Below, in pieces: positions 1 through 64,000 of a DNA stretch of 64,000 bases. The stretch covers positions 1-64,000 of the IMG/VR virus record IMGVR_UViG_3300028831_000395. One strand, 5' to 3'. The DNA comes from a virus. The notes below the pieces were generated by a model that worked only from the letters and a program-made list of their open reading frames with translations, was not told the DNA's origin and searched no databases. How positions within the stretch are numbered: position 1 is the stretch's first letter; every line of letters starts with the position of its first letter. A program made the translations under genes and the position numbers.

Positions 1-184
1 CGTTATTTGTCCCGCACGGCACGCACTCGGTGTGCACGCCCAGAGCACCGACGACCGCGAGTCCGCCGACCCCGTCGCGCCAGGACGCGTCCACGTAGAC
101 GACGGAGGTGTCGGTCCGGTCGGGGAGCGCCGCTCGGCGCATCGCCGCGCGCTGACGGACCTCCCAGGGGTCAGCGCGGTTCAT
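1..184 (-). CDS. Ribonuclease H-like protein, partial (3' end cut by window edge)
   Basis: ATG at 184 overlaps the stop of the 181-390 gene (ATGA). Translation MNRADPWEVRQRAAMRRAALPDRTDTSVVYVDASWRDGVGGLAVVG resembles the first strand/Asp of RNase HI. Confidence 0.45.
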   Translation of the reverse strand, partial: MNRADPWEVRQRAAMRRAALPDRTDTSVVYVDASWRDGVGGLAVVGALGVHTECVPCGTNN

Positions 185-390
185 GCGACCGCGACGATCA
201 GGCCGGTCAGGACCGCGAGGATCGCCAGCACGAGCCCCGTTCCGAGCCCGATGTAGAACGCGACGGGGATGCCGAGCCCGAGCGGGTCGTCGGCTGCCGG
301 CTCGCTGTGCGTGAGGGCGAGCGGCACCTCGGAGCGCCCGCAGAACGGGCATGGGTCCAGCGGCGCATGGTTGGTCGGAGGATCGATCAT
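181..390 (-). CDS. Small membrane protein (69 aa)
   Basis: C-terminal TM helix IPVAFYIGLGTGLVLAILAVLTGLIVAVA. ATGA overlap with the upstream gene stop at 387. Confidence 0.55.
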   Translation of the reverse strand: MIDPPTNHAPLDPCPFCGRSEVPLALTHSEPAADDPLGLGIPVAFYIGLGTGLVLAILAVLTGLIVAVA

Positions 391-1124
391 CCGGTCACCG
401 GTGTGACGCGCGCGAGCGCCTCGCGCAGCACATCGCCGCAGCGATCGCGTGTCGCGTCGTCGTTGAGCAGACGGTTTAAACCGGACGGGTGGGGGATGGT
501 CACGACGTGGGGTGCCCAGCGGTGCTCGGGCTCCTGGCCGGCGCGGGCGACCGGCGTGTAGATGTGCCACGGCGCGGCCCACACACCGAAGTCGCCGAAC
601 ATGGTGCCCCAGCCGCCGGGCCTTGAGCACGCCGGCGTCACGTCGCCGTCGAGCGCGCCGAAGACGGCGAGCTGGACGCGTCGGCCGAGGCACACGATGA
701 CCGGCGGTGGCGTGACGGCGAGCCGCAGAACGGCCTTCGCGCCCGATAGCTGACGGTAGAACTCCTCCTGCGGGTGGCCCTTCCCGGGCGGCACGATGGT
801 GGTCGTGACGTGCTCCGCACGGAGTTCCTCGAGGAGCAGGCGGGCGCGTTCGCGCGCCGTCGGCGCCGACCAGGGCGTCGCGTCGGCGTAGCGCTCGAAC
901 AGGTTGTGGCACTCGAACCGGTCGTACAGCGCCCACGTCCAGCGGCCGTGCGTTGATCCTTCCGGCTGCGGCGGGATGCCGGCGAGCTCGCACAGCACGC
1001 GCGCCGGGCGCCCCGAGAGCGGGAAGGTGTGGTAGCGGTCGCCGCCGCGCGACGGTGCCTCGCCGAGAAGGATCGGGCGGGGGCGATCGTCGCCGGCGGC
1101 GACGTCCAGCGTGTCGACGGTCAT
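387..1124 (-). CDS. Uracil-DNA glycosylase superfamily protein
   Basis: Motifs LLGEAPSRGG (GEAPG-like) and IPHPSGLN (HPS motif). Start set at ATG 1124 (MTVDTL); the upstream part of the ORF is an Arg-rich shadow. Confidence 0.6.
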   Translation of the reverse strand: MTVDTLDVAAGDDRPRPILLGEAPSRGGDRYHTFPLSGRPARVLCELAGIPPQPEGSTHGRWTWALYDRFECHNLFERYADATPWSAPTARERARLLLEELRAEHVTTTIVPPGKGHPQEEFYRQLSGAKAVLRLAVTPPPVIVCLGRRVQLAVFGALDGDVTPACSRPGGWGTMFGDFGVWAAPWHIYTPVARAGQEPEHRWAPHVVTIPHPSGLNRLLNDDATRDRCGDVLREALARVTPVTG

Positions 1125-1126
1125 CG

Positions 1127-1447
1127 TCAGTCGAGCAGCGAGGCGAAGAGGTTGCGCTGACGCTCGGTGAACGATCCGACCGTCTTCGTCTCGGGCACGC
1201 CGAACTTGGCGAGGAACCTGCTCGTGCGCGTGGTGCCCCAATGCGGCTGGGATGTCAGCAGCTCGGAGATGGTCATGCTCGCGGCCTCCCACGGCACCCT
1301 GGACACGACGTCGGTGACGGAGACGGACCCCTCGCCGACGTGGCGCTTGAGCTCGGCGCGCGCGAGGCGCACCTGATTGGCGCGTCGTAGAGCGATCATG
1401 TGCTGCGGTGTTGCCTGCGCGTCGCGCTCGGCGGTGGCGGGCGTCAT
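1127..1447 (-). CDS. Actinobacterial integration host factor (MihF-like), copy 1
   Basis: ALRRANQVRLARAELKRHV...SELLTSQPHWGTTRTSRFLAKFGVPETKTVGSFTERQRNLFASLL matches the mIHF architecture. ATGA-coupled to copy 2. Confidence 0.65.
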   Translation of the reverse strand: MTPATAERDAQATPQHMIALRRANQVRLARAELKRHVGEGSVSVTDVVSRVPWEAASMTISELLTSQPHWGTTRTSRFLAKFGVPETKTVGSFTERQRNLFASLLD

Positions 1448-1779
1448 GAACGCCGCAGGAGCTGCACGAGGTCGTCGCGCTGGCGGTCGGACAACCCGGC
1501 GATGGTCTTGCTCGGCGAGATCCGGCACTGCGTCACCACGCGGTTGACCTTGACCCTTCCCAGCTTCGGTACGGCGAGCAGGACGTCGAAGACCTTCGCG
1601 CCCTCGATGTAGTCGGGCGGATCGACGAGCACGTCGTGGATGCTCGCGACGCCGGCCTTGAGGTCCTTCTTGAGCTTCGACCGCTTCGTGCGGACGATGT
1701 TCGCGCGCTCGAGCGCGTCGAGGCGTTGCGTCGGTGACCGTGGGGGCGTGGACGCGGGGTGTGCTGCAACGGTCGGCAT
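1444..1779 (-). CDS. Actinobacterial integration host factor (MihF-like), copy 2
   Basis: ALERANIVRTKRSKLKKDLK...VFDVLLAVPKLGRVKVNRVVTQCRISPSKTIAGLSDRQRDDLVQLL. GGAGG lies before ATG 1779. Paralogue of 1127-1447. Confidence 0.65.
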   Translation of the reverse strand: MPTVAAHPASTPPRSPTQRLDALERANIVRTKRSKLKKDLKAGVASIHDVLVDPPDYIEGAKVFDVLLAVPKLGRVKVNRVVTQCRISPSKTIAGLSDRQRDDLVQLLRRS

Positions 1780-1798
1780 GCGGCCTCCGTGGTTCGTA

Positions 1799-1823
1799 GG
1801 GGTTGCGCCGCACAGTGTAGCGC
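1799..1823 (-). promoter_or_regulatory. Conserved phage promoter/leader motif, copy 1
   Basis: Minus strand reads GCGCTACACTGTGCGGCGCAACCCC, about 20 nt upstream of ATG 1779. TACACT fits a TANNNT -10. Confidence 0.6.
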
Positions 1824-1904
1824 GCGGCGTGCGCTCTGTGCGAAGTTTCCCCCGCGACGACACGCGCCCCCTCGACGCGCGCGCCGGGTTCCCCTGCCGT
1901 CCGG

Positions 1905-2042
1905 TCAGCCGCCGCCCGGGATCACGGCCTTGACGACCTCGACGACGAGCGACCCCGTCGCGCCGACGATCTGCACGCCGAACACGAACGCCGCGGCGGC
2001 GACGCGCGAGACGGCCTCCTCGAACCCCGCGACGAACTTCAT
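1905..2042 (-). CDS. Small hydrophobic protein (45 aa)
   Basis: MKFVAGFEEAVSRVAAAAFVFGVQIVGATGSLVVEVVKAVIPGGG. ATGA overlap with the 2039-2503 gene. Confidence 0.4.
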   Translation of the reverse strand: MKFVAGFEEAVSRVAAAAFVFGVQIVGATGSLVVEVVKAVIPGGG

Positions 2043-2503
2043 CGCGCACCCGTCGGCGTCGGCTTGTGCAGCAGCTTGCCGACGGCGCCGGCTACGGCGT
2101 CCTGGATCTTGTCGCGCGGCGGCGCGCTGAGCGGCACAGCGACCTTGACGACGGGCACGGGCGGCGCCTTGGCGGGCTTCGCTCCGGGGGGCGTGGCGAT
2201 CGGCGCGGGCGTCTCGAGCGGGACGGTGAGGACGACCTTCGGGTTCGCGGTCGGCGTGACGGCCGCCTTCGCGCCGAGCAGTCCGAGCAGCGCGACGACG
2301 CTCTGCACCGGTGTCTGCAGCTTCGCCGGCAGCTTGCCCGCGAGCCACGCGAGGAACGTCGCGAGACCCCCGAACGCGATCACGGGGTCCTCTCCGACGC
2401 GCCTCTTGAGGTTCGCGACGAGGTCGGGGAGCAGCGCGTCGGTGACCCTCTTCACGAACGGCTTCTGCAGCGTGCTCTTCAGCTTCTCGAGTGGGTTAGC
2501 CAT
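2039..2503 (-). CDS. Hypothetical protein, hydrophobic centre and Pro/Ala/Lys-rich C-terminus (154 aa)
   Basis: Start at MANPLEKLK (ATG 2503). Protein-like composition, unlike the overlapping frames. Confidence 0.5.
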   Translation of the reverse strand: MANPLEKLKSTLQKPFVKRVTDALLPDLVANLKRRVGEDPVIAFGGLATFLAWLAGKLPAKLQTPVQSVVALLGLLGAKAAVTPTANPKVVLTVPLETPAPIATPPGAKPAKAPPVPVVKVAVPLSAPPRDKIQDAVAGAVGKLLHKPTPTGAR

Positions 2504-2602
2504 GAGGTCGAGACTACCCCTAGGTGGGGGAGCCTCGTCAACGCGGGGCGCCTGTAGACCGAAAGACGGGGCGCTGGCCAGCGCTCGGCGCCCCGCCCGC
2601 AC

Positions 2603-3073
2603 CTAGCCGATCGTCCGCACGAACACCTTGCCGGCGCCGCGCGCCCCGATCCGCAGCCCGACGAGCGCCTTCAACCGCGCTGTGAGGTCGAACTCGCGCC
2701 CCGCGACGAACGGGCCGCGATCGATGACGCGCGCCGTCGCGCACCGCCGCGCGCAGAACCGCAGGCGCGTGCCGCACGGCTTCGTCTTGTGCGCCACGCC
2801 GACGGTGCCCGGCTCCAGGACGCCGCCGCAGCCGAGCGCGTTGCCGTACAAGCCAGGCCCGTACCACGACGCCCACGCCGGCCTGAACTCGTCGGCGTGG
2901 GCGTCCTCGAGCCCGACGGCCGGCGCGACCGCCAGCGCGGCCGCGGCCAGCAGCGCTCGTCGGCGTGGGTGATGGATCCTGCGTCGGCGGCGCGCCGGCG
3001 CGTCGCTTGTGGAGCCGGCTCGCTCGAGCACGTCGAGGATCGCCGCCGAGGTGCTGCGCTTCGTGATGATCAT
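2603..3073 (-). CDS. Secreted RlpA-like double-psi beta-barrel (DPBB) protein
   Basis: Tat-like leader RRRRRIHHPRRRALLAAAALAVAPA followed by an ASWYGPGLYGNALGCGG core typical of RlpA/3D-type DPBB domains. Confidence 0.65.
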   Translation of the reverse strand: MIITKRSTSAAILDVLERAGSTSDAPARRRRRIHHPRRRALLAAAALAVAPAVGLEDAHADEFRPAWASWYGPGLYGNALGCGGVLEPGTVGVAHKTKPCGTRLRFCARRCATARVIDRGPFVAGREFDLTARLKALVGLRIGARGAGKVFVRTIG

Positions 3074-3127
3074 GTCCGCTGCCCTCCGTTCGGCCGGGCT
3101 CCGAGGACCCGGCGTTTGTCCTCCCCC

Positions 3128-3436
3128 TTACGCGCCGTGAACGACGCTTGAGCTCTCCCTCGGCGCTGGCCGGATCTGCGGCTCCGTTGGTGTGGGCACC
3201 GGGATCGCCGGCCATCGGGCGGAGCCCCGGCCGGGATGCTCCGGCCGCGGTAATCCCGTTGATGCCGAGGAAAAGAGGGGCAGCTGATCGACGACGCGCG
3301 TGCCTCGCAGCCGCTCGGCGGCCTCGTCGATCGCGGCGCACACCGCGCCGTCGGGATCCCCGACCGGCAGCGACGGGGTCAGCAGGGCGCCGTAGCGCGC
3401 TCGGAGGTCCTCGGCGACGCGCGCAATGTCGGTCAT
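3128..3436 (-). CDS. Hypothetical protein (102 aa)
   Basis: Start MTDIARVAEDL at 3436, ATGA-coupled to the 3433-3648 gene. Confidence 0.45.
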   Translation of the reverse strand: MTDIARVAEDLRARYGALLTPSLPVGDPDGAVCAAIDEAAERLRGTRVVDQLPLFSSASTGLPRPEHPGRGSARWPAIPVPTPTEPQIRPAPRESSSVVHGA

Positions 3437-3648
3437 GCGAGGAGCGCGCGAAGCGTCGTCTGGTCGTCGTGGCACGGCATGGAGAGCCAGATCAGCGGCG
3501 AGACGCGCAGCTCTATGAGCAGGGGGACGTCGCCGATGCGCTCTGCCGCGACCGCCTCCTGGTCCGTGATCGTCGCCTCGAGGCAGCCGGCGACGCGGTA
3601 GCGCATCGTGCTGCGCGTGGCGTCCCGCCAGAACTCAAGCGTCGGCAC
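3433..3648 (-). CDS. Hypothetical protein (71 aa)
   Basis: GTG start at 3648. Balanced composition (PTLEFWRDATRSTMRYRVAGCLEATITDQEAV). Confidence 0.5.
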   Translation of the reverse strand: MPTLEFWRDATRSTMRYRVAGCLEATITDQEAVAAERIGDVPLLIELRVSPLIWLSMPCHDDQTTLRALLA

Positions 3649-3650
3649 GC

Positions 3651-3875
3651 CTACGCTCCGTCTCGCGCTCGCTCGTAGGCGGCGACCGCGGCGCGTTGAC
3701 GGCTGTCGTGGATCCGGTCGCTCCCGCGCAGCAGCAGCGCGCCCAACGCGATCGCGGCGAGCGCCGGCCAGTACGGCAACGCCGCGGACGCGAGCGCGAC
3801 GAGCACCAGGACGACGACGTAGGAGAGCATCGACAGATGCCGCAGGCGGCGCCGACGGCGCAGCGCGGCGCGCAT
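3651..3875 (-). CDS. Small membrane protein (74 aa)
   Basis: Two hydrophobic helices: SMLSYVVVLVLVALASAALPYWPALAAIALGALLL. Confidence 0.4.
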   Translation of the reverse strand: MRAALRRRRRLRHLSMLSYVVVLVLVALASAALPYWPALAAIALGALLLRGSDRIHDSRQRAAVAAYERARDGA

Positions 3876-3885
3876 GCCGTGCGTG

Positions 3886-4395
3886 TCAGTCGGCACCGTC
3901 GGCTGCCTCCTCGGCGGGGTCGGCCGCGAGGACATCCGCCAGGTGCCGGCGGATGCGGCCGGCGAGAGCGTCCGAGCCTGGCGTGTGTAGCCCGTCGACC
4001 TCGCCTGCGATGCGTCGCAGGAACGCGGCGAGGTCGTCGCGCTGCCCGATGACGTCGCCGAGCGCCTGCCCCGCCGTCGCGATCTTCTCGCGCTGATGTC
4101 GTACGAGCTGCTCGAACGCGGCGCGCTCGCGTTCGCTCGGCGGCTCGTCGGCGATCTGCCGGGCCTGCAGCGCCTCGCGCGCGGCCCGCATGTACCCGAG
4201 GGCCTCCGCGGCGTTGCCATACATCGGGCTCGCGCGCTGGCGCGGCGTGAGGCGGTCGGCGGCGTCCGCCGCCTTGCTCGCGTACGCGAGCAGCCGGTCC
4301 GCGAAGCTCTCGGGCGCATCATCGCGGTCCTGCGGCGGCGAAGCGGGCGGCGGGTCCATGCGTGAGGCGGGATCGGTCATCGGGTGCGAGGTCAT
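3886..4395 (-). CDS. Hypothetical helical protein (169 aa)
   Basis: GGAG lies 4 nt before ATG 4395. Helical, acidic, protein-like sequence. Confidence 0.55.
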   Translation of the reverse strand: MTSHPMTDPASRMDPPPASPPQDRDDAPESFADRLLAYASKAADAADRLTPRQRASPMYGNAAEALGYMRAAREALQARQIADEPPSERERAAFEQLVRHQREKIATAGQALGDVIGQRDDLAAFLRRIAGEVDGLHTPGSDALAGRIRRHLADVLAADPAEEAADGAD

Positions 4396-4413
4396 GGGCT
4401 CCGTAATCCCGCG

Positions 4414-4617
4414 TTATCGCGCGTCGAGGTAGACGCGCGCTCGGCGCTGGTAGTCGTCGGAGTCCACGAGCCCGGTGGATTCCAGCGTCGCGAGGTGACG
4501 GCGCACGGTCGACCCTGACAGGCCGGTTGCCTCCGCTATCGCTCGTACCGTCACCGGGGCCATGTCGCGGACTTCCGCGAGCACTACGCCAAGGTCGTCC
4601 GTCTGTTCGTGGGTCAT
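4414..4617 (-). CDS. Winged-helix (ArsR/MarR-like) DNA-binding protein (67 aa)
   Basis: VTVRAIAEATGLSGSTVRRHLATLESTGLV is a classic HTH plus wing. Start at MTHEQT (4617), ATGA-coupled. Confidence 0.65.
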   Translation of the reverse strand: MTHEQTDDLGVVLAEVRDMAPVTVRAIAEATGLSGSTVRRHLATLESTGLVDSDDYQRRARVYLDAR

Positions 4618-4832
4618 GGTCTCTCCGGTACTAGGTCGCGTGCGGCCAGCCCATCGCGTGCCCACCGGAGCGCCCACCGTTGACACTCGGCCTCGCGTTC
4701 TCGCAAGCGAGCACGGAGGACGGCGTTCTCGCGGCGCAGTTCAACGACGTCGGTGGACGCCGATACGGGGTAGTCGAGTTCTTCCAGGGTCACGGTGTCT
4801 CCGTAACTGCGCTTATGAGGCATGGCTCTCAT
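4614..4832 (-). CDS. Hypothetical coiled-coil protein (about 72 aa)
   Basis: VELRRENAVLRARLREREAECQRW. Start at 4832 or 4823. Confidence 0.45.
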   Translation of the reverse strand: MRAMPHKRSYGDTVTLEELDYPVSASTDVVELRRENAVLRARLREREAECQRWALRWARDGLAARDLVPERP

Positions 4833-5004
4833 CTTCGCGCTCCGGGAGCGATTGAATGGCCAGCAAGGTCCCCATCCAATGTGGCGCGTAGTCACGCACC
4901 GTGCAGAAGGTCGGGTGATGTGGGTTGCCCAGGCACCAGACCAGCGCGTGGTCCTTCGCGTGGTTGGGCGGCTCGTCGTCTGAGCAACGCTCGAGATCAG
5001 GCAT
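4813..5004 (-). CDS. Hypothetical Cys/His-containing protein (63 aa)
   Basis: TAATG 1-nt overlap with the HIT gene stop. Non-shadow composition. Confidence 0.45.
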   Translation of the reverse strand: MPDLERCSDDEPPNHAKDHALVWCLGNPHHPTFCTVRDYAPHWMGTLLAIQSLPEREDESHAS

Positions 5005-5387
5005 TACGTCCCCTCCGGGTCGTTCGTCCAGGGCAGTGCCAAGCCATCGCCGTCAGTGCGGGGCACGACGTGTACATGCAGATGAAACACGGTCTGCGTT
5101 GCGGCCTCGCCGACGCTCGTGATGATGTTGCAGTCGCCCACCTGCCGGGCGATCAGGCCCGCGACGCGCATCGTCGCCTCGGTGACACCGAGCACATCGG
5201 CGGCATCGTGGACGTGCCGCGTCGGGATGACGAGGCGGTGACCTGCGACGACCGGGTTCAACGGCTCAATGACGATGCAGTCGTGCAGTCGCGCGAGCAC
5301 CTGCCCGCGGGAGTCATCTCGCACGATGGCGCAGAAGACGCAATGTTCGGCATCAGACACGGTAGCCATGCACGGCTCGTCGGTCAT
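5004..5387 (-). CDS. HIT (histidine triad) family hydrolase
   Basis: CVFCAI N-terminal motif and the histidine triad HLHVHVVPR. Confidence 0.85.
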   Translation of the reverse strand: MTDEPCMATVSDAEHCVFCAIVRDDSRGQVLARLHDCIVIEPLNPVVAGHRLVIPTRHVHDAADVLGVTEATMRVAGLIARQVGDCNIITSVGEAATQTVFHLHVHVVPRTDGDGLALPWTNDPEGT

Positions 5388-5755
5388 CGGCCGACCGATC
5401 GCACGTGGTCGGTGAACGCGACGGGGTCGGCGAGCACGGCGTGTGCGATGGCGACGGCCGCTATCGCGAGCAGCAGGATGACGATCGGCGTCAGGAACGC
5501 GCGCATCGCCGGGCTCATGCGGCGTCGGCGTCGGCGCGCGCGGGGTCGCGGCCGGTCGATGACGCGCTCTATGACGCGGGTGGCGGGCGCGGCGGGCTGC
5601 GTGACGTGCATGTGCTCGATGTGGACGTAGATGCCCGGCGAGTCCGGTGGGTCTGGGATCTCGACGCGGGGGTACGGGTCGAGGATGGTCACGTCTTCTG
5701 CGGGCACCGCTTCTGCGCGTGGGCGCCGCTCAAGTGCACGCTTCGTGTCGATCAT
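5384..5755 (-). CDS. Membrane-anchored hypothetical protein (123 aa)
   Basis: Poly-Arg stop-transfer then TM FLTPIVILLLAIAAVAIAHAVL. First gene after promoter motif copy 2. Confidence 0.55.
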   Translation of the reverse strand: MIDTKRALERRPRAEAVPAEDVTILDPYPRVEIPDPPDSPGIYVHIEHMHVTQPAAPATRVIERVIDRPRPRARRRRRRMSPAMRAFLTPIVILLLAIAAVAIAHAVLADPVAFTDHVRSVGR

Positions 5756-5772
5756 CCGGTGCCTTCCGTCGC

Positions 5773-5797
5773 GGGGTTGCGCCTCAGAGTGTAGCGC
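5773..5797 (-). promoter_or_regulatory. Conserved phage promoter/leader motif, copy 2
   Basis: Minus strand reads GCGCTACACTCTGAGGCGCAACCCC, 18 nt upstream of ATG 5755. Confidence 0.6.
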
Positions 5798-5870
5798 AGT
5801 CTGGGTGCTGGTGCGACACGTCTCGCCGCGCGGCGCGCCGGACCCGTCGAGCGGGCCCGGCGCCGGCGAG

Positions 5871-6185
5871 TCATCGCAGCGGCGGCCAGCGCCACGTCCC
5901 AGGCGTGTGCTCGTCCTCGGTGTAGAGGCCGCCGATCGCCTCGTCCTCGGGTACGTCGCGGGCGATGTAGGTCGTGCCGAGCTGCTGCGACGCTGACGGC
6001 GAGAACTGCGCGAGGTGAACGTGCCCCTCGGCGGGCGACTCGACGTCGGCTGTCGGGTACTCGCGGGCGCTCAGGACCGTCGACACGACGACGGCCGGCA
6101 CGACGCCGGCGGATGGGTGCGACGCGCGGTACAACACGATCCTGCCGAGCGTCGGGGTCTGGTTGGGGCGGGCTTGCAGCGTCAT
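5871..6185 (-). CDS. Hypothetical protein (104 aa)
   Basis: Start MTLQARPNQ (6185), ATGA-coupled. Beta-rich, protein-like sequence. Confidence 0.55.
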   Translation of the reverse strand: MTLQARPNQTPTLGRIVLYRASHPSAGVVPAVVVSTVLSAREYPTADVESPAEGHVHLAQFSPSASQQLGTTYIARDVPEDEAIGGLYTEDEHTPGTWRWPPLR

Positions 6186-6436
6186 CGGGTGCTCCGGTTG
6201 CGCTTGCGGGCGATGCGCGCCGCCTTGCGCTTGCGGCGACGCCTGCGGCCCTGCGCGATCTCGCCGTCGCGGATCAGCTGCGCGACCTTGTCGCTGATCG
6301 GTACGAGCTCGCCGCGGGCCTCGGCCTCCTGCATGCGGATCTCGGTCGCGAGATGCTCCGCGCGCGTCCTGGCGGGGTTCGGCACGAGCTGGCCGGCTTC
6401 GTCGCGGTCGAACAGCTCGCCTGATCGGGTGTCCAT
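6182..6436 (-). CDS. Hypothetical protein with basic C-terminal tail (84 aa)
   Basis: GGGAGG lies 8 nt upstream of ATG 6436. Tail is RRRRRKRKAARIARKRNRSTR. Confidence 0.55.
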   Translation of the reverse strand: MDTRSGELFDRDEAGQLVPNPARTRAEHLATEIRMQEAEARGELVPISDKVAQLIRDGEIAQGRRRRRKRKAARIARKRNRSTR

Positions 6437-6465
6437 CGTGGAGTCCTCCCTCGGGGTTTTGATCA

Positions 6466-6489
6466 TTTTGTGACGCGGATGTCACAAAA
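6466..6489. promoter_or_regulatory. AT-rich perfect palindrome (candidate operator/promoter)
   Basis: TTTTGTGAC-GCGGAT-GTCACAAAA: 9-bp perfect arms, 30-53 nt upstream of ATG 6436, in an otherwise GC-rich 270-bp non-coding gap. Confidence 0.5.
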
Positions 6490-6534
6490 CTCTCGTTGCC
6501 GGACGGAGCCGCACGTCGGTGCCCTTAGAACGCA

Positions 6535-6570
6535 GCGAAGCCGCCCTGGTCCGGGGCGGCTTCGCTTTGG
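6535..6570. terminator. Strong hairpin (12-bp stem) with TTT on the plus strand
   Basis: GCGAAGCCGCCC-tggtccg-GGGCGGCTTCGC followed by TTTGG. Sits between the end of the 6709 operon and the 6436 operon; orientation is ambiguous. Confidence 0.5.
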
Positions 6571-6708
6571 AGGCGGTACGCACGGGTGGCCCGCGTCCAG
6601 GGGAAGGGCGGGACGCCCGAGCCGCGACGATACAGCAGCTGCGGGGTCACGGTGAAGAGCGCGGCCACCGAGAGTGCCTGAACCTCGCCCGGCGCCGCGC
6701 GGCGCAGT

Positions 6709-7029
6709 CTACTCGGACGGTGGCGCGGCGACCCGCATCTCGGCGACCTGCCCGACGACGTGCCTGGCCGCGGCCGCGGCGGTGCTTTTCGTGATCGGGC
6801 CTCGCCGGTCGATCACGCTCGTCAGCGCCGCGCAGACCGCCCGCTCGAGCGTGGCTCGGTGAGACAGTGCGGGCGCCACCGCATCCTCGAGCGGCGCTAC
6901 GTCGCCGCCGGCGCAGCGCTTCATCGTCGCGGCGATGGCCTGCCACTCCAGGTCTGACCAGCCGCTGTCGACGTACGCGATCGCGCCGACGAGGGTCTGC
7001 AGGCGTTGCGGGCGAGGCTGCGGCGTCAC
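6709..7029 (-). CDS. Hypothetical protein (106 aa)
   Basis: GTG start at 7029 in a GTGA overlap with the upstream stop. Sequence LQTLVGAIAYVDSGWSDLEWQAIAATMKRC. Confidence 0.5.
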   Translation of the reverse strand: MTPQPRPQRLQTLVGAIAYVDSGWSDLEWQAIAATMKRCAGGDVAPLEDAVAPALSHRATLERAVCAALTSVIDRRGPITKSTAAAAARHVVGQVAEMRVAAPPSE

Positions 7030-7250
7030 GTGCCGGTCGCGAGGAGGCCCTGCACGGGATCGTCGCCCGGTGGGCGTAGGTGGACGGGATGCTGCGGTGC
7101 GCAGCGGCATCCCTTCCGAGCGCACGGCTGGACTCGGTCGGTAGCGGCCGGGTCCGGCACGTAGCCGGCCTGCCCGGCTGTCGGACGCACGTAGAAGTGC
7201 GGCGCGATGCTCGCGACCCCACCGTCCGAGCGCAACTCGACGTCCGTCAT
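7026..7250 (-). CDS. Hypothetical protein (74 aa)
   Basis: MTDVELRSDGGVASIAPHFYVRPTAGQAGYVPD. ATGA-coupled on both sides. Confidence 0.5.
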   Translation of the reverse strand: MTDVELRSDGGVASIAPHFYVRPTAGQAGYVPDPAATDRVQPCARKGCRCAPQHPVHLRPPGDDPVQGLLATGT

Positions 7251-7450
7251 CGCGGGACGCGCACCGCGACGCTGCCGCCGGCTGGCTGGCGATCGCGTGC
7301 GAGCGAGAGACCACAGCGGCGGTGCACGATCGCCGTCGCGCGTGACCGGCCGACGAGTCGGACGGGCGGCGGTGGCGCTCCCTGCGCAGTGGCGAGCGCG
7401 CGGGCGAGACGGGGGGCGACGTCGGCGAGGTGCTGCTGCTGTTCGGTCAT
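7247..7450 (-). CDS. Hypothetical protein (67 aa)
   Basis: MTEQQQHLADVAPRLARALATAQG. ATGA-coupled. Confidence 0.4.
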   Translation of the reverse strand: MTEQQQHLADVAPRLARALATAQGAPPPPVRLVGRSRATAIVHRRCGLSLARDRQPAGGSVAVRVPR

Positions 7451-7734
7451 CGGGTCCGGCCTCCTCGTGGGGTTCGTCTGGCTGGTCTGGCTGGCGCGCG
7501 GAGGTTCCACACGCCGTCGAAGTGGACGAGCTCGGCGCGCTCGAGGCCGCGCAGGACCTCGGCGACCTCGCGGGCCTGGTCGGCCGTCGCGCCGACCGAG
7601 CGCGCGCTGACCGGGTAGACCTCCTGGACGACACGCTCGGTCGTCTTCGGCGGCACGCAGCGCGTGACGGCGTCGAGCACACGCTCGTCGAGGCGGGTCA
7701 GCGCGGCGACGAGTGCAGCCGTGCTCGTCGTCAT
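7447..7734 (-). CDS. Hypothetical protein, possible winged-helix (95 aa)
   Basis: MTTSTAALVAALTRLDERVLDAV...AREVAEVLRGLERAELVHFDG. ATGA-coupled. Confidence 0.5.
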   Translation of the reverse strand: MTTSTAALVAALTRLDERVLDAVTRCVPPKTTERVVQEVYPVSARSVGATADQAREVAEVLRGLERAELVHFDGVWNLRAPARPARRTPRGGRTR

Positions 7735-8108
7735 CCTTGCCCGCCGATCGTGCTGCGTAGCGACTGCGCGGCGAACTCGCGGAGCGTGAGACCGCCGCGC
7801 CTGGCGATCTCTGCCTCGCCGTCCGGGTAGCCGTCGGCCTCGAGCATCTCGGCCGTGCCGGGAACGGTCAGCACGTCGCCGACGAGCTCGTCGGGCTCGG
7901 CCGTCTCCATCGTGCACATCGTGCAGATCGGATAGAGCGCGATGCCGTGCTGTCGCGCGAACGCTGTGCTCCGCGGGTTGACGAGGATCGTCGCGCGGCA
8001 GATCGTGCAGCGCGTCTCGCGCGTGCCGGGATCGGCAGCCTTGCGGGTACGGCGCGTCGCGTGAACGCAGACCAGGAGATACGCGCTATGCGTCGGCTCC
8101 GTCGTCAT
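7731..8108 (-). CDS. Zinc-ribbon protein (125 aa)
   Basis: CTIC...CTMC four-Cys arrangement. ATGA-coupled. Confidence 0.55.
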   Translation of the reverse strand: MTTEPTHSAYLLVCVHATRRTRKAADPGTRETRCTICRATILVNPRSTAFARQHGIALYPICTMCTMETAEPDELVGDVLTVPGTAEMLEADGYPDGEAEIARRGGLTLREFAAQSLRSTIGGQG

Positions 8109-8392
8109 GCGGCAGCCTCGACGGGGTGCGTGCCAGCGCGGCGAGTGCGCGGCTGCAGGGTCTCGACGTCCGCTTCAGGGTCGAGGAAGTGCCACATCGC
8201 GAGCGCGGCGTCCCGCGGGCTGCCGGTGACGCCCTGCACGCGCTCAGGGCCACGCCAGGCGACCCAGAACCACTCCGGCTCCCAGCCGGGCGGCACACCG
8301 TCGGCGGCGGGCCAGTTGACGATGTCGATCCAGCCGCCGTAGTGCGTCGTGCCCCATGCGGCGCAGTAGTCGCGACGGCGACGCAGGCTCAC
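8105..8392 (-). CDS. Trp-rich hypothetical protein, paralogue A (95 aa)
   Basis: GTG 8392 in a GTGA overlap. RRRRDYCAAWGTTHYGGWIDIVNWPA..WEPEWFWVAWRGPERVQGVTGSPRDAALAMWH. Paralogue of 17981-18238. Confidence 0.6.
   Translation of the reverse strand: MSLRRRRDYCAAWGTTHYGGWIDIVNWPAADGVPPGWEPEWFWVAWRGPERVQGVTGSPRDAALAMWHFLDPEADVETLQPRTRRAGTHPVEAAA
8189..8284. repeat. 96-bp perfect direct repeat, copy A
   Basis: Base-for-base identical to 18044-18139 (checked by eye). Flanking paralogue sequence is clearly diverged. Confidence 0.9.
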
Positions 8393-9204
8393 GCGGCGAC
8401 CTCGGCGAATGGCACGAGCGGCCAGTCGGTGCGGACGCGGTCGGCGTCCTCGGGCTTGCCCTCCTTGCGGAAGTGCAGTGCGAGACCGACGGCCTGGAAG
8501 CGATACCAGTCGATCTGCGCGGTGTGCAGCGCCCGCGCGTCGTCGCGGATGCGCTCCCATTCGGCCTGAAGCGGGTTCTGCTCCCAATGGTCGCGGCGGA
8601 TCGCGCGGCCGTTGCGGGCGATGCGGAACGCGAGGCGCGCCGCGGCGATCGCGTCGAAGTCGGCGTCGTGCGCGCCGGAGAACTCGACGCGGTAGTGCTT
8701 GCACATCGGCTCGAGCTGACGCTTGCCCTTGCGGTAGCGGTGCAGGTGCTTGTCGATGACGAGCGGGTCGATGATCAGCAGCTCGCCGCGGTTCTGCAGC
8801 GGCTCGACGCCGAGGCGCCGGCACTCGCGGTCGAGGACGGTCAGGTCGTAGGGCGCGTTGAAGATCACGATCGGTGCGCCGGCGGGGCGCTGCGCGAGCG
8901 TGTCGACGATGCGCGGCACGACGTCGCCGGGCATCTCGCCTGCCTCGCGGACCTGCTCGCTCGTGATGCCGTGCACGGCCGTCGCGCCGGCGGGGATCTC
9001 GACGCCCGGGTCGACGAGCCATGACCTCGACGTCGTGGGGCGCTGCCCGCCGACCTCGACGGCGGCCGCGGCCACTATCCGCGCCTCCTCGGGGTCCGCG
9101 CTCGTCGTCTCGAGGTCGAAGGCGGCGAAGCGCCGACGGTGCCACGGCGTGCCGGTGAACGGCTGCGGCTCGGGCTGCACGAGGTCGCGGATGCTCGCGC
9201 TCAT
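8389..9204 (-). CDS. DnaQ-like 3'-5' exonuclease (DEDDh family)
   Basis: Exo I AFDLETTS, Exo II IVIFNAPYDLTVL, Exo III HDADFDAIAAARL. Confidence 0.85.
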   Translation of the reverse strand: MSASIRDLVQPEPQPFTGTPWHRRRFAAFDLETTSADPEEARIVAAAAVEVGGQRPTTSRSWLVDPGVEIPAGATAVHGITSEQVREAGEMPGDVVPRIVDTLAQRPAGAPIVIFNAPYDLTVLDRECRRLGVEPLQNRGELLIIDPLVIDKHLHRYRKGKRQLEPMCKHYRVEFSGAHDADFDAIAAARLAFRIARNGRAIRRDHWEQNPLQAEWERIRDDARALHTAQIDWYRFQAVGLALHFRKEGKPEDADRVRTDWPLVPFAEVAA

Positions 9205-9383
9205 CGCTGTGCGCTGAGGTTCGGATCACGCCCGCAGCTAGGGCACCGCTCGACCACCAGGCTGGTGTCAGGATCTGCGTACTCGACACGGTAACGGCCG
9301 TCGTACTCGTCGAGGATGAACCCGCAGATGCAGTAGGCCTCGCTCATGAAGTCGCCGGCCGATGGGGTGGTGGGCGTGCTCAC
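9201..9383 (-). CDS. Small Cys-containing protein (60 aa)
   Basis: GTG 9383 (GTGA overlap). CICGF...CPSCG. Confidence 0.5.
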   Translation of the reverse strand: MSTPTTPSAGDFMSEAYCICGFILDEYDGRYRVEYADPDTSLVVERCPSCGRDPNLSAQR

Positions 9384-9604
9384 GGTTCCCTCCAGGGCTC
9401 AAGCTCGCCGGGCAACGGCTCGTCGAACAGGAATCGCATTTCAAGGCGGCGCGCCGCCGGGAACTCCATGCCCGACCTCGGCGGCATGTCGGTCGGTGGC
9501 CAGGGCGCGTCGCAGCCGGGGTAGCGGCATCGCGTCGGATCCTCGTGGGCGCGCGGCGCCTCATGGCCGAGAAGCGCGCAGAGAAGCCCCCGCCGGCCGC
9601 TCAT
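9380..9604 (-). CDS. Hypothetical protein (74 aa)
   Basis: ATG 9604 in an ATGA overlap with the ASCH gene stop. Confidence 0.4.
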   Translation of the reverse strand: MSGRRGLLCALLGHEAPRAHEDPTRCRYPGCDAPWPPTDMPPRSGMEFPAARRLEMRFLFDEPLPGELEPWREP

Positions 9605-9963
9605 AGCGCGTGCGCCTCCGCGTGGAAGACGATCCGCCAGACGGTCTCGTTTGGGTCCCATGATCCGTTGATCGCGGACCAAAGATCCATGAACTCTCGG
9701 ACGTTCGCGCAGCCCTCCGCGACGGCGCCGTCGTGCGTGATCGAGCCGAGGCGGACCTTCTCGACGTGCTCGACGACGAGCCGGCCTGCGGCGGGTCTGC
9801 TGCGGCCGGGCTGGATGGCGTAGCTGCCGTCCGGTCCGCCGCCAGGCTCGTAGGCGCACCGGTCGGTGTGCCACGGTGACCGCGGGTTATCCGACAGTCG
9901 GCGGCGCGTCTCGGTCTTGACGCCCGCGCGGATCAGGTCGGCGAGGTCGGGGCGGAAGATCAT
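9601..9963 (-). CDS. ASCH domain protein
   Basis: MIFRPDLADLIRAGVKTETRR is the typical ASCH N-terminus. Size (120 aa) fits. Confidence 0.7.
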   Translation of the reverse strand: MIFRPDLADLIRAGVKTETRRRLSDNPRSPWHTDRCAYEPGGGPDGSYAIQPGRSRPAAGRLVVEHVEKVRLGSITHDGAVAEGCANVREFMDLWSAINGSWDPNETVWRIVFHAEAHAL

Positions 9964-9964
9964 G

Positions 9965-10300
9965 TCAGCACGGCATCCCGTGCTCGGAGGTGATCGCGGC
10001 GAGGCCCTGCTCGACGGTGACGATCGTCGGTGTGTCGAGGTCCATCACGGACAGGCCGAACGCGAGGCACTGCAGCGCGTTGCACGCCGCGAGGAACGCG
10101 CTGAGCGATACGGCCTCGAGCGATACGACGGGGTCGGCGTCGACCTGCACGCGGGGGGTGAGCGCGTCGGGGTTGGCGGCGGGATCCTGCAGGCCGACGG
10201 CGGCGCGAAGGATGATGGCGCACTCGTGCATCGCGTGCTCGAGGCGCTCGGAGTCGGTGCGCTCCTCGTCGAAGAGGTCGCCTGTGGACGTGTCGGTCAT
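9965..10300 (-). CDS. Hypothetical acidic protein (111 aa)
   Basis: Start MTDTSTGDLFDEE (10300), ATGA-coupled. Confidence 0.5.
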   Translation of the reverse strand: MTDTSTGDLFDEERTDSERLEHAMHECAIILRAAVGLQDPAANPDALTPRVQVDADPVVSLEAVSLSAFLAACNALQCLAFGLSVMDLDTPTIVTVEQGLAAITSEHGMPC

Positions 10301-10509
10301 CGGTCGCCACAGGTCGCGCAGCACGGGGGCGCGGCGAGGTTGCTCGCCATGCGGTCGAGCGCGAGAGCGATCGGTGCTGCCGGCGCGAAGTCGGCGAGCC
10401 GGTCCTCGCGCGTCCAGCGCGCGTCTTCGTCGGCGTCGTGGTCGTCGCGGGCCTCGGCGTCGTAGCCGTCAACGGACTCGCAGAACGGCCAGCCGTGTCC
10501 GTAGCTCAT
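10297..10509 (-). CDS. Hypothetical acidic protein (70 aa)
   Basis: First gene after promoter motif copy 3. AGGAGC lies before ATG 10509. Confidence 0.5.
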   Translation of the reverse strand: MSYGHGWPFCESVDGYDAEARDDHDADEDARWTREDRLADFAPAAPIALALDRMASNLAAPPCCATCGDR

Positions 10510-10530
10510 GGGGTGTGTGCTCCTTCGGGC

Positions 10531-10560
10531 GGGGTTGCCTTGCGCCTCAGAGTGTAGCGC
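10531..10560 (-). promoter_or_regulatory. Conserved phage promoter/leader motif, copy 3
   Basis: Minus strand reads GCGCTACACTCTGAGGCGCAAGGCAACCCC. Confidence 0.6.
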
Positions 10561-10595
10561 GGTGCGGGTGGTTGCGGGGGAAGATTTCTGAGCGC

Positions 10596-10639
10596 GCGTC
10601 GGCGGCGTCCCAACCCCGCAGCGAGGACGCCGCCGACGC
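10596..10639 (-). terminator. Hairpin terminator (15-bp perfect stem)
   Basis: GCGTCGGCGGCGTCC-14 nt-GGACGCCGCCGACGC, 5 nt after the stop of the 10644-11264 gene. Confidence 0.7.
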
Positions 10640-10643
10640 CCGC

Positions 10644-11264
10644 TCAGGTCGAGTGCTGTACGGCGTTCGGGTCGCCGGTCGGGTCGGTCTCGTAGAGCAC
10701 GGCGGTTCCGCCCGGCAGGTCGGCGCGCCAGAAGCCGTTCTGCAGCGGCTCGACGCGACGGGCGGTCGTCGCGCGTCCGCGGTAGTAGACGGTCACGTTG
10801 CCGACCGTCGCGGCGAGCCGCGAGGCGTCGGCGATCTCCAGCGCGGTGGCCTCGCGGGTGACGGGCAGCACCTCGACGCGCCCGTCGCGGTAGATCACGA
10901 CGAGCGCGATCTGCTCGTCGTCGTAGTCGTAGATCGCGATGTCGCACGCGCCGTGATGCCCGCGCGGCGTCGTCATCACGGCGCCGATGGCGCGATGGCC
11001 GTGCACGATCCGCTCGATGTCCTCGCGGATGCGATCCAGCGGCAGGTCGGTCGGCTCGCGGTCGGCGTACGCCGCGACGCTGCCGACGATGGACACCGAC
11101 CAGATGCCGTTACGCACGTCGAAGTGGGGGTGCGAGATGAGGGTGTGCTGCAGCTCGCGGGGGTCGTGGCCGAGCGCGCGGGCGATCGCGATCGCCGTCG
11201 CGGTGCCGCCGCGCTTCTCGATGTACGCCTTCGCGTCGGTGACGAGGTCGGCGGTGATGGTCAT
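10644..11264 (-). CDS. Monocistronic hypothetical protein with a possible N-terminal winged helix (206 aa)
   Basis: Has its own promoter motif (copy 4) and its own terminator. N-terminus is AKAYIEKRGGTATAIAIARALGHDPRELQHTL. Divergent from the plus-strand island. Confidence 0.6.
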   Translation of the reverse strand: MTITADLVTDAKAYIEKRGGTATAIAIARALGHDPRELQHTLISHPHFDVRNGIWSVSIVGSVAAYADREPTDLPLDRIREDIERIVHGHRAIGAVMTTPRGHHGACDIAIYDYDDEQIALVVIYRDGRVEVLPVTREATALEIADASRLAATVGNVTVYYRGRATTARRVEPLQNGFWRADLPGGTAVLYETDPTGDPNAVQHST

Positions 11265-11286
11265 GGGTTGGTCCTCTCGTGCTCGC

Positions 11287-11311
11287 GGGGTTGCACTACA
11301 GAGTGTAGCGC
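11287..11311 (-). promoter_or_regulatory. Conserved phage promoter/leader motif, copy 4 (palindromic variant)
   Basis: Minus strand reads GCGCTACACTCTGTAGTGCAACCCC and contains CTACA-CTC-TGTAG. Confidence 0.6.
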
Positions 11312-11396
11312 ACTTGGCGGGGTTCGTGGGATCGGATCTCTCTGCCGGCGAGGCACGCCCAGAGCCTGAATTCCCGCTTGATCCCCACCCCGACCT

Positions 11397-11426
11397 GCGC
11401 TACACTCTGTAGCACAGAGCAACCCC
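11397..11426 (+). promoter_or_regulatory. Conserved phage promoter/leader motif, copy 5 (plus strand, palindromic variant)
   Basis: GCGCTACACTCTGTAGCACAGAGCAACCCC. TTGATC lies 17 nt upstream of TACACT. GGAGG then ATG 11443. Confidence 0.65.
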
Positions 11427-11442
11427 GCAGACGGAGGACAGC

Positions 11443-11769
11443 ATGGCCCGCATCCAGACCCGCACCAACGAGCGTCACGAGAACATCGCCAAGGCCGCCA
11501 ACCAGGCCGCCGAGGCGGCGCTCTGCCACTACGCGCACTTCAACGGCGTCCACTTCACCGACGAGGACTTCGACGCGCAGCAGGCGACGATGCGCAACGC
11601 GATCATGGAGCAGCTGCACCGCATCGAGCACGCGAAGGTGCTCGCCACGCACGCCGCGCTCAACGAGGCGCTGCAGCGCGCCGTCGCCGTCGAGGAGCTC
11701 AGCGACGAGCTCGCCGCGGTCGCCCCGCGCGAGCCGCGCATGATCCCCGCCGTCACCACGCGCTGGTAG
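11443..11769 (+). CDS. Hypothetical helical protein (108 aa)
   Basis: GGAGGA lies 6 nt before the ATG. First gene of the plus-strand island. Confidence 0.6.
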   Translation: MARIQTRTNERHENIAKAANQAAEAALCHYAHFNGVHFTDEDFDAQQATMRNAIMEQLHRIEHAKVLATHAALNEALQRAVAVEELSDELAAVAPREPRMIPAVTTRW

Positions 11770-11776
11770 CCCCCCG

Positions 11777-12145
11777 ATGCTCCGCCATCGCCCGCGCATC
11801 GCCGCCGCCAGCGACGCCGTCGACACCGTCCTGCTCGACATCGTTCTGCCCGCGCTGGACCGCCTCGTCGAGCGCGTCGAGCGTCGCGCTATGCCGCCGC
11901 TCGCCCGATACCTGCGTCGCCGCGCGGAGTACGCCGCCGACGTCGAGACCGTCAGCGTGGACTTCCGTCGCCTCGACCACGTGCTCACGCACGCCGAGGC
12001 CGACACCGTCAGCGGCGCGCTCGCGCTGTACGCCGCGCAGCTGCGGTTCGCGGCCGACGCGCTCGAGGTGCTGCCCGTCCCGTCGACCGATCGGCCGGAG
12101 CGCGCCGACTACGCCCGCATCGTCGCGATCAAGGCCCTCCCATGA
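11777..12145 (+). CDS. Hypothetical protein (122 aa)
   Basis: Protein-like helical sequence, same operon. Confidence 0.5.
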   Translation: MLRHRPRIAAASDAVDTVLLDIVLPALDRLVERVERRAMPPLARYLRRRAEYAADVETVSVDFRRLDHVLTHAEADTVSGALALYAAQLRFAADALEVLPVPSTDRPERADYARIVAIKALP

Positions 12146-12387
12146 CCCGTCGCGTTCTCCGCCAGATCCGTGCGGGCCTCGGGCGGGCCGTCAGCGCGAA
12201 CGAGCACCTCGCCGGGGCGTCCGCGTCGACATCGACGCAGGCGCGCCTCGACGCGCTCTGTCGCCGCGACCCCAAGATCGTCCGCGAGACGGTCGAGGAG
12301 CTCGCTCGGATGCGCGCCGGCTGGCAGCACACCAGCTACGACACCGCCCTAGGCCAGCTCCTCGACGCGATGGAGAAGAACCGATGA
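12142..12387 (+). CDS. Hypothetical protein (81 aa)
   Basis: ATGA-coupled. Confidence 0.5.
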   Translation: MTRRVLRQIRAGLGRAVSANEHLAGASASTSTQARLDALCRRDPKIVRETVEELARMRAGWQHTSYDTALGQLLDAMEKNR

Positions 12388-12845
12388 CCGTCACCGACCA
12401 CGCCGCCGGCCTCGCGACGGAGAAGACCCGGCAGCTGTTCGACGCGCTGCACGAGTCGTGCAGGGCGGCGCGTCTCGACCCTCCGTTCATCGACGAGTTC
12501 GCGGACTACGTCGTCGCGCTCGCGTGCGGTCGGGGCGAGGCCTGGCTGAAGGTCTTCATCGGCGAGCGCGAGGCGGAGGCGCAGCGGCGGTGCCTGGCGA
12601 TCTACGAGACGCTCGACCGCTTCGCGCGCCTGAACCGCGTCGACTACCAGGACGTCGCGTTTGCGGCGGAGGACGCTCGCTTCGCGTGCTCGTGCGATCC
12701 GCGCGTCCTGGTGCTCGTGACGAGCGCGGGCGGCGCGATCGTCGCGGATCTCGCCGGCGGTCACGTCGAGGAGTTCTCGCCGCGCCCACGCGGCCACCGG
12801 ACGCCGCTGCGCTGGCTCGCCGACCTCTGGCTCGGCCGGGCATGA
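12384..12845 (+). CDS. Hypothetical protein (153 aa)
   Basis: ATGA-coupled. Balanced composition. Confidence 0.55.
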   Translation: MTVTDHAAGLATEKTRQLFDALHESCRAARLDPPFIDEFADYVVALACGRGEAWLKVFIGEREAEAQRRCLAIYETLDRFARLNRVDYQDVAFAAEDARFACSCDPRVLVLVTSAGGAIVADLAGGHVEEFSPRPRGHRTPLRWLADLWLGRA

Positions 12846-12943
12846 CCCTCACGCCGCTGCAGCTCCGCGCCGCGGTGCTCGCCCGCCTCGACGCGCTCGA
12901 GGACGCCGGCATAACGGACCGGGCGCCAGACAGCCCGGGGTAG
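12842..12943 (+). CDS. Possible small protein (33 aa)
   Basis: ATGA-coupled ATG at 12842: MTLTPLQLRAAVLARLDALEDAGITDRAPDSPG. Confidence 0.3.
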   Translation: MTLTPLQLRAAVLARLDALEDAGITDRAPDSPG

Positions 12944-12966
12944 CACCCCACAGTCCTCCCCCCAAA

Positions 12967-13010
12967 GCGAAGCCGTCGAGGTCCCCTCCCCCCGCCTCGG
13001 CGGCTTTCGC
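12967..13010. terminator. Imperfect hairpin between convergent genes
   Basis: GCGAAGCCGTCGAGG ... CCTCGGCGGCTTTCGC, lying between the stops at 12943 (+) and 13021 (-). Confidence 0.45.
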
Positions 13011-13020
13011 GACCCGCGGG

Positions 13021-13428
13021 TCAGCGCGCCGGGATCTTCGGCCCGGTGTACCCGCAGGACGGGCATGGCTGCTGCCCGCTGCGCGGCGACCCGTAGATCC
13101 GGCACGTCCGGCACGCCGCGCCCGGCGATCCGGGCGACGACAGCTCGGCCGGCGCCTCAACGGCGATCTCCGCGGCCGCAGGCGCTGAACCCTGAGGCGC
13201 CGGGCGAGGTGTGGGGCGAGCCGCTCGAGGCTTCGCGGGCGGCCTCGGCGAGACGCGCACCACCGCCGCCGGGGTCTGCGCCGGCCCCGTCACCGCGCCG
13301 CCGTACGTCGCGCGGACGGCCGCGCGAACGAGCCACGAGAGATCGCGGTCGTCGCGACCGGCCGCCGCCTGCAGCAGCTGCTCTTCAAGGTCGGTGAAGC
13401 GGATGGAGCGCTGAGCCACCCCGCGAGT
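13021..13428 (-). CDS. Ribbon-helix-helix (CopG/Arc-like) regulator with C-terminal zinc ribbon
   Basis: GTG start. N-terminus SIRFTDLEEQLLQAAAGRDDRDLSWLVRAAV, Pro-rich linker, then CRTC...CPSC. Divergent from the 13714 operon. Confidence 0.6.
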   Translation of the reverse strand, partial: TRGVAQRSIRFTDLEEQLLQAAAGRDDRDLSWLVRAAVRATYGGAVTGPAQTPAAVVRVSPRPPAKPRAARPTPRPAPQGSAPAAAEIAVEAPAELSSPGSPGAACRTCRIYGSPRSGQQPCPSCGYTGPKIPAR

Positions 13429-13592
13429 GTAACCCACCGGGTGACACCGCAACCCGCGGCGTGGCGGCGCCGCTGACCTGACGCTCTCCACCGAGAGAAC
13501 CGGAGCCGGGGCAGCCCGCATCCCGGTCCACGCCCCGTTCGCCTCGCTCGACGCCGCCCACCCCAACCCTAACTCACGCGCCGAGCGGCATC

Positions 13593-13654
13593 CCGCTACA
13601 CAGGCGGCTATGACGCCTCCGACGCTCACCGTAACCTCTGTAGCCCAATCAACC
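13593..13654 (+). promoter_or_regulatory. Two degenerate plus-strand copies of the promoter motif
   Basis: CCGCTACACAGGCGGC (13593-13608) and CCGTAACCTCTGTAGCCCAATCAACC (13629-13654), upstream of ATG 13714. Confidence 0.35.
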
Positions 13655-13713
13655 ACACGCGGCGCCGCGTAAACCAACCACGACGCCGCAGGGACACAGG
13701 AGGCATATCTCCC

Positions 13714-14109
13714 ATGCGACACACACACTCTCACAACCCCCCACCCCCCAACCTCAACGCCGACGAACACCCCGCCCTCGCGCCGCCGGGTCGCACGAGC
13801 GGGCACCGCAGGCTAGGCTCAGGGCTTCGCCCGCCTAGCCGCCCGCCGCGGACCCTCGGGTTGATCGGGGCTTTGGCGGGCGTGGTGGTTCTGGTGGGCG
13901 TGCTGCTTGTGGTGGGGGGTGTGGTGTCGGTGCCGGGTTGGTATTCGCCGCCGGTGGAGTACAGCGATGTGGTGCGGTCGCATCCGTGGGTGGCGTCGGG
14001 GCTGGTGTTCGGTGCGGCGCTGTCGGTGTTCGTGCTGTTCGTGTCGGCGGTCGTTTCGTTGCCTGAGCCGCGTGGGCGTGGGCGGCGTGAGGGGGGTGGG
14101 TCGGCGTGA
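13714..14109 (+). CDS. Membrane protein, 2 TM (131 aa)
   Basis: AGGAGG lies 10 nt before the ATG. TMs are LIGALAGVVVLVGVLLVVGGVV and ASGLVFGAALSVFVLFVSAVV. Confidence 0.6.
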   Translation: MRHTHSHNPPPPNLNADEHPALAPPGRTSGHRRLGSGLRPPSRPPRTLGLIGALAGVVVLVGVLLVVGGVVSVPGWYSPPVEYSDVVRSHPWVASGLVFGAALSVFVLFVSAVVSLPEPRGRGRREGGGSA

Positions 14110-14468
14110 TGCGGCTTATCCGGTTGGCTCGGCTGATCGTGTCGCTGCTGATGGTCCTCGTCGGCCTGGTTGGCGGCGGGCGCTCTGCGGCGCCTTCGGC
14201 TCCGGCGTACCCGACGCCGCCGGCGGCCGTTCCGAGCTCGCCGGCCGCGCCGGCGCGGGTTGTGCCGCACGGTCCGACGCCGCACTGCACGACGTCGGGC
14301 GGACCGAGGGCCTCCGACGGTGCGAATCGGTGGGTCGGGGTGTGCTTGGTCTACGGGCAGAGCACGCCGCTTCCCGGCGACTACGCGACGCAGCGCGAGG
14401 CGCGGGCGACGGTGTTCGCGTTCCAGCAGGCGTGGCGCGACGCCGTCGCGAGCGGAGCGCCGCTGTGA
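14106..14468 (+). CDS. Secreted / signal-anchored protein (about 120 aa)
   Basis: N-terminal MMRLIRLARLIVSLLMVLVGLVGG then a Pro-rich linker. Coupled start GTGATG. Confidence 0.55.
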   Translation: MMRLIRLARLIVSLLMVLVGLVGGGRSAAPSAPAYPTPPAAVPSSPAAPARVVPHGPTPHCTTSGGPRASDGANRWVGVCLVYGQSTPLPGDYATQREARATVFAFQQAWRDAVASGAPL

Positions 14469-14740
14469 GCCGGCTGGGCACGGCGATCGTCGTCCTGGCG
14501 GTCGCGTGCGTGGTCCTGGCGGTCGTCGGCGTCGCGACCGACGGGGCGTCGATCGGGACGCTCCTGGTCATCGCCACCGTGGGACTCGCGATCGTCGGCC
14601 TCACCTCCGGTGCCCGACGCGGCGGCGAGTGCGGGCACGTGCCGCCTCCGTCGTTCGGTAGCGACCGGCACGACTGGCGGTGCACTCGCGAGCGTCGCCA
14701 CTACGGCACCCACCGCTATCACCGCCGGGGTGAGGCGTGA
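14465..14740 (+). CDS. Membrane protein, 2 TM (91 aa)
   Basis: GTG in a GTGA overlap. TMs are TAIVVLAVACVVLAVVGVA and TLLVIATVGLAIVGL. Confidence 0.5.
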   Translation: MSRLGTAIVVLAVACVVLAVVGVATDGASIGTLLVIATVGLAIVGLTSGARRGGECGHVPPPSFGSDRHDWRCTRERRHYGTHRYHRRGEA

Positions 14741-15222
14741 GCCTCCGAAGGCGCATCGTGACGCTGCTGTTTGCCGCCTGGTGCGTGTGGGGGTACCTGA
14801 CGCTCGTGCCGGCCGTGCCGCGCGCGGACTGCGACAAGCAGTCCTCGCCGGTCGCGATCAAGGTCAGCGTGTCGCGGTACCCCGAGAACTGGCGGCACAT
14901 CGTGGACGCCCGCCACGGCCGCAACACCGTCGGCGGCACGAAGGTGATCGACGACGGCCTGCGGTGGCCGGTCGTGCTGGTCAAGAACGACCAGGGCGAG
15001 GACCAGCGTCGGCAGGCCGCGTTCCGGCTGGCCGGTCTCGCCGGGAAGACGAAGGCCGGCAAGGCACGCGACGAGTACCCCCCCGCTGAGGGTCGATCAA
15101 CGAACGCCGCGGACATCCGGTTCGTGAACGCGCGGCAGAACAGCGCACAGGGCGCGAGCATGGGTGGCCAGCTCCGCAGGTGGTGTAACGGCCAGACGTA
15201 CAAGCTGGTGGCCGCACCGTGA
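14737..15222 (+). CDS. Exported NucA/NucB-type deoxyribonuclease-like protein
   Basis: Signal/anchor IVTLLFAAWCVWGYLTLVPAV. Family-like string RYPENWRHIVDA...RRQAAF...ARDEYPPAEG...IRFVNARQNSAQGASMGGQL. Confidence 0.65.
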   Translation: MSLRRRIVTLLFAAWCVWGYLTLVPAVPRADCDKQSSPVAIKVSVSRYPENWRHIVDARHGRNTVGGTKVIDDGLRWPVVLVKNDQGEDQRRQAAFRLAGLAGKTKAGKARDEYPPAEGRSTNAADIRFVNARQNSAQGASMGGQLRRWCNGQTYKLVAAP

Positions 15223-15749
15223 AGTGGTTTGGTGGCCGGGCCCGTCCCGAGGAGGGTCCGGCCGCCCCGCATCACGTGCATCTCACGAAGCCGCCGTGGG
15301 CGACGTCGTCGCGCATGTCGGGCGGGGTCCTGAAGGGCTCAACGCCGCAGGAGCGCGCGCAGAAGGGAATCGATCAGCGCGACCGCGAGCGCGTGCAGGC
15401 GCTCAGGAAGCGCGCGAGCACCGCGGGGTACGCGGCGTATTGGGCGGCTCGCAACGCCGCCCGGGCGCTCGACACCGCCAACCGCGCGCAGCTGCGCGCC
15501 GACACCGCAGGGGCGTCGGAGGAGCAGCAGATCAAGCTCGAGGCCGCCGTCGATTCGACGCGTCGAGCGCACGGCCGCTGCGACGACGCGTCGAGGCGCG
15601 CGCGGTCCGCGGCGAAGCGCGCGACGGCGCTCACCGGCGGGCGCCTGCTCGGCGCGGTACACGAGGCCGAGGCGCACAAGGAGGTCGCCGCCCGGGCGCT
15701 GCACGAGACGAAGGCCGCCGCGGCGGCCGCGGTCAAGCACGCGAGGTAG
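15219..15749 (+). CDS. Hypothetical all-helical protein (176 aa)
   Basis: GTGA-coupled. Ala/Arg/Glu-rich predicted long helices. Confidence 0.45.
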   Translation: MKWFGGRARPEEGPAAPHHVHLTKPPWATSSRMSGGVLKGSTPQERAQKGIDQRDRERVQALRKRASTAGYAAYWAARNAARALDTANRAQLRADTAGASEEQQIKLEAAVDSTRRAHGRCDDASRRARSAAKRATALTGGRLLGAVHEAEAHKEVAARALHETKAAAAAAVKHAR

Positions 15750-15751
15750 CC

Positions 15752-17332
15752 GTGGAGTTCTTGCTGACCATCGTGGCGCTCGCGCGGTTCGTGTTCGACA
15801 CGGTCTTCTTGATCGGGCGGGCGGCGTGGGATCACCCGGGGCGCGCGGCGTTCGTGCTCGCGTTCGCGGGCCTGGCCGCGCTCTTCGGCGTGTACGCCGC
15901 CGTCGGTGCGGTCCTGGACCTGATCATCGCCGCGGTCGTGCTGCGGTGGACGCGCAAGCGATGGTGGTTCCGGCTCGTCGGGTGGTGGTGGCGGCCGACG
16001 TGGCGTCGCTGGCGGCACTACGAGCTGCGGTGGCGAGCCGTGATGAAGATGTGCTGGCTGTCGACGGTCGTCGATAACGGCCTCGACGAGTTCCCGCTGA
16101 TCGGCAAGGTGCAGGTAGGCCCGTTCGGCGACGTCCTGCTCGTGCGTGTCCTGATCGGGCAGAAGCTCGCCGATTGGGAGGACCGGGTCGACGAGCTCGC
16201 TACGGCGTGGGGCGCGCAGTCGGTCCGCGCGTTCCCGCACTACCGCGACAAGGCGTACCTGCGTCTGGCGCTGCTCGAGGGCGCCGAGGGTACCCGTCGG
16301 CGCGTGCGCCCGGTGATCCGCCGAGACGGCCCGAAGCGGGTGCCCGGGATCGTGCGGCTAGAGGTCGCCGTGAAGGACCCGCTGTCGGTGCCGGTGCCGC
16401 CGGTGCCGATCCCCGCGACGTCGTCGCAGATCACCTACGAGGCGATCCCGGTCGGCCTGACGGAGAACGGCACGACGTGGACGCTGAAGGTCCGCGGCGC
16501 GCACATCCTGATCGCCGGCCTCACCGGGTCCGGGAAGGGCTCGGTGTTCTGGGCGATCCTGAAGGGCCTGGCGCCGGGGATCAGGGACGGCATCGTCGAG
16601 GTGTGGGCGATCGACCCGAAGGGAGGCATGGAGCTGTACACCGGGCGGCCGCTGTTCACGCGCTACTGCGACTCAAGCGAGGCCGCTATGGCGCAGCTGC
16701 TGGCGCAAGGCGTGACGGAGATCGATCACCGCACGCAGCGCCTCAAGGGCGCGACGCGCAACCACACGCCGACGGTCGAGGAGCCGCTGATCGTGATCCT
16801 CGTCGATGAGTTCGCGTCGCTCATGGTCCCGAAGAGCTCGAGCAAGGAGGACAAGGCGGTCGCCGAGGAGGCGAAGGCCGCCGCGACGATGATCGTCAAT
16901 AAGGGCCGCGCCGTCGGCGTCGTGCTGATCGGGGCGCTGCAGAACCCGCGCAAGCAGGTCGTGGACATGCGCGACGAGTTCCCCGAGCGCGTCGCTATGC
17001 GGCTGCTGTCGGCCGACTACACCGACATGATGTTCTACCGCGGCGCCGCACGGTCGGGCATCCGCTGCGACCTGATCCTGCGGTCGCTGCCGGGCACCGG
17101 GTACGCCTGGTCAGACGACGCCCGCGCGATCGTGAAGGTCCGCGCCGCGTACGTGGACGACGACGAGATCCACGCCCTCGCGCTCGAGTACCAGCCGCCG
17201 AGGGGACCGACGACGATCACCGACGCCGAGCTCGCGGAGTGGCTCGACAAGATCAGCCACGAATCGCACATCGACGAGGTCCTGCACGAGATCGAGGCGA
17301 GCGCCGACGTCGAGGCCGGCGCCGACGACTAG
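15752..17332 (+). CDS. Membrane-anchored FtsK/SpoIIIE-family DNA translocase (TraB/TraSA-like)
   Basis: GTG 15752 lies just after the upstream TAG. Two N-terminal TMs and a W/R-rich segment RWTRKRWWFRLVGWWWRPTWRRW. Walker A GLTGSGKGS, Walker B LIVILVDEFA, and LIGALQNPR. Confidence 0.8.
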   Translation: MEFLLTIVALARFVFDTVFLIGRAAWDHPGRAAFVLAFAGLAALFGVYAAVGAVLDLIIAAVVLRWTRKRWWFRLVGWWWRPTWRRWRHYELRWRAVMKMCWLSTVVDNGLDEFPLIGKVQVGPFGDVLLVRVLIGQKLADWEDRVDELATAWGAQSVRAFPHYRDKAYLRLALLEGAEGTRRRVRPVIRRDGPKRVPGIVRLEVAVKDPLSVPVPPVPIPATSSQITYEAIPVGLTENGTTWTLKVRGAHILIAGLTGSGKGSVFWAILKGLAPGIRDGIVEVWAIDPKGGMELYTGRPLFTRYCDSSEAAMAQLLAQGVTEIDHRTQRLKGATRNHTPTVEEPLIVILVDEFASLMVPKSSSKEDKAVAEEAKAAATMIVNKGRAVGVVLIGALQNPRKQVVDMRDEFPERVAMRLLSADYTDMMFYRGAARSGIRCDLILRSLPGTGYAWSDDARAIVKVRAAYVDDDEIHALALEYQPPRGPTTITDAELAEWLDKISHESHIDEVLHEIEASADVEAGADD

Positions 17333-17375
17333 GTCCGATTGCGTAGGAACGGCAGGCGTCATCACCGCGCATTGC

Positions 17376-17984
17376 CTACGAGCGCGCTTCGTCCCACGTC
17401 AGGATCACGCGGGTGCGGTAGATGCCGCGCGGCGACGCCACCGGGTCGATCGCCATCGTCAGCACCCAATCGCGGTCCTTGTCATCCACGAGCCAGCCGC
17501 CGGTGTAGGCGCGGTGCTGGTAGGTGAGCACGCGGTCAAGCTCGGGGTCCTGGTGCCGCGGCCCGGTCAGCGCGTCGCCGACGGCCTTGGCGATCACCGG
17601 CCGGCGGTTCTCGCTCTCCTGCTCGTCGGGGCGCGGGTAGGACACGACGAGGTGCACCCACAGCGGGCGGAGCGCCGGGACGGGGCGCGTGAGCACCGCG
17701 CCGGGCCCGTAGCTGAGCGCGTCCATCGCCCGCATGAGCTCGCCCTGCCACGACCCCTTCTCGGCGTGGAAGCCCTTCCAGCTCGACCGGATCGCGTTCA
17801 GGTTCACCGACGACGGCGCGCCCGGCAGCACGAACGCGACGCGGCGCCGGCGCATCGCCGGCGTGTCCGCGATCAGCCCGAGGTCCCGTGAGGCGTGCCA
17901 CCACAGCGCGCCCAGCGCGCCGTCCGTCGCCGCGATGCGACGCTCAAGCTCCGCGAGGTCGTCGCCGACAAGGGCGAGCGTCAC
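17376..17984 (-). CDS. RusA-like Holliday-junction resolvase candidate (202 aa)
   Basis: GTG in a GTGA overlap. FVLPGAPSSVN ... ENRRPVIAKAVGDALTG ... GGWLVDDKDRDWV resembles the RusA DxDN..K..DAL..DD pattern. Confidence 0.45.
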   Translation of the reverse strand: MTLALVGDDLAELERRIAATDGALGALWWHASRDLGLIADTPAMRRRRVAFVLPGAPSSVNLNAIRSSWKGFHAEKGSWQGELMRAMDALSYGPGAVLTRPVPALRPLWVHLVVSYPRPDEQESENRRPVIAKAVGDALTGPRHQDPELDRVLTYQHRAYTGGWLVDDKDRDWVLTMAIDPVASPRGIYRTRVILTWDEARS

Positions 17985-18238
17985 GACAGGATCAGCTGCG
18001 CCGGGCTGCGCCCCAGGGTGCGGGCCGGTGCGGGGTCGAGGCTGTGCCACATCGCGAGCGCGGCGTCCCGCGGGCTGCCGGTGACGCCCTGCACGCGCTC
18101 AGGGCCACGCCAGGCGACCCAGAACCACTCCGGCTCCCAATCCCGGGGCAGGGCCTCGGCGGGCCACCTGACGATGTCTATGAAGCCGCCGTGGTGCACG
18201 GTGCCCCACGCTGCGCAGTAGTCGCGACGGCGGCGCAT
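17981..18238 (-). CDS. Trp-rich hypothetical protein, paralogue B (85 aa)
   Basis: MRRRRDYCAAWGTVHHGGFIDIVRWPA..WEPEWFWVAWRGPERVQGVTGSPRDAALAMWH. Paralogue of 8105-8392. Confidence 0.6.
   Translation of the reverse strand: MRRRRDYCAAWGTVHHGGFIDIVRWPAEALPRDWEPEWFWVAWRGPERVQGVTGSPRDAALAMWHSLDPAPARTLGRSPAQLILS
18044..18139. repeat. 96-bp perfect direct repeat, copy B
   Basis: Identical to 8189-8284. Confidence 0.9.
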
Positions 18239-18240
18239 TC

Positions 18241-18933
18241 TTACGCGACGGCGTGGTAGATCGCCGTGATGAGTGGCGCGAGGTCGCTGTAGTAGTGCGC
18301 GGCGACGCTGCCGACGATGACGACGGGGCAGAGCTTGCGCAGCTTCGCCTCGTCGCCATCGTCGATCCAGTGCGGCTTGTCGACGATGTGCAGGCGCTCG
18401 CGGCGCCACGGTCCGAGCATCGGTGAGCCGAGCATTGTGAAGCCGTCTAGGAATGAGTGCAGGGCGCAGCCGATGAACACGCCGAGCGAGGCGAACATGC
18501 CTCCCCACGCGGCGACGGTCCAGACCTGCGTGGGCATCGCCGCGTCCGATCCGGCGTGCTCGGCGAGCGTGACGCCGATGAACCCGACGCCGACGATCGC
18601 GCCGAACGTCAGGACGCCGAGCAGCAGCGCGATCGCGAGCCCGACGGACAGCCAGTGCGTCCACGAGCGGTGGACCTGCAGCTTGCGTAGCCGCCGGTCG
18701 AGGCGATCGTAGAGCCGGCTCGGCTTGCCCTTGCGCTCGACGTGGCGGGCCTGGCGCTTGCGGACGCGGCGCCAGAGCGCGCGCGGCGCCTTCTCGAGGC
18801 GGTCGGGCCACGGCGACGCGATCGACGCCGCAGCGATCGGGATCGCCCACCACACGACGGGCAGCGCGAGCGCTGCGCAGACGACGGCCGCGCCGGCGCC
18901 GCCGGCCGCGGCGTGCGTGTCATTGCCGGGCAC
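18241..18933 (-). CDS. Polytopic membrane protein (230 aa)
   Basis: At least 4 hydrophobic helices; HSFLD motif. Confidence 0.6.
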   Translation of the reverse strand: MPGNDTHAAAGGAGAAVVCAALALPVVWWAIPIAAASIASPWPDRLEKAPRALWRRVRKRQARHVERKGKPSRLYDRLDRRLRKLQVHRSWTHWLSVGLAIALLLGVLTFGAIVGVGFIGVTLAEHAGSDAAMPTQVWTVAAWGGMFASLGVFIGCALHSFLDGFTMLGSPMLGPWRRERLHIVDKPHWIDDGDEAKLRKLCPVVIVGSVAAHYYSDLAPLITAIYHAVA

Positions 18934-19237
18934 GACGAACCCTCGCGAGCAGTCCGCGGCGCGCCGCCGGCGCGGTGAGCGGTGGGATCGCCTCGAGCGC
19001 CTCGAGCACGGCGACGAGCGCGAGGCGCGTGCGGGCCGTGAGGTCGAACAGCTCGACGAGGTCGGGCTCGGAGTGGAAGCACACCCCGAGCTTCGTGAGC
19101 TCGTGCGCGTCCGGTGACACGGTCGGGTCGACCTCGAGGTAGCTGTGCACGAAGTCGTTCGCGCTCGCCGCCGTGGCGATGAGGTCCGGCAGCAGCTCGG
19201 CGAGGCGCGTGACCTCGTCGAGGGTCGGCTTGCGCAT
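18920..19237 (-). CDS. Hypothetical protein (105 aa)
   Basis: Start at MRKPTLDEVTRLAELL (19237); 1-nt TGATG overlap. Confidence 0.5.
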   Translation of the reverse strand: MRKPTLDEVTRLAELLPDLIATAASANDFVHSYLEVDPTVSPDAHELTKLGVCFHSEPDLVELFDLTARTRLALVAVLEALEAIPPLTAPAARRGLLARVRRARQ

Positions 19238-19665
19238 CACTTCTCCGCGGCCTCTAGGACGTAGAACTCGACGGCGCCGGGCGCATCGGGCTTGCACGGC
19301 TCCCACGGGCAGAACTCGCATCGCATGCCGGCGCCGTTCTCGTCGTCGAGGTCCTCGTCGCCGGTGCTGTCGATGAGCCACTCGCCGTCGCCGGTCAGCG
19401 TGGCGAGAGGTCGCCACCACTCCCGCTCGTCGGTCAGCACGAGCTTGACGTCGTCCGGCACGATCGTGCCGTAGCGGTCGAGGTGCTCGACGGCCGCTCG
19501 TGCGGCGGCCTCAAGCCCGCCGGTCGCACGGATCTCGGCGTAGTCGTCGCCCTCGATGAGACGGACCGGGGCGTAGGCGTGCGTCTCGATCATCCCTTCG
19601 TCGGGGGTATCGACTAGCAGGTATGGCTCGTCGTCGTGCGGCCACCATTCGGGACTCGAGATCAT
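19237..19665 (-). CDS. Hypothetical acidic protein (142 aa)
   Basis: Clearly protein-like (MISSPEWWPHDDEPYLLVDTPDEGMIETH...). Confidence 0.6.
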   Translation of the reverse strand: MISSPEWWPHDDEPYLLVDTPDEGMIETHAYAPVRLIEGDDYAEIRATGGLEAAARAAVEHLDRYGTIVPDDVKLVLTDEREWWRPLATLTGDGEWLIDSTGDEDLDDENGAGMRCEFCPWEPCKPDAPGAVEFYVLEAAEK

Positions 19666-20006
19666 CGGGGGTTGGCCTCCTTACAGTTCGCGGCGTGCTC
19701 GTCGGTCGAGCCGGGTCGGTCCATGTGCGGCATGCCGCCGCAGCACCACAGGCGCTTCGGCACGGGCTCGGCGCCGAGCACGATGCGCCAGCGCGGCGGC
19801 AGCTCGTCGAACGGCCCGAGCACGACGACGTCGCTGAGCGTGCATGCGTCGTGATCGGTCTCGTCGAGGAAGAGGTGCGCGGCGTCCGTGATCGCCTCCT
19901 CCTCGTCGGGCGCCTCGAGGAACGCGGCGTGCCCGATCTGCGTTGGTCCGCCGCCGGGATCGGCCGTCGTGACGAGCCACAGCCGCAGCGGGTTTGGCTC
20001 CGTCAT
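19662..20006 (-). CDS. Hypothetical protein (114 aa)
   Basis: ATGA-coupled on both sides. Confidence 0.55.
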   Translation of the reverse strand: MTEPNPLRLWLVTTADPGGGPTQIGHAAFLEAPDEEEAITDAAHLFLDETDHDACTLSDVVVLGPFDELPPRWRIVLGAEPVPKRLWCCGGMPHMDRPGSTDEHAANCKEANPR

Positions 20007-21919
20007 GGCCGGCGCTCCGCGATCTTGTCGGCGTACAGCAGGTAGGCGGGGTGCACGCGCCGGCTGCGCTCCTCGACGAGCCCGAGCGTCTTGAGCTTGC
20101 TCAGGTTCGTGCGGAAGCTGCCGCCGCGGGAGTCCGCGAGCCGCTCGAGTTCGGCGCGGGTGAAGCCCTTGCCGGCGGGCCCGGAGCGCAGCACGACGTC
20201 GAGGACGCGGCGCTGCCCGGCGACGAGCTTGCCGATGTGCTTCGCGATGATCTCGTCGCGTGTCCAGGGCACGCCGACGGCGTCCTGCAGGCCCATCTCG
20301 CGGTCGGCGTAGACGTCGCCCTTGTGCGTGAGCGCGGCGCGCCCGTCGGTCTCCTCGACGAGCCCGGCGGTCTTGAGCGTCGAGAGGTTCGTGCGCATCG
20401 ACCCGCCGTAGGTGTTCGCGAGCGTCTGCAGCTCGTGCCGCGTGAGCGACCCGTAGCGCGCGAGCGCCTCGACGATGCGGCGCGCGCCGGCGACGAGGTC
20501 GGGCCCGGTGCCGTTCGATGTCGCGGCTCTCGCCGGCGACGGGTCACGCTTGACCCGCGGCAGCTCTTCGGTCGGCTCGCGCCGGCGCGGCGGCGGCGGG
20601 CGGCGTGCCTCCTCGTCGGCGCGTGGGAGCGCCGCGATCTCCGCGCCGAGGCCCCCGACGCTCTTCGACAGCGCCGTCGCGGCCTCGAGCAGGTCGGCGA
20701 CGTGCGTCTCGACGTCGTCGTGCGCAGCGCTGACCTTGGCGATGTCGACGGGCGGTCGGTCGAGCAGCTCGCGGACGCGGTCGAGCACCTCCTCGTGGCG
20801 ACCGGACGCGCCGGGGTCCAGGCCGAGGACTGCGGCGATGTCGTCGAGCTCGCCGCGCGAGAGGTTGCGGTCGGCCTGCGCCGCCTCGACCTCGGCGGCG
20901 GCTTCCCGTAGCTCGCTCTCCGAGACCGCGTCCTCGCGTAGGCGCTTGATCTCCCGCTCGAGGTCGGCGATCTGCTCCTTGAGCAGCGTCGGATCGTCGG
21001 CCTTGGCCTCTTCGATCGTGTCGGCCATGAGGTCGCGCAGCGCCTCGAGGTCGGCCTGTGTGTGCGCGGTCGGCACGATCGCCGACTCGCCCGGCGCGAC
21101 GGTCCGGGAGCTGTCGAACGTCTCTTTGGGGCGGATGCGGAAGACGCCCTCGATGCCGAGCGTCGGCGCTGATACGCGCGCGACGCCGCGCTCCAGGCCG
21201 ACGACCTCGGCGCGGATGGCCTTCCAGTCCTCGCCGACGTTCTCGACCCAGCCGCGGAGCTGCGCGAGGTCGTTATTGCCGCGCAGGCGGTGCGCGAACA
21301 TGATCTCGCACAGCTCGAGGACGTCCTTGTGCAGCTTCGCGAGGCGCTGCGTGATAACGAGCACCGACATGCCGCGGCGACGGCCGAGCGCGACGGCGTC
21401 GACCACGGCGCCGAGGCATCGCGCGACGTCGCCGCCCTCGTCGCGGACCGCTTGCGGCGCGAAGCGGTGCGCCTCGTCGATGACGATGAGCACGTGCCCG
21501 CGGATGACCTCGTAGAGCTCGGAGAGGTAATCGCCGACGAACCGCTGTCGCGCGGCCCATGAGCGGAAGTGCGGTCGGTCGAGGTCGAGAACGGGACTGA
21601 CGCCGTGCTCGGCCGTGAGACGCGCGACGGCGCGGCCGGCGGAGTCGTTGAGCGGGATCTCGCCGTGCTCGCCGCCCATGACGACCATGTCCAGGCCGGC
21701 GCGCTTGCCGTCGGCGGAACTCGTGACGCCCCACCATGCGCCGGACGGGTCGATGACGACGACCTGCACGCCGGCCTTGCGTGCCTCCTCGACGACGACG
21801 ACCGCCGTCGAGGTCTTCCCTGTGTCGGTCTGACCGACGACTGCCGTGCGACGCGTCACGAGCTCGAGCGGCAGCGTGAGATCCTCGCCGAGGCGCAGGG
21901 CCTGCGCGGAGGCCGTCAA
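20003..21919 (-). CDS. HerA/FtsK-superfamily (DUF87-like) ATPase with coiled coil and two C-terminal winged-helix repeats
   Basis: Proposed TTG start (TTGA overlap). Walker A VVGQTDTGKTS, VVVIDPSG, Walker B LIVIDEAHRF, VLVITQRL. The C-terminus has two copies of ..TRxELxxLA...GGSxRTNLSxLKTxGLVEE. Confidence 0.7.
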   Translation of the reverse strand: MTASAQALRLGEDLTLPLELVTRRTAVVGQTDTGKTSTAVVVVEEARKAGVQVVVIDPSGAWWGVTSSADGKRAGLDMVVMGGEHGEIPLNDSAGRAVARLTAEHGVSPVLDLDRPHFRSWAARQRFVGDYLSELYEVIRGHVLIVIDEAHRFAPQAVRDEGGDVARCLGAVVDAVALGRRRGMSVLVITQRLAKLHKDVLELCEIMFAHRLRGNNDLAQLRGWVENVGEDWKAIRAEVVGLERGVARVSAPTLGIEGVFRIRPKETFDSSRTVAPGESAIVPTAHTQADLEALRDLMADTIEEAKADDPTLLKEQIADLEREIKRLREDAVSESELREAAAEVEAAQADRNLSRGELDDIAAVLGLDPGASGRHEEVLDRVRELLDRPPVDIAKVSAAHDDVETHVADLLEAATALSKSVGGLGAEIAALPRADEEARRPPPPRRREPTEELPRVKRDPSPARAATSNGTGPDLVAGARRIVEALARYGSLTRHELQTLANTYGGSMRTNLSTLKTAGLVEETDGRAALTHKGDVYADREMGLQDAVGVPWTRDEIIAKHIGKLVAGQRRVLDVVLRSGPAGKGFTRAELERLADSRGGSFRTNLSKLKTLGLVEERSRRVHPAYLLYADKIAERRP

Positions 21920-22269
21920 GACGTCACCCCGCGCTCTTCCGATTCGGGGTCGGTCCCGATGCCGCAGCCGCACGCGTCGGCGAAGTCGTCGGGCGGCGGG
22001 ATGCTCGGCGCGTCCTGTCGGCCGAGGCGCCCAGGTACGACGTGCACGACGAGCGCCGGCGTGCTGCTCATGTGATGCCTGATCCAGCCGTCCCATCGGA
22101 CGCTGAACGGGTGATCGCTGATCCGTACCGTGTGCGAGTGCCCGCCGAGCGCGTGGCAGTCGCCGCGCGTGCACAGCGGGAGACGCGGCGCGTCGTTCGG
22201 GATGCCGCCGTGCCAGACCTCGACGACGGTCGGGATCTGCGCGGGCGCTGCGAGGAGCACGCCCGTCAT
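21916..22269 (-). CDS. Cys/His-rich hypothetical protein (117 aa)
   Basis: CTRGDCHALGGHSHTV ... ACGCG. ATGA-coupled on both sides. Confidence 0.5.
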   Translation of the reverse strand: MTGVLLAAPAQIPTVVEVWHGGIPNDAPRLPLCTRGDCHALGGHSHTVRISDHPFSVRWDGWIRHHMSSTPALVVHVVPGRLGRQDAPSIPPPDDFADACGCGIGTDPESEERGVTS

Positions 22270-23141
22270 CGGAGCGCTTCCAGCTCGAGCAGTGGGTTTC
22301 CGAACTCGTCGGCGCGGCCTTCCCACTCGCGCAGCGCGAACACGCCCGACGAGACCTTCACGAACTCGCCGTCGTCCTTGTCGCTCTTGACGAGGTGACG
22401 CACGATCGTCTGCTCGGGCCGGGCGCCCTTGTAGAGCTTGTCGCCGCCGTTCTCCATCACCCATGCGGCGATCCGCTTGTAGTGCATCGGCTGCTCGGAC
22501 CACTCAAGCGCCCTGCGCATGAGCGCCGCGCCCGGCGACGCCGCGGCGCGCAGCGCGTCGCGGTCGGCCTGGACCTCGGCGAGCTGCCGGCTCATCTCGG
22601 CGACGACCTCGCGGGAGTCCTCGCGCAGCTCGACGACCTTGCGCACGAGCGCGAGCAGGTCGTCGCGGTCCGCCGTCGGCCAGTCGGCGGTGTGGTCGCC
22701 GAGGGTCTGCTGCAGCATCTCTACGGCGTCGCGGACGGCGCGCGGCGTGTTCTGCGCGGGCAGCGCGGGGGTGCCCTCCAGCTTGGCGAGGTCCTTGGCG
22801 TTGGCCCAGATCTTCTCGACGGCGGCGAGCATCCTGGGCACGATGTCGGCCTCGGCGATGACGGGCCCCGCGGCTTGTGGGTGCGCCTTGCCGTCGGGGC
22901 GGTGGTTCATGCCGGCGCGCACGCCGAGCAGGGTGTAGGCGTAGCGGCCCTTCTTGAGGAGCACGCCGTCGGTCACGATGTAGCCGTAGCGACGCATGTC
23001 CTGGATGCGCTGGTGGAACGCCTGGACGCCCGGGACCTGCCCGAGCTGCACGTTGGTGAGGGTGCGGTCGGGCGCCGCCATGAACGCGTTGAGCACGCGC
23101 TCCCAGCCCGGGACGCGGGGCGGATCGGTCGGGTTCGGCAC
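22266..23141 (-). CDS. HARE-HTH domain protein with N-terminal winged helix (291 aa)
   Basis: GTG start after promoter motif copy 6. C-terminus MHYKRIAAWVMENGG...RPEQTIVRHLVKS...FVKVSSGVFALREW is HARE-HTH-like. Confidence 0.6.
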   Translation of the reverse strand: MPNPTDPPRVPGWERVLNAFMAAPDRTLTNVQLGQVPGVQAFHQRIQDMRRYGYIVTDGVLLKKGRYAYTLLGVRAGMNHRPDGKAHPQAAGPVIAEADIVPRMLAAVEKIWANAKDLAKLEGTPALPAQNTPRAVRDAVEMLQQTLGDHTADWPTADRDDLLALVRKVVELREDSREVVAEMSRQLAEVQADRDALRAAASPGAALMRRALEWSEQPMHYKRIAAWVMENGGDKLYKGARPEQTIVRHLVKSDKDDGEFVKVSSGVFALREWEGRADEFGNPLLELEALR

Positions 23142-23166
23142 GTCGGACCTCCGGTCAGGATTGCGA

Positions 23167-23191
23167 GGGGTTGCGCAACACAGTGTAGCGC
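23167..23191 (-). promoter_or_regulatory. Conserved phage promoter/leader motif, copy 6
   Basis: Minus strand reads GCGCTACACTGTGTTGCGCAACCCC. Confidence 0.6.
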
Positions 23192-23213
23192 AACCCGGCG
23201 GATGCGATCCGTC

Positions 23214-24176
23214 TCAGGTGGCCAGCAGATGCGCGGTCGGCGTGGGGATCTCGTCCCAGGTGCGGCCGTCGAGCTCGCGGCCGTGCGACGTCGAGTTCGC
23301 GCCTCCCCACTGCTTGAAGAAGAACGCGGTGCCGCCCTCCTGCTCCTCGGGGTGCCCGGCTCCGCAGCGGTAGCAGAACACCTCGTGGTAGCGGTTCAGA
23401 TCGCCGCACTCGCAGCACCAGTCCCGCGTGGTGCACGCGTCGCGGAGGTCACGGATCCACCCCAGCTTGTGCGGCACGGGGACGCCAGCCTCATCCACGA
23501 GGCGTCTGCCGATGCGCCCGCCGGACTCGCCGCCGGCGATCAGCCAGTCGATGCCGCCGAGATGTAGCTCAGGTCCATCTCGGTCGTCGGCCCAATGCGT
23601 CATGCCGTCCCCGGCCATCGCGTCATCGCTCGGCTCGCCCGGGTCGTGCGCGTCGTGCAGTAGCGGCCCGAGCAGCGGCTCGGCGGAGATGAACCGGCGT
23701 ACAGCCGGGACGGCGCGCAGCATGTCGGCGCGGTCGACCTGGCTGCGGGTGCCGATCGTGACGCCCATCCACACGTTCGGCCAGCCGTCGCCCCAATCGG
23801 CGGGGAGGTGCTCGAGGATGCGCTCGGGGCGGCTCGTCAGGATCTGATACGTCGACCCTGGGGTCTGGCGGATGATGTCCCACGCCTCGTCGCGCCACTC
23901 GTCGGCGTCTGCGTGAAACCAGTCCGACCAGCTGCACGTGAACACGAGGTGCTGGCCGTGCTCGGCGACGCAGCGCTCGCGGACCTCCTCCCACTTGCGC
24001 GACAGCGGCATGCGGAACACCGGCCGGCTGCAGCGCGTCACGACGGACGGGTCGCGGCCGTACCGGCGCTGCGCCGTGAACATGTAGCACCGAGCGCACG
24101 TCGGATCGACCTTCGTGCAGCCCCGCCAGGGGTTCCAGGTGCTGTGCGTCCAGGCGATCGCCGTCTTGAGACCCAT
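23214..24176 (-). CDS. Phage Gp37/Gp68 family protein (DUF5131)
   Basis: N-terminus TAIAWTHSTWNPWRGCTKVDPTCARCY is the family signature. Confidence 0.8.
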   Translation of the reverse strand: MGLKTAIAWTHSTWNPWRGCTKVDPTCARCYMFTAQRRYGRDPSVVTRCSRPVFRMPLSRKWEEVRERCVAEHGQHLVFTCSWSDWFHADADEWRDEAWDIIRQTPGSTYQILTSRPERILEHLPADWGDGWPNVWMGVTIGTRSQVDRADMLRAVPAVRRFISAEPLLGPLLHDAHDPGEPSDDAMAGDGMTHWADDRDGPELHLGGIDWLIAGGESGGRIGRRLVDEAGVPVPHKLGWIRDLRDACTTRDWCCECGDLNRYHEVFCYRCGAGHPEEQEGGTAFFFKQWGGANSTSHGRELDGRTWDEIPTPTAHLLAT

Positions 24177-24683
24177 CTACGCGTCCTCTCCCTCTCGTGG
24201 TGACATGACCTCCGCGGCGGCGACGATCTCTACGCCGAGCTCGAACAGCGCTCGTGAGATCGGCTCCCCCCCGACGCGCGAGGTGTACTCCTGGTAGGCG
24301 CGGTCGAGGAGTTCCGGGTCGTGCATGACGGTCGTGGCGGGCCCGAACTGCAGGGTGCCGGTGGCCTCGTCCTCTCGGGTGCGCTGCCCGGTGCCCTTCG
24401 GGACGCGTCCGTGGCCGCCGCAGTGCTCACACCTGACAGCGGCGTTGCCGGGATGCCCGTCGTCGCAGTGCGATCCGTCGCCGTGGCACTCGTCGCACTC
24501 GTCGCTGACGGCCATGAGCGTGTCGTACGTGCCGACGGGGTTGGACTCGCGGCCATGGCAGGCAAGCGCGAAGTACACCGCGGACGCGGGCAGCTCGCTC
24601 ACCGCGCCGATGCACGAGTCGATTCCGCTCGCGGCCCATTCCTCGAGGTCGCGGCGAACATCGATGAGGCTCTCATCGTTCAT
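24177..24683 (-). CDS. Protein with DnaJ-type CxxCxGxG zinc-finger motifs (168 aa)
   Basis: CDECHGDG and CEHCGGHG. Confidence 0.55.
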   Translation of the reverse strand: MNDESLIDVRRDLEEWAASGIDSCIGAVSELPASAVYFALACHGRESNPVGTYDTLMAVSDECDECHGDGSHCDDGHPGNAAVRCEHCGGHGRVPKGTGQRTREDEATGTLQFGPATTVMHDPELLDRAYQEYTSRVGGEPISRALFELGVEIVAAAEVMSPREGEDA

Positions 24684-24942
24684 GCTCCACCTCTCTGGTC
24701 GTGTCGTCTACCTCGCCTGCGTCGTGTAGGCGCTCCCACTCGAGGTCGAGCGGGGTGGGGTACGTCTCGCCGCCGCCGCCGCGCACGGCGTGCGGGGTGC
24801 CGAACTCGCTGATCCGCATGAGTGTGGGCCCGTCGACTGGCACGTCCACGATGACGCGCCCGCCGTCGCGGTGGTCGGCGTAGATGCCCTTCGTGACGCC
24901 GCCGGCCCAGAGGATCTCGACGCGGTCGCAGGAGTCCATCAT
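24673..24942 (-). CDS. Hypothetical protein (89 aa)
   Basis: Start at MMDSCDRVEILW, ATGA-coupled. Confidence 0.5.
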   Translation of the reverse strand: MMDSCDRVEILWAGGVTKGIYADHRDGGRVIVDVPVDGPTLMRISEFGTPHAVRGGGGETYPTPLDLEWERLHDAGEVDDTTREVEHER

Positions 24943-25259
24943 GTCCCGCCGAGCGCGCAGGGACGCTTCTCGCGGCCACCCTCGGCCTTGCCGTGGTAGG
25001 CGCCGCAGGAGCACAGGTAGACGCGGTGACCGGCGTAGACGAGGCGCCCGCCGGTGTGCTCGTACAGCGCGCAGCCGCTGCGTGGTTCCGACGCGGTCGT
25101 GCCGCCGACGGAGAACACGGGGCGTTGCCCGAGCAGCGGGCGCAGGACGCCGGCGTCGGTGGTCAGCTTGCGCGAGACCCACGTGTACTTCCCGGCGGTC
25201 GGTGTGACGGCGAACCCGTCGAGCGGGCCGCCGTCGCAGGTGAGGGGTCCTCTAGGCAT
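24939..25259 (-). CDS. Hypothetical protein (106 aa)
   Basis: Protein-like; CSCGAYHG. Confidence 0.45.
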   Translation of the reverse strand: MPRGPLTCDGGPLDGFAVTPTAGKYTWVSRKLTTDAGVLRPLLGQRPVFSVGGTTASEPRSGCALYEHTGGRLVYAGHRVYLCSCGAYHGKAEGGREKRPCALGGT

Positions 25260-25398
25260 CGCGGTTGACGACCTCCCACCTGCACGACCCGCAGAACGGG
25301 CAGCGGGTCGTGCGGGTGCGCATCGCGTGGACGGTCGAGACCCACGGGCTGCAGCACTCCTGCGCCAGGCAGCGCAGGCCCAGCATGAGCAGCGCCAT
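25252..25398 (-). CDS. Small Cys-rich protein (48 aa)
   Basis: MALLMLGLRCLAQECCSPWV...RCPFCGSCRW. Confidence 0.4.
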   Translation of the reverse strand: MALLMLGLRCLAQECCSPWVSTVHAMRTRTTRCPFCGSCRWEVVNRDA

Positions 25399-25400
25399 CG

Positions 25401-26375
25401 TCAGCCGACGATCGCGGCGAGCTTCTCGCCGACGCCGTCGCCGCCCTCGGCGATGACGCGCTGCACCTCCTCGTGACGCTCGGCCAGGTCCGGCCAGCGA
25501 CGCTCGGCCCACGCGACGAGCTGGTCGGCGCGCTCGACGAGGTCCTGCCCGCGGTAGTGCGAGGCGAGCTCGAGGACGCGCGCGGGATCGTCGTAGAGGC
25601 CGTCGTGGGCGCGCTCGACGATCTCGGTCAGCAGGCGCGGCAGGTCGTCCTCGGCGGTCTCGAGCGCCTCGCCGGTGCCGCGCAGCGACCGGATGATCTG
25701 TCGTGCGGCGGCGACGGCGCTGTCCTCGGCGTTCTGGTCGACGGCCTTCGTCTGGGCGGGCGCGAGGACGCGCGCGTCGGGCTTGCGCATGTCGGCGGCG
25801 AAGACGATGCCGTTGAGGACGAAGACGTCCTGGCCGGTCGAGTCGTCCTTGCGCACGCGGATGACGCCGAAGCGCTGCCGGCTCCGGACGGAGAACTTGA
25901 CGAGCATCGCGGCCTTCTCGTCGCGCAGCGCGCGCATGATCGTGCGCATGGGGCGGTCGAAGCCGGGGTCGGGCTGCACGTAGAAGGTGCCCGTCAGGCG
26001 GTCGGTCGGCACGAGGCGGTAGTCGATGAACTCGAGCAGGTCGACGGTGTCGAGATGCGTCGCGGCGTGCGCGTAGTCGATCTCCGACTGCGGGACGACG
26101 CGGAAGTCGTCGCCGACGCGGACGCCCTTCACGGCCTCCGCGATGACCTCGGGCACCTCGACGACCTCGAGGTCCTCGACGGTCGTGGCCTCGGGGTCCT
26201 TCGCCTCGTAGAGCTTGCGGACGCGCTCGGGGTGCGCGTACTGCTGCACGCGCGACGTGCCGTCGGGAAAGGCGGTGTCGAACCTGACGTCGGTCGAGCC
26301 GGTCGCGGCGGCGATGCCGACGGGGATCTTGAGCAGCTCGCCGAGTACGAGCGTGGTCCTGGTTACTGCGCGCAT
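25401..26375 (-). CDS. ku: Ku-like DNA end-binding protein
   Basis: LGELLKIPVGIAAATGSTDVRF, VKGVRVGDDFRVV, LEFIDYRLVPTDRLTGTFYVQPD, MRALRDEKAAMLVKFSVRSRQRFGVIR follow the bacterial Ku core pattern. Confidence 0.7.
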   Translation of the reverse strand: MRAVTRTTLVLGELLKIPVGIAAATGSTDVRFDTAFPDGTSRVQQYAHPERVRKLYEAKDPEATTVEDLEVVEVPEVIAEAVKGVRVGDDFRVVPQSEIDYAHAATHLDTVDLLEFIDYRLVPTDRLTGTFYVQPDPGFDRPMRTIMRALRDEKAAMLVKFSVRSRQRFGVIRVRKDDSTGQDVFVLNGIVFAADMRKPDARVLAPAQTKAVDQNAEDSAVAAARQIIRSLRGTGEALETAEDDLPRLLTEIVERAHDGLYDDPARVLELASHYRGQDLVERADQLVAWAERRWPDLAERHEEVQRVIAEGGDGVGEKLAAIVG

Positions 26376-26397
26376 GGCGGTGGCCTCCGTAGCCGTA

Positions 26398-26422
26398 GGG
26401 GTTGCGCCGCAGAGTGTAGCGG
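26398..26422 (-). promoter_or_regulatory. Conserved phage promoter/leader motif, copy 7
   Basis: Minus strand reads CCGCTACACTCTGCGGCGCAACCCC, upstream of ATG 26375. Confidence 0.6.
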
Positions 26423-26497
26423 ACGGGGTCGTCGCAGGCTACCCCGTCGGATGGTGCGTGTGGGTGCACGCAACGGGCGGCGGTAGCGTCTGCGTCC

Positions 26498-26908
26498 ATG
26501 GTCGTCTCGGTCATCGCGGCGGTGTCGAGCAGCATCGGGATACTGATCGGGGCGGCGGTCTCGGTCGGCGGGATGGTCGGCGGCGCGATCGCGTTCGTGC
26601 TCCGGTACAAGCGGACCGATGAGGGCGAGCACGTCAAGCAGCAGAGCCAGGTCCTGGCCGACGCGATGGGCGTCTACGAGAAGCTGCAGCGAACGCTCAC
26701 GCAGACCGAGGAGCAGCTCTCCGCCGCGAAGATCGAGCGTGACGCCGCCAAGGCCGAGCGAGACGCGGCGAAGGCCGAGCGAGACGAGGCGACCGCGGAG
26801 CGCGAGCGGATGCGTGTGCAAGTCGAGTCGCTGACGGCCGAGGTGTCGAGCCTGACCGAGAAGGTGGACACTTTGCAAACGACGCTTGAGCAGGTGAGGG
26901 ACCGATGA
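26498..26908 (+). CDS. Membrane-anchored coiled-coil protein (136 aa)
   Basis: N-terminal TM then heptad-like repeats AKIERDAAKAERDAAKAERDEATAERE. Confidence 0.65.
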   Translation: MVVSVIAAVSSSIGILIGAAVSVGGMVGGAIAFVLRYKRTDEGEHVKQQSQVLADAMGVYEKLQRTLTQTEEQLSAAKIERDAAKAERDAAKAERDEATAERERMRVQVESLTAEVSSLTEKVDTLQTTLEQVRDR

Positions 26909-27699
26909 GCACGAACGGCAGCGACATCCGCGATGCGGTCAAGATGCTCGGCGCGTCGATCGCCAGGGCTCACGCCTACATAAAGATCCTCGGCATCGGC
27001 GTCCTGTTCTGCATGGTCATCGTCGGCGCCGGCGTCGCGATCAACGGCTGCAACGCGCTGAGGGCGAACGACAGGGCGAACGCCGCGCAGGAGCAGAGCG
27101 CGAACGCCCAGGGCCAGACCGCCGACACGATCGCGTGCCTGCGCACGACGCGCTCGCAGACCCGATCTCGCGATCGATGCCTGCGTCAGATCGAAACCCA
27201 GGTGACCGCGCCTGGCAAGCCCGGCGCGTCTGGCCGCCGAGGCGCGACGGGCGCCACGGGTCCCATCGGTCTCAAGGGCGACGAGGGCGAGAAGGGCGAT
27301 ACCGGCGCGACCGGGCCGCGCGGGCCGCAGGGGCTACCGGGAACGCAGGGCGTGCAGGGCGCGAAGGGCGACAAGGGGGACCCCGGGGACGCGGGGACCA
27401 GCCCCCCGCCAGCTCCCGCGAGGCCACCGACGCGACCACCGGATCAGCGACCCGACCGCCCGGGAGACCGCCCCCCGCCCGACGAGCCGCCTCGGCGACC
27501 GCCGCCCGGCATGCAGGGACCTCGAGGCGAGAAGGGCGACCCGGGGGAGAAGGGCGAGAAGGGCGATACCGGGCAGCCTGGTGCGCCGGGCACGGTCGTG
27601 CTGTCGATCGAGACGGCGTGCCCCAACGGGCTCGGCGGCGGCCTGACGCCGGGCGTCGCGACGGACCCCGACGGCGACGGGAACTTCACCTGCCCGTAG
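26905..27699 (+). CDS. Membrane-anchored collagen-like (G-X-Y) repeat protein (264 aa)
   Basis: TM ILGIGVLFCMVIVGAGVAI. About 20 G-X-Y triplets, a Pro-rich linker, about 9 more triplets, then a C-terminal globular tail. ATGA-coupled. Confidence 0.8.
   Translation: MSTNGSDIRDAVKMLGASIARAHAYIKILGIGVLFCMVIVGAGVAINGCNALRANDRANAAQEQSANAQGQTADTIACLRTTRSQTRSRDRCLRQIETQVTAPGKPGASGRRGATGATGPIGLKGDEGEKGDTGATGPRGPQGLPGTQGVQGAKGDKGDPGDAGTSPPPAPARPPTRPPDQRPDRPGDRPPPDEPPRRPPPGMQGPRGEKGDPGEKGEKGDTGQPGAPGTVVLSIETACPNGLGGGLTPGVATDPDGDGNFTCP
27214..27591 (+). repeat. Collagen G-X-Y triplet-repeat coding region (two blocks, 27214-27396 and 27508-27591)
   Basis: GKPGASGRRGATGATGPIGLKGDEGEKGDTGATGPRGPQGLPGTQGVQGAKGDKGDPGDAG and GMQGPRGEKGDPGEKGEKGDTGQPGAPG. 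Confidence 0.8.
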
Positions 27700-27705
27700 A
27701 ACGAA

Positions 27706-27738
27706 CAGAGCCGCCCCGTCCGATGCGAGGCGGCTCTG
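27706..27738. terminator. Bidirectional hairpin terminator (10-bp stem)
   Basis: CAGAGCCGCC-13 nt-GGCGGCTCTG between convergent genes (stops at 27699 + and 27805 -). Confidence 0.65.
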
Positions 27739-27804
27739 CGACGCGGAGGTCGTCGCTGCGCGGCCGACTGGTCTAGGGGGAGGAGTCGGCCGCCGAGCGA
27801 GACC

Positions 27805-28134
27805 TTACACCGACGCCGGCTCGGTGTCCCGCAGTCTCTGCTCCTTGAACGCCTCGAGCACGTCGCGCGTCCAGAGCGTCCATGTGCCGGCGCTGCCGAG
27901 GTCCTGCCACGCCGGCGGCATGATGCCCTCGCGCTTCCATCGCGACACGGTCGTGCGGTTGACGCCGAGGAATTCCGCGGCCTGCGCGGGCCCGAAGAGG
28001 TCCTCGGGACGCAGGACCGCGGCGCCGTCGCGCAGCAGAGCGAGAGCCTCGCGGAGCGCCTCGACCTCCGTGGGCTCGGGCGCGTCGCCGCTGACGACGA
28101 CGGCGAGGGCCTCTGTGAGCGTGTCGGTCCTCAT
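27805..28134 (-). CDS. Helix-turn-helix (excisionase/MerR-like) DNA-binding protein
   Basis: GPAQAAEFLGVNRTTVSRWKREGIMP. Confidence 0.6.
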   Translation of the reverse strand: MRTDTLTEALAVVVSGDAPEPTEVEALREALALLRDGAAVLRPEDLFGPAQAAEFLGVNRTTVSRWKREGIMPPAWQDLGSAGTWTLWTRDVLEAFKEQRLRDTEPASV

Positions 28135-28253
28135 ACGACGAATCCCCCCCGGCGCCGTGCGCGCCGACGGCTGCGGATCATGCGGGCGCGCGGGACCGCG
28201 AGGCAGGCGATCGCAGCGATGCCGGCGGCGGTCAGGATCGGGGCGAGTTCCAT
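28131..28253 (-). CDS. Small membrane protein (40 aa, not in ORF track)
   Basis: MELAPILTAAGIAAIACLAVPRARMIRSRRRARRRGGFVV. GAGGAG lies before the ATG. ATGA overlap with the next gene. Confidence 0.4.
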   Translation of the reverse strand: MELAPILTAAGIAAIACLAVPRARMIRSRRRARRRGGFVV

Positions 28254-28275
28254 CGGAGGGTGTTCTCCTCGGTCG

Positions 28276-28301
28276 GGGGTTCGTGCCGCAAAGGTTAGCG
28301 C
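28276..28301 (-). promoter_or_regulatory. Conserved promoter/leader motif, copy 8 (degenerate)
   Basis: Minus strand reads GCGCTAACCTTTGCGGCACGAACCCC. Overlaps the stop codon of the RuvC-like gene. Confidence 0.45.
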
Positions 28302-28918
28302 AGCTTACGGTCGCGTGACCACCGGATAGCGGCGCACGTAGCGACGCCGAGACAGTCCGCTTCGTCGTGCGCTCGAGCGGCCTCGTCGCAGGGCCCCTTG
28401 CCCTCGCCGTGACACTTGCGGCAGTCGCCGGGGTACCAGAGCGTCTCGCGCGCCCAGGCGAGGATCGCGGGCTTCTTCGCGAAGCCCCTGCCGGCGCCGA
28501 GCGCGTCGCACTTCCAGCTCGTCGGCTCGACGACGTCGATGCGGGCCGCGGGGAAGGCCTGGCCGAGCAGCGCCAGCGCGATAGCGACGACGTAGTAGCT
28601 CTGCGGGTGAGGCCGCGCTTTGCCCTGTCCGTAGGGCTGCTCGACGAGGACGCCGGCGGGCGGCGCGACGTCGCCCATGCGCTGCAGGAACGGCGGGAGC
28701 GTCTCGAGCAGCCGTGCGAGGCGTCGCGCGGGATCGCCGGCGTGCTGCTCGATCTCGTGGGAGAACCATCCGACCTCGGGCTGCCGGTCGGGGCCGTGGC
28801 CCTGCACGACGCCGACCGCGATCCGCCTCGTCGAGACGTCGAGGCCCCAGACGTTCTCGGTCAGCCGGCACGACAGCGGCGGGACCTCTATGCCCGGCAG
28901 CGTCAGGATGTCAGCCAC
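28295..28918 (-). CDS. RuvC-like Holliday-junction resolvase
   Basis: VWGLDVSTRRIAVGVV (first catalytic Asp strand) and AHDEADCLGVA (DxADA-like) motifs. Confidence 0.65.
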   Translation of the reverse strand: MADILTLPGIEVPPLSCRLTENVWGLDVSTRRIAVGVVQGHGPDRQPEVGWFSHEIEQHAGDPARRLARLLETLPPFLQRMGDVAPPAGVLVEQPYGQGKARPHPQSYYVVAIALALLGQAFPAARIDVVEPTSWKCDALGAGRGFAKKPAILAWARETLWYPGDCRKCHGEGKGPCDEAARAHDEADCLGVATCAAIRWSRDRKLR

Positions 28919-29120
28919 TCCGGTAGCTCGCCCGCGACTCGCTCAGCCGCTCCTCGTGCTCGGGCAGCAGCGTCCCGTCGTCGTCGAACTCGACGAGGAT
29001 CATCCGAACGGTGCTTGGGTGGTCTGCGTCGAGGAACGATCCGCCGCACATCGCGGTTACGCTCAGCGGCTCCTCTCGGCGGCAGAACGGGCACATCATC
29101 GCCTCGCGGTAGCGGGCCAT
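28911..29120 (-). CDS. Hypothetical CxxC protein (69 aa)
   Basis: MARYREAMMCPFCRREE...; TGATG-coupled start at 29120. Confidence 0.45.
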   Translation of the reverse strand: MARYREAMMCPFCRREEPLSVTAMCGGSFLDADHPSTVRMILVEFDDDGTLLPEHEERLSESRASYRSG

Positions 29121-29269
29121 CAGCCCTGCGGCCGCCATGTCGGGGCGCTCGCGGCGATGGCGCGCCTGATCGCCTGGTCGCCGCGCTGACGCATCCACGT
29201 CGACATCACGGCGGCCATGATCAGGAGGTGGCGCGGATGCTGCCTGGATACGAGGTCGATGGTCCGCAC
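29120..29269 (-). CDS. Possible small protein (49 aa)
   Basis: GTG start with a 1-nt overlap on the upstream TAG. Supported only by the coupling pattern. Confidence 0.3.
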   Translation of the reverse strand: MRTIDLVSRQHPRHLLIMAAVMSTWMRQRGDQAIRRAIAASAPTWRPQG

Positions 29270-29475
29270 TAGAACCCGAAGTCCTCGGGCGAGCCGGGCG
29301 TGATCTTCGTCTCCTCGACGGCGCCGTGCGGGAGACCGGTGAGCTCGAGGCAGACCACGCACTGCGCCTCGACGGGGACCTTGGGCCCGGGGTCCTCGAC
29401 GAGCTTGAGGTCCCCGCCGCAGTGACACCGCGCGATCGTCGGTGCGCCCGCCGGCCAGAACTGCAGCGTCGTCAC
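29269..29475 (-). CDS. Zinc-ribbon-like small protein (68 aa)
   Basis: CHCGG ... CVVC. Confidence 0.5.
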   Translation of the reverse strand: MTTLQFWPAGAPTIARCHCGGDLKLVEDPGPKVPVEAQCVVCLELTGLPHGAVEETKITPGSPEDFGF

Positions 29476-29478
29476 GGG

Positions 29479-30231
29479 TCAGCTCGCTCGCGGCAGCGCG
29501 CCGATGACGGCGTCGACCGCGGCGCCGAGGTGCTTTGCGTCGTGGCGGCGTCGAGGCCCATCCTCGGCCCTGGCCTGCTCGAGGCGGCGAAGCGTCGGTG
29601 GGCCGGCGATCATGGCGATGGCGCGCGACTCGACGGCGCGCGTGGCGAACGTCTGCCACTTGACGCGCATCTGCGACTCGATCGTCGCGGCGTCGCGGCC
29701 GCCCTGCCCGACGGTGTCGATCTCGCCCCACGTGACGAAGCCCTCCTCAATGAACTCCCGCACGAGCGGGTGCAGCTCGTCGGCGGCGCGGCGCGCGGCG
29801 AGCATCTCGGGGCGACAGCGGCACGGACTCGCGTCCCTCGAGGTTGGATCGTCGAACCCCGCGAACCCCGTGCCGTCGCACTCCCCGTACGGGCACTCCC
29901 ACGCGGTCGCCTCGCTGCGGGCCCGCTCGATGGCGTCCTGGCGCAGGATCAGCGACCGCTTGACGTCGGCCCAATCCGGCGCCCCGACCTGCAGCCGAGC
30001 GACCTCGCGGACGACGTCGCCGGCCGGCGGCGCGAACTCACGTCCGGAGCGCTTGAGGACCTCGACGGCGGCCGCGGCCTCGGCGGGGTCCAGCGTCGCG
30101 ACGTCGGTCGCGTACTGCCGGCGATGCTCGTCGTTGAACCGCGAGCTCGGGAAGCTGTCCTCGACGAGGGCGACTATCTCGAGCGCGGCGGCGAGGCGCT
30201 CGCGGTCTGCTGCGGTCGGTGCGGCGGTCAC
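29479..30231 (-). CDS. Hypothetical replication-module protein (250 aa)
   Basis: Protein-like; WECPYGECDGTGF Cys cluster. Lies downstream of the initiator-like gene. Confidence 0.6.
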   Translation of the reverse strand: MTAAPTAADRERLAAALEIVALVEDSFPSSRFNDEHRRQYATDVATLDPAEAAAAVEVLKRSGREFAPPAGDVVREVARLQVGAPDWADVKRSLILRQDAIERARSEATAWECPYGECDGTGFAGFDDPTSRDASPCRCRPEMLAARRAADELHPLVREFIEEGFVTWGEIDTVGQGGRDAATIESQMRVKWQTFATRAVESRAIAMIAGPPTLRRLEQARAEDGPRRRHDAKHLGAAVDAVIGALPRAS

Positions 30232-31061
30232 TGTGGTTCACCTCGGAGCTCTGCGGCCATGCTCCGAAGTCTGGACGATCCGGTGGACGAACCTGCCGCA
30301 GAGTGTCGCATCGCACCGGCCGGCAACGGTGGCCCGGCCATCGGCTCGGCGCCCTCGAGGAACCGGCGGTACCGCGCGACGATGTCGGCGCACGACTGCG
30401 TCGCGCCCTTGCCGTGCAAGACCCACGCCTCGACGTTGCGCGCCACGGTGACGTGGTCTCGATCGGCGAACGTCAGCACGGCGTGCCCGACCGCGGCGCG
30501 TGTCACCACCCGCTTCTGGCGTCGCTCAAGCGCCGCCCGCTTGAGGATTTTCCCGGCCTGCACGGCGACGTCGTGCAGGTGCGCCGGCAGCTCATCGGGG
30601 AAGGCGTCCTCGCGCGCGGTTTCCTTCTTGCCGTTGGCAGGTGATTCCACAGGTTGACTCTGGGCCGGCGGGTTTCCGCCGCTAGGTTGACCGATTTCCG
30701 CCGGTAGACCCCCCGGCGGGTTTCCGCCGCTAGGTTCGAGGTCGCCGACCTCGCGTTCTCCGATGATTCCCGAGTAGGCGTCGAGGTCGAGCGGCTCGGT
30801 TCGCGGCCAGTTGAGCACGAGCAGATCGCTCGTCCTCGACCCGTTCAGGCGATGGCGTCGGTAGCGCGTCACGAGGCCGTCAGCGGCCAGCGCCGGGAGG
30901 TGCTCGCGGACCCACCGCGGGTCCTTCCCGATGCGCCCGCCGATGACCTTCTGGCTCTTGAAGGTGACGCCCTGGTCGTCGGAGATCCATGCGAGCGCGA
31001 CGAGCAGAAGTTTCTTCGTGGCGCTCAGGTCTTGCACGAGCGCCCAATCAACGAGATTCAC
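30228..31061 (-). CDS. Replication initiator / replisome-organiser-like winged-helix protein
   Basis: GTG in a GTGA overlap. N-terminal wHTH LLLVALAWISDDQGVTFKSQKVIGGRIGKDPRWVREHLPALAADGLV. Iterons lie in the linker region. Confidence 0.45.
   Translation of the reverse strand: MNLVDWALVQDLSATKKLLLVALAWISDDQGVTFKSQKVIGGRIGKDPRWVREHLPALAADGLVTRYRRHRLNGSRTSDLLVLNWPRTEPLDLDAYSGIIGEREVGDLEPSGGNPPGGLPAEIGQPSGGNPPAQSQPVESPANGKKETAREDAFPDELPAHLHDVAVQAGKILKRAALERRQKRVVTRAAVGHAVLTFADRDHVTVARNVEAWVLHGKGATQSCADIVARYRRFLEGAEPMAGPPLPAGAMRHSAAGSSTGSSRLRSMAAELRGEPQ
30665..30736. repeat. Iteron-like direct repeats inside the initiator-like gene
   Basis: CCGGCGGGTTTCCGCCGCTAGGTT occurs at 30665-30688 and, identically, at 30713-30736. 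A degenerate middle copy GATTTCCGCCGGTAG lies at 30693-30707. Confidence 0.7.
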
Positions 31062-31258
31062 GCCGGCACCGGCCGCGTTGTGCGGGGCAGCGCCTCGCGG
31101 GTCGTCTTCTCGACCCACGGCTCATCGCACGCCGGCGAGTCTCTCAGGTGCGCTTCGGCGAGCTCGTCGGCGAGCTCGAGCGCGGCGCGGCGCTCGGTCG
31201 CGCTCAGCGTCGCGCGCCAGCTGCAGGCGCACTGCACCGCGTAGGTGTTCTCCGCCAT
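31058..31258 (-). CDS. Hypothetical protein (66 aa)
   Basis: MAENTYAVQCACSWRATLSATERRAALELADELAEAHL. Confidence 0.5.
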   Translation of the reverse strand: MAENTYAVQCACSWRATLSATERRAALELADELAEAHLRDSPACDEPWVEKTTREALPRTTRPVPA

Positions 31259-31327
31259 CGGTGTCCTACCTTTCCGCCGACGGGCTGCGTACAGTCCCGC
31301 GGGCGTCGTCATAGATGTGTCTCCGGC

Positions 31328-31358
31328 GAAGGGGTGGCCCGCCACAGGCCACCCCTTC
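31328..31358 (-). terminator. Hairpin terminator (12-bp perfect stem)
   Basis: GAAGGGGTGGCC-7 nt-GGCCACCCCTTC, 14 nt after the stop of the 31372 gene. Confidence 0.65.
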
Positions 31359-31371
31359 GTGCTTTCCGTGG

Positions 31372-31848
31372 TCAGGCGGTGACGCCGAGCGCCCTCTCGG
31401 CGCGCGCACGCAGCCGGTCGAGCAGCGCGGCGGCCTCGCCTTCGTTGGCGGCGAGCAGCGCGGCGAACTGCGACTCGATCACGCCGGCCTCGCCCTTGAC
31501 CTTCTCGCAGTAGATCGGCCGCAGCTTCTGGCGACCCTTCCACCCGATGATCGACTTGCCCTGCACGCGATCGCCCTCGCGGTCGGGCACGAGTTCGAGG
31601 CTGGCCTCCTCGACGGTGACGAGCAGCATGTGCTCCTTGGACGGGTCGAACAGACCGGTGTCACCAGGCGAGTGGATCTCCGACGTGCCGTTCATCGACA
31701 CGGTGATCTTGAACGTGTGGTCGCCCTTGACGAGGTTGCCGAGCTGGACATCGTCGCCCTCGAGCGTCCCGAGGGGGAACATCTCGGCGGCGGCGTCCGC
31801 CGCCTCACCTTCCGCCATCTCGCGGATCGACTGTGCGTCTTCTGACAT
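31372..31848 (-). CDS. Hypothetical protein (158 aa)
   Basis: GGAGGT before ATG 31848. Beta-rich, protein-like sequence. Confidence 0.6.
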   Translation of the reverse strand: MSEDAQSIREMAEGEAADAAAEMFPLGTLEGDDVQLGNLVKGDHTFKITVSMNGTSEIHSPGDTGLFDPSKEHMLLVTVEEASLELVPDREGDRVQGKSIIGWKGRQKLRPIYCEKVKGEAGVIESQFAALLAANEGEAAALLDRLRARAERALGVTA

Positions 31849-31983
31849 ACGACCTCCAACCGGGGAGGATTGGATTGGGTGTCCGGCCGCGTCCCCGGGG
31901 CGCGACCGGTCCGGTGTGTCTCGTAGCACGCTGCGGGCGGGGGCGGGCCCCTGATCCCCGCTTCGTGCGACGACTTCTGCCGC

Positions 31984-32511
31984 TCATGCGTCGAGCGGGT
32001 AGACGTCTGCGTCCTCGAGCAGGCAGCGCGCGGGGTGCGCGCCGGTCCCCTCGTCGATCTCGTCGGCGCACGCGAACGCGGCGGCCGGGATCAGCGAGCG
32101 CGGGATGCGCTGCACCGCGTCGGTGTGCCGGCCGTGATGCCAGCGGCACACGCCGAGGCCTATCCGCACGTCCCACCGGTAGTCGGGCGCCCACCGCTTG
32201 AGCCACTGCTGCTCGATGAGGTGGTGCGCTTGGATCCAGTCGATGTCGATCTGCCTGTCGCGGTAGGTCTGCGGGTCCGGCGGGAACCGCCGGCACATCG
32301 CGCAGCCGCCGGCGACGACGGCGCGGTGCCAGTCGCTGCTGGCTCGGCGCTCCGCCGGAGATTGGGGCGCCTGACGCGCCGTGCGGCGCTCCTGCCGGGC
32401 GATGTCCTCGGGGCGCGGGGGTTCGGCTGCCCTGCGGGCCTCGCGGCGTGCGCGGCGCTCAGCGGCCTTCTGCGGGTCGTACGTGAGCCGGCCGTTTCGC
32501 TGCAGCGTCAC
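31984..32511 (-). CDS. HNH endonuclease
   Basis: GTGA-coupled GTG. CAMC ... AHHLIEQQ ... CRWHHGRH. Confidence 0.7.
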   Translation of the reverse strand: MTLQRNGRLTYDPQKAAERRARREARRAAEPPRPEDIARQERRTARQAPQSPAERRASSDWHRAVVAGGCAMCRRFPPDPQTYRDRQIDIDWIQAHHLIEQQWLKRWAPDYRWDVRIGLGVCRWHHGRHTDAVQRIPRSLIPAAAFACADEIDEGTGAHPARCLLEDADVYPLDA

Positions 32512-33905
32512 GCCCGCGACCTCGGTCGGCGCCGCTCGGTCTCGGCGGCCGCGAGCGCCGCCGCGCGCTCGAACATCTCGACGACGTCGGCGTCGTCGAG
32601 GCCGCGCGTCACGTCGGCGTCGGGGCTGTAGTCGCGGAACGCCGTCGACACGCGCCGCTTGTAGAGCTTGCGTGGGTCGCGGCCGGCGAGCATCGCGGCG
32701 CTGACCTGCGCCTTTGTGGGCCGCTCGACGCGCTCGGTCTCGACGTACCCGAAGAACCGGTCGCGCTTGGCGTCGCGGACGCGGACCGGGCCCTCTCGGT
32801 CGGCCCACGTCCGCAGGCTCGCCTCGGTCTGCTTGACCACGCGCTTGGCTCGGATGAGCACCCCCGCGACCGTCTCGGCCTCCGCAGGCGTGTTGATCGC
32901 GCCGCCCTCGCGCGCGTCCTTGTCGACGGGGCAGTCCTGCGCGCCGGGGCAGTAGCTGCAGTGCGCGCCCGGCGACGGCTCGCCCCACTGCGCCGGCGTC
33001 GAGAGCACGCGCCGACGGATCCGGCCGCGGCGCGTGACGACGGCGGCCTCGTAGCAGCGGTCGAAGCGCTCGGCCGTCGCCGAGAAGTACCCCAGGAGGT
33101 CGGGCAGCTTGTGGCGCCAGATCGTCGCCTCGCGAGGCCTCGAGCGTCGGATGTAGAACTCGCGCAGCGTCACCGACTGCACGCCGCGGAACTGCGGCGA
33201 GAGGAAGATCAGCAGCGCGTAGAACTGCTGCTGGAAGTAGCCCTCCTGGCTGAGCGCGTCGTCGCCGTCCTCCTCGTCGTCGTCCACCTCATCCTCGGAC
33301 CCCTTCTTCGTCGGCAGCTTCCACGTGTCCTTCCAGTCGGGCACGGTCGCGTGCGCCCCAGAGGGGTCGATGAGCAGGAGGTCGAGCTGCCCGGTCAGGA
33401 CCCGCTCGACGAACCCGCCCGCACCGTCGGGGTAGCGGATCGTCGCGGCGAGGCGCTCCTCGATGCCGTACAGCTCGGCGATCGTGATCAGGTTGTCCTT
33501 CGCCCACTTGTGCAGCGTTCGGCGCGCGAGCGCGTCCTCGTGCGCTGGCAGCGCGAACGTCTCGCCGACGGGGACCTCCGCCTGCCGCAGCTCGAGATCC
33601 CAGAAGTCGATGACGGTCTCCGGCGCGATGAACTCCTGGCGCTTCTCGCGCATGTGCCGGATCGATCGGCCGAGCGTGGAGTGGATGAGCCGCCCTGCGG
33701 CCTGGCGGTGCGTCGTGTAGCCGCTGGTATGCAGCGTCTGCGTCCCGGGCCGCGTGATCGACATCCGCAGGTCGAAGCCGGCCTGCAGCTGGCAGTCGGC
33801 GAACGTCGCGAGCATCGACTGGCGCAGAACGGGGAAGTGCGCCAGGGCGATCGGGTAGGGGACGTGCGGTGTCGCCGGGGGCGCGACGAGGGCGGGGGTT
33901 GCCAC
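32508..33905 (-). CDS. PD-(D/E)XK (RecB/Cas4-like) exonuclease
   Basis: GQLDLLLID..DWKDTWK (D..D.K), QQQFYALL (QxxxY), C-terminal Cys cluster CSYCPGAQDC. Adjacent to the RecT-like gene. Confidence 0.65.
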   Translation of the reverse strand: MATPALVAPPATPHVPYPIALAHFPVLRQSMLATFADCQLQAGFDLRMSITRPGTQTLHTSGYTTHRQAAGRLIHSTLGRSIRHMREKRQEFIAPETVIDFWDLELRQAEVPVGETFALPAHEDALARRTLHKWAKDNLITIAELYGIEERLAATIRYPDGAGGFVERVLTGQLDLLLIDPSGAHATVPDWKDTWKLPTKKGSEDEVDDDEEDGDDALSQEGYFQQQFYALLIFLSPQFRGVQSVTLREFYIRRSRPREATIWRHKLPDLLGYFSATAERFDRCYEAAVVTRRGRIRRRVLSTPAQWGEPSPGAHCSYCPGAQDCPVDKDAREGGAINTPAEAETVAGVLIRAKRVVKQTEASLRTWADREGPVRVRDAKRDRFFGYVETERVERPTKAQVSAAMLAGRDPRKLYKRRVSTAFRDYSPDADVTRGLDDADVVEMFERAAALAAAETERRRPRSRA

Positions 33906-33914
33906 GCGTGCAGG

Positions 33915-35087
33915 CTACGTCGTGGCGGGCGCGTGCTCGCGCTCGTCGGCCTCGAGCGCGGCGAGCTCGGTGTCGTACTCGCGTCGCTCGGCGTCGTCGA
34001 GGCCGTCGGGGTCGAACTCCCGCAGCTGCTTGAGGCGCTTGGCGTTGGCGACGGGGTCGCGGCGGCGCGCCTGCTCGAGCTGCACGTCGTGCTCGATCTC
34101 CGCGGCGATCCGGGCGCGCGCGGCGGCGTGGATCTCCGCCGACGCCTGCGTGCCGTCCTCGGCGACCTTCGCGCTCGCCAGGTGCGCGCTCAGCTTCGCC
34201 GGCGGCCAGAGCATCACGTCGAGCGCCTGCGCCTGGCGGTAGGCGTCCAGGATGCGGGTGTCGATGTCATCCACGGGCCCCTCCTCGAAGATCGCCGGGG
34301 CGACGGGCTCGCTGAGATCCGGTAGCGGGTCGGGCCGGCGGTTCACCTCGTCGGCGCCGACCACGTCGTTGAGGCTCGTTGCGACGCGCAGCGCGTTGCA
34401 CATCGCCGCCGCGATCATGCACCCGTCGGGGTAGCGCGCGCGGACGTCGTCGGGGTCCAGCGCGGCGCGCTCCTGCTTGCTACCGAGGTAGTGCTCGACG
34501 TCGAGGACGCGGATCGTCGGCGGCTTGCCGCGCATCTCCGCGACGCACCACGCGCCGACGAGGTCGCCGCGGCTGCCGGGCATCCCGGACTCGTGCGTGA
34601 TCCCGGCGCGCTCGGCGAGCGTCGCGGCGGTCGCGTCGGGCTTGCCCTTGCGGAACAGGTCGTCCTTGAAGATCGCCCCCTCGTCGTGGCCGAGAAAATC
34701 GGTCTGGCGCTCGGCGTGGCGCAGCAGCGCCTTGAGCTTCGCGACGACCGAGTACCCGAGGCCCGCGCCGTCGCGCGATCCCTCACGCTTGAGGAACACG
34801 TCGCCGCGCAGCGGGTCGGCCTGCAGCCGGCGCCCCTCGAGCAGCAGCCGCAGCACATCCGCGGCACCGGCGTCGTCGGGGACGCACTCGGAGACGATGA
34901 GGTCGACCATCTGCTGCCCGCCGAAGTGGGCGATGAGGTCGGCGGGGATCGGCGGGTCTTGGCGGCCTTGGCTCGGGCGTCGCGGCGTGCTGCGCGACGG
35001 CGTCGCCGCGCGCTGCGTGCGGGGCTTGCGCGCCGGCGCCTTCGGCTTTGACGCGCGCTGTGCTCGAGGCTTCTCGGCCATGCTCAT
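33915..35087 (-). CDS. RecT-like single-strand annealing protein
   Basis: Core LGYSVVAKLKALLRHAERQ..GHDEGAIFKDD..ITHESG..GDLVGAWCVAEMRGK resembles the RecT family. Paired with the exonuclease. Confidence 0.55.
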   Translation of the reverse strand: MSMAEKPRAQRASKPKAPARKPRTQRAATPSRSTPRRPSQGRQDPPIPADLIAHFGGQQMVDLIVSECVPDDAGAADVLRLLLEGRRLQADPLRGDVFLKREGSRDGAGLGYSVVAKLKALLRHAERQTDFLGHDEGAIFKDDLFRKGKPDATAATLAERAGITHESGMPGSRGDLVGAWCVAEMRGKPPTIRVLDVEHYLGSKQERAALDPDDVRARYPDGCMIAAAMCNALRVATSLNDVVGADEVNRRPDPLPDLSEPVAPAIFEEGPVDDIDTRILDAYRQAQALDVMLWPPAKLSAHLASAKVAEDGTQASAEIHAAARARIAAEIEHDVQLEQARRRDPVANAKRLKQLREFDPDGLDDAERREYDTELAALEADEREHAPATT

Positions 35088-35098
35088 CCTCCGTGGTT

Positions 35099-35124
35099 GG
35101 GGTTGCCGCCTCAGACAGTAGCGC
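35099..35124 (-). promoter_or_regulatory. Conserved promoter/leader motif, copy 9
   Basis: Minus strand reads GCGCTACTGTCTGAGGCGGCAACCCC, directly upstream of GGAGGA and ATG 35087. Confidence 0.5.
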
Positions 35125-35325
35125 GGACGGAGGAGGCGACGCTACCCCTCCGCCTCGACTGTGCTCGGATTCGGGCGGAGGGGAGAAGCGGCGCGGCTGG
35201 CGAACGGAGGGCTCATCCCAAGGCAACCCCTTGCACCGACGGACAGCGTCCAGCGGCGGATGAGCGGTGTCGCCTGCTCGTCAGGGTACCGCAGCGCACC
35301 GGCGTTCAGTCGTGTGTGCGGCGCG

Positions 35326-35991
35326 TCACGTAGTGCGCGCGCGAAGGCTCGCGTAGCGCGCTCGGCGCTCGGCGACGTCCCACCCGCTCTTCCGCGCGGC
35401 CGCCCAGATCGTCTTGCGGCGCTTCATCATCACGCGGCGCAGCACCTCGCGTCGGTCGGCGCCGCGGCCGGCGCGCTTGAGCGCGTCGTACTCGCGGATC
35501 CAGCGGCGCTCGTCGTCTCGGTAGCCGGCGAGCGGGTCGGCCTGCTTGAGGAACATCGCGACCTCTCGCTGCCGGCGAAGCTGCAGGCCGCGGATGATCT
35601 GCCCGGCGCCGTTTCTGCACCACTCGAGCATCGCGTCGGCGGCCGCGTGCCACTGGCGGGCGCGCAGGGCCCGGCCGACCCTCGTGTCGGCGGCGACGGC
35701 GCCCTTGCCGCAGTTCCATATGAACGACGCGAGCGCGTCGTACATGTTTACGGTGAAGCCGTGGAGGTGAACGAACGGGTCGAGCGCGGGCGCGTAGTCG
35801 GCCGCGAAGCGCCTGCGTAGACGCGCCTCACCCTCGGCGCGGGTGATCCGCGGCGACGACGGGCCGATGCCCTTCGTCTCACCGAAGTAGGCGGTCCAGA
35901 CGGGCGGCGACGCGACGCGATCGAGGTACGGGCCCGACGACCAGCCCTCGCTCGCTTCGATCTCGCGCAGCCCGGCGGCGGAGATCATCAT
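35326..35991 (-). CDS. Endolysin, glycoside hydrolase family 24 lysozyme with basic C-terminal module
   Basis: LREIEASEGWSSGPYLDRV..VWTAYFGETKG (E/D/T catalytic pattern). C-terminal DPLAGYRDDERRWIREYD...RYASLRARTT is shared with the M15 enzyme. Confidence 0.75.
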   Translation of the reverse strand: MMISAAGLREIEASEGWSSGPYLDRVASPPVWTAYFGETKGIGPSSPRITRAEGEARLRRRFAADYAPALDPFVHLHGFTVNMYDALASFIWNCGKGAVAADTRVGRALRARQWHAAADAMLEWCRNGAGQIIRGLQLRRQREVAMFLKQADPLAGYRDDERRWIREYDALKRAGRGADRREVLRRVMMKRRKTIWAAARKSGWDVAERRARYASLRARTT

Positions 35992-36449
35992 GGTGCGCGG
36001 TCGGGGTCGACGGGGACCTGTCCGGCCTCGGGGCGCATCGGCTCGTCGGCGTCGTGAACGTCGATCCCGTCGTCGTGCGCGACCGGTGGGTCGGCGAACT
36101 CCTCCTCGTCGCTGACGAGCTCGTCGTCGGCCATGAGGTCCTCGTGCTCGGGCTCGAGGTCCGGCGTCGTGCCCGCCGGCTCGCCCGGCATCGCCAGGAC
36201 CGTCGACTCGACGCGGGCGTCCTTGGCGTTGCGGGCCGCGCGTACGCCCGTGTCGCCGGCGACGAGCGCCGTCGCGACGACTCCGCCCCACGTCATCACG
36301 TCGCCGAGCGCGGCCTGCTGCGCGGCGTTGACGGTCACGGCGTTGAAGGCCGCGAGCAGGTTGCTCACGGCCGGGACGCCGGCGACGGCGACGGCCGCGA
36401 TCTGCGCCGGCGTGAGGTCGGGTCGCTGGCCGCTGAGGATGCCCTTCAT
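35988..36449 (-). CDS. Holin-like membrane protein
   Basis: Two TMs (IAAVAVAGVPAVSNLLAAF, WGGVVATALVAG) and an acidic tail. Sits between the two lysins. Confidence 0.5.
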   Translation of the reverse strand: MKGILSGQRPDLTPAQIAAVAVAGVPAVSNLLAAFNAVTVNAAQQAALGDVMTWGGVVATALVAGDTGVRAARNAKDARVESTVLAMPGEPAGTTPDLEPEHEDLMADDELVSDEEEFADPPVAHDDGIDVHDADEPMRPEAGQVPVDPDRAP

Positions 36450-36489
36450 GTGCTGCCCCTTCCGGTCGGTGCGTGGCGGATCACATGAT

Positions 36490-37143
36490 TCATGTGGTCC
36501 TCGACTTCAGCGAGGCGTAGCGCCGGCGCCGCGTCCGCGTCCAGCCCTTCCCGTCGCCGCCTCTCGCTCGCGGCTGAGCGAGCTTGTAGATGCGCTTGCG
36601 CTGCTCGGTCATCACGCGCACGAGCGCGCGGCGCCGCGGCGGCGACGGTCCGCCGTCGTACTCGGTGATCCAGCGGCGCTCGGCCGCGGTGTAGCCGGCG
36701 AGCGGGTCCCGTCTGAGCTTGCGCAGCAGCGCGGGAGGGGTGCCCACCAGCCGGAAGTGCCACCACTCGCCGACGCGGGCGCCCTCGTCGTGGCTCCACC
36801 CGTACGCGGGCCCGTGCGTCATCAGCCAGGCGGCGGCGGCGCGCGTCTTGACGTCGACCGCGATCCCCCAGCCGTGGTTTGAGGTGTAGGGCCTGGCCGC
36901 CGGGGGCGGCTGGTGCGTCCAGAAGTGGTCCTGCGCCGCGCGCGACCGGGCGGAGCTCACCGGCCCGGCCGGCATGAAGTCGGCGGGGTGCCCGCCGGCG
37001 GAGACGTACGCGGCGCGCATCGCGTTCCACGTCAGCGCTGCCTCGGGCCACAGCCGGCCGCCGGGGATCGGGTCGGTGTTCGCGGCGGTGAAGACGCCGT
37101 TGACGGCGACGCCGAGCTGCCGGTTCGCGATGGTTACGGGCAT
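36490..37143 (-). CDS. Endolysin, peptidase M15 (VanY / DD- or LD-peptidase) with basic C-terminal module
   Basis: SNHGWGIAVD (SxHxxGxAxD) and EWWHF. C-terminus DPLAGYTAAERRWITEYD...RYASLKSRTT. Confidence 0.8.
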   Translation of the reverse strand: MPVTIANRQLGVAVNGVFTAANTDPIPGGRLWPEAALTWNAMRAAYVSAGGHPADFMPAGPVSSARSRAAQDHFWTHQPPPAARPYTSNHGWGIAVDVKTRAAAAWLMTHGPAYGWSHDEGARVGEWWHFRLVGTPPALLRKLRRDPLAGYTAAERRWITEYDGGPSPPRRRALVRVMTEQRKRIYKLAQPRARGGDGKGWTRTRRRRYASLKSRTT

Positions 37144-37147
37144 CGGG

Positions 37148-37981
37148 TTATCCGTCGACTCGGCGTGGTGTCAGCTCGAGCCATGGGTCCTGCAGCGTCC
37201 ACGCGATCGACCCGGGATTGCGCTGCTGCATCTGGACGTTCGTGTTCGCGGTGACGGTCTGGATGAGGCACTGCCCGGTCTGGCCGTCGCGGGTCGACGA
37301 CTCGCCTCCGGCGATCCAGATCGACGACGTCGCGTCGCGATCCTTGTCGGCCTGCGAGCGGGCGTCGCCGCTGAACGACGGGACGACGAGCGTCTGCTGC
37401 GTCGGGGTGCCGCTCGACGGCGTCGGGAACTTGTACCCCCACCGTGCAAGCCACTGCCCGACCCACGGGACGGTGATCTGGACGGCCGTTGATATCGCGC
37501 CGATCTGCCCGTACGACGTCGATGCGAACCCGGCGCTCGTGCCGGCCCAGCTCTGAAACCACGGGGCTGCGCCCTGCTCCTCCCACTTCAGCGTGGATGC
37601 GGCCTGGCGGTAGCGAAACCGTGACGCTGGGACCCCGGCGGCGATCATCGCGCTGGTCAGCAGGAGTACCTCGAGGCCGTCGTAGAGGTTGCTCGTCGGG
37701 AACGCCGCGACCGGGGTCTGCCTGGCGGGGATGTCGATCCAGCCGGTGCCGTAGTCGAAGAACAGCTGTCCGGTGTCCGTCGCGCGGTAGAGCCGACCGA
37801 GCTTCCCGGGCGTTCCCGGCGAGGATGTCGGAAGGCTCCCGACGCTGCCGGAGTCGACGATGGCCATCTTGCCGTCGACATCCTCGGCGAGCGCCTGGAA
37901 TCCGAGGTCGATGTCGCTTACGAGGTTCGCGCCGGTGAGCCAGCGCAGCGCGTGTTTCGCGGTCGTCGTGAAGGTCGCCAT
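37148..37981 (-). CDS. Tail fibre / receptor-binding protein candidate
   Basis: Last gene of the tail module. Beta-rich with a Gly/Ser/Thr-rich sequence. Confidence 0.5.
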   Translation of the reverse strand: MATFTTTAKHALRWLTGANLVSDIDLGFQALAEDVDGKMAIVDSGSVGSLPTSSPGTPGKLGRLYRATDTGQLFFDYGTGWIDIPARQTPVAAFPTSNLYDGLEVLLLTSAMIAAGVPASRFRYRQAASTLKWEEQGAAPWFQSWAGTSAGFASTSYGQIGAISTAVQITVPWVGQWLARWGYKFPTPSSGTPTQQTLVVPSFSGDARSQADKDRDATSSIWIAGGESSTRDGQTGQCLIQTVTANTNVQMQQRNPGSIAWTLQDPWLELTPRRVDG

Positions 37982-37993
37982 GTGATCCCTCCC

Positions 37994-38596
37994 CTAGGTG
38001 ATGTCCGCGAGCGTCGCGGCGTTGATCGTGCTTGCGGAGGCGTTGATCGTGCGCGTGCCCTCGTCGATCAACGCGGCGTCTGACACGACGTGCGTCAGGA
38101 TGTCGCCGCCGACCTTCTGCGACATGAGCGCGGCGAGCGTCGCGGCAGGATCCGGCGTCTCGGCCGTGCGGGTGATGACGGTCAGCGTCCACGCGCTAGT
38201 GGTGCGCTCGAGGATGCGGACGGATGGCGGGCTCCCCGTCATCGTCGCCTCGGCGGCGGCGCGCATGCTCGCGGGCCGGCAGCGCGCCTCCCCCGATCGC
38301 ATGCGGATCTCGTCGCGCTGCTGCGCCTCGGTGATGCCTCGCGTGAGCTGCACGCCGGGGATCTGCGCGAGCCACGGCAGCGCGTTCGCGGGCGCCGTGT
38401 CGACGTCCACGAGCACCGCCCAGCCGGGTCGGCCGTCGCGGTCCTCGGCGAGGTCGGCGATCTCCTGCCACATCCGGCCGATCGCCTCGCAGAGCGTCGC
38501 GAGGGCGTAGTCGTTGAGCTCGTCGGCGTAGGCGAGCGCGTGGTTCGCGTCGTAGAGCTCCGCGCCGACGCTGCCTAGCGGGGGGACCGGGCTCAC
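37994..38596 (-). CDS. Baseplate / tail protein (P2 gpI- or Mu gp48-like position)
   Basis: GTGA-coupled GTG directly after the baseplate J gene. Confidence 0.5.
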   Translation of the reverse strand: MSPVPPLGSVGAELYDANHALAYADELNDYALATLCEAIGRMWQEIADLAEDRDGRPGWAVLVDVDTAPANALPWLAQIPGVQLTRGITEAQQRDEIRMRSGEARCRPASMRAAAEATMTGSPPSVRILERTTSAWTLTVITRTAETPDPAATLAALMSQKVGGDILTHVVSDAALIDEGTRTINASASTINAATLADIT

Positions 38597-39984
38597 GTGC
38601 CTACCGCCGTCAGCGTGCCCGGGCGCGTGAGCGGCGCCGGGCCCAGGAGCGCGACGTCCTCGGCCTGCAGGCTGCGGACCGTCCCGGCCGTGAGGTCCGT
38701 CGTGATGTTGATCGCCGCGCCGCCGGCCGTGGCGGCGACCTTGAACGTGTTGGTCGTGATGTCGCGCGCGAAGTACGTCGTGCCGGCGACGAGCGGCGCG
38801 CCGCCGGTGATCGCGGCGAACACGACGGGGTCGTCCAGGACGTAGCCGTGCGCGGTCGACGTGAGCACGTCCGTCGCGGCGACGCCGGTCACCTGCCGCA
38901 CGCGAGCGAGCGTCAGCGACGTGATCTCGTCGAGCCCCTCGACGCGATCCAGGACCGCCGCGACCTCGAGGTAGCGCACGTGCGTCTTGAGGACCCACGA
39001 CGGCTCGTCGGCGTTGTACGGGGTGCTGAACGTCGCGGGCGACAGGTACGACGCGAGCGCGGCGAGCGCGGCCACCTCGACGCCGTCGGGGTCGAACCCG
39101 GTGTGCACGGTGAACGCCGCGGCGACGTCGATCGTCGTGTAGCTGGCGTCGATGACCGGGGCGACGGAGTTCAGCAGGCGCTTGGACTCGAGCAGCGTCT
39201 GCGCCGCGGTCTTCACGGCGCCGGCGACGGGCTCGCCGTTGGCGTCGGCGACCGCGACGGTGACGTACTTCTCGTTGTTCGACGTGCCGGCGACGGGGTC
39301 GTAGCCGTCCAGCGCGAGCGCCCGGTCGATGCCTGACACGGTCGCGAGCAGCAGCGCGGCGGAGTCAGCGGCGCGCGTCGGCGACGTGTGCGCGAGCTCG
39401 CGCAGCGCGACCCACCGGGCGAGGTACTCGTCGTCGGTCTCGCCGTCGATCCCTCCCGTCGTCGCGGCCGTCAGCGCGACGGTAGCGATCCACGACAGCG
39501 CCTCGGCGGGCTCGACCTCGGCGGTGATGGCGATGCCCGATCCAGCCGCGCCCGGCGTCTCGGCGACGAGTCCGAGCGCTCCGGCGGCCGTCGTCGTGGA
39601 TCCAACCGGGATCGTGACGGTGGACGTGGCGAGGAACACCTCGCCCTCGTCGCCGGTGCGGTGAATCAGGAACCGGGTGCCCTCGGGGATCGCGTAGCCG
39701 GCGTTGTCCAGCGCGGTGACCGTCGCCGTCGTCTGCGCCGACGTGGCGTTGATCGCCGCGAGCCCGTCGACCCATCGGCCGATGTACCGGATGATCGAGG
39801 TCGGCACGTCGGACGCGGTGTCGCGGCCCTCGGCGATGATCCGCGCGCACCCCGCGATGATCTGCGACGACTGATCGCCGCGCGCCCGGTTCCACCCCGG
39901 GACCGCCGACTCCATGTAGTCGAACCCGATCGCCTCGAGGTCGGCGGGGTCGGTCTTGATCGGGACGGTGATCGGCTCAGGCAC
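38593..39984 (-). CDS. Baseplate J-like protein
   Basis: TGGIDGETDDEYLARW motif and size are typical of the gpJ / Mu gp47 family. Confidence 0.75.
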   Translation of the reverse strand: MPEPITVPIKTDPADLEAIGFDYMESAVPGWNRARGDQSSQIIAGCARIIAEGRDTASDVPTSIIRYIGRWVDGLAAINATSAQTTATVTALDNAGYAIPEGTRFLIHRTGDEGEVFLATSTVTIPVGSTTTAAGALGLVAETPGAAGSGIAITAEVEPAEALSWIATVALTAATTGGIDGETDDEYLARWVALRELAHTSPTRAADSAALLLATVSGIDRALALDGYDPVAGTSNNEKYVTVAVADANGEPVAGAVKTAAQTLLESKRLLNSVAPVIDASYTTIDVAAAFTVHTGFDPDGVEVAALAALASYLSPATFSTPYNADEPSWVLKTHVRYLEVAAVLDRVEGLDEITSLTLARVRQVTGVAATDVLTSTAHGYVLDDPVVFAAITGGAPLVAGTTYFARDITTNTFKVAATAGGAAINITTDLTAGTVRSLQAEDVALLGPAPLTRPGTLTAVGT

Positions 39985-40183
39985 CGAGCCTCGCTCTCAG
40001 CCGCGCGATCTCGGCGTGCGCCTCGGCGAGCTCGGCCTCGAGGGATTCGTAGTCCGTCGCCAGGACCCCGGTGTGCAGCGTGGGGTGCGGCGGCTCAGGA
40101 GCCGGGCCGCGAGGCTCGGTCGGCGCGGGGTAGCCGCCCGGCGCCTGGATCAGGACGATGTAGCGTCGCGCCGGCTCGCGCAC
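39977..40183 (-). CDS. Small hypothetical baseplate-module protein (68 aa)
   Basis: Coupled. Coiled-coil tail ESLEAELAEAHAEIARLRARL. Confidence 0.45.
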   Translation of the reverse strand: MREPARRYIVLIQAPGGYPAPTEPRGPAPEPPHPTLHTGVLATDYESLEAELAEAHAEIARLRARLGA

Positions 40184-40524
40184 TACGTCGGCTCCTCGAC
40201 GGCGACGCGGATGTCGTCGCGGGAGCTTGGCAGGCGAAACCCGAGCGGTTCGGGTCGTCCCGGCGTGGCGCGCGTGAGCGTGACAGCGATGTCAGGCTCG
40301 GACTGCTCGATCGCGGCGGCGAGCACGTCGAGGTCGGCGCGGACGACGCGCAGGACCTCGGAGGGGATCCCGAACGTCGGGTCGTCGAGGCGGTCGCCGA
40401 GCAGCGTGCGGCACGTCACGTGGATGCGGTCGCGCATGTGGTCGGCTGAGTCCTGCTGCACCTCGACGGCGACGCCGTCCACGAAGCGCAGCGGGAACGC
40501 GAGGTGCGGGATCGGGTCAGCCAT
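40183..40524 (-). CDS. GPW/gp25-like baseplate wedge protein
   Basis: Size (113 aa), position and the N-terminal PHLAFPLRF pattern. Confidence 0.5.
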   Translation of the reverse strand: MADPIPHLAFPLRFVDGVAVEVQQDSADHMRDRIHVTCRTLLGDRLDDPTFGIPSEVLRVVRADLDVLAAAIEQSEPDIAVTLTRATPGRPEPLGFRLPSSRDDIRVAVEEPT

Positions 40525-40572
40525 CGGTGCCTAGATGATCCCGATGTCGATCGGGCTTACGCCCATCCACGC

Positions 40573-42033
40573 TCACGTCAGAGTCGCCTTGCGCCACGTC
40601 CCGCCGACGCGGTAGCAGACCTTCTGGACCCCGGCGATGTCCTCGATGATCGGGCCCATGCCGTTGACCGGCACGAACGGGAACGCGCCGTCGTTGACCG
40701 TCGTCGTCATCACCGGCACCTCGCTGCTGTGCACGAACGCTCCGCCGGCGTTGGAGGGGTCCTGCACGCGCGAGCCGACGGGGAACGTGCCGCCCCACGC
40801 GATCAGCGGCGCCGACCCGCCGATCATGCTGTTCGCCTCGACGACGTACCCGCGGTGCCCCGTGCCGCTGAGCACCATCCCGGCGGTGTTCTGCCCGTCG
40901 AAGTCGTTGCCGACGATCGCCACGCCGATGATGTTGCTCTGGCTCAGGCGGACGCCGACGTCGCCTGCCCCGATGTGGCACCCTAGGACGGTGAGGCCCT
41001 GCCCGTTGAAGTTGATCCAGTCGCCGGTGGCGCCGGCGTCTCCGAACCAGCAGCCGACGAACGCGACGCCCTCGGACACGACGCTGGCGTCGAACGACAG
41101 CGCGCCGGCGCCGGCGGCCACCCCGCCGCTCGTGACGAGGTTCTCGAACGTGCATCCCATGAACAGCCAGGTCTCCGCGGCGTTGCGGCAGTGCACGCTG
41201 GTCTGCCCCTTGAACGCGCAGTTATCGAACGTCACGACGTTGGAGTAGGAGCCCGCCGCCGCCATCCCCCGCACCGCATCGGCGGCGCCCGCGAAGACCA
41301 TGTCGCGGAAGCGCATGATGATCGCCTTGTCGAGGTCCACGAGCCGCCCGGCGGCGCGGACGCCGGCGCCGCCGAGGTAGACGCGCTCGATGCCGCCGTA
41401 GGCGGCGTCCTGGACGATGGAGTGCGAGAAGTCGACCAGCGTCCCGCCGAAGCCCGCCTGGTTGTAGAGCAGCATGAGGTCTCGAAGCCAGAACCCGAAC
41501 GACGACCGCGCGTCGATCGCGCGCGTCCCGGTGCCGGTGTAGGTGACCTGCGTCGCCGCCGCCGCGCCGGCCGTCATGCCGCCCTCGCCCAGGAGCGTGA
41601 TGCTGCGCGTCTCCTTGAACGACGGGGGCGACAGGATCGTGTACGCGCCGCGCGGGATCAGGATCTCCCCGCCCGCCGCTCCGACGTGCGCGAGCGCGGC
41701 GGTCAGCGCGGCGTCGATGTTCGCGCCGTTGACCGCGCCGAACCGGGAGTCGGCGATGTTCACCGGTGCCTCGCGCATGACCGCGACGTCCGCGGCCGGC
41801 TTGCGCGGCAGCGCCCACACCCCGCCCTTGTCGTCGATCAGGACGAGCACGGCGTCGCCGCGGACCGCGGCCTGCCCCGCCGCGATCCACGTCGCGGGCG
41901 GCCACTCGTGCACGTCGCCGTAGGCGTCGATCGTCACGCCGACGGTGCCGTCGGGGTTGACGCGCGAGACCTTGCCGACGAACACGGCGCCCGGCGCCGC
42001 GTCGGCGGGCGGCAGAACAGCGTTCGCGCTCAT
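40573..42033 (-). CDS. Central spike (gpV-like OB N-terminus) fused to a right-handed beta-helix (pectate-lyase-like) domain
   Basis: GGGAGGA before ATG 42033. VFVGKVSRVNPDGTVGVTIDAYGD, then NIADSRFGAVNGANIDAALTAALAHVGAAGGEILIPRGAYTI and repetitive beta-helix rungs. Confidence 0.6.
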   Translation of the reverse strand: MSANAVLPPADAAPGAVFVGKVSRVNPDGTVGVTIDAYGDVHEWPPATWIAAGQAAVRGDAVLVLIDDKGGVWALPRKPAADVAVMREAPVNIADSRFGAVNGANIDAALTAALAHVGAAGGEILIPRGAYTILSPPSFKETRSITLLGEGGMTAGAAAATQVTYTGTGTRAIDARSSFGFWLRDLMLLYNQAGFGGTLVDFSHSIVQDAAYGGIERVYLGGAGVRAAGRLVDLDKAIIMRFRDMVFAGAADAVRGMAAAGSYSNVVTFDNCAFKGQTSVHCRNAAETWLFMGCTFENLVTSGGVAAGAGALSFDASVVSEGVAFVGCWFGDAGATGDWINFNGQGLTVLGCHIGAGDVGVRLSQSNIIGVAIVGNDFDGQNTAGMVLSGTGHRGYVVEANSMIGGSAPLIAWGGTFPVGSRVQDPSNAGGAFVHSSEVPVMTTTVNDGAFPFVPVNGMGPIIEDIAGVQKVCYRVGGTWRKATLT

Positions 42034-42043
42034 ATCGTCGCGA

Positions 42044-43945
42044 TCATCCTCCCTTGATCCTGCGTGGCTTGAACCCGGTGGTCTCGCGCTCACCCTTGCG
42101 CAGCCGCGGCCCGGACTCCTGGTTGCTATCGCCGCTGCGCGACGACGTGTCGAAGCGCCAGCCCTCATGCGAGCCGTGGAACTCGATCCACACGTGCTCG
42201 CTGTTCGCCCACACCGTGAAGTACTGGCCGTGCCCGGCCTCGCCGAACGACGCCGCCAGCTCACCGGACGTCTGCGCCGTCGTGCCGGAGAACACGCCCG
42301 CCTTCCACAGCGCCAGACAGGTACTCGAGGAGCAGTCCAACCCCTCGCGGCCGTCGATGTCCTTCAGCGGCTTGCCGTGCCCGCCGCCGTAGACGTAGGG
42401 GTGGTTCTCGTCGCTGATCTGGTCGGCCGCCTCGAACACCGAGCCGGCGCCGCCGGCCGCGCCCGGGCCCTCGCTCGTCGCCTCGGGCTTCAGCAGCTCG
42501 GTGCCGCGGCGGAGCTCTATCGTCGCCTTCTGCGAGTCGCGGGTGCGCCTGAACGACGCGACGAGCCAGCGACCGTCCGCGACGCCCTCGCCCTTGATCA
42601 GGACCGCCGAGCCGTGCGGCACCGCCCACAGGCTCGCGCGCACCTGCGCGGTCGCGGTGTTGACGCGCTTGCGCGGCGAGACCTCCCAATCAATCCAGTC
42701 GACGGCGGGATCCTGCTCGGTCAGCACGGCCCGCACGCGGGACTTCACGAGGTCCTGCTCGCGGGCGTAGTGCACCTTGCCGCGGAGCGCGAACACGCGC
42801 CAGCCCTTCGCCTCGCCGATCCTGACGAGCGCCGACCACGAGTCCTCGTTTGGGTCCTCGGCCGTGCCGCGCTGCACGAGCGCTCCGGCGCGCCCGCCGC
42901 TGCTCGAGCCGCCGATCGCGTCCAGGCCACCGTAGGCGTCGATGATCTTCACGCCCTCGCTGCGCCACTTGTCGTATGCCTCGGGGTGGTCGGATCCCTG
43001 CACGGCCTGCGCGACCTCGCCGGCGGACCAATCCTCGTGGTCGGCGGCGAGCTTGATCGCGCCGCCGCGGCCGGTAAATCCCGTGTTCAGGAACAGCGTC
43101 GCCGACCGCGACACGGAGCGCGCGACCGCGGCGCCGTGGATGCCGACGCGGACCTGCAGGATGCCCTCGGCATCCAGCGGGCCCGACCTCAGATTCATGA
43201 AGGTGGACTCGACGATGCACGCTATGACGAGCGCGAGCGTCGCCTTCTGACCGGCGCCCGCAGCGGTCGCGACGCCCATCACGACCTCCATGTTGCGGAT
43301 CTGTTCGGGCGTCGCCTTCGCCCCCTTGACGGTGAGATCGTCGGCGGAGATCGCGCGAGCGTCGCCCGCGTCGTCGTTCTCGGTCGCCTTGTCCGTCGCG
43401 GGCCACAGGACCCCCGTGCCGTACGGGCCGCCGCCGGTCAGCGGCGCGTTGGACGCGGCCGGCATCCCGCGCTCGTGGCGATCGTCGGCGTCGGCGCGCT
43501 CTCGCTTCTCCTCGAGCGCCCCGCCCGACTTCGTGACCGCGACGCCCGTCGGCGTGACGAACGGCACGCCTGCGCGCTTGCAGAGCGTCTGCGCGAACGC
43601 GACGTGATCGGCGTTGCCGGACGGCTTGAGCGGGCCGCGCGACGCCTGCATCCGCGCGACGACGCGGTCGACGAAGCCGAGCGTGAACGTGTCGGCCGCC
43701 TTGCGCACGTCCGCGAGGCGGTAGGGGATGCCGTCCAGCTCGATCTCGATCGACGCGTCGAGCTTGCCGTTCTCGTCGCGGTCCAGGATGCCGGAGGCGC
43801 GCAGCTGGCGACGCTGATCCTGGACGGTGATCGTCACCGCGAGCGTCGTGTCGAGCGACAGGTCGTGCTCTATCTGCGTGACGGATGAGTCCAGCCGCAG
43901 ATCTACCTCGCGGCCGTCCAGGACCAGCGCGAACGTCTCAGACAC
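42044..43945 (-). CDS. Baseplate hub (gpD / Mu gp44-like) with SLT-like and NlpC/P60-like lysin domains
   Basis: GTG 43945. IVESTFMN..GPLDAEGILQV (SLT-like E-S...GxxQ). C-terminus HPYVYGGGHG..GLDCSSSTCLALWKAG (NlpC/P60 Cys). Confidence 0.6.
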   Translation of the reverse strand: MSETFALVLDGREVDLRLDSSVTQIEHDLSLDTTLAVTITVQDQRRQLRASGILDRDENGKLDASIEIELDGIPYRLADVRKAADTFTLGFVDRVVARMQASRGPLKPSGNADHVAFAQTLCKRAGVPFVTPTGVAVTKSGGALEEKRERADADDRHERGMPAASNAPLTGGGPYGTGVLWPATDKATENDDAGDARAISADDLTVKGAKATPEQIRNMEVVMGVATAAGAGQKATLALVIACIVESTFMNLRSGPLDAEGILQVRVGIHGAAVARSVSRSATLFLNTGFTGRGGAIKLAADHEDWSAGEVAQAVQGSDHPEAYDKWRSEGVKIIDAYGGLDAIGGSSSGGRAGALVQRGTAEDPNEDSWSALVRIGEAKGWRVFALRGKVHYAREQDLVKSRVRAVLTEQDPAVDWIDWEVSPRKRVNTATAQVRASLWAVPHGSAVLIKGEGVADGRWLVASFRRTRDSQKATIELRRGTELLKPEATSEGPGAAGGAGSVFEAADQISDENHPYVYGGGHGKPLKDIDGREGLDCSSSTCLALWKAGVFSGTTAQTSGELAASFGEAGHGQYFTVWANSEHVWIEFHGSHEGWRFDTSSRSGDSNQESGPRLRKGERETTGFKPRRIKGG

Positions 43946-44076
43946 GCCTGCCTCGCCGCCGCCGCTCCGACGAGCGTCCCGTCGAGCGTGGCGGCTCGGC
44001 GTGCCGGAACCATAGGCCGCGGTGCTTGTGGGGACCCTTGCGCAGGTCGCCGCCGCACACCGGGCATGGCGACTGG

Positions 44077-44823
44077 CTACGCACGGGGCACCTTGAGCTT
44101 CTGGCCGGTGTGCAGCGACTTGGGGTCGCGGATGCCGTTCAGGCTCTTGAGCACCGCGACGGCGTTCGCGATCGCGCTGGACGTCTTGGCGTCCATCTGG
44201 TCTCGCGCGATCGACGCGAGCGTCTCGCCCGCCCTCACGACGTAGTCGCGGGTCGACGGCTTGGCCGACGGTTTCTTCGCCGTGACCTTGACGATGTCGA
44301 GGCTGCCCGGCTCGCCGAGCGTGACCGTCAGCCAGAGCCGCACGCGGTGCCGGCCGTCCCAGATCGCGTCGCCCTCCGCGAGGTCGGTCAGCACCCAATC
44401 GCGGTCGCCGTGCGGGACCATCCCGCCGACGCGGATCGTCGGCGGCGGCGTGCCGCGCGGCGACCCGGCGGGCGGGCGACCCATCGCGTAGAGCGCGGCG
44501 AGCTCGGTGTCGATCGTGCGGCGATCCGCGAACCCGTCGAGCAGCAGCGGTATCTCGAGCGTGCGTGTCGGCGTGCTGCCCCACTCCATGCCGTTCTCGC
44601 GGCCGGGACGCTCGACGTCGCGCCAGCCGCCGACGCCGCCCTTGAGCGTCGCCGAGCCCCTCCCGAGGCGGCAGCGCAGCGTGATCGCCGGGCGGGTGGT
44701 GACGAACACGCACTCGCCGGCGCCGACGCGCGGCACACCGCCGGACGGCAGCTGCAGCCCGACGCGGTTCGACGAGCCGGCGGCGACGCCGTGTCCCTGC
44801 TCGAACACCGCGACGGGGGTCAA
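44077..44823 (-). CDS. LysM-domain tail protein
   Basis: C-terminal YVVRAGETLASIA...LNGIRDPKSLHTGQKLKVP is a LysM motif. Lies next to the tape measure gene. Confidence 0.65.
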   Translation of the reverse strand: MTPVAVFEQGHGVAAGSSNRVGLQLPSGGVPRVGAGECVFVTTRPAITLRCRLGRGSATLKGGVGGWRDVERPGRENGMEWGSTPTRTLEIPLLLDGFADRRTIDTELAALYAMGRPPAGSPRGTPPPTIRVGGMVPHGDRDWVLTDLAEGDAIWDGRHRVRLWLTVTLGEPGSLDIVKVTAKKPSAKPSTRDYVVRAGETLASIARDQMDAKTSSAIANAVAVLKSLNGIRDPKSLHTGQKLKVPRA

Positions 44824-46751
44824 GCGAACGCCTTCTCGTTGGCGAGCTGCGTCGCGTTCGCGCGCGCGATCTCGCGGCCGTTGACCTGCAGGATGACCGG
44901 CCGGTCGGCGAGGCGCGCGACCGCGGCGACGAGCGCGCCGAGGCCCGCGCCCATGTCGCGGGAGGATGGCGCGTCGCGCACGACCGCGCCGCGCGGGAGG
45001 TCCACGACCTCGACGCCGTCCTCGCCGACGGTGAACGAACCGGGCGCCACGACCCGGCCGCCGCCGGCGAGGCCCTTCGGGATGTGCAGCGGCGTGAGCG
45101 CGCCCTTGCCCCTGAACGGTGCGGCTGGCTGCCGCCGCGTCGCGGCGCTGGGCTTGCCGTCACCGTCCTTGCCGCTGACCGAGTCGGCGAAGCCCTGCAT
45201 TGCCGCGCGCGCTCGGTCGATCTGGTCGGCGGCGTCCTTGGCCCATCCCATGCCGGGCACGTGCGACAGCAGGGTGAGCATCGACGAGTAGGCGCCCATC
45301 AGGAACGTGATCGCGTCGATGACGGCGTTGAGCCCCCACAGCAGCGAGTCCTTCAGCGCGTTACCGACGGCGTGCACGACGTCTCGGAACGTCGCGGACT
45401 TGCGGTAGGCGTAGACGAGTCCCGCCGCAAGCGCGGCGATGCCGAGCACCACGAGGGCGACCGGGTTAGCGGCCATCGCGGCGTCCAGCGCCCAGAACGC
45501 GGTGGTCCACCCGCCGGTCACGAACGCCGAGACAGCCGCCCAGATGGCGTACGCCTTCATGCCGGCGACGTACACGCCGAGCCCGGCGGCGAGCGAGATC
45601 AGCAGGTCGTCGTGCCGCTTGCTCCATCCGTAGAGGTCCTTGACCGCGCCCGCGACCCCGTCGACCGCCGGCTCGAGGTTCGCCGACAGAAACTGCATCA
45701 CGGCCGTGGCGGTCGGCAGCAGCTTCTCGCCCCACGTGATCTCAAGCGTCTCGACGGTCGACTTGAACCCGTCCAGGGCGCCCTTGTAGCCCTTCGTCTG
45801 CGCCTTCGCGACCCGCTCGGCGGCGCCGTGCCTGGTGACGGCGGCGTGCAGCTTGTCGTAGGCCTTCACGTTGCCGAGCAGCAGGATGCCTGCTGCTCGC
45901 GACGCGTCCGACCCGAACAGCGTCTGCAGCGCCGCGGCCTGCTCCTCCTGCGACTTGCCGCGCAGCGCGTCGCCGTACTCCTTGATCGTTCCGCGCAGGC
46001 CGATGAACCTGCCCTGGGCGTCGAAGACGTCGATGCCGAGCCGCTTCATCGTCGCGGCGGCGTCCTTGGACTGCGGCAGCAGGCGCTGCATCATCGTTTT
46101 CATCGACGTGCCGGCGTCCGAGCCCGTGACGCCCCTGCGTGCGAACAGCGTCAGCGATGTGACGAGGTCCTGAAGCGGCACGCCGAGCCGGTGCGCGTCC
46201 GCGCCAGCCTGCTGCAACCCCGAGGCCAGATCGGTGACCTTCGCGCCCTTCATGGACGCGGCGGCGAGCAGGTTCGCGACGTCGATGGCCTCACGGCCCT
46301 GCATCCCGAACGTGTTCAGCGCCTTCGCGGTGATATCGGCGGCCTGGGCGTTGCCGATCTGCGCCGCGGCGGACAGCTGCAGCACGGGTTTGGCGGCCGC
46401 GAAGATGTCGCTTACCAGGATCCCGCCCCGCGCGAGCTCGGTCATGGCCTCGGCGGCGTCCGCGGCGGACGTGCTCGGCAGCCGCACGTCGGCGCCGAGC
46501 TCCTTGGCGAGCGTCCCGGCGCGCTTCATCTCGACCGACGTCGCGGACGACACGGCCTGGAAGACGTTCAGCGACTTCTCGTAGTCGCCCGCGGCGTCCA
46601 GCGCTGCGGCGCCGAGCAAGCCGACCCCGAAGACCGCTCCCGTCGCTACCCGGCCGAGCTGCTGCACCTTGCTCGTGGTGCCGCCGATGCCAGACGCCAC
46701 GGCGTTCTGGCCCTGCAGCCGCATCCGAAGGACGATGTCGGTCAGCGCCAT
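44820..46751 (-). CDS. Tail tape measure protein
   Basis: 643 aa, Ala/Gly-rich helical with a hydrophobic central segment. Sits downstream of the frameshifted chaperones. Confidence 0.8.
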   Translation of the reverse strand: MALTDIVLRMRLQGQNAVASGIGGTTSKVQQLGRVATGAVFGVGLLGAAALDAAGDYEKSLNVFQAVSSATSVEMKRAGTLAKELGADVRLPSTSAADAAEAMTELARGGILVSDIFAAAKPVLQLSAAAQIGNAQAADITAKALNTFGMQGREAIDVANLLAAASMKGAKVTDLASGLQQAGADAHRLGVPLQDLVTSLTLFARRGVTGSDAGTSMKTMMQRLLPQSKDAAATMKRLGIDVFDAQGRFIGLRGTIKEYGDALRGKSQEEQAAALQTLFGSDASRAAGILLLGNVKAYDKLHAAVTRHGAAERVAKAQTKGYKGALDGFKSTVETLEITWGEKLLPTATAVMQFLSANLEPAVDGVAGAVKDLYGWSKRHDDLLISLAAGLGVYVAGMKAYAIWAAVSAFVTGGWTTAFWALDAAMAANPVALVVLGIAALAAGLVYAYRKSATFRDVVHAVGNALKDSLLWGLNAVIDAITFLMGAYSSMLTLLSHVPGMGWAKDAADQIDRARAAMQGFADSVSGKDGDGKPSAATRRQPAAPFRGKGALTPLHIPKGLAGGGRVVAPGSFTVGEDGVEVVDLPRGAVVRDAPSSRDMGAGLGALVAAVARLADRPVILQVNGREIARANATQLANEKAFA

Positions 46752-47535
46752 GACGTCGCCTCGCCGACTCGCTGCAGGGCGTCGCGGATCGACCGCTCGG
46801 TCATCGGGTCAACGTCCGTGACGCCGATCAGCGACGACGGGCGCTTGTCGGGTTCAGCGTCGGCGACGCGGATGTCGATCGCCTCCTTGAGCACGGCTGT
46901 CCACATCGCGCGCTCGATCTCGTCTCCGTAGAGCAGGTGCTCGGCGAGCCCGTCGAGGCCGAGCGCGCACGCTACGGCTGCGTTGCGTCGCTCGCTTGGG
47001 TGGAGGCTTTTCCCACCGTGATCTGTGCTGCCTCGCGGCCGGCGACGAGGATCGTGCAGACCTGGGTGGCGACGGTCATCAGCTTGAGCGTGTCCAGCTG
47101 CGGCGGTCCGTCCTCGGTCACCGGCGACGTGAACGCCGCGAACACCGCCGCCCGCGGCGTCTGCACCTCGGGGACCCCGATCACCTCGGCGAACGCCTGA
47201 TCGAAGCGCAGCAGCGTGCCGTCGTCCGTCTTGAGCGGCTCGGGTGAAGGCGTGCCGTCGCCGTTGAGCTCGTGCAGGCTCACCGTCGCTGCGGCGACGA
47301 TGTCGGCGAGGTCCTCGACGGTGACGCTGACCTGCTCGGCGACGTCGGGGCGCATGATCGCCGTCATGGAGCGCATGACGCCGCTCGCGACCTCGAGGTT
47401 CTCGCTGCGCGCGATGCGCGCGTACAGCGCGCCGTCGTCCCACACCTCGACGTAGCGGGCGGGATCGGCCTCCTGGCGGGCGGCGTAGGCGGTCCGCAGC
47501 CGGTCGAGGGCGCTGCCTGGCGCGGCGTCGGTCAT
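46742..47535 (-). CDS. Tail assembly chaperone, -1 frameshift fusion (GT-like)
   Basis: The -1 frame is open from the slippery site to 46742 and gives protein-like sequence (..GKSLHPSERRNAAVACALGLDGLAEHLLYGDEIERAMWTAVLKEAI..). Confidence 0.55.
46972..47535 (-). CDS. Tail assembly chaperone (G-like)
   Basis: Lies between the tube and tape measure genes. Contains a slippery heptamer near its 3' end. Confidence 0.6.
   Translation of the reverse strand: MTDAAPGSALDRLRTAYAARQEADPARYVEVWDDGALYARIARSENLEVASGVMRSMTAIMRPDVAEQVSVTVEDLADIVAAATVSLHELNGDGTPSPEPLKTDDGTLLRFDQAFAEVIGVPEVQTPRAAVFAAFTSPVTEDGPPQLDTLKLMTVATQVCTILVAGREAAQITVGKASTQASDATQP
47008..47014 (-). other. Programmed -1 ribosomal frameshift slippery heptamer G_GGA_AAA
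   Basis: Minus strand reads GTG GGA AAA GCC in the zero frame. X_XXY_YYZ pattern, 34 nt before the zero-frame stop. Confidence 0.6.
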
Positions 47536-47951
47536 GTCGGTACGCCGTGGACCATCATCGTCAGCTCGAGGCGCGAGACAGCCGTGCCGTTGCTGTCGTG
47601 CTTGGGCGTCGCGACGCCGGTCAGGATCCCGCGCGCCGTCAGCAGCCCGCCGGGCACGGGCGACTTGTCGGGGTTGAGCGCCTGCCGGCCGGCGACCATC
47701 GCGCGGTTCAGGCGCTGCAGCAGCCATCGCTCGAGCAGCGCGTCGCGCTCGCCGCGGTAGCCGCGGCTGATCTTGATCTCCGCCGTCTTGACCGGGCCGG
47801 GCAGCGCCTCGGCGTCCGCCATGCCGCCGGCGTTGTAGGACTCCGAGCCCGACGTGACCTCTCCGCCCTCCCATCCGTCGAACAGGCCGGCTATCGGCGC
47901 GCCGTCGACCGCGACGGCGACGGCAAACATCTGCTCCTGGACGAGCGCCAT
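47532..47951 (-). CDS. Contractile-tail tube protein
   Basis: 139 aa, immediately downstream of the sheath gene. Confidence 0.55.
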   Translation of the reverse strand: MALVQEQMFAVAVAVDGAPIAGLFDGWEGGEVTSGSESYNAGGMADAEALPGPVKTAEIKISRGYRGERDALLERWLLQRLNRAMVAGRQALNPDKSPVPGGLLTARGILTGVATPKHDSNGTAVSRLELTMMVHGVPT

Positions 47952-47961
47952 CTGCGCCTCC

Positions 47962-49404
47962 TCAGATCGTGTCGCCCGAGGCGACCTTCGTTATCAGCAG
48001 CGCCACGGTCGCGGCGAACGGCGACGTGCGCAGCTCCATCTGCGCCGCGATCTTCCGGAGCGCGAGCTGCGCATCGGGGTTCACGCCGGGTCCGGTGTCG
48101 ACGCTGAACGCCTCGCCCGCCGTCGCGCCGTAGAGCGCGTCGCGCGCGTACCAGGCCTGGCAGATCCCGACGAGGTCCTTCTCGACGGCTGAGAGCAGAT
48201 GCCGGTTGCCGTCGATCACGGCCATGACGTACTGCTCGAGCGCAGCGAGCGCCTCGCTGTAGATCGCCAGCACGACCCGCATGCCCGACGCCTCGGCGTA
48301 CTGCGGGTAGACGCCGGGGTCCGCCCACGACAGCGCGTCGTAGGCCTGCACGTTGCCGCGAATGTTGCGGATGACGGTCACGCCCGCGTCGCTGAGCAGA
48401 TCGCGATCGGCCTGGCTCCACTCCTGCGTGACGTCCACGACACCGGTCAGCACGCCGAACGACGCCGCGGCCGGCTGCCCGGGCCCGGCCGGGTTCTCGT
48501 GGTCCGCGCTCGCCATCCTGCCGGCGACGGCGCCGGACGGCGGGATCGTGACCGTGCCGGTGAGGTAGGGCACCTTGATCCAGGGCGCCAGCATCTGGCC
48601 GAGCGCGACGGGCGCCGTCAGCGTCCGCAGCGTTCCGGCGGGCGACGTCAGCGACGCGACCGTAGCGGTGTCGATGCCGTCGCACAGCGGCCAGCGCTTG
48701 TGCGACCAGAAGTGCTTGCCGAGCGCCTCGTGCGCTGCGGGCGTCGTGACGCCGGGCAGCGAGACGGAGCCGACGCCGAGGTCGGCGTCGAAGACGTCGA
48801 GGACGGTCTTCCAGCCGGCGGCCGTCGTCGGGATGCTCGCCCGATCGTCCGAGCCCGTGGAGAGCGGCGTCTCGGCGAGGACGGCGATCGGCCACACGCC
48901 GGCGCCGAGCGCGACGTCCACCAGGCCGGTGTCCTCGAAGGCGGTCTGCAGCGCGGCGGCCGACGAGAACGTCGCGGAGAACAGCGCCGCGCCGGTGTCC
49001 TTGAACGTGACGACGCGGTCCGAGCCGGTGCCGGCGGTGACCGTGATCGTGAGGTTCGCCGACCAGTCGCCGGCGCTGTCGGCGGTGACGGTCATCACGA
49101 CGGCCGGCGCGGCGCTCGACAGCGCCAGCAGACCCTTCGTCGCGGCCGGCCCGACGATCCGCGAGATGACCATCCTCGATCCGCCCTGCCGGAAGTACTG
49201 CTCGGCGCAGCGGATCAGGTGCGAGTAGGTCACGACGTCGCCGTAGATCGCCTTCACCTGCGCGAGCGAGAGGCACTCCGAGACCGTGCCGACGGGCCCG
49301 CGGGCGGCGAGCCCGGCCGCGAACCACGCGCCGACGTCTCCGGGCTGCGGGCTCGCGGGCCCTCGGTCGCCGATCGTGATCTCGAGGCTGGGCGCAGGCG
49401 TCAT
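47962..49404 (-). CDS. Contractile-tail sheath protein
   Basis: 480 aa. Position and C-terminal pattern (VTVIRNIRGNVQAYDALS...) are typical of sheath proteins. Confidence 0.7.
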   Translation of the reverse strand: MTPAPSLEITIGDRGPASPQPGDVGAWFAAGLAARGPVGTVSECLSLAQVKAIYGDVVTYSHLIRCAEQYFRQGGSRMVISRIVGPAATKGLLALSSAAPAVVMTVTADSAGDWSANLTITVTAGTGSDRVVTFKDTGAALFSATFSSAAALQTAFEDTGLVDVALGAGVWPIAVLAETPLSTGSDDRASIPTTAAGWKTVLDVFDADLGVGSVSLPGVTTPAAHEALGKHFWSHKRWPLCDGIDTATVASLTSPAGTLRTLTAPVALGQMLAPWIKVPYLTGTVTIPPSGAVAGRMASADHENPAGPGQPAAASFGVLTGVVDVTQEWSQADRDLLSDAGVTVIRNIRGNVQAYDALSWADPGVYPQYAEASGMRVVLAIYSEALAALEQYVMAVIDGNRHLLSAVEKDLVGICQAWYARDALYGATAGEAFSVDTGPGVNPDAQLALRKIAAQMELRTSPFAATVALLITKVASGDTI

Positions 49405-49407
49405 CGG

Positions 49408-49635
49408 TCACTCCCCCTTCGCGGTGGTCGTCGCTCGCTTGCGCGCCGAGGAGGCGTCGGGCTCGGGCTCGTCGATGGCGAGCAGGTGGCCAGCGTCGAT
49501 CAGCGCGCGCGTGTGCTGGTTGTCCACGGCCTCGCCGCTGTCGCCCGGCGACATGGCGCCGCAGCCATCGACGATCTGCGGTGATCGGCCTACGTTCTTG
49601 ACCGCGATCACGGCCACGGGCGTGGTGCTCGGCAT
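49408..49635 (-). CDS. Hypothetical structural-module protein (75 aa)
   Basis: Protein-like. Lies between the neck genes and the sheath gene. Confidence 0.45.
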   Translation of the reverse strand: MPSTTPVAVIAVKNVGRSPQIVDGCGAMSPGDSGEAVDNQHTRALIDAGHLLAIDEPEPDASSARKRATTTAKGE

Positions 49636-50277
49636 CTACGTCTCCTCGACGGGGGTCACGCTCACGCTCACAGTGTCTACCGTCACGGGGGCGGGAAGGT
49701 CCACCGGCTCATCGCCGATCGGCGGGTCGGGCACGTTCCAGTCGGCGGGGACGCCCGCGAGATCGCACAGCACGTCCTGCACGCCGACGAGCACGCCGCG
49801 CCCGACGATGCAGCGCGACCTCTGGTCTACGCCGAGCGGCACGTCGTCGCTGGCCTCGCCCGCCCATCGCGCGAAGACGACGCGCTCGTCGATCTTCGGC
49901 AGCATCTGCACGAGCACGGCCGCGGCGGCGCACGCGAGATCCGCCGCGAGCGCGCGGGCGAGGTCAGCGTCGACCGACTGCGTGACCGCGGCGACGGTCA
50001 TCTGCCACATCGCGGAGTAGCGGCCCTCGCCGTCGCGCTCGGCGTCGCCGGCGGTCCCGGGGCACACGATGATGAGCGCCGGCAGCTGCTCGTCGGCGAA
50101 CCGCATCGCCTTCTCGCGCACGACGACGGTGCGTGGCCGCTCGGAGCGCACGCCCTCGCCGGTCTGCCGGACGACCTCGTCGAGGTAGAGCCCGATCAGG
50201 TTGCGGTCCGGCATGAGGAGGTCGCGCGCGGCCCGCTCGATCGACCACGAGCTGACGAGGGGACCGAGCGTCGGCAT
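49636..50277 (-). CDS. Tail completion / neck protein candidate (213 aa)
   Basis: Start at MPTLGPLVSSW (50277); assigned by position. Confidence 0.45.
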   Translation of the reverse strand: MPTLGPLVSSWSIERAARDLLMPDRNLIGLYLDEVVRQTGEGVRSERPRTVVVREKAMRFADEQLPALIIVCPGTAGDAERDGEGRYSAMWQMTVAAVTQSVDADLARALAADLACAAAAVLVQMLPKIDERVVFARWAGEASDDVPLGVDQRSRCIVGRGVLVGVQDVLCDLAGVPADWNVPDPPIGDEPVDLPAPVTVDTVSVSVTPVEET

Positions 50278-50762
50278 CAGACGAGGCTTCCGAGGATGCC
50301 GCCGTGGGACGGATCGCCGTCGATGATCCAGCGCTCGACGATGCGCACCCACGTGTGCAGCTCGGCGTCGTGAGGCACGACGAGCGGGTAGGTCTCGTCG
50401 AGGTACCGGGCGTACTCGACGGCGGTGCCGAATATCAGGCCGTTGTGTTGCGCGAACGCGAAGTTGGAGCCGCCGGGGTGCGTTAGGGAGTCGCGCAGGT
50501 CCAGCGTTGCGTGCAGGACGCGCGGGTCCAGCCCGAGGCGCGCCTTGCGCTCGACGGTGCTCTCGGCGTTCGCCGGCCAGGGCGTGCGGGCGTACGCGCC
50601 CTGCGAGTCGAACTGCTTGGCGGCGGCGTCGTAGATCCGGTCGATGATGCCCTCCATGGCCGGCCGTACGTCCCGTGCTCGCTCCGCGATGAGCTTCAGG
50701 TCGCGCCGGGTCGCCGCCGAGTCGACGTCGATCCGAAGGCCGGCCTGCCTCTCGCGGTTCAC
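50277..50762 (-). CDS. Virion morphogenesis (Mu gpG-like) / head-tail joining protein candidate
   Basis: GTGA-coupled GTG. PAMEGIIDRIYDAAAKQFDSQG...WPANAESTVERK resembles the Mu G family. Confidence 0.45.
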   Translation of the reverse strand: MNRERQAGLRIDVDSAATRRDLKLIAERARDVRPAMEGIIDRIYDAAAKQFDSQGAYARTPWPANAESTVERKARLGLDPRVLHATLDLRDSLTHPGGSNFAFAQHNGLIFGTAVEYARYLDETYPLVVPHDAELHTWVRIVERWIIDGDPSHGGILGSLV

Positions 50763-51499
50763 CACCTCGTGCTCCAGGTGGTGCGCTCGAAGACGGGCGT
50801 GCGCCCCACGGGCGAGCCCACGACCGATCCGTCGGGGGCGGTGAGCGGGCACTGCGTGATGACGGCCTCCGCGACGGCCTTCGCGGAGTCCTTGCGCAGC
50901 GAGTTCAGCGCCTTGAACGCGGTCGTCTCGTCGGTCGTCTGCTCGCTGTAGTAGCTGACCTCGACGAGCTGCGCGGCGAGGTACGCGGCGGCGCTGCCCG
51001 CCGCGGTCTCGAGGACCGGCGTGCACGGCGTGCGACCGCGCATCATGCCGGCGATGTCGCCGACCGCTACGTCGATGAGCTCCTGCACCTGCTGGTAGGT
51101 CGGGCGCGTCGTCGTGGTGAACGTGCCCTGCTCGCCGGCGACCGTCGCGTCGCGCGACGCTGCCCCTCGGGTGCGCGACCGCACGATCGCGGCGACCTGC
51201 TCAACGGTCGGCCGGTACGGCGGCGACGGCGACAGCACGGGCGGGCTTGGCGTGGATGGGTTCGACGGCGTGACGTCGAAGCGGAAGCGGAAGAACGCCC
51301 GCTCGAGCGTGGCCGTGGTGACGGTGATCGCGACGGGGTTCGGCGTCGCGGGCGTCGGGTCGACGGCGATCGCCTGGTCGTCGATCTGCGTCCAGGTGGT
51401 CGGCGTCTCGGGCGTGGCCTGCTCGACGAGCACGCGCGTCCACGGCACGTCGTCGAAGCGCGCGGGAGGGGTCGTGTTCTCGAAGCTGTGGGTGAACAT
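50759..51499 (-). CDS. Head-tail connector/adaptor candidate (246 aa)
   Basis: Assigned by position; protein-like sequence. Confidence 0.45.
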   Translation of the reverse strand: MFTHSFENTTPPARFDDVPWTRVLVEQATPETPTTWTQIDDQAIAVDPTPATPNPVAITVTTATLERAFFRFRFDVTPSNPSTPSPPVLSPSPPYRPTVEQVAAIVRSRTRGAASRDATVAGEQGTFTTTTRPTYQQVQELIDVAVGDIAGMMRGRTPCTPVLETAAGSAAAYLAAQLVEVSYYSEQTTDETTAFKALNSLRKDSAKAVAEAVITQCPLTAPDGSVVGSPVGRTPVFERTTWSTRW

Positions 51500-51500
51500 C

Positions 51501-53348
51501 TCAGACGGGTCTGCCTGGCCGGGTCCCGGCGACGATCGGTTGGTGCTGCCCGACGCTCGTCGGGTAGCCGGGGCGCGTGCTCACAGTGTGCCCGACGACT
51601 GGTGCGTCGAAGTGCAGCGCGGCGACGACGGGGACGGGCGCTCGCCCCGTCGCGAGGGCCGCGACGACCTGGATCGTCGAGTCCGCTCGAACGGTGTGCG
51701 TGACCGACGGGACCGTCATCAGCGCGGCCGGCGCGGCAACCACGACGTGCGCCGCGGCCGTCGCGGGCGGAGCCGATCCGGTCGCCGTCGCGGGTGGCGC
51801 GAGGACGGTGGCGAGCGTCGTGATGGCGGGCGCGGGCGCCGAGCCCGTCGCGACGCCGGGCAGCGCGAGCACGACCGCCGCCGCGGTCGGGGTGGGCGTC
51901 GGCGCCGCGCCCGTCGCGTGCGCTGCGGGTGCCGCGACCTCGGCGGTGGCGGACGGCGCGGGTGCGGGCGCGGTGCCAGACGCGGCGGCCACCGGGGCGA
52001 CTACGTCGGCGCTGCCGGTGCCGAACACCGACGGCGCCGGGGCTGTACACGCCGCCACGGCCGGCGGCGCGGCGATCTCGGACGTGGCGGTCGGCGTCGG
52101 GGGCGGTGCGGTACCGCTCGCCGCGGCGGGCGGGCTCGCGATCGTCGCGCCGGCCGACACGCTGGGGGCGGGGGCGCTGCCCGACGCGGTCGCCGCGACG
52201 ACCGGCGTCGCGATGACGGGCACCGGGGAGGGTGCGCTGCCGACCGCGGCGGCCGGCGGAGCCGCGACGTTCGAGGCCGCCGCGACGACGGGCGCCGGCG
52301 CGGAGCCGACCGCTCCGGCTGCCGGGCTCGTCACGCTGCTGCCCGCCTGCACCGTCGGCGTCGGCGCGGCGCCCGCGGCGGTAGCCGCCGGGGCGGCGGC
52401 GGTGTAGGAGGCCGCCACGCTGCCGGCGGGGGCGCTGCCGACAGCGGTCGCCGCGGGCGCGACGACGAGCGCCCCGGCCACGGGTGCCGGAGCCGGCGCG
52501 CTGCCGAGCGCTACGGCCGCGGGCGTCGTGACGTTCGCGCCGGCCAGCACCGCGGGGACGGGCGCCGCGCCGACCGCGGCTGCTGCCGGGCTGGTGACGG
52601 TGCTGCCCGCCGACGGCGCCGGTGCCGGCGCGGCTCCCGAGCCGACCGCGGCGACCGCGACGACGGTCGCGTTCACGACCGCCGCGCCGACCGGCGGCGC
52701 GCCGCCGCCGAGCATGACCGGCATCACGGGCGGGTGCGTCGCGCCGAGGACCGCGCCGGTGATCGTCATGTGTCGCTGCCCCGCGGTGTAGTCGCGCTCG
52801 GGCGACGAGGTCCCCCACGCCGGCACCCACAGCACGAGGCTTGCCGGCCGGATCAGCAGCGGCGACAGACCGCGGGCGTGCGCGGCGAGCTCGGCGGCGG
52901 TCAGCGCGACGGACCAGATCGCGCAGTCCGCGATCTGCGCGTTCAGGAACGACAGCAGCGTGCCGTTCAGCATGAGCCCGCCGATGCTGCTGCGGTTCAT
53001 CGTGCCGGGCACCCACGCGTTCGTCAGCGGCGTACCGGCGACGCCGTCCTTGTAGGCGACGTAGCTCGTGTTGCTCGTGACGACGCCGACGATCGTCGCC
53101 CACGCGGTCGTGACGAGCGTCCCGGCGAGCGCCGTCCCGCCGCCCGGGCCGACCTCCATGAACGCGCGTCCCGACCCGTCCATGCCGAGCGCGATGTAGG
53201 AGTTCGTCGTCGTCGAGCCGACGCCGAGCGCGGTGCCGTTGGCGATCGACGTCGGCTTGACTCGCGCGGCGAACGTCAGCGGCGCCACGGATACGGCGGC
53301 CGACGTTGCGAGAAGGACGTCGTCGATGCCGTCGCAGCTACGCGACAC
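51501..53348 (-). CDS. LamG/concanavalin-like lectin domain protein with a long Ala/Pro-rich tandem-repeat tail
   Basis: N-terminus CDGIDDVLL...FAARVKP...TAWATIVGVV..YVAYKDG..IGG is LamG (Laminin_G_3)-like. It is followed by about 14 repeats of 22 aa. Confidence 0.65.
   Translation of the reverse strand: MSRSCDGIDDVLLATSAAVSVAPLTFAARVKPTSIANGTALGVGSTTTNSYIALGMDGSGRAFMEVGPGGGTALAGTLVTTAWATIVGVVTSNTSYVAYKDGVAGTPLTNAWVPGTMNRSSIGGLMLNGTLLSFLNAQIADCAIWSVALTAAELAAHARGLSPLLIRPASLVLWVPAWGTSSPERDYTAGQRHMTITGAVLGATHPPVMPVMLGGGAPPVGAAVVNATVVAVAAVGSGAAPAPAPSAGSTVTSPAAAAVGAAPVPAVLAGANVTTPAAVALGSAPAPAPVAGALVVAPAATAVGSAPAGSVAASYTAAAPAATAAGAAPTPTVQAGSSVTSPAAGAVGSAPAPVVAAASNVAAPPAAAVGSAPSPVPVIATPVVAATASGSAPAPSVSAGATIASPPAAASGTAPPPTPTATSEIAAPPAVAACTAPAPSVFGTGSADVVAPVAAASGTAPAPAPSATAEVAAPAAHATGAAPTPTPTAAAVVLALPGVATGSAPAPAITTLATVLAPPATATGSAPPATAAAHVVVAAPAALMTVPSVTHTVRADSTIQVVAALATGRAPVPVVAALHFDAPVVGHTVSTRPGYPTSVGQHQPIVAGTRPGRPV
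51729..52658 (-). repeat. About 14 tandem 66-bp (22-aa) coding repeats
   Basis: The G(S/A/T)APAP core recurs at aa 236, 260, 282, 304, 326, 348, 370, 390, 412, 434, 458, 480, 502 and 524 of the protein. Confidence 0.75.
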
Positions 53349-53354
53349 GCACGC

Positions 53355-53636
53355 TCACCACCTCTTGACGGCCGTCAGCACGCACGGGCCCGTCGCGTCG
53401 TTCTCGAGGCACTGGTGCCAGTGCACGACGGAGTTGGCCTGCGGCGTGCCCATCGCCGCGATCAGCGCGTACGTCGACTGGATCGACGCGGGCGTGTCGC
53501 TCGAGCGGTCGACGATCAGGCTCGGCAGGCGCGCGAGCGTCGTCTGCACGGTCCCGGCCGACCCGATCTGCGCCTGCGCCGACGATCGCACGGTCGAGAG
53601 CGAGAAGCGCAGCTCGGCGTGCAGGCGGTAGACCAC
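53355..53636 (-). CDS. Hypothetical structural-module protein (93 aa)
   Basis: Protein-like composition. Confidence 0.5.
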   Translation of the reverse strand: MVYRLHAELRFSLSTVRSSAQAQIGSAGTVQTTLARLPSLIVDRSSDTPASIQSTYALIAAMGTPQANSVVHWHQCLENDATGPCVLTAVKRW

Positions 53637-53639
53637 GCC

Positions 53640-54161
53640 CTAGACGTCGGCGTACTCGAAGAACGCGTTGAACAGCAGCGCGGCGCCGGCCATCGTGTCG
53701 GCGGCGTCGGCTCCGTCGCGGGCCAGGAAGAACTCGACCTCCTCGTCGGCCGCGAAGTTCGCGGCGGTCAGGCTCGACGTGATCTCGAGGCGGCGGTGCG
53801 CTGCGCCCGGCGCGGCGTCGGTGACGGTGACGGCCTGCTCGGTGCCGGACTGGTCGAGACTGGTCGTGTCGTTGCCGGCGACGGTGCGGTAGTCGAAGTC
53901 CCACACGACGTTCCCGCTCGTCAGCGTGGCGGTCCACACGATCACGAGCACCGACGAGCCGACGTAGTTCTTCGGGACGGTGAACCCGCCGTGCGCGCCG
54001 TGTCGGACGGTGGGTTGCGCCGCGTTGCTCGCGCCGAACCGCAGCACGAGGCGCTTCCACGCGTCGTTGGTCGCGAGGACGTCGTAGGGCTCAAGCCAGC
54101 ACTCGCCCGTGTCGTCTGGACGCATCGACCACCCGAAGATGGGGAGGCGGTGCGTCGCCAT
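53640..54161 (-). CDS. Hypothetical structural-module protein (173 aa)
   Basis: Beta-rich, protein-like sequence. Confidence 0.55.
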   Translation of the reverse strand: MATHRLPIFGWSMRPDDTGECWLEPYDVLATNDAWKRLVLRFGASNAAQPTVRHGAHGGFTVPKNYVGSSVLVIVWTATLTSGNVVWDFDYRTVAGNDTTSLDQSGTEQAVTVTDAAPGAAHRRLEITSSLTAANFAADEEVEFFLARDGADAADTMAGAALLFNAFFEYADV

Positions 54162-55004
54162 CTACGTCACGTCGAAGACGGCGACGCCCAGGCTGTCGAA
54201 GGTGATCTGGAACGTGCCGGCGGTCGTCGCGACGGTCCCGCCGAAGTCGATCGCGGCGAGCAGCGGCGACGTGCTCGCGGTGCCGGTGCTCTTGTAGATG
54301 ACGGCGTCCGTCGCCGAGACCGTCGAGGACCCCCACGAGGGGTTGGCGGCGGCGAGGCGGATCTGGTCGGTGGCGGTGTCGTACGTCGCGGTCTTCGACC
54401 CCAGCGTCTGGCCGCCCGCCGTGTAGCCCGTCCCGGTGACCTCCGTCGCGGAGACGTCATCGAAGAAGTCGTGCGTGTCCTGGTTGGCGGTGTAGCCGGT
54501 CAGCAGCGCCGCCTTCTGCGTGTCGGTGTCCCAATCGTTGACGGCGGTCCCGTCGTATTGGTTCTTCATCGGGACGCCGTACAGCAGCGCCGTGACGGCG
54601 CCGAGCGGGACGCCCTCCTCGCCGAGGCGCTGCAGCATCGCGGCCCACGCCTTGGGGTCGTGCTGCAGCACGAGCAGCTCGTTCACCAGCCGGGTGACGT
54701 CGATCGGGACCTCGCGGACGGCCTCGACGACGTAGAGCTTGCCCTGCAGGTGCTGGTGCAGCTTGCCACGCGCGCGCTTGTCGCCGCCGAGCACCTTGCC
54801 GTCGTCGTCGATGACGCCGCCGTCGAGGATCGCTTGGCGCTGGTCGTCGGTCAGGTACGGGTCGGCGTCGAGCTTGTAGTTCACCGCATCGCGCTCGAGC
54901 AGCACGCACCGCGCCTTGGCCTCCTCCTCCGAGTCGGCGCTCAGCGTGACGAGCCGCGACTGCTCGTCGGTCTGCGACCGCATCCGGACCTCGAACTTCG
55001 GCAT
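54162..55004 (-). CDS. Hypothetical structural-module protein (280 aa)
   Basis: Protein-like composition. Confidence 0.55.
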   Translation of the reverse strand: MPKFEVRMRSQTDEQSRLVTLSADSEEEAKARCVLLERDAVNYKLDADPYLTDDQRQAILDGGVIDDDGKVLGGDKRARGKLHQHLQGKLYVVEAVREVPIDVTRLVNELLVLQHDPKAWAAMLQRLGEEGVPLGAVTALLYGVPMKNQYDGTAVNDWDTDTQKAALLTGYTANQDTHDFFDDVSATEVTGTGYTAGGQTLGSKTATYDTATDQIRLAAANPSWGSSTVSATDAVIYKSTGTASTSPLLAAIDFGGTVATTAGTFQITFDSLGVAVFDVT

Positions 55005-55019
55005 CGCGGCTCGCCTCCT

Positions 55020-55619
55020 CTATGCCTTCGTCGCGCCGACGACGTCGTCGGTGACGGGGGCGCTGTAGACCACCGTCATGCGGGTGCGCCCGGCCGTCCC
55101 AGAGCCGCCCACGGTCGTGACCACGCCGATGATCGACCTCGCCGCGACGGCGTACCGCGGGGACACCTGCGAGCTCGCGATGTACGCGCCGGCCTTGCCG
55201 CCCGCCTGCGCGAGGCTGATCGACTCGCCGGCGAGCAGGTCGGTCGCCTTGAGGTCGACGGCCGTGAAGTAGCCGTCGTCGTCGGTGCCGTCGCCGACCT
55301 TCAGCACCGCCGACGTCGCGGCGGTCCACAGCGCCACGCCGTTGACGATCACGTCGATGAGCGTCGCGCCGGCCGGCAGCGGGACGCTCGCGGTGTACGT
55401 GCCGGCGCCGGCGGTCTCGGTGAACGTGCGCTCGACGGCGTAGGCGCAGCCGGCGCCCTCGAGCGAGACCATCATCCGCCCGAGGCTGTCGCGCTTCAGG
55501 CCTCGGGTGAACGCGTCGTGCGCGCCGGCGTGCGCGGTGCTCGCGACCGCGGCGCTGGACACGTTCATGCGTAGAGCCCCCGCCGTGTTCTTCAGCAGGC
55601 CGCGGAACAGGTCACCCAT
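55020..55619 (-). CDS. Hypothetical capsid-associated protein (199 aa)
   Basis: Assigned by position, downstream of the capsid gene. Confidence 0.5.
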   Translation of the reverse strand: MGDLFRGLLKNTAGALRMNVSSAAVASTAHAGAHDAFTRGLKRDSLGRMMVSLEGAGCAYAVERTFTETAGAGTYTASVPLPAGATLIDVIVNGVALWTAATSAVLKVGDGTDDDGYFTAVDLKATDLLAGESISLAQAGGKAGAYIASSQVSPRYAVAARSIIGVVTTVGGSGTAGRTRMTVVYSAPVTDDVVGATKA

Positions 55620-56127
55620 CGTCCTCGCCTCCGTCGTCGTCGCGCTTGAGGGCGTCGGCGCCCATGTCGGGGTCTCCCGGCTGCGGCGTGTCGGCTGGTC
55701 CGCCCGGCTCCGCCGCGTCCGGGTTGACGATCGGCGATGTCTCGGCGAGCGCCGGGCTGATCATCGCCGCCTGCACCTCGGCGCCGACCTCGGGATTCTC
55801 CAGCGCGGCGCGGATCATCCCGAGGATCTCAGGGCGCGTTCGCGCCCCCGTCAGACGGATGCGGCGAGCGTCGGCGAACTGCCGCAGCTCCTTGATCGTC
55901 GTGTTCGGGTCGTTGAGGTCGATCGCCAGGCCGCCGTCCGGCTGCGGGTCCTCGGCGTTCTCGGCCGGTTCCTGCGGCTCGATGAGGATCGCCGTGCCGT
56001 CCGCGACGAGGCGCTGCGCGTCGGCGTCGCTGAGCTCGACGCGGTCGCCGCGGATCTTCGGCCGGTAGGCGTCGTCGGCGAGCGGGCGCACGAGCGCGCC
56101 AACCGCTGTGATCTCCACCAGGGCCAT
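55612..56127 (-). CDS. Protein with a Rho_N/SAP-like helix-extended-helix motif (171 aa)
   Basis: TIKELRQFADARRIRLTGARTRPEILGMIRAAL. Confidence 0.5.
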   Translation of the reverse strand: MALVEITAVGALVRPLADDAYRPKIRGDRVELSDADAQRLVADGTAILIEPQEPAENAEDPQPDGGLAIDLNDPNTTIKELRQFADARRIRLTGARTRPEILGMIRAALENPEVGAEVQAAMISPALAETSPIVNPDAAEPGGPADTPQPGDPDMGADALKRDDDGGEDDG

Positions 56128-56131
56128 GCGA

Positions 56132-57094
56132 TCACGCCGCCAGGTCGGCCGTTGCCGTGCCGGTCAGCTGCAGCAGCCCGTAGGGGTTGTCCACGAAGTA
56201 CGCGGCCGATCCGACGCACTGCACGACGTCGCGGCGGCGGCGGCGCTCGGGGATGATCTCGGTCATGATCGGCTCCTCCCACGCGGTGCCGCCGACGTTG
56301 CCGGTCGAGTACAGGATCGGCTGGCCGCGCGGCACGTCGCCGGTGTTGTCCGACGTGATCCGTGCGAGCCCGAGCGCCCGCGCGAGCGCCTGCAGCTGGT
56401 TGAGCTGCAGCGTCTCGTTGGCCTGCCCGTTGGCGTTCTTGAGGTAGATCGTGCTCAGCCGCCAGATGTCCAGCGGGTGAGCGAGCATCGCGTCGTACAC
56501 CCATGGCACGCGGGCCTGCTGCTGCTGCGCGTTGACGAGCGCCAGCGTCGAGTGTGGCCAGCTCGCGACGGGGTCGGGGTTCGCGCCGTCGGTGACGAGC
56601 GCCGACCAGTCGGTCGCCGCCTGCGTCCGGGACGCGGCCGCGATCGCCGCGAGGATGACCGCGACGGCGCGCCCGTTGAACTTGTCGGCGATCGAGTGCG
56701 AGAGCGCGAGCTCCTTGCGGTTGATCACGAACATCTGGTTGCGGATGCGCTCCGTGTCGCTGATCGTGTAGCCGAGACCGTCAGCGGATGCGCGCGCGAC
56801 CTTGAGGTCTCCCTCGAAGTGGCCGGCGAGCGGAACCTCAGCGTCGGGCGCGAGGGGCTCCGCCTTGCGCGTCATCGTCGAGTAGCGCGGATCCCACTCC
56901 TGAAAGATGATGACGCCGCCGCCCGGCGCACCGACGTTCGGGAGGATCTCGTCGGCGAAGTAGCGAAAGTTCGTCGCCTCGCCGACGCGGCGGTCGATGA
57001 CCCGCGGGTTGTTGATGAGGTACGAGACGGTGATGTCCGCACCCGAGACGGTGGCCGCGTTCCCGACGGGGAGGCCGGCGACTTCGGTTGGCAT
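56132..57094 (-). CDS. Major capsid protein
   Basis: 320 aa, downstream of the protease/scaffold and DUF2190 genes. Composition is typical of HK97-fold or E-like capsid proteins. Confidence 0.65.
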   Translation of the reverse strand: MPTEVAGLPVGNAATVSGADITVSYLINNPRVIDRRVGEATNFRYFADEILPNVGAPGGGVIIFQEWDPRYSTMTRKAEPLAPDAEVPLAGHFEGDLKVARASADGLGYTISDTERIRNQMFVINRKELALSHSIADKFNGRAVAVILAAIAAASRTQAATDWSALVTDGANPDPVASWPHSTLALVNAQQQQARVPWVYDAMLAHPLDIWRLSTIYLKNANGQANETLQLNQLQALARALGLARITSDNTGDVPRGQPILYSTGNVGGTAWEEPIMTEIIPERRRRRDVVQCVGSAAYFVDNPYGLLQLTGTATADLAA

Positions 57095-57112
57095 GAGAGG
57101 TCAGCCTCCCTT

Positions 57113-57493
57113 TCAGGTCTGCAGCACGACGAGCGCGTACGCGGCCGCCGCTGCGGTTGTGATGGCGAGCCCGACGCGCTTGCCGGAAGCGATGTCCTGC
57201 ACCGTGCCGGTAGCGAGAGCCTCGACGATCTTGCCGGCCGTCACGCCGGTGCCGCCCGCGAGGACCGGTACGACGAAGCCGGCCTTGTAGACGACGACGT
57301 CGCCGTTCTGAGCGACGTCGTCGCCGGCGACGCCGAGCGGCTCGTCGGTCGCGCCGCAGTGCTTGATCGGCGTCGGCTCGCCGTCCGCCTTCGTGGCGGC
57401 GACGCAGACGACCCGGCCGCCGGTGACGGCCGCGCCGGTCGCGCGTCCGGTGATCGCCTGCGCCGGATCGTAGATCGGGGTAGCAAGTGCCAT
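57113..57493 (-). CDS. DUF2190-like head decoration/cement protein
   Basis: 126 aa, Gly/Ala/Val-rich, immediately upstream of the capsid gene (characteristic pairing). Confidence 0.55.
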   Translation of the reverse strand: MALATPIYDPAQAITGRATGAAVTGGRVVCVAATKADGEPTPIKHCGATDEPLGVAGDDVAQNGDVVVYKAGFVVPVLAGGTGVTAGKIVEALATGTVQDIASGKRVGLAITTAAAAAYALVVLQT

Positions 57494-57505
57494 GTGCAGG
57501 TTCTC

Positions 57506-59107
57506 CTATGCGCGGCGAGCGCGCATCTCGGCGCGCTGGCTCGGCGTGAGCAGGGACACGTTCGCGGGCAGCGGCTCGTCGGCGGGGAACGGATCGGCGT
57601 CCGGGCCCGGGATGCTGGCTCGAGCGTCGAGCGGCACGCGGCCGGCCGGCAGGGCAGCGAGCGCCGCCTGCGCCGCCTGAGCCCGCGCGAGCGACGCTGC
57701 GTCGGGCGCGTCGCCGGGATCAATCTCGGTGCGCCACGCCTCGCGGACCGACGGTGCGATCCGTCCGTCCAGCACGGCCGCCGAGGCGGCGGCGTCCAGC
57801 TGTCGACGCTCGTTGGCGCGTCGCTCCTGGCGGGCGAGCGAGACCTCGCGCTCCATCTCCTCGAACCGCGCGCGGTCCACCGCAACGGTCAGCGACGACG
57901 CCGGCGCGGCGGCGGCCCTCGCGGCGGCACCCGCGGGCTCGCGGTCTCCCGCCGGCTCGCCCGCGGGATCGTCGGCCGGCTCATCGTCTGGGTCGGGCTC
58001 CGCGGGCGGGTCGCCCTCCGGCGCCGGGTCGCCGGGCGTCTCGGCCTGCGCCTGCGCCAGGACGGTTGCGGCCTGGATCTGCTCGTCGCTCGCTGCGTCG
58101 GGGTCGAGCCCCATGCCGGCGAGCACGTCTCGGACGGATTCGTCCATCGTGACCCCTTCGGGTTCGGGCCGCGCGTCGGCGGCGTTGGCTCCTGCTGCAG
58201 CTGCGGCGGGCTGCCGCGGCGGCTTGCTCGGTCGCGCGAACGACGCGACGAGGCGCTGCGACGCGGCCAGCGGCACGAACGTCTGGCGCACCTGGACGGG
58301 CGACCCGAACGTGACCTCGTCCTCGCCGTCCGTCGAGAACGGAACCGACCAGAGGCTGCCCTGCTCGTCGTCGGCGATGACCTCGTTCGGGTCGAGGCGG
58401 ATGTCGCGGGCCCACCACCAGTAGGTGTCCTGCTCGGCGCCGTTGTCCTCTGCCATCGCCCAATCGAAGTTGAACCGCGTCCAGACGACATCCGTTGACA
58501 CGCTGAGCGCCGCGGGTGCTGCGGGCTGTCCTGCTGGCACGTCCGGCTCCTCTCTGGCTGCTAGGGCTGCTGGTCCGCTCACGAGGAGGGTCTGTAGGTC
58601 CTCGAGGTCGGCGATCGCGGGGATGTAGACGCCGAGCAAAGAGACGGCGGTTACCACCATGGAATACCGCTTGCCTCCCGGCGTTTGCACATCGAAGTCC
58701 ACCGCAGCGACCTGCCACGTCGCCTCGCTGGACCGGTTCGGGTACGCCGCGGGCGCCGTCTCGGCGAGCCACGTGAGGATGTTCGTGGCGTCGCCGACGA
58801 GCACCGCGCCGTCGTTCTTGGCGGCGAGGTTGTGGAACTGCCCGAACGCCGGCTCGGCGTCTCCGATCGCCGCGAACGGGTCGAAGTCGGGCACGTCGCC
58901 GTTCAGCGTCGACGTGTGCCCGAGCTTGATCCGCGGCACCTGGATGTGCGGATCGTCGTTCGCGGCGACGATCGCGTCGGCGATGTGCTCCATGGTGATC
59001 GTGACCGGGCCCGACATCGCCGGCCACTCCATCCCGGCGGTCATCAGCTCGACGCCGAGCAGGTAGTCCGGGACGTCGTCGCCGGTCAGGAACAGCGAGT
59101 CAGCCAT
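57506..59107 (-). CDS. Head maturation protease / scaffold (Mu gpI-like)
   Basis: Start at MADSLFLTGDD. N-terminal globular part, acidic Pro-rich linker, C-terminal helical scaffold-like region. Lies between the portal and capsid genes. Confidence 0.55.
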   Translation of the reverse strand: MADSLFLTGDDVPDYLLGVELMTAGMEWPAMSGPVTITMEHIADAIVAANDDPHIQVPRIKLGHTSTLNGDVPDFDPFAAIGDAEPAFGQFHNLAAKNDGAVLVGDATNILTWLAETAPAAYPNRSSEATWQVAAVDFDVQTPGGKRYSMVVTAVSLLGVYIPAIADLEDLQTLLVSGPAALAAREEPDVPAGQPAAPAALSVSTDVVWTRFNFDWAMAEDNGAEQDTYWWWARDIRLDPNEVIADDEQGSLWSVPFSTDGEDEVTFGSPVQVRQTFVPLAASQRLVASFARPSKPPRQPAAAAAGANAADARPEPEGVTMDESVRDVLAGMGLDPDAASDEQIQAATVLAQAQAETPGDPAPEGDPPAEPDPDDEPADDPAGEPAGDREPAGAAARAAAAPASSLTVAVDRARFEEMEREVSLARQERRANERRQLDAAASAAVLDGRIAPSVREAWRTEIDPGDAPDAASLARAQAAQAALAALPAGRVPLDARASIPGPDADPFPADEPLPANVSLLTPSQRAEMRARRA

Positions 59108-59282
59108 CACGCCTCGGCGGCTTGCGAAACCACTGATCGCAGCGCACACAGATCCACCCGGCGCGTAGCCAGCGTCGACATGGGATCACGTTGTGGGCAC
59201 ATGCCGCCCGGGCGGGCGGTATGACGATGTCCTGCTCGGGCAGACCTTCAGGGTTGCTCATCGACCTGCGGGAATTAACCAT
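59100..59282 (-). CDS. Small Cys-containing protein (60 aa or shorter)
   Basis: Coupled ORF; CRRW..CVRC. Confidence 0.35.
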   Translation of the reverse strand: MVNSRRSMSNPEGLPEQDIVIPPARAACAHNVIPCRRWLRAGWICVRCDQWFRKPPRRDG

Positions 59283-59517
59283 CGCGGTGCACCAGCATCA
59301 GGTCGTATCCGATGAGCTCGCGCAGCCAGGCGGGGCGCGGCTGCTGCGCGATCGCGTCGGCCGCTACAGCGACGTTGCCGACGCGGTCTAGGACGCGGGC
59401 GAGGATGACGGGGTCGGTAGCCGAGCGCATCTGCACGCCGGTCGCCGCGACCAGCTCGCGTAGCTCAGCGACGTCGGTGCGCGCCCGGCACTCCGCGAGC
59501 GAACCAGGAGCACTCAC
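59275..59517 (-). CDS. Hypothetical protein (80 aa)
   Basis: GTGA-coupled GTG after the portal gene stop. Confidence 0.45.
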   Translation of the reverse strand: MSAPGSLAECRARTDVAELRELVAATGVQMRSATDPVILARVLDRVGNVAVAADAIAQQPRPAWLRELIGYDLMLVHRDG

Positions 59518-61679
59518 GTCGCCGCCGGCTCCTCGGGGTCGAACACGGCGACGATAGTGCCTCGGCAGCGGTCCATGCCCTCGCACGCGACGTAGCCGCC
59601 CATCGATGGGTAGTCGTGCATCGCCTCGTCCACGGACGCGTACTCCGTGCCGTCGATGTCGCGGCACGGGGTGCACGTCGCGTCGTCGAGGATCTCGCTG
59701 GCGTAGATGGCCTCCGTCGGCGCGGCGTCGATCGCCGCGAAGCGCCCGGTGTTGATCGCGCGCCACACCGCGCCGCTCGACGCGCTCACGGCCGCGGCGA
59801 CCGACAGCGACTCGAGGTGCTGCGCGATCGCGTCGGCCTCCTCGGCGGCGAGCTGCGTCGGTCGCAGCCGCCCGAGGAGGCCTCGGCGAGCCGTCGTCGG
59901 AGGCAGCTGCGTGCGCGCGGCAGACGCGGCGCTCTCGATGATCTGCGCGGCCATCCGGCGGTGCATCTCGCGGGCCTCAAGCTCGGCGCGGTCGGTGTAG
60001 TCCACGGACGCCTCGAGCGCGACTCCCTGCCTCGCGGCCTCGCCGAGGACCTGCTGGACGCCCTGGTTGGCGGTCGCGATCAGCAGCGTGACCAGCGGCC
60101 CGGTGTCCATGCCGGCGGCGTGATCGGTGAGCGCCGGCGCGAGCGTCGCGCCGAGCGTCAGCGGGTCCACCGCCCGCATGTCGCCGACGAGGTCCACGGC
60201 CACGCTGGCGAGCTCGTCGCGGTCGCGCAGCAGCACCGCCGCGAGGTCCTCCCTGGCCGCGACGTGCTGCGCCTCAAGCAGCGCGAAGTCGACGCTCGAC
60301 GCGAGCTCGACGTCGGTCGGCTCGCGGCGCAGCTCCCGTCCGGTGACCGCGGCGAACGACGAGCGCACGGCCGCGGCGCGACGCCGCGCAGCAGCCGATC
60401 GCGCGGCGGCTACGGTGCCCTGCTGCGCGCCGTCCTCCTGCTGCTGCTCGTCGGGTTGGGTGTCCTGCGGCGGGCTGGTGATGCTCGGCGTCGCCGCGGC
60501 GTCCTCGCGGCGCCTCCACACGAGGCGCGGCGCCGGCGCGCCGAGGCCGCCGGGGTTGCGGTCGATCCACGGCTCGCACACCTGCTGCGTCATCACGTCG
60601 CAGTACCAGTCCACGACGGCGTCGTGGAAGTCTGCGAGGAGGTCGTCGAACGTGCCGCCCAGCGCCCGCGAGCCGGTCTCGGTCTGCCCGAGCTGCAGCA
60701 GCATCGCGAGCATCGCGCGGGCCATGCACTCGTCGAGGTAGCGCAGCACGCCGACGAGGTCCGGCGTGGAGCCGGTCACGCCCATGAGCATGAGCGAGTC
60801 GCGTATCGACGCGTCGGTCTCGAGCACGAGGTTCGTGTCCTCGCCGGCGGCGAGGCGCGCCAGCAGGCGCTCCATGACCGCCTTCGCCTCGGCCGCGCCG
60901 GGCGCGACCTTGCCGACGGGGATGCCCATGCCCGTCCGCTCGGACGACATCCCCATCACCCGGAGCGTGCGATCGCGCAGCAGCCAGGCGCTGTAGAGCG
61001 GACGCAGCATCGACCGGCCGCGTGGGTCGCCCGGCGCGCCCTGCCACGTGAACACGGCGAGGTGGTCGACGGGCAGCTCGGTCGGCGGGTTGGTCTCGCG
61101 CTGCACGACCTGCAGCAGCCGGCCGTGCCGGTCGATCTTCCACGAGTCGGGGTCGTCGATCGTCCACTGCGGCACCGGCGCGAGATCCACGAGGCGCCAC
61201 CAGCCGTCCTCGTCGATCCGGCCGGCGTGCTCGAAGACGGCGTGCCCGTAGTCGAGGCCGTCCATCGCGCGGTCCAGCTGCCGCCGCGAGCTGAACCGGT
61301 CGGCGCGTCGACCGGGCCGCTGCTCGTCCGGGGCGCCGACGAGCGGCACGTCGAGGTCGGCGGCCATCTTGTCGCACGCCTCGGGCGCCGCGCCGGCGGG
61401 GTCGAGCTCGACGATGTAGCGGTGTACGGGCAGCCGGATCGCCTGCCGCAGCGACGAGGCCTGCGTGTCGTTGAGGATCGACTGCACCGTCTCAGTGCGC
61501 TTGCGGCCCTGCCACGCCGGCGCGGTCTCGCGCTCCATCGGCATGAAGTGCGACCAGCCCGGCAGCCCGACGTTCAGACCGGCGAGCTCCGGGAACACGC
61601 TCGAGTCCTGACCCCCCGTCGGGCGCGAGACAGCCGCGATCACGTCCAGACGTGCCTTCGCCCTGTCGATCTCGCCCAC
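59514..61679 (-). CDS. Portal protein (Mu gp29 / DUF935-like) fused to a MuF / SPP1 gp7-like minor head domain
   Basis: 721 aa. N-terminal two-thirds is portal-like. The C-terminal about 250 aa ends in YASEILDDATCTPCRDIDGTEY...GGYVACEGMDRCRGT, typical of MuF-like proteins. Confidence 0.7.
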   Translation of the reverse strand: MGEIDRAKARLDVIAAVSRPTGGQDSSVFPELAGLNVGLPGWSHFMPMERETAPAWQGRKRTETVQSILNDTQASSLRQAIRLPVHRYIVELDPAGAAPEACDKMAADLDVPLVGAPDEQRPGRRADRFSSRRQLDRAMDGLDYGHAVFEHAGRIDEDGWWRLVDLAPVPQWTIDDPDSWKIDRHGRLLQVVQRETNPPTELPVDHLAVFTWQGAPGDPRGRSMLRPLYSAWLLRDRTLRVMGMSSERTGMGIPVGKVAPGAAEAKAVMERLLARLAAGEDTNLVLETDASIRDSLMLMGVTGSTPDLVGVLRYLDECMARAMLAMLLQLGQTETGSRALGGTFDDLLADFHDAVVDWYCDVMTQQVCEPWIDRNPGGLGAPAPRLVWRRREDAAATPSITSPPQDTQPDEQQQEDGAQQGTVAAARSAAARRRAAAVRSSFAAVTGRELRREPTDVELASSVDFALLEAQHVAAREDLAAVLLRDRDELASVAVDLVGDMRAVDPLTLGATLAPALTDHAAGMDTGPLVTLLIATANQGVQQVLGEAARQGVALEASVDYTDRAELEAREMHRRMAAQIIESAASAARTQLPPTTARRGLLGRLRPTQLAAEEADAIAQHLESLSVAAAVSASSGAVWRAINTGRFAAIDAAPTEAIYASEILDDATCTPCRDIDGTEYASVDEAMHDYPSMGGYVACEGMDRCRGTIVAVFDPEEPAAT

Positions 61680-61728
61680 AGCCGCCAGTCAACCACCGCG
61701 CCGGCGCGGCGAGTCCATGCGCATGCGC

Positions 61729-61893
61729 TCAGGTCGCTGCGCGGCGATCCGCGAGCCATGCTGACAGCAGCATCGCTGCGAGTCCGACGACGACGCCCGC
61801 GACGACGACGATCGGCGATCGGACGCCAGCGATGTCGCACGGGAGGGTGACGGCGACGAGCGCCGCGCAGCCGGTCAGCACGTGCCGCGTCAT
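61729..61893 (-). CDS. Small 2-TM membrane protein (54 aa)
   Basis: MTRHVLTGCAALVAVTLPC..IVVVAGVVVGLAAMLLSAWL. ATGA-coupled. Confidence 0.45.
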   Translation of the reverse strand: MTRHVLTGCAALVAVTLPCDIAGVRSPIVVVAGVVVGLAAMLLSAWLADRRAAT

Positions 61894-62111
61894 GCTGGCG
61901 TGAATCCGGTCACGCGCCCGTTGCCGCCTGGCTCGTAACGGTTCAACGCGTCGTAGCGGTAGTCGGTGTCTACGTGACCGCCCTGCGGTCCCCATGCGAC
62001 CTTGCCGACCGCGTCGGCGAGCTTGACGAGGTCCTCGGCGCTGGCGTCGGGCGCGAGATCGCGCGCCCGCTCGTAGATGGCGCCCTGCGCGTCCTTGAGG
62101 CTCGCCGCCAT
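61890..62111 (-). CDS. Hypothetical protein (73 aa)
   Basis: Start at MAASLKDAQGAIYERARDL. Confidence 0.45.
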   Translation of the reverse strand: MAASLKDAQGAIYERARDLAPDASAEDLVKLADAVGKVAWGPQGGHVDTDYRYDALNRYEPGGNGRVTGFTPA

Positions 62112-62202
62112 GGAGGCACGAGTATGCCGAAACGACGAGCGCCCGACCACCAGGAGGGTGATCGGGCGCCGGAGGGCCCCGCGTTGATCCTTAGAAGTCA
62201 GC

Positions 62203-62230
62203 GGGGCGAGGCTCTGCAGCGCCTCGCCCC
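62203..62230 (-). terminator. Hairpin (10-bp stem)
   Basis: GGGGCGAGGC-8 nt-GCCTCGCCCC, downstream of the stop at 62282. Confidence 0.5.
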
Positions 62231-62281
62231 TAGCCCCTCACATCGTGCAGCGGACCGTAGCAGCCCGCCACGACGGCGACT

Positions 62282-62572
62282 CTAGATCATCTCCATTGCG
62301 CTGTTCTGTAGGTCAACCGTGAGCCCGTTCTCCTCGGCGATCTCGAGCACGTAGCGCCAGTCGTCGCTCGTGGGCGGTCCCCACTTGCTCGGCGCGAGCC
62401 GCAGGCGGTACGTGCGCTCGATCCCTCCGTCTAACACGGCGCGCCTCTCGGCGCTGCCGGCGTCCAGTCGTACATCGAACGTCGGGGGCTTGTACTCCCG
62501 CTGCGGCTCGTCGTCGACCGAGCGCTGCGACTCGAGCGCCGTGAACACGCTGAGCGCCGTTGCCTTGTCCAT
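62282..62572 (-). CDS. Hypothetical protein (96 aa)
   Basis: GAAAGGGGA before ATG 62572; protein-like sequence. Confidence 0.55.
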   Translation of the reverse strand: MDKATALSVFTALESQRSVDDEPQREYKPPTFDVRLDAGSAERRAVLDGGIERTYRLRLAPSKWGPPTSDDWRYVLEIAEENGLTVDLQNSAMEMI

Positions 62573-62657
62573 CTGAGGTCCCCTTTCGGGTCGGTGGTCC
62601 GCCACTCCGCGGGCGCGGCTAGCGGGCTACGACCAGTATGCAGATCCTGCATCGCCC

Positions 62658-64000
62658 TCAGAACTTCTCGTCGAGGATCCCGCCCATGATCGTGCCCGGC
62701 CCGGTGTCGCCGGGCGGGTCCTCCTCGCCCTTCGGTCCGGGCTGCGGGTTGGCCCACGTGATCGCCTGGCTGAACGCGTCGACCTGGTCGTCGTACGCGC
62801 CGGCGGGGAACGTCGCGGCCTCGTGGATCCAGTCGGCGACGGTCGTCGGGACGATGTCGTGGCGGACGCCGCGCTCGTCTGTGTAGAACTCCGGGCAGGG
62901 GATCGTGTCGGCGGCCGGCAGGATGATCTCGCCGCGCTCAGCGTTCGGTGAGACGGCCGCGGCGCGCACGTCCTTGCCGCCCTCGGGCTCGATCTCGATC
63001 CAGCCGCTGATCTCGCGCTTGAGCGCCGATACGACGGCGGGCCCGTTCGCCTTCGCCTCGACGAGCTTCCATGTCGCTCGAGGCTCGAACGCGGTCATCG
63101 CGCGCACGACGTGCACGGTCTCGGCGAAACCCCATCGGCCCCGAGCCTGCGCCAGCAGGTAGCAGTCCATGCCGTGGATGCCCCAGACCTGCCCGACGAC
63201 GTAGCTCGTGCTCGCCTTCTTACTGTCGCCGAATCGCATGTCCCAGGACTGCACGAGCACCCGCCAGCCTCGATGGAGGTAGCGGTCGAAGCCGGGCTGC
63301 CAGCGCCGCGCGAACCATGCGCGCTGGAACGTGCCGCCCTCCTCTGGGGCGGGCTGCTGCTGGTACTGCCCGGCGTAGGCGTAGCTGCCGAGGTCGCGGC
63401 GGCGCTGGTCAAGCGTCGTCTCGTTCAGGCGGACGGGGTCGAGCTTCTCGCCCTTCTCGGTGCGTGGGTCGCCGGCGATCTCGCGGCCGGACGGCAGCGT
63501 CGCCTGGGCGGGGTAGGTGAACTGGTGCGACGGGATGTACTCGGCCGGCAGGCACAGGTGATGCCAGCCGATGTCGCGCGCGAGGAGATGGCCGGTCAGG
63601 TCGTTCTCGTGCAGGCGCTGCATCACGATCACCGCGGCGGCGTGCTCGTCGATGAACCGCGTGGTCATCGTCTCGTCCCACCAGCGGTTCGCGGTCTTGC
63701 GGTCGGCCTCCGAGCGAGCCTGCCGCGGGTTGAGCGGATCGTCCACGACGATGCGGTCGCCGTGGTCGCCGGTCGCCTGGCCGCTGACGGACGTCGCGAG
63801 GCGCATCCCGGTCTCCGTCGTGTCGTAGCGGCCCTTCGCGTTCTGATCAACCGACAGCTGCCACGTCTGCCCGAGGAGCCGCAGCACGCCCTGGTAGCCG
63901 CGCCTGGCGAACAGGCCACCGGTCGCGGCGCCGCCCTGAGACTGGATCAGCGTGCGCATCTTCCGCGAGTCGCGGAACGCGAAGTCCTGCGCGTACGACG
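62658..64000 (-). CDS. Terminase large subunit, partial (5' end beyond window)
   Basis: The frame stays open upstream of the first Met through to the window edge. IVVDDPLNP, VMQRLHENDLTGHLL, nuclease-domain SWDMRFGD and DDQVDAFSQAITW. Confidence 0.85.
   Translation of the reverse strand, partial: SYAQDFAFRDSRKMRTLIQSQGGAATGGLFARRGYQGVLRLLGQTWQLSVDQNAKGRYDTTETGMRLATSVSGQATGDHGDRIVVDDPLNPRQARSEADRKTANRWWDETMTTRFIDEHAAAVIVMQRLHENDLTGHLLARDIGWHHLCLPAEYIPSHQFTYPAQATLPSGREIAGDPRTEKGEKLDPVRLNETTLDQRRRDLGSYAYAGQYQQQPAPEEGGTFQRAWFARRWQPGFDRYLHRGWRVLVQSWDMRFGDSKKASTSYVVGQVWGIHGMDCYLLAQARGRWGFAETVHVVRAMTAFEPRATWKLVEAKANGPAVVSALKREISGWIEIEPEGGKDVRAAAVSPNAERGEIILPAADTIPCPEFYTDERGVRHDIVPTTVADWIHEAATFPAGAYDDQVDAFSQAITWANPQPGPKGEEDPPGDTGPGTIMGGILDEKF

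Follow-up and report, generated by a model that had tools for sequence, protein, structure and literature searches.

What do three overlapping genes of an uncultured phage, one of them encoding a P-loop motor, have to do with one another? The genes lie on the minus strand of a complete, high-G+C, 73.4-kb tailed phage genome with terminal repeats, within the 64,000-nucleotide stretch referred to here as the window (positions 1 to 64,000 of IMG/VR record IMGVR_UViG_3300028831_000395). An initial annotation proposed that they form the head of an operon and together act as a module for DNA sensing and translocation. We therefore asked whether such a module exists, and what its motor might do.

A translationally coupled operon head

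The three genes are real and co-transcribed. Indeed, all three ORFs are present as annotated, and the two overlaps taken as signs of tight coupling, ATGA at 22266-22269 and TTGA at 21916-21919, are both visible in the sequence. The features of the locus are as follows.

23167-23194, minus strand: copy of a promoter-like motif, core GCGCTACACT at 23182-23191, then GCGCAACCCC
22266-23141, minus strand: 291-aa protein (P0003) with an N-terminal wHTH-like domain and a C-terminal HARE-HTH domain (Pfam PF05066), GC3 0.95
21916-22269, minus strand: 117-aa ORFan rich in Cys and His (P0002), coupled translationally to the genes on either side, GC3 0.89
20003-21919, minus strand: 638-aa ATPase (P0001), divided as in the next four lines
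21110-21919, minus strand: ATPase core, residues 1-270, with Walker A GQTDTGKTS (29-37), Walker B VIDEAH (146-151), GRRRG (179-183) and ITQR (189-192)
20930-21127, minus strand: family-wide post-core segment, about residues 265-330, with a TFDSS motif followed by helices bearing D290 and ADDP
20753-20893, minus strand: residues 343-389 of the variable linker, a 47-aa helical segment found in the HARE-HTH protein instead in some sister phages
20006-20512, minus strand: predicted pair of MarR-like winged helices in tandem, residues 470-638, behind a disordered tether rich in Pro and Arg (422-470)
19237-20006, minus strand: continuation of the transcription unit with two more coupled genes, 19662-20006 (114 aa) and 19237-19665 (142 aa)

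In a frame-specific plot, GC3 was 0.95, 0.89 and 0.93 for the three genes as against a GC2 of 0.45-0.56, and such coding-type values in all three frames support coding for all three. The TTG start of the ATPase is supported by its agreement with the N-termini of homologues (MT..LRLG). The peptides quoted earlier (AVVGQTDTGKTS, VVVIDPSG, LIVIDEAHRF, VLVITQRL, MHYKRIAAWVMENGG, CTRGDCHALGGHSHT, ACGCG and both wHTH repeats) are likewise all present.

The motif copy reported at 23167-23191, ahead of the three genes, also proved to be real. It sits 26 nt upstream of the GTG start of the HARE-HTH gene and overlaps an 8-bp inverted repeat (GGTTGCGC..GCGCAACC). The combination GCGCTACACT..GCGCAACCCC occurs in 9-10 copies across the 73.4-kb genome, always with a start codon 25-45 nt downstream, and a 12-mer version of the motif gave 9 matches where 2.2 were expected, a count of at least 9 being reached in 0 of 100 shuffles. 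Neither a sigma-70-type promoter nor an intrinsic terminator was found between 17000 and 26600. The coupling of the annotated three-gene operon head stands, but the operon continues past the three into the 114-aa and 142-aa genes, which gave no family match and are not kept in sister phages. The locus is best explained as the head of an early operon of this phage, in which the ATPase is co-transcribed with early genes and flanked by a Ku/DUF5131 operon. The ATPase had been described as the second FtsK-HerA-superfamily motor of the phage, and a PF01580 match at 16481-16948 confirms the TraB-like gene as the other.

Two lineage-specific genes upstream of the ATPase

The middle gene of the three is an ORFan. 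Its frame plot switches at both overlaps, yet P0002 gave no Pfam, PHROG, NCBIfam or PADLOC match and no homologue among 5.8 billion proteins or in IMG/VR. It is missing from L002, the closest reachable sister phage, where the HARE-HTH gene lies directly upstream of the ATPase gene across a gap of only ~90 nt. P0002 is a lineage-private insertion between these two genes.

The HARE-HTH domain annotated at the C-terminus of P0003 is upheld by a Pfam match above cut-off (PF05066, residues 211-273, E 1.4e-8). Alignment of homologues gives a conserved wHTH-like domain at about residues 10-75, a variable helical middle, the HARE-HTH domain and a conserved tail, FGNPLLELxxxR; between its N-domain and the first of the two ATPase winged helices, hhalign gave a weak alignment (E 1.3e-3, probability 19%). 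The ~21 homologues, all with HARE-HTH, fall within one phage lineage. In matching PF05066, P0003 and all its homologues resemble the RNA polymerase delta subunit, ASXL and the N-termini of restriction enzymes. In contrast to those proteins, P0003 has its HARE-HTH domain at the C-terminus, after a wHTH-like domain of its own and a helical stretch that varies; it lacks any enzyme domain and is restricted to a single phage lineage.

The proposal that the trio works as a unit does not survive these comparisons. The three occur together in no other genome, and in ~70 other phages only 1 of 139 genes taken from the two places ahead of the ATPase gene encoded HARE-HTH. The trio is not a conserved module, and both upstream genes are lineage-specific add-ons. 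What survives is a lineage-restricted HARE-HTH/ATPase pair, which co-occurs in at least 3 phages, including contigs of 77,383 and 73,616 bp. In addition, the 47-aa helical segment sits in either the ATPase or the HARE-HTH protein depending on the phage (BLASTP of P0001 against P0136, 54% over 76 aa, E 2e-18; of P0004 against P0128, 65% over 62 aa, E 1e-17). In this lineage the ATPase probably has a DNA-binding partner in the protein with wHTH and HARE-HTH domains, whose gene is just upstream; the synteny behind this partnership comes from a single lineage, where synteny is expected anyway, and this counts against the pairing evidence. Of the three genes, only the ATPase matters broadly, as a member of a very large family of predicted phage and plasmid ring motors with their own winged-helix pair.

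A widespread motor with its own winged-helix pair

The description of the ATPase as a soluble FtsK-HerA-superfamily P-loop motor of the HerA clade, with two C-terminal winged helices, was borne out by Pfam, Foldseek and AF2. Its P-loop matched DUF87, HerA_C, Zot and TrwB in Pfam, and Foldseek matched the HerA hexamers 8wj3, 9x1m and 4d2i at E ~1e-10 as well as STIV2 B204 (TMt 0.71). The AF2 model has a pLDDT of 81.7, rising to ~87-97 in the core. A phmmer search of the PDB aligned GRRRG..ITQR with EGRKFG..SQR of HerA; GRRRG is a candidate arginine finger and ITQR the sensor. Among 22 aligned members, G34, K35, E149, G179, G183 and R192 are invariant in the core, as are T267, D269, D290, D309 and P310 in the post-core segment, whose secondary structure was taken from the AF2 model.

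The remainder of the protein differs somewhat from its first description. In place of a long acidic coiled coil, AF2 gave a helical region at residues 291-430, at only moderate confidence, followed by disorder at 422-470. The duplicated winged helix is supported as a fold, since AlphaFold modelled the C-terminus as two winged helices (pLDDT 94.5, pTM 0.87), but each is ~70 aa rather than ~55 aa. In the models the pair appears rigid and MarR-like. For example, VIA-align superposed a winged helix on the MarR protein 3cjn with Z 11.2 and an rmsd of 2.1 over 73 aa, profile searches matched MarR and DtxR proteins, and the partition protein TubR was among the fold matches (Z 9.9). As tandem winged helices they weakly matched ScpB, Nse1/3 and the RPA32 C-terminal domain, and they could bind protein instead of DNA. 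The consensus SG[TSG]FxN[YN]L[SG]xLR is kept in both recognition helices in 56 phages; because this conservation spans phages of unrelated hosts, the DNA feature read is probably a generic one and not a site particular to one phage. A search for skewed or over-represented 7-8-mers fit to serve as a loading signal found none.

This motor belongs to a family of 7,257 clusters at 50% identity (E<=1e-30). Its members occur on 261 IMG/VR contigs with a G+C of 33 to 73%, in prophages from many different phyla, on plasmids of actinobacteria and haloarchaea, and in only 1 of 50,697 GenBank phage records; our literature search found no paper on the family. The architecture, common to the 22 aligned members and to all of the best 150 representatives (545-957 aa), is constant: a HerA-clade core without a HAS barrel, the TFDSS/ADDP segment, a variable helical or disordered linker and the rigid MarR-like winged-helix pair, with no membrane anchor in the ATPase. 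The neighbours are not constant, no fixed one being found for the family; they include methylases, ParB_N, RecT, YqaJ, RusA, SSB, DUF5131 and integrases.

Possible roles and known relatives of the motor

The ATPase is not a terminase, an initiator or a standard replication protein, in keeping with the initial annotation: a canonical TerL (62658-64334) adjoins the portal, and an O-like initiator is encoded elsewhere in the genome (30228-31118). We tentatively favor a soluble hexamer that translocates on or remodels dsDNA in early phage DNA metabolism, held to DNA by its own winged helices. Homology and structural models suggest that the cores would assemble as a ring, probably of six subunits, in which the arginine finger works in trans, and that the ring would use ATP to translocate along or remodel dsDNA. 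The tethered pair may hold or load the ring on DNA, in parallel with the FtsK gamma domain and the TraB C-terminal winged helices, which target those motors. As part of early DNA metabolism in phages or plasmids, it would process intermediates of replication, recombination or modification, and its role is likely neither packaging nor initiation nor classical defence; given so variable a neighbourhood, "early DNA metabolism" is a loose assignment.

That same neighbourhood could be read as one of self-protection or DNA modification, with the ATPase amid methyltransferase, ParB_N-methylase, DUF5131 and PAPS-reductase-like genes and, on plasmids, among toxin-antitoxin genes. The motor might then strip or displace DNA-bound host defence proteins, or act on competing DNA, while the HARE-HTH protein senses modification state; reportedly, HARE-HTH was proposed as a modified-DNA reader by Aravind and Iyer in 2012. 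PADLOC HerA and mad8 models do match the ATPase at ~1e-11, but only across the Walker B-to-sensor half of the core, and the NCBIfam anti-phage HerA model reaches 32 bits where the cut-off is 800. There is no effector domain, the same architecture is found on large plasmids and in archaea, and a core identity of 40-64% between phages otherwise sharing nothing makes the protein too conserved and widespread for a typical fast-evolving counter-defence gene. We consider counter-defence or competition between elements unlikely, if worth keeping in mind. A HerA-type anti-phage defence gene carried by a prophage or plasmid would account for the PADLOC HerA matches and for the top structural matches, the Sir2-HerA and DUF4297-HerA systems, whose scaffold is HerA ATPases. 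It is highly improbable, however, for a protein without a HAS barrel, whose gene has no adjacent nuclease or effector partner in this phage and no Sir2, DUF4297 or NurA within two genes on either side at ~70 loci, is translationally coupled within an early operon that follows a promoter motif of the phage itself, and belongs to a family present in non-integrating phages with terminal repeats.

Carrier phages seem short of replication genes. Of 39-40 carrier records, 4 had DnaB_C and 2 IstB/DnaC-like matches over cut-off, 5 had an O-like initiator and none had D5_N or Prim-Pol, and DnaB occurred in only 1 of 13-14 complete carrier genomes. The family might therefore supply the helicase or origin-loading ATPase of phages without recognisable helicase, loader and primase genes, and an ATPase followed by C-terminal winged helices resembles Orc1/Cdc6 and other initiators. 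This is doubtful nonetheless, since helicase scarcity may be ordinary for uncultured phages, 4 records hold both the ATPase and DnaB, the O-like initiator of this phage lies 8 kb away in a different operon, the recognition helices are kept across hosts rather than being origin-specific, and the family also occurs on 100-320-kb plasmids with their own replicons; we know of no FtsK-HerA ATPase that is a replicative helicase. Plasmid carriage, the TubR match, a tyrosine integrase at most two genes downstream in 8 of ~68 loci, ParB_N as the commonest neighbour cluster (16 loci) and FtsK/SpoIIIE or EccC genes beside the ATPase in 3 of 6 plasmids inspected would suit a directional motor of FtsK-gamma/TraB type that helps a recombinase or ParB-type protein to separate or move replicons. 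Such a segregation or dimer-resolution helper strikes us as distinctly improbable: tyrosine integrases are missing from half of the complete carrier genomes, this phage and its sister among them, FtsK_SpoIIIE occurs in only 1 of 40 viral records (this phage), the TraB cassette here occupies a stretch that the sister phage lacks, the search for a skewed loading motif found none, and a phage ParB_N gene that adjoins a methylase does not usually serve in partition. A packaging ATPase or terminase, suggested by phrog_2666 ("terminase large subunit", E 1e-14) and by core matches to the PRD1/STIV-type fold of STIV2 B204, PH1 and the corticovirus NTPase (TMt 0.7-0.78), is refuted for practical purposes. 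This phage encodes a TerL immediately ahead of the portal; the protein is 38% identical to that of Aeromonas phage 56 over 87% of its length and matches 2,105 records. The genome also has a capsid gene of HK97 type, other carriers have gpA-type terminases, and the ATPase lacks a nuclease domain and is located in the early region.

A tethered dsDNA translocase, our preferred reading, can be set beside several known systems. The minimal packaging ATPases of membrane-containing viruses (STIV2 B204, PRD1 P9 type, PH1, corticovirus, A32-like) share its core size and lack of a barrel, with target-normalised TM-scores of 0.71-0.78 to the core in Foldseek. Those, however, are 200-300-aa stand-alone proteins of double-jelly-roll-capsid viruses, whereas the ATPase has 370 extra residues and is carried by a tailed phage with TerL, a portal and an HK97-type capsid. 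Haloarchaeal "DUF87 + WH_Halo" proteins also join a HerA-type core to a winged helix (Atlas feature scores 0.88-0.89, TM by query 0.55-0.56), haloarchaeal plasmids were among the tblastn matches, and a Halobacterium phage ChaoS9 protein is 28% identical over 210 aa; the likeness was aligned over the core only, and these proteins, being equally uncharacterised, give no function for the ATPase.

HerA itself (HerA-NurA and the Sir2-HerA and DUF4297-HerA scaffolds; 4d2i, 9x1m, 8wj3, 8xau) shares the P-loop core fold, the Walker A and B motifs, the GR(K/R)xG arginine-finger loop and the (S/T)QR sensor (phmmer 1.5e-7), and from this fold and motif set a ring with a dsDNA-sized pore is to be expected. 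Unlike HerA, the ATPase has no N-terminal HAS barrel (Walker A at residue 34 as against ~180), no helical-bundle insert and no nuclease, Sir2 or DUF4297 partner gene, it bears a long tether and two winged helices, and NCBIfam HerA models score it at 32-38 bits against cut-offs of 800-970. Within the same superfamily, FtsK has a C-terminal winged helix, gamma, on its dsDNA motor, which reads KOPS. Streptomyces TraB, whose C-terminal winged helix reads clt, is described in PMC5365140 as a ring-shaped motor on dsDNA that carries a winged helix as DNA reader at the end of a flexible linker, the C-terminal DNA-recognition motif guiding the FtsK-type motor. The ATPase would resemble both in this layout of a dsDNA ring motor, a flexible linker and a C-terminal winged-helix reader. 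It differs in having no membrane anchor, no Pfam FtsK_SpoIIIE match and no skewed target motif found, and in bearing two MarR-type winged helices whose recognition helices are conserved across hosts.

Architecture of the ATPase

The HerA-like P-loop ATPase recognized by the initial annotation (P0001, 638 aa) is indeed a member of the FtsK-HerA superfamily and of its HerA clade, by both its motifs and its core fold. Pfam models for DUF87, HerA_C, Zot and TrwB P-loop matched it over residues 11-260 only, where a Walker A motif (GQTDTGKTS, 29-37) and a Walker B motif with its catalytic Glu (VIDEAH, 146-151) are found, and phmmer searches against the PDB aligned GRRRG (179-183) and ITQR (189-192) with the arginine-finger/sensor sequence of HerA (EGRKFG..SQR). 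Across 22 aligned members of the family, G34, K35, E149, G179, G183 and R192 do not vary, conservation of R180 and Q191 is 90% or more, and the invariant TFDSS/ADDP segment past the core equals the catalytic motifs in conservation. The core superposes on the solved HerA hexamers 8wj3, 9x1m and 4d2i (Foldseek E 3e-11 to 1e-10, probability 1.00), and the minimal packaging ATPases STIV2 B204, PH1 and the corticovirus NTPase gave target-normalised TM values of 0.71-0.78 against it, also in Foldseek. The AlphaFold model of the whole protein (pLDDT 81.7) resolves into four regions:

Residues 1-270: confident core
Residues 291-430: helices, moderate confidence
Residues 422-470: disordered Pro/Arg-rich stretch
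C-terminal 169 residues: two winged helices

The C-terminal winged-helix repeats, also noticed initially, form a rigid tandem pair when these 169 residues are modelled alone with 56 homologues (pLDDT 94.5, pTM 0.87). Each repeat is MarR-like, a three-helix bundle with a beta-hairpin wing (Z 11.2, rmsd 2.1 A over 73 residues to 3cjn), and is a candidate DNA binder; a profile match to the MarR protein 8ylf (E 9e-6) was also obtained. Similarity to the tandem winged-helix 'kite' proteins (ScpB, Nse) was considered and set aside, the Foldseek TM being only ~0.3. Both recognition helices hold the consensus SG[TSG]FxN[YN]L[SG]xLR in phages of 33-73% G+C, which speaks for a generic ligand and against a DNA site specific to the phage. 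In a search for a KOPS- or clt-like loading motif, over-represented and skewed 7-8-mers showed codon-driven skew only.

The defining feature of HerA is an N-terminal HAS barrel. P0001 differs from HerA proper in that its Walker A motif starts at residue 29, with about 20 residues before the core, leaving no space for such a barrel. Its matches to HerA profiles begin at about position 400 of 560, and it falls far below the NCBIfam HerA cut-offs (37.8 bits versus 970 and 32.1 versus 800; NF040819 / NF042943). In architecture, the ATPase represents a new variant within the HerA clade.

Operon context and gene neighbours

The initial annotation placed this ATPase last in a tightly coupled trio, and the three ORFs, the peptides quoted from them and their ATGA and TTGA overlaps are all present as described:

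22266-23141, minus strand: 291-aa HARE-HTH protein (P0003)
21916-22269, minus strand: 117-aa Cys/His-rich protein (P0002)
20003-21919, minus strand: ATPase (P0001)

In a frame-specific GC3 plot the coding frame changes exactly at both overlaps (GC3 of 0.95, 0.89 and 0.93 for P0003, P0002 and P0001, respectively), and translation of the small middle ORF is therefore very likely. The promoter motif proposed to drive the trio was likewise recovered: GCGCTACACT followed by GCGCAACCCC occurs in 9-10 genome copies, one of them at 23182-23191, and in every case a start codon preceded by a GGAGG ribosome-binding site follows 25-45 nt downstream. Copies of the promoter-like motif GCGCTACACT-nTGnnGCGCAACCCC were located as follows:

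1814-1823
5788-5797
10551-10560
11302-11311
11397-11406, plus strand
23182-23191
26413-26422
65149 (genome position)
66971 (genome position)

This motif has no -35 element, and consensus scans detected neither a sigma-70-type promoter nor an intrinsic terminator; it suggests that the phage has a transcription factor or sigma-like specificity of its own. Co-transcription of the trio holds. The transcriptional unit does not end at the ATPase, since two more genes (19662-20006 and 19237-19665) are coupled downstream, and beyond 19237 further minus-strand genes run to ~17376. The genes around the trio include:

18241-18933, minus strand: YdjM-like inner-membrane protein, 230 aa (Pfam E 1.3e-8), in the same gene string downstream of the ATPase
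23214-26375, minus strand: upstream operon encoding a Ku-like protein, two small proteins, a DnaJ-type zinc-ribbon protein and a DUF5131 protein
25401-26375, minus strand: Ku-like DNA-end-binding protein (Pfam Ku, E 1e-17)

The gene order of this upstream operon is preserved in a sister phage, IMGVR_UViG_3300018432_000004 (73,616 bp, terminal repeats), and DUF5131 flanks the ATPase in several unrelated phages too.

The proposal that the three genes act as one system was only partly borne out; the trio is not a module, and co-occurrence of all three was not found outside this genome. P0002 has no family match in Pfam, PHROG, NCBIfam or PADLOC and no homologue among 5.8 billion proteins or in IMG/VR. 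The HARE-HTH assignment of P0003 is sound (PF05066, 35.4 bits versus a gathering cut-off of 25.9, profile positions 10-71 of 71). Its homologues number ~21, with HARE-HTH in all but two of those listed, and are confined to one lineage of roughly 70-77-kb phages. The sister phage has Ku, a small gene, DUF5131, HARE-HTH and ATPase in the same order as in the window, with ~90 nt from the end of the HARE-HTH gene to the ATPase and no intervening gene. A further relative, L001/L133, whose ATPase core is 64% identical, has DUF5131 directly adjoining the ATPase and neither HARE-HTH nor P0002 there.

To survey the neighbourhood more widely, two genes on either side of the ATPase were scanned with Pfam in ~70 further phages. 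HARE-HTH appeared once among 139 upstream proteins, where the top families, with 2-3 occurrences each, were N6/N4 and C5 methylases, ParB_N, SMC_N, DUF5131, integrase and RecT; the 135 downstream proteins included integrase (8), ParB_N (3) and RusA (3). BLAST clusters of all ORFs within 8 kb of the ATPase comprised ParB_N (16 loci), integrases, DUF5131, C5-methylases, RusA, YqaJ and RecT, with gpA-type terminases a few kb downstream. The survey thus depicts the ATPase as a self-contained gene that circulates in the early DNA-metabolism region of phages unrelated in other respects, and P0003, P0002 and P0001 should not be annotated as a system.

Within the lineage, synteny and a shared segment do argue that the P0003-type HARE-HTH protein and the ATPase are linked. 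A 47-aa helical linker segment (20753-20893, minus strand; P0001 residues 343-389) is part of the ATPase in P0001 and its homologues P0004, P0005 and P0006; in other sister phages it is located within the HARE-HTH protein, in its variable middle (P0128 and P0136). P0001 and P0136 are 54% identical over 76 aa (E 2e-18), and P0128 and P0004 are 65% identical over 62 aa (E 1e-17). The segment shifts between these neighbouring genes, and its placement in either protein would be expected if the ATPase and the HARE-HTH protein form a complex. The conserved N-terminal domain of P0003 aligns weakly with the first winged helix of the ATPase (hhalign E 1.3e-3, probability 19%), which is consistent with the "N-terminal winged helix" initially assigned to P0003 without proving it.

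Distribution of the ATPase family

The ATPase belongs to a very large mobile-element family. A word-indexed search returned 115 full-length relatives, chiefly on 40-95-kb contigs, and a pattern scan of IMG/VR placed the family on 261 contigs. When each species was represented by one genome, scanning revealed prophage copies in Chloroflexota, Planctomycetota, Nitrospirota, Acidobacteriota, Actinomycetota, Alphaproteobacteria, Leptospira and others. An exhaustive profile search yielded 21,806 cluster representatives at E<=1e-3 and 7,257 50%-identity clusters at E<=1e-30; nearly all of the best 150 representatives are full-length (545-660 aa), and two are longer (942 and 957 aa). ESM Atlas clusters of 982, 199, 113 and 82 members are 79-89% viral, and haloarchaeal "DUF87 + WH_Halo" proteins in the same resource have the layout of P0001. 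The nearest relatives of P0001 are 75-54% identical to it; two metagenome scans for the closest, P0004 and P0005, gave no match. The distance from the ATPase to contig ends is bimodal, and its position varies among terminal-repeat genomes.

Plasmids carry the family as well, with 44 carriers found mainly in Mycobacterium, Mycolicibacterium, Clavibacter, Tsukamurella, Sinorhizobium and haloarchaea, where the copies are annotated as "helicase HerA-like domain-containing" or "DUF87 domain-containing". FtsK/SpoIIIE-domain or EccB/EccC genes lie within five genes of the ATPase in three of six plasmids examined (NC_010408.1, which is pCSL1, NZ_CP084587.1 and NZ_LR134455.1), and on pCSL1 a C5-methylase is near the ATPase gene, as in this phage.

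Thousands of distinct versions are therefore present in environmental phages, prophages and plasmids under a label that reads merely 'DUF87 / HerA-like domain-containing', and a literature search found no published description of the family. Among 50,697 GenBank phage records a single one includes a member, namely MW202482, which is a metagenome-assembled genome where the annotation reads "hera helicase", and this near-absence from cultured phage collections is probably why the family has drawn no experiments. Current work on HerA-type motors deals with their part in the resection of DNA ends and with the anti-phage systems that they scaffold. A phage and plasmid form that stands alone, lacks the barrel and has a predicted DNA reader of its own would extend the motor to a new use and would put a name on a common 'dark matter' phage gene, and the cultured plasmid carriers (Clavibacter, Mycolicibacterium, Mycobacterium) make the family tractable.

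Possible functions and known systems

The phage record is a single sequence of 73,425 bp, of which the window is the first 64 kb, with 72% G+C and nearly all genes on the minus strand; IMG/VR classes it under direct terminal repeats and CheckV completeness is 100%. The following genes bear on what the ATPase might do:

8389-9204: DnaQ-like exonuclease
16481-16948: TraB-like gene (PF01580, FtsK_SpoIIIE), in a plus-strand cassette
28295-28918: RuvC-like resolvase
30228-31118: O-like replication initiator (phrog_391, E 5e-9)
56132-57094: HK97-type capsid gene
59514-61679: portal
62658-64334 (genome; L145:658-2334): large terminase (TerL), 38% identical to that of Aeromonas phage 56 and matching 2,105 phage records
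69641-70765 (genome): PAPS-reductase-like protein
71328-73127 (genome): C5 cytosine methyltransferase, 599 aa

With portal, large terminase and HK97-type capsid genes, the phage is by its gene content tailed. Pfam gives nothing for its TerL at E<=0.01, and a six-frame search returned no TerL_ATPase or Terminase_6N match; Pfam profiles have a blind spot for the TerL lineage of this phage, despite its 38% identity to annotated TerL proteins.

Our preferred reading, to which we give somewhat less than an even chance, is that the ATPase functions in early DNA metabolism. Its arginine finger, sensor and HerA fold predict a ring ATPase that would move on or remodel dsDNA, and the winged-helix pair, itself rigid and attached through a flexible tether of 150 residues, may anchor or load it on DNA, the conserved recognition helices being predicted to take a generic DNA feature as their ligand. 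The TFDSS/ADDP segment may act between subunits, a possible role that can be likened to that of the C-terminal brace of HerA, or may dock a conserved partner. More tentatively, the family may form a separate, so far undescribed class of ring translocases that target themselves, in which a HerA core without the barrel comes with a tandem winged-helix DNA reader. Such a class would perform a common unrecognised DNA-metabolism step in uncultured temperate and non-integrating phages and in large actinobacterial and haloarchaeal plasmids, for example as a branch-migration or protein-stripping motor replacing host functions, and in this lineage would be complexed with a HARE-HTH DNA sensor with which it shares an exchangeable 47-aa docking segment.

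Among other readings, a counter-defence role for the ATPase is unlikely, and a role as replication motor more improbable still. Recognised replication motors are scarce in carrier genomes, which keeps a replication role alive: DnaB_C exceeds its cut-off in 4 of 39, DnaC-like proteins occur in 2-4 of 40, D5_N and Prim-Pol in none and O-like proteins in five. However, these counts come from carriers only, with no matched control set; the ATPase shares four records with DnaB, and the gene is also present on large plasmids that have replicons of their own. For this phage a reading of the ATPase as replication initiator was rejected, since an O-like gene lies at 30228-31118. Segregation or resolution is slightly less probable than replication, and a defence gene quite improbable, given that the ATPase has neither the barrel nor the effector of a classical HerA defence system and is translationally coupled within an early operon. 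Packaging can be practically dismissed: the genuine TerL (62658-64334) lies elsewhere, beside the portal (59514-61679), a capsid gene is present too, and Pfam finds no TerL match in or near the ATPase. Its match to the "terminase" family phrog_2666 reflects the shared P-loop only.

A tie to lysogeny was also rejected; a tyrosine integrase is absent from this phage genome and missing from 7 of 14 complete carrier genomes. Nor is there a general tie to the TraB-like motor, since FtsK_SpoIIIE occurs in 1 of 40 carrier records, namely this phage, where 16481-16948 is the sole PF01580 match of a six-frame genome search, and nothing in the sister phage corresponds to the 10-20 kb TraB stretch. Indeed, the region of ~10325-20000, which takes in the plus-strand cassette and the genes that immediately follow the ATPase, is without counterpart there, and homologues of 9965-10324, 9601-9963 and 8389-9204 come next beyond its ATPase.

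The early DNA-metabolism ATPase proposed here can be set against several known systems. HerA-NurA, Sir2-HerA and DUF4297-HerA have an adjacent nuclease or effector gene, whereas the P0001 operon has none, and no such partner was found among the 25 most frequent families of the 139 upstream and 135 downstream neighbours (~70 loci). Kinship with patescibacterial operons that combine HARE-HTH, a membrane protein and an ATPase was rejected past the superfamily level, as similarity to their ~910-aa proteins is confined to the surroundings of Walker A (residues 1-60). The double-jelly-roll capsid and internal membrane of viruses with PRD1/STIV/A32-type packaging ATPases contrast with the tailed form, HK97-like capsid, portal and TerL of this phage. 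FtsK, SpoIIIE and TraB combine PF01580 with a membrane anchor, whereas PF01580 is absent from the 23 Pfam hits of P0001, which has no hydrophobic N-terminus. The predicted anchoring or loading on DNA by the tethered winged-helix pair of P0001 has analogues in FtsK-gamma and in the C-terminus of TraB, which reads clt (PMC5365140).
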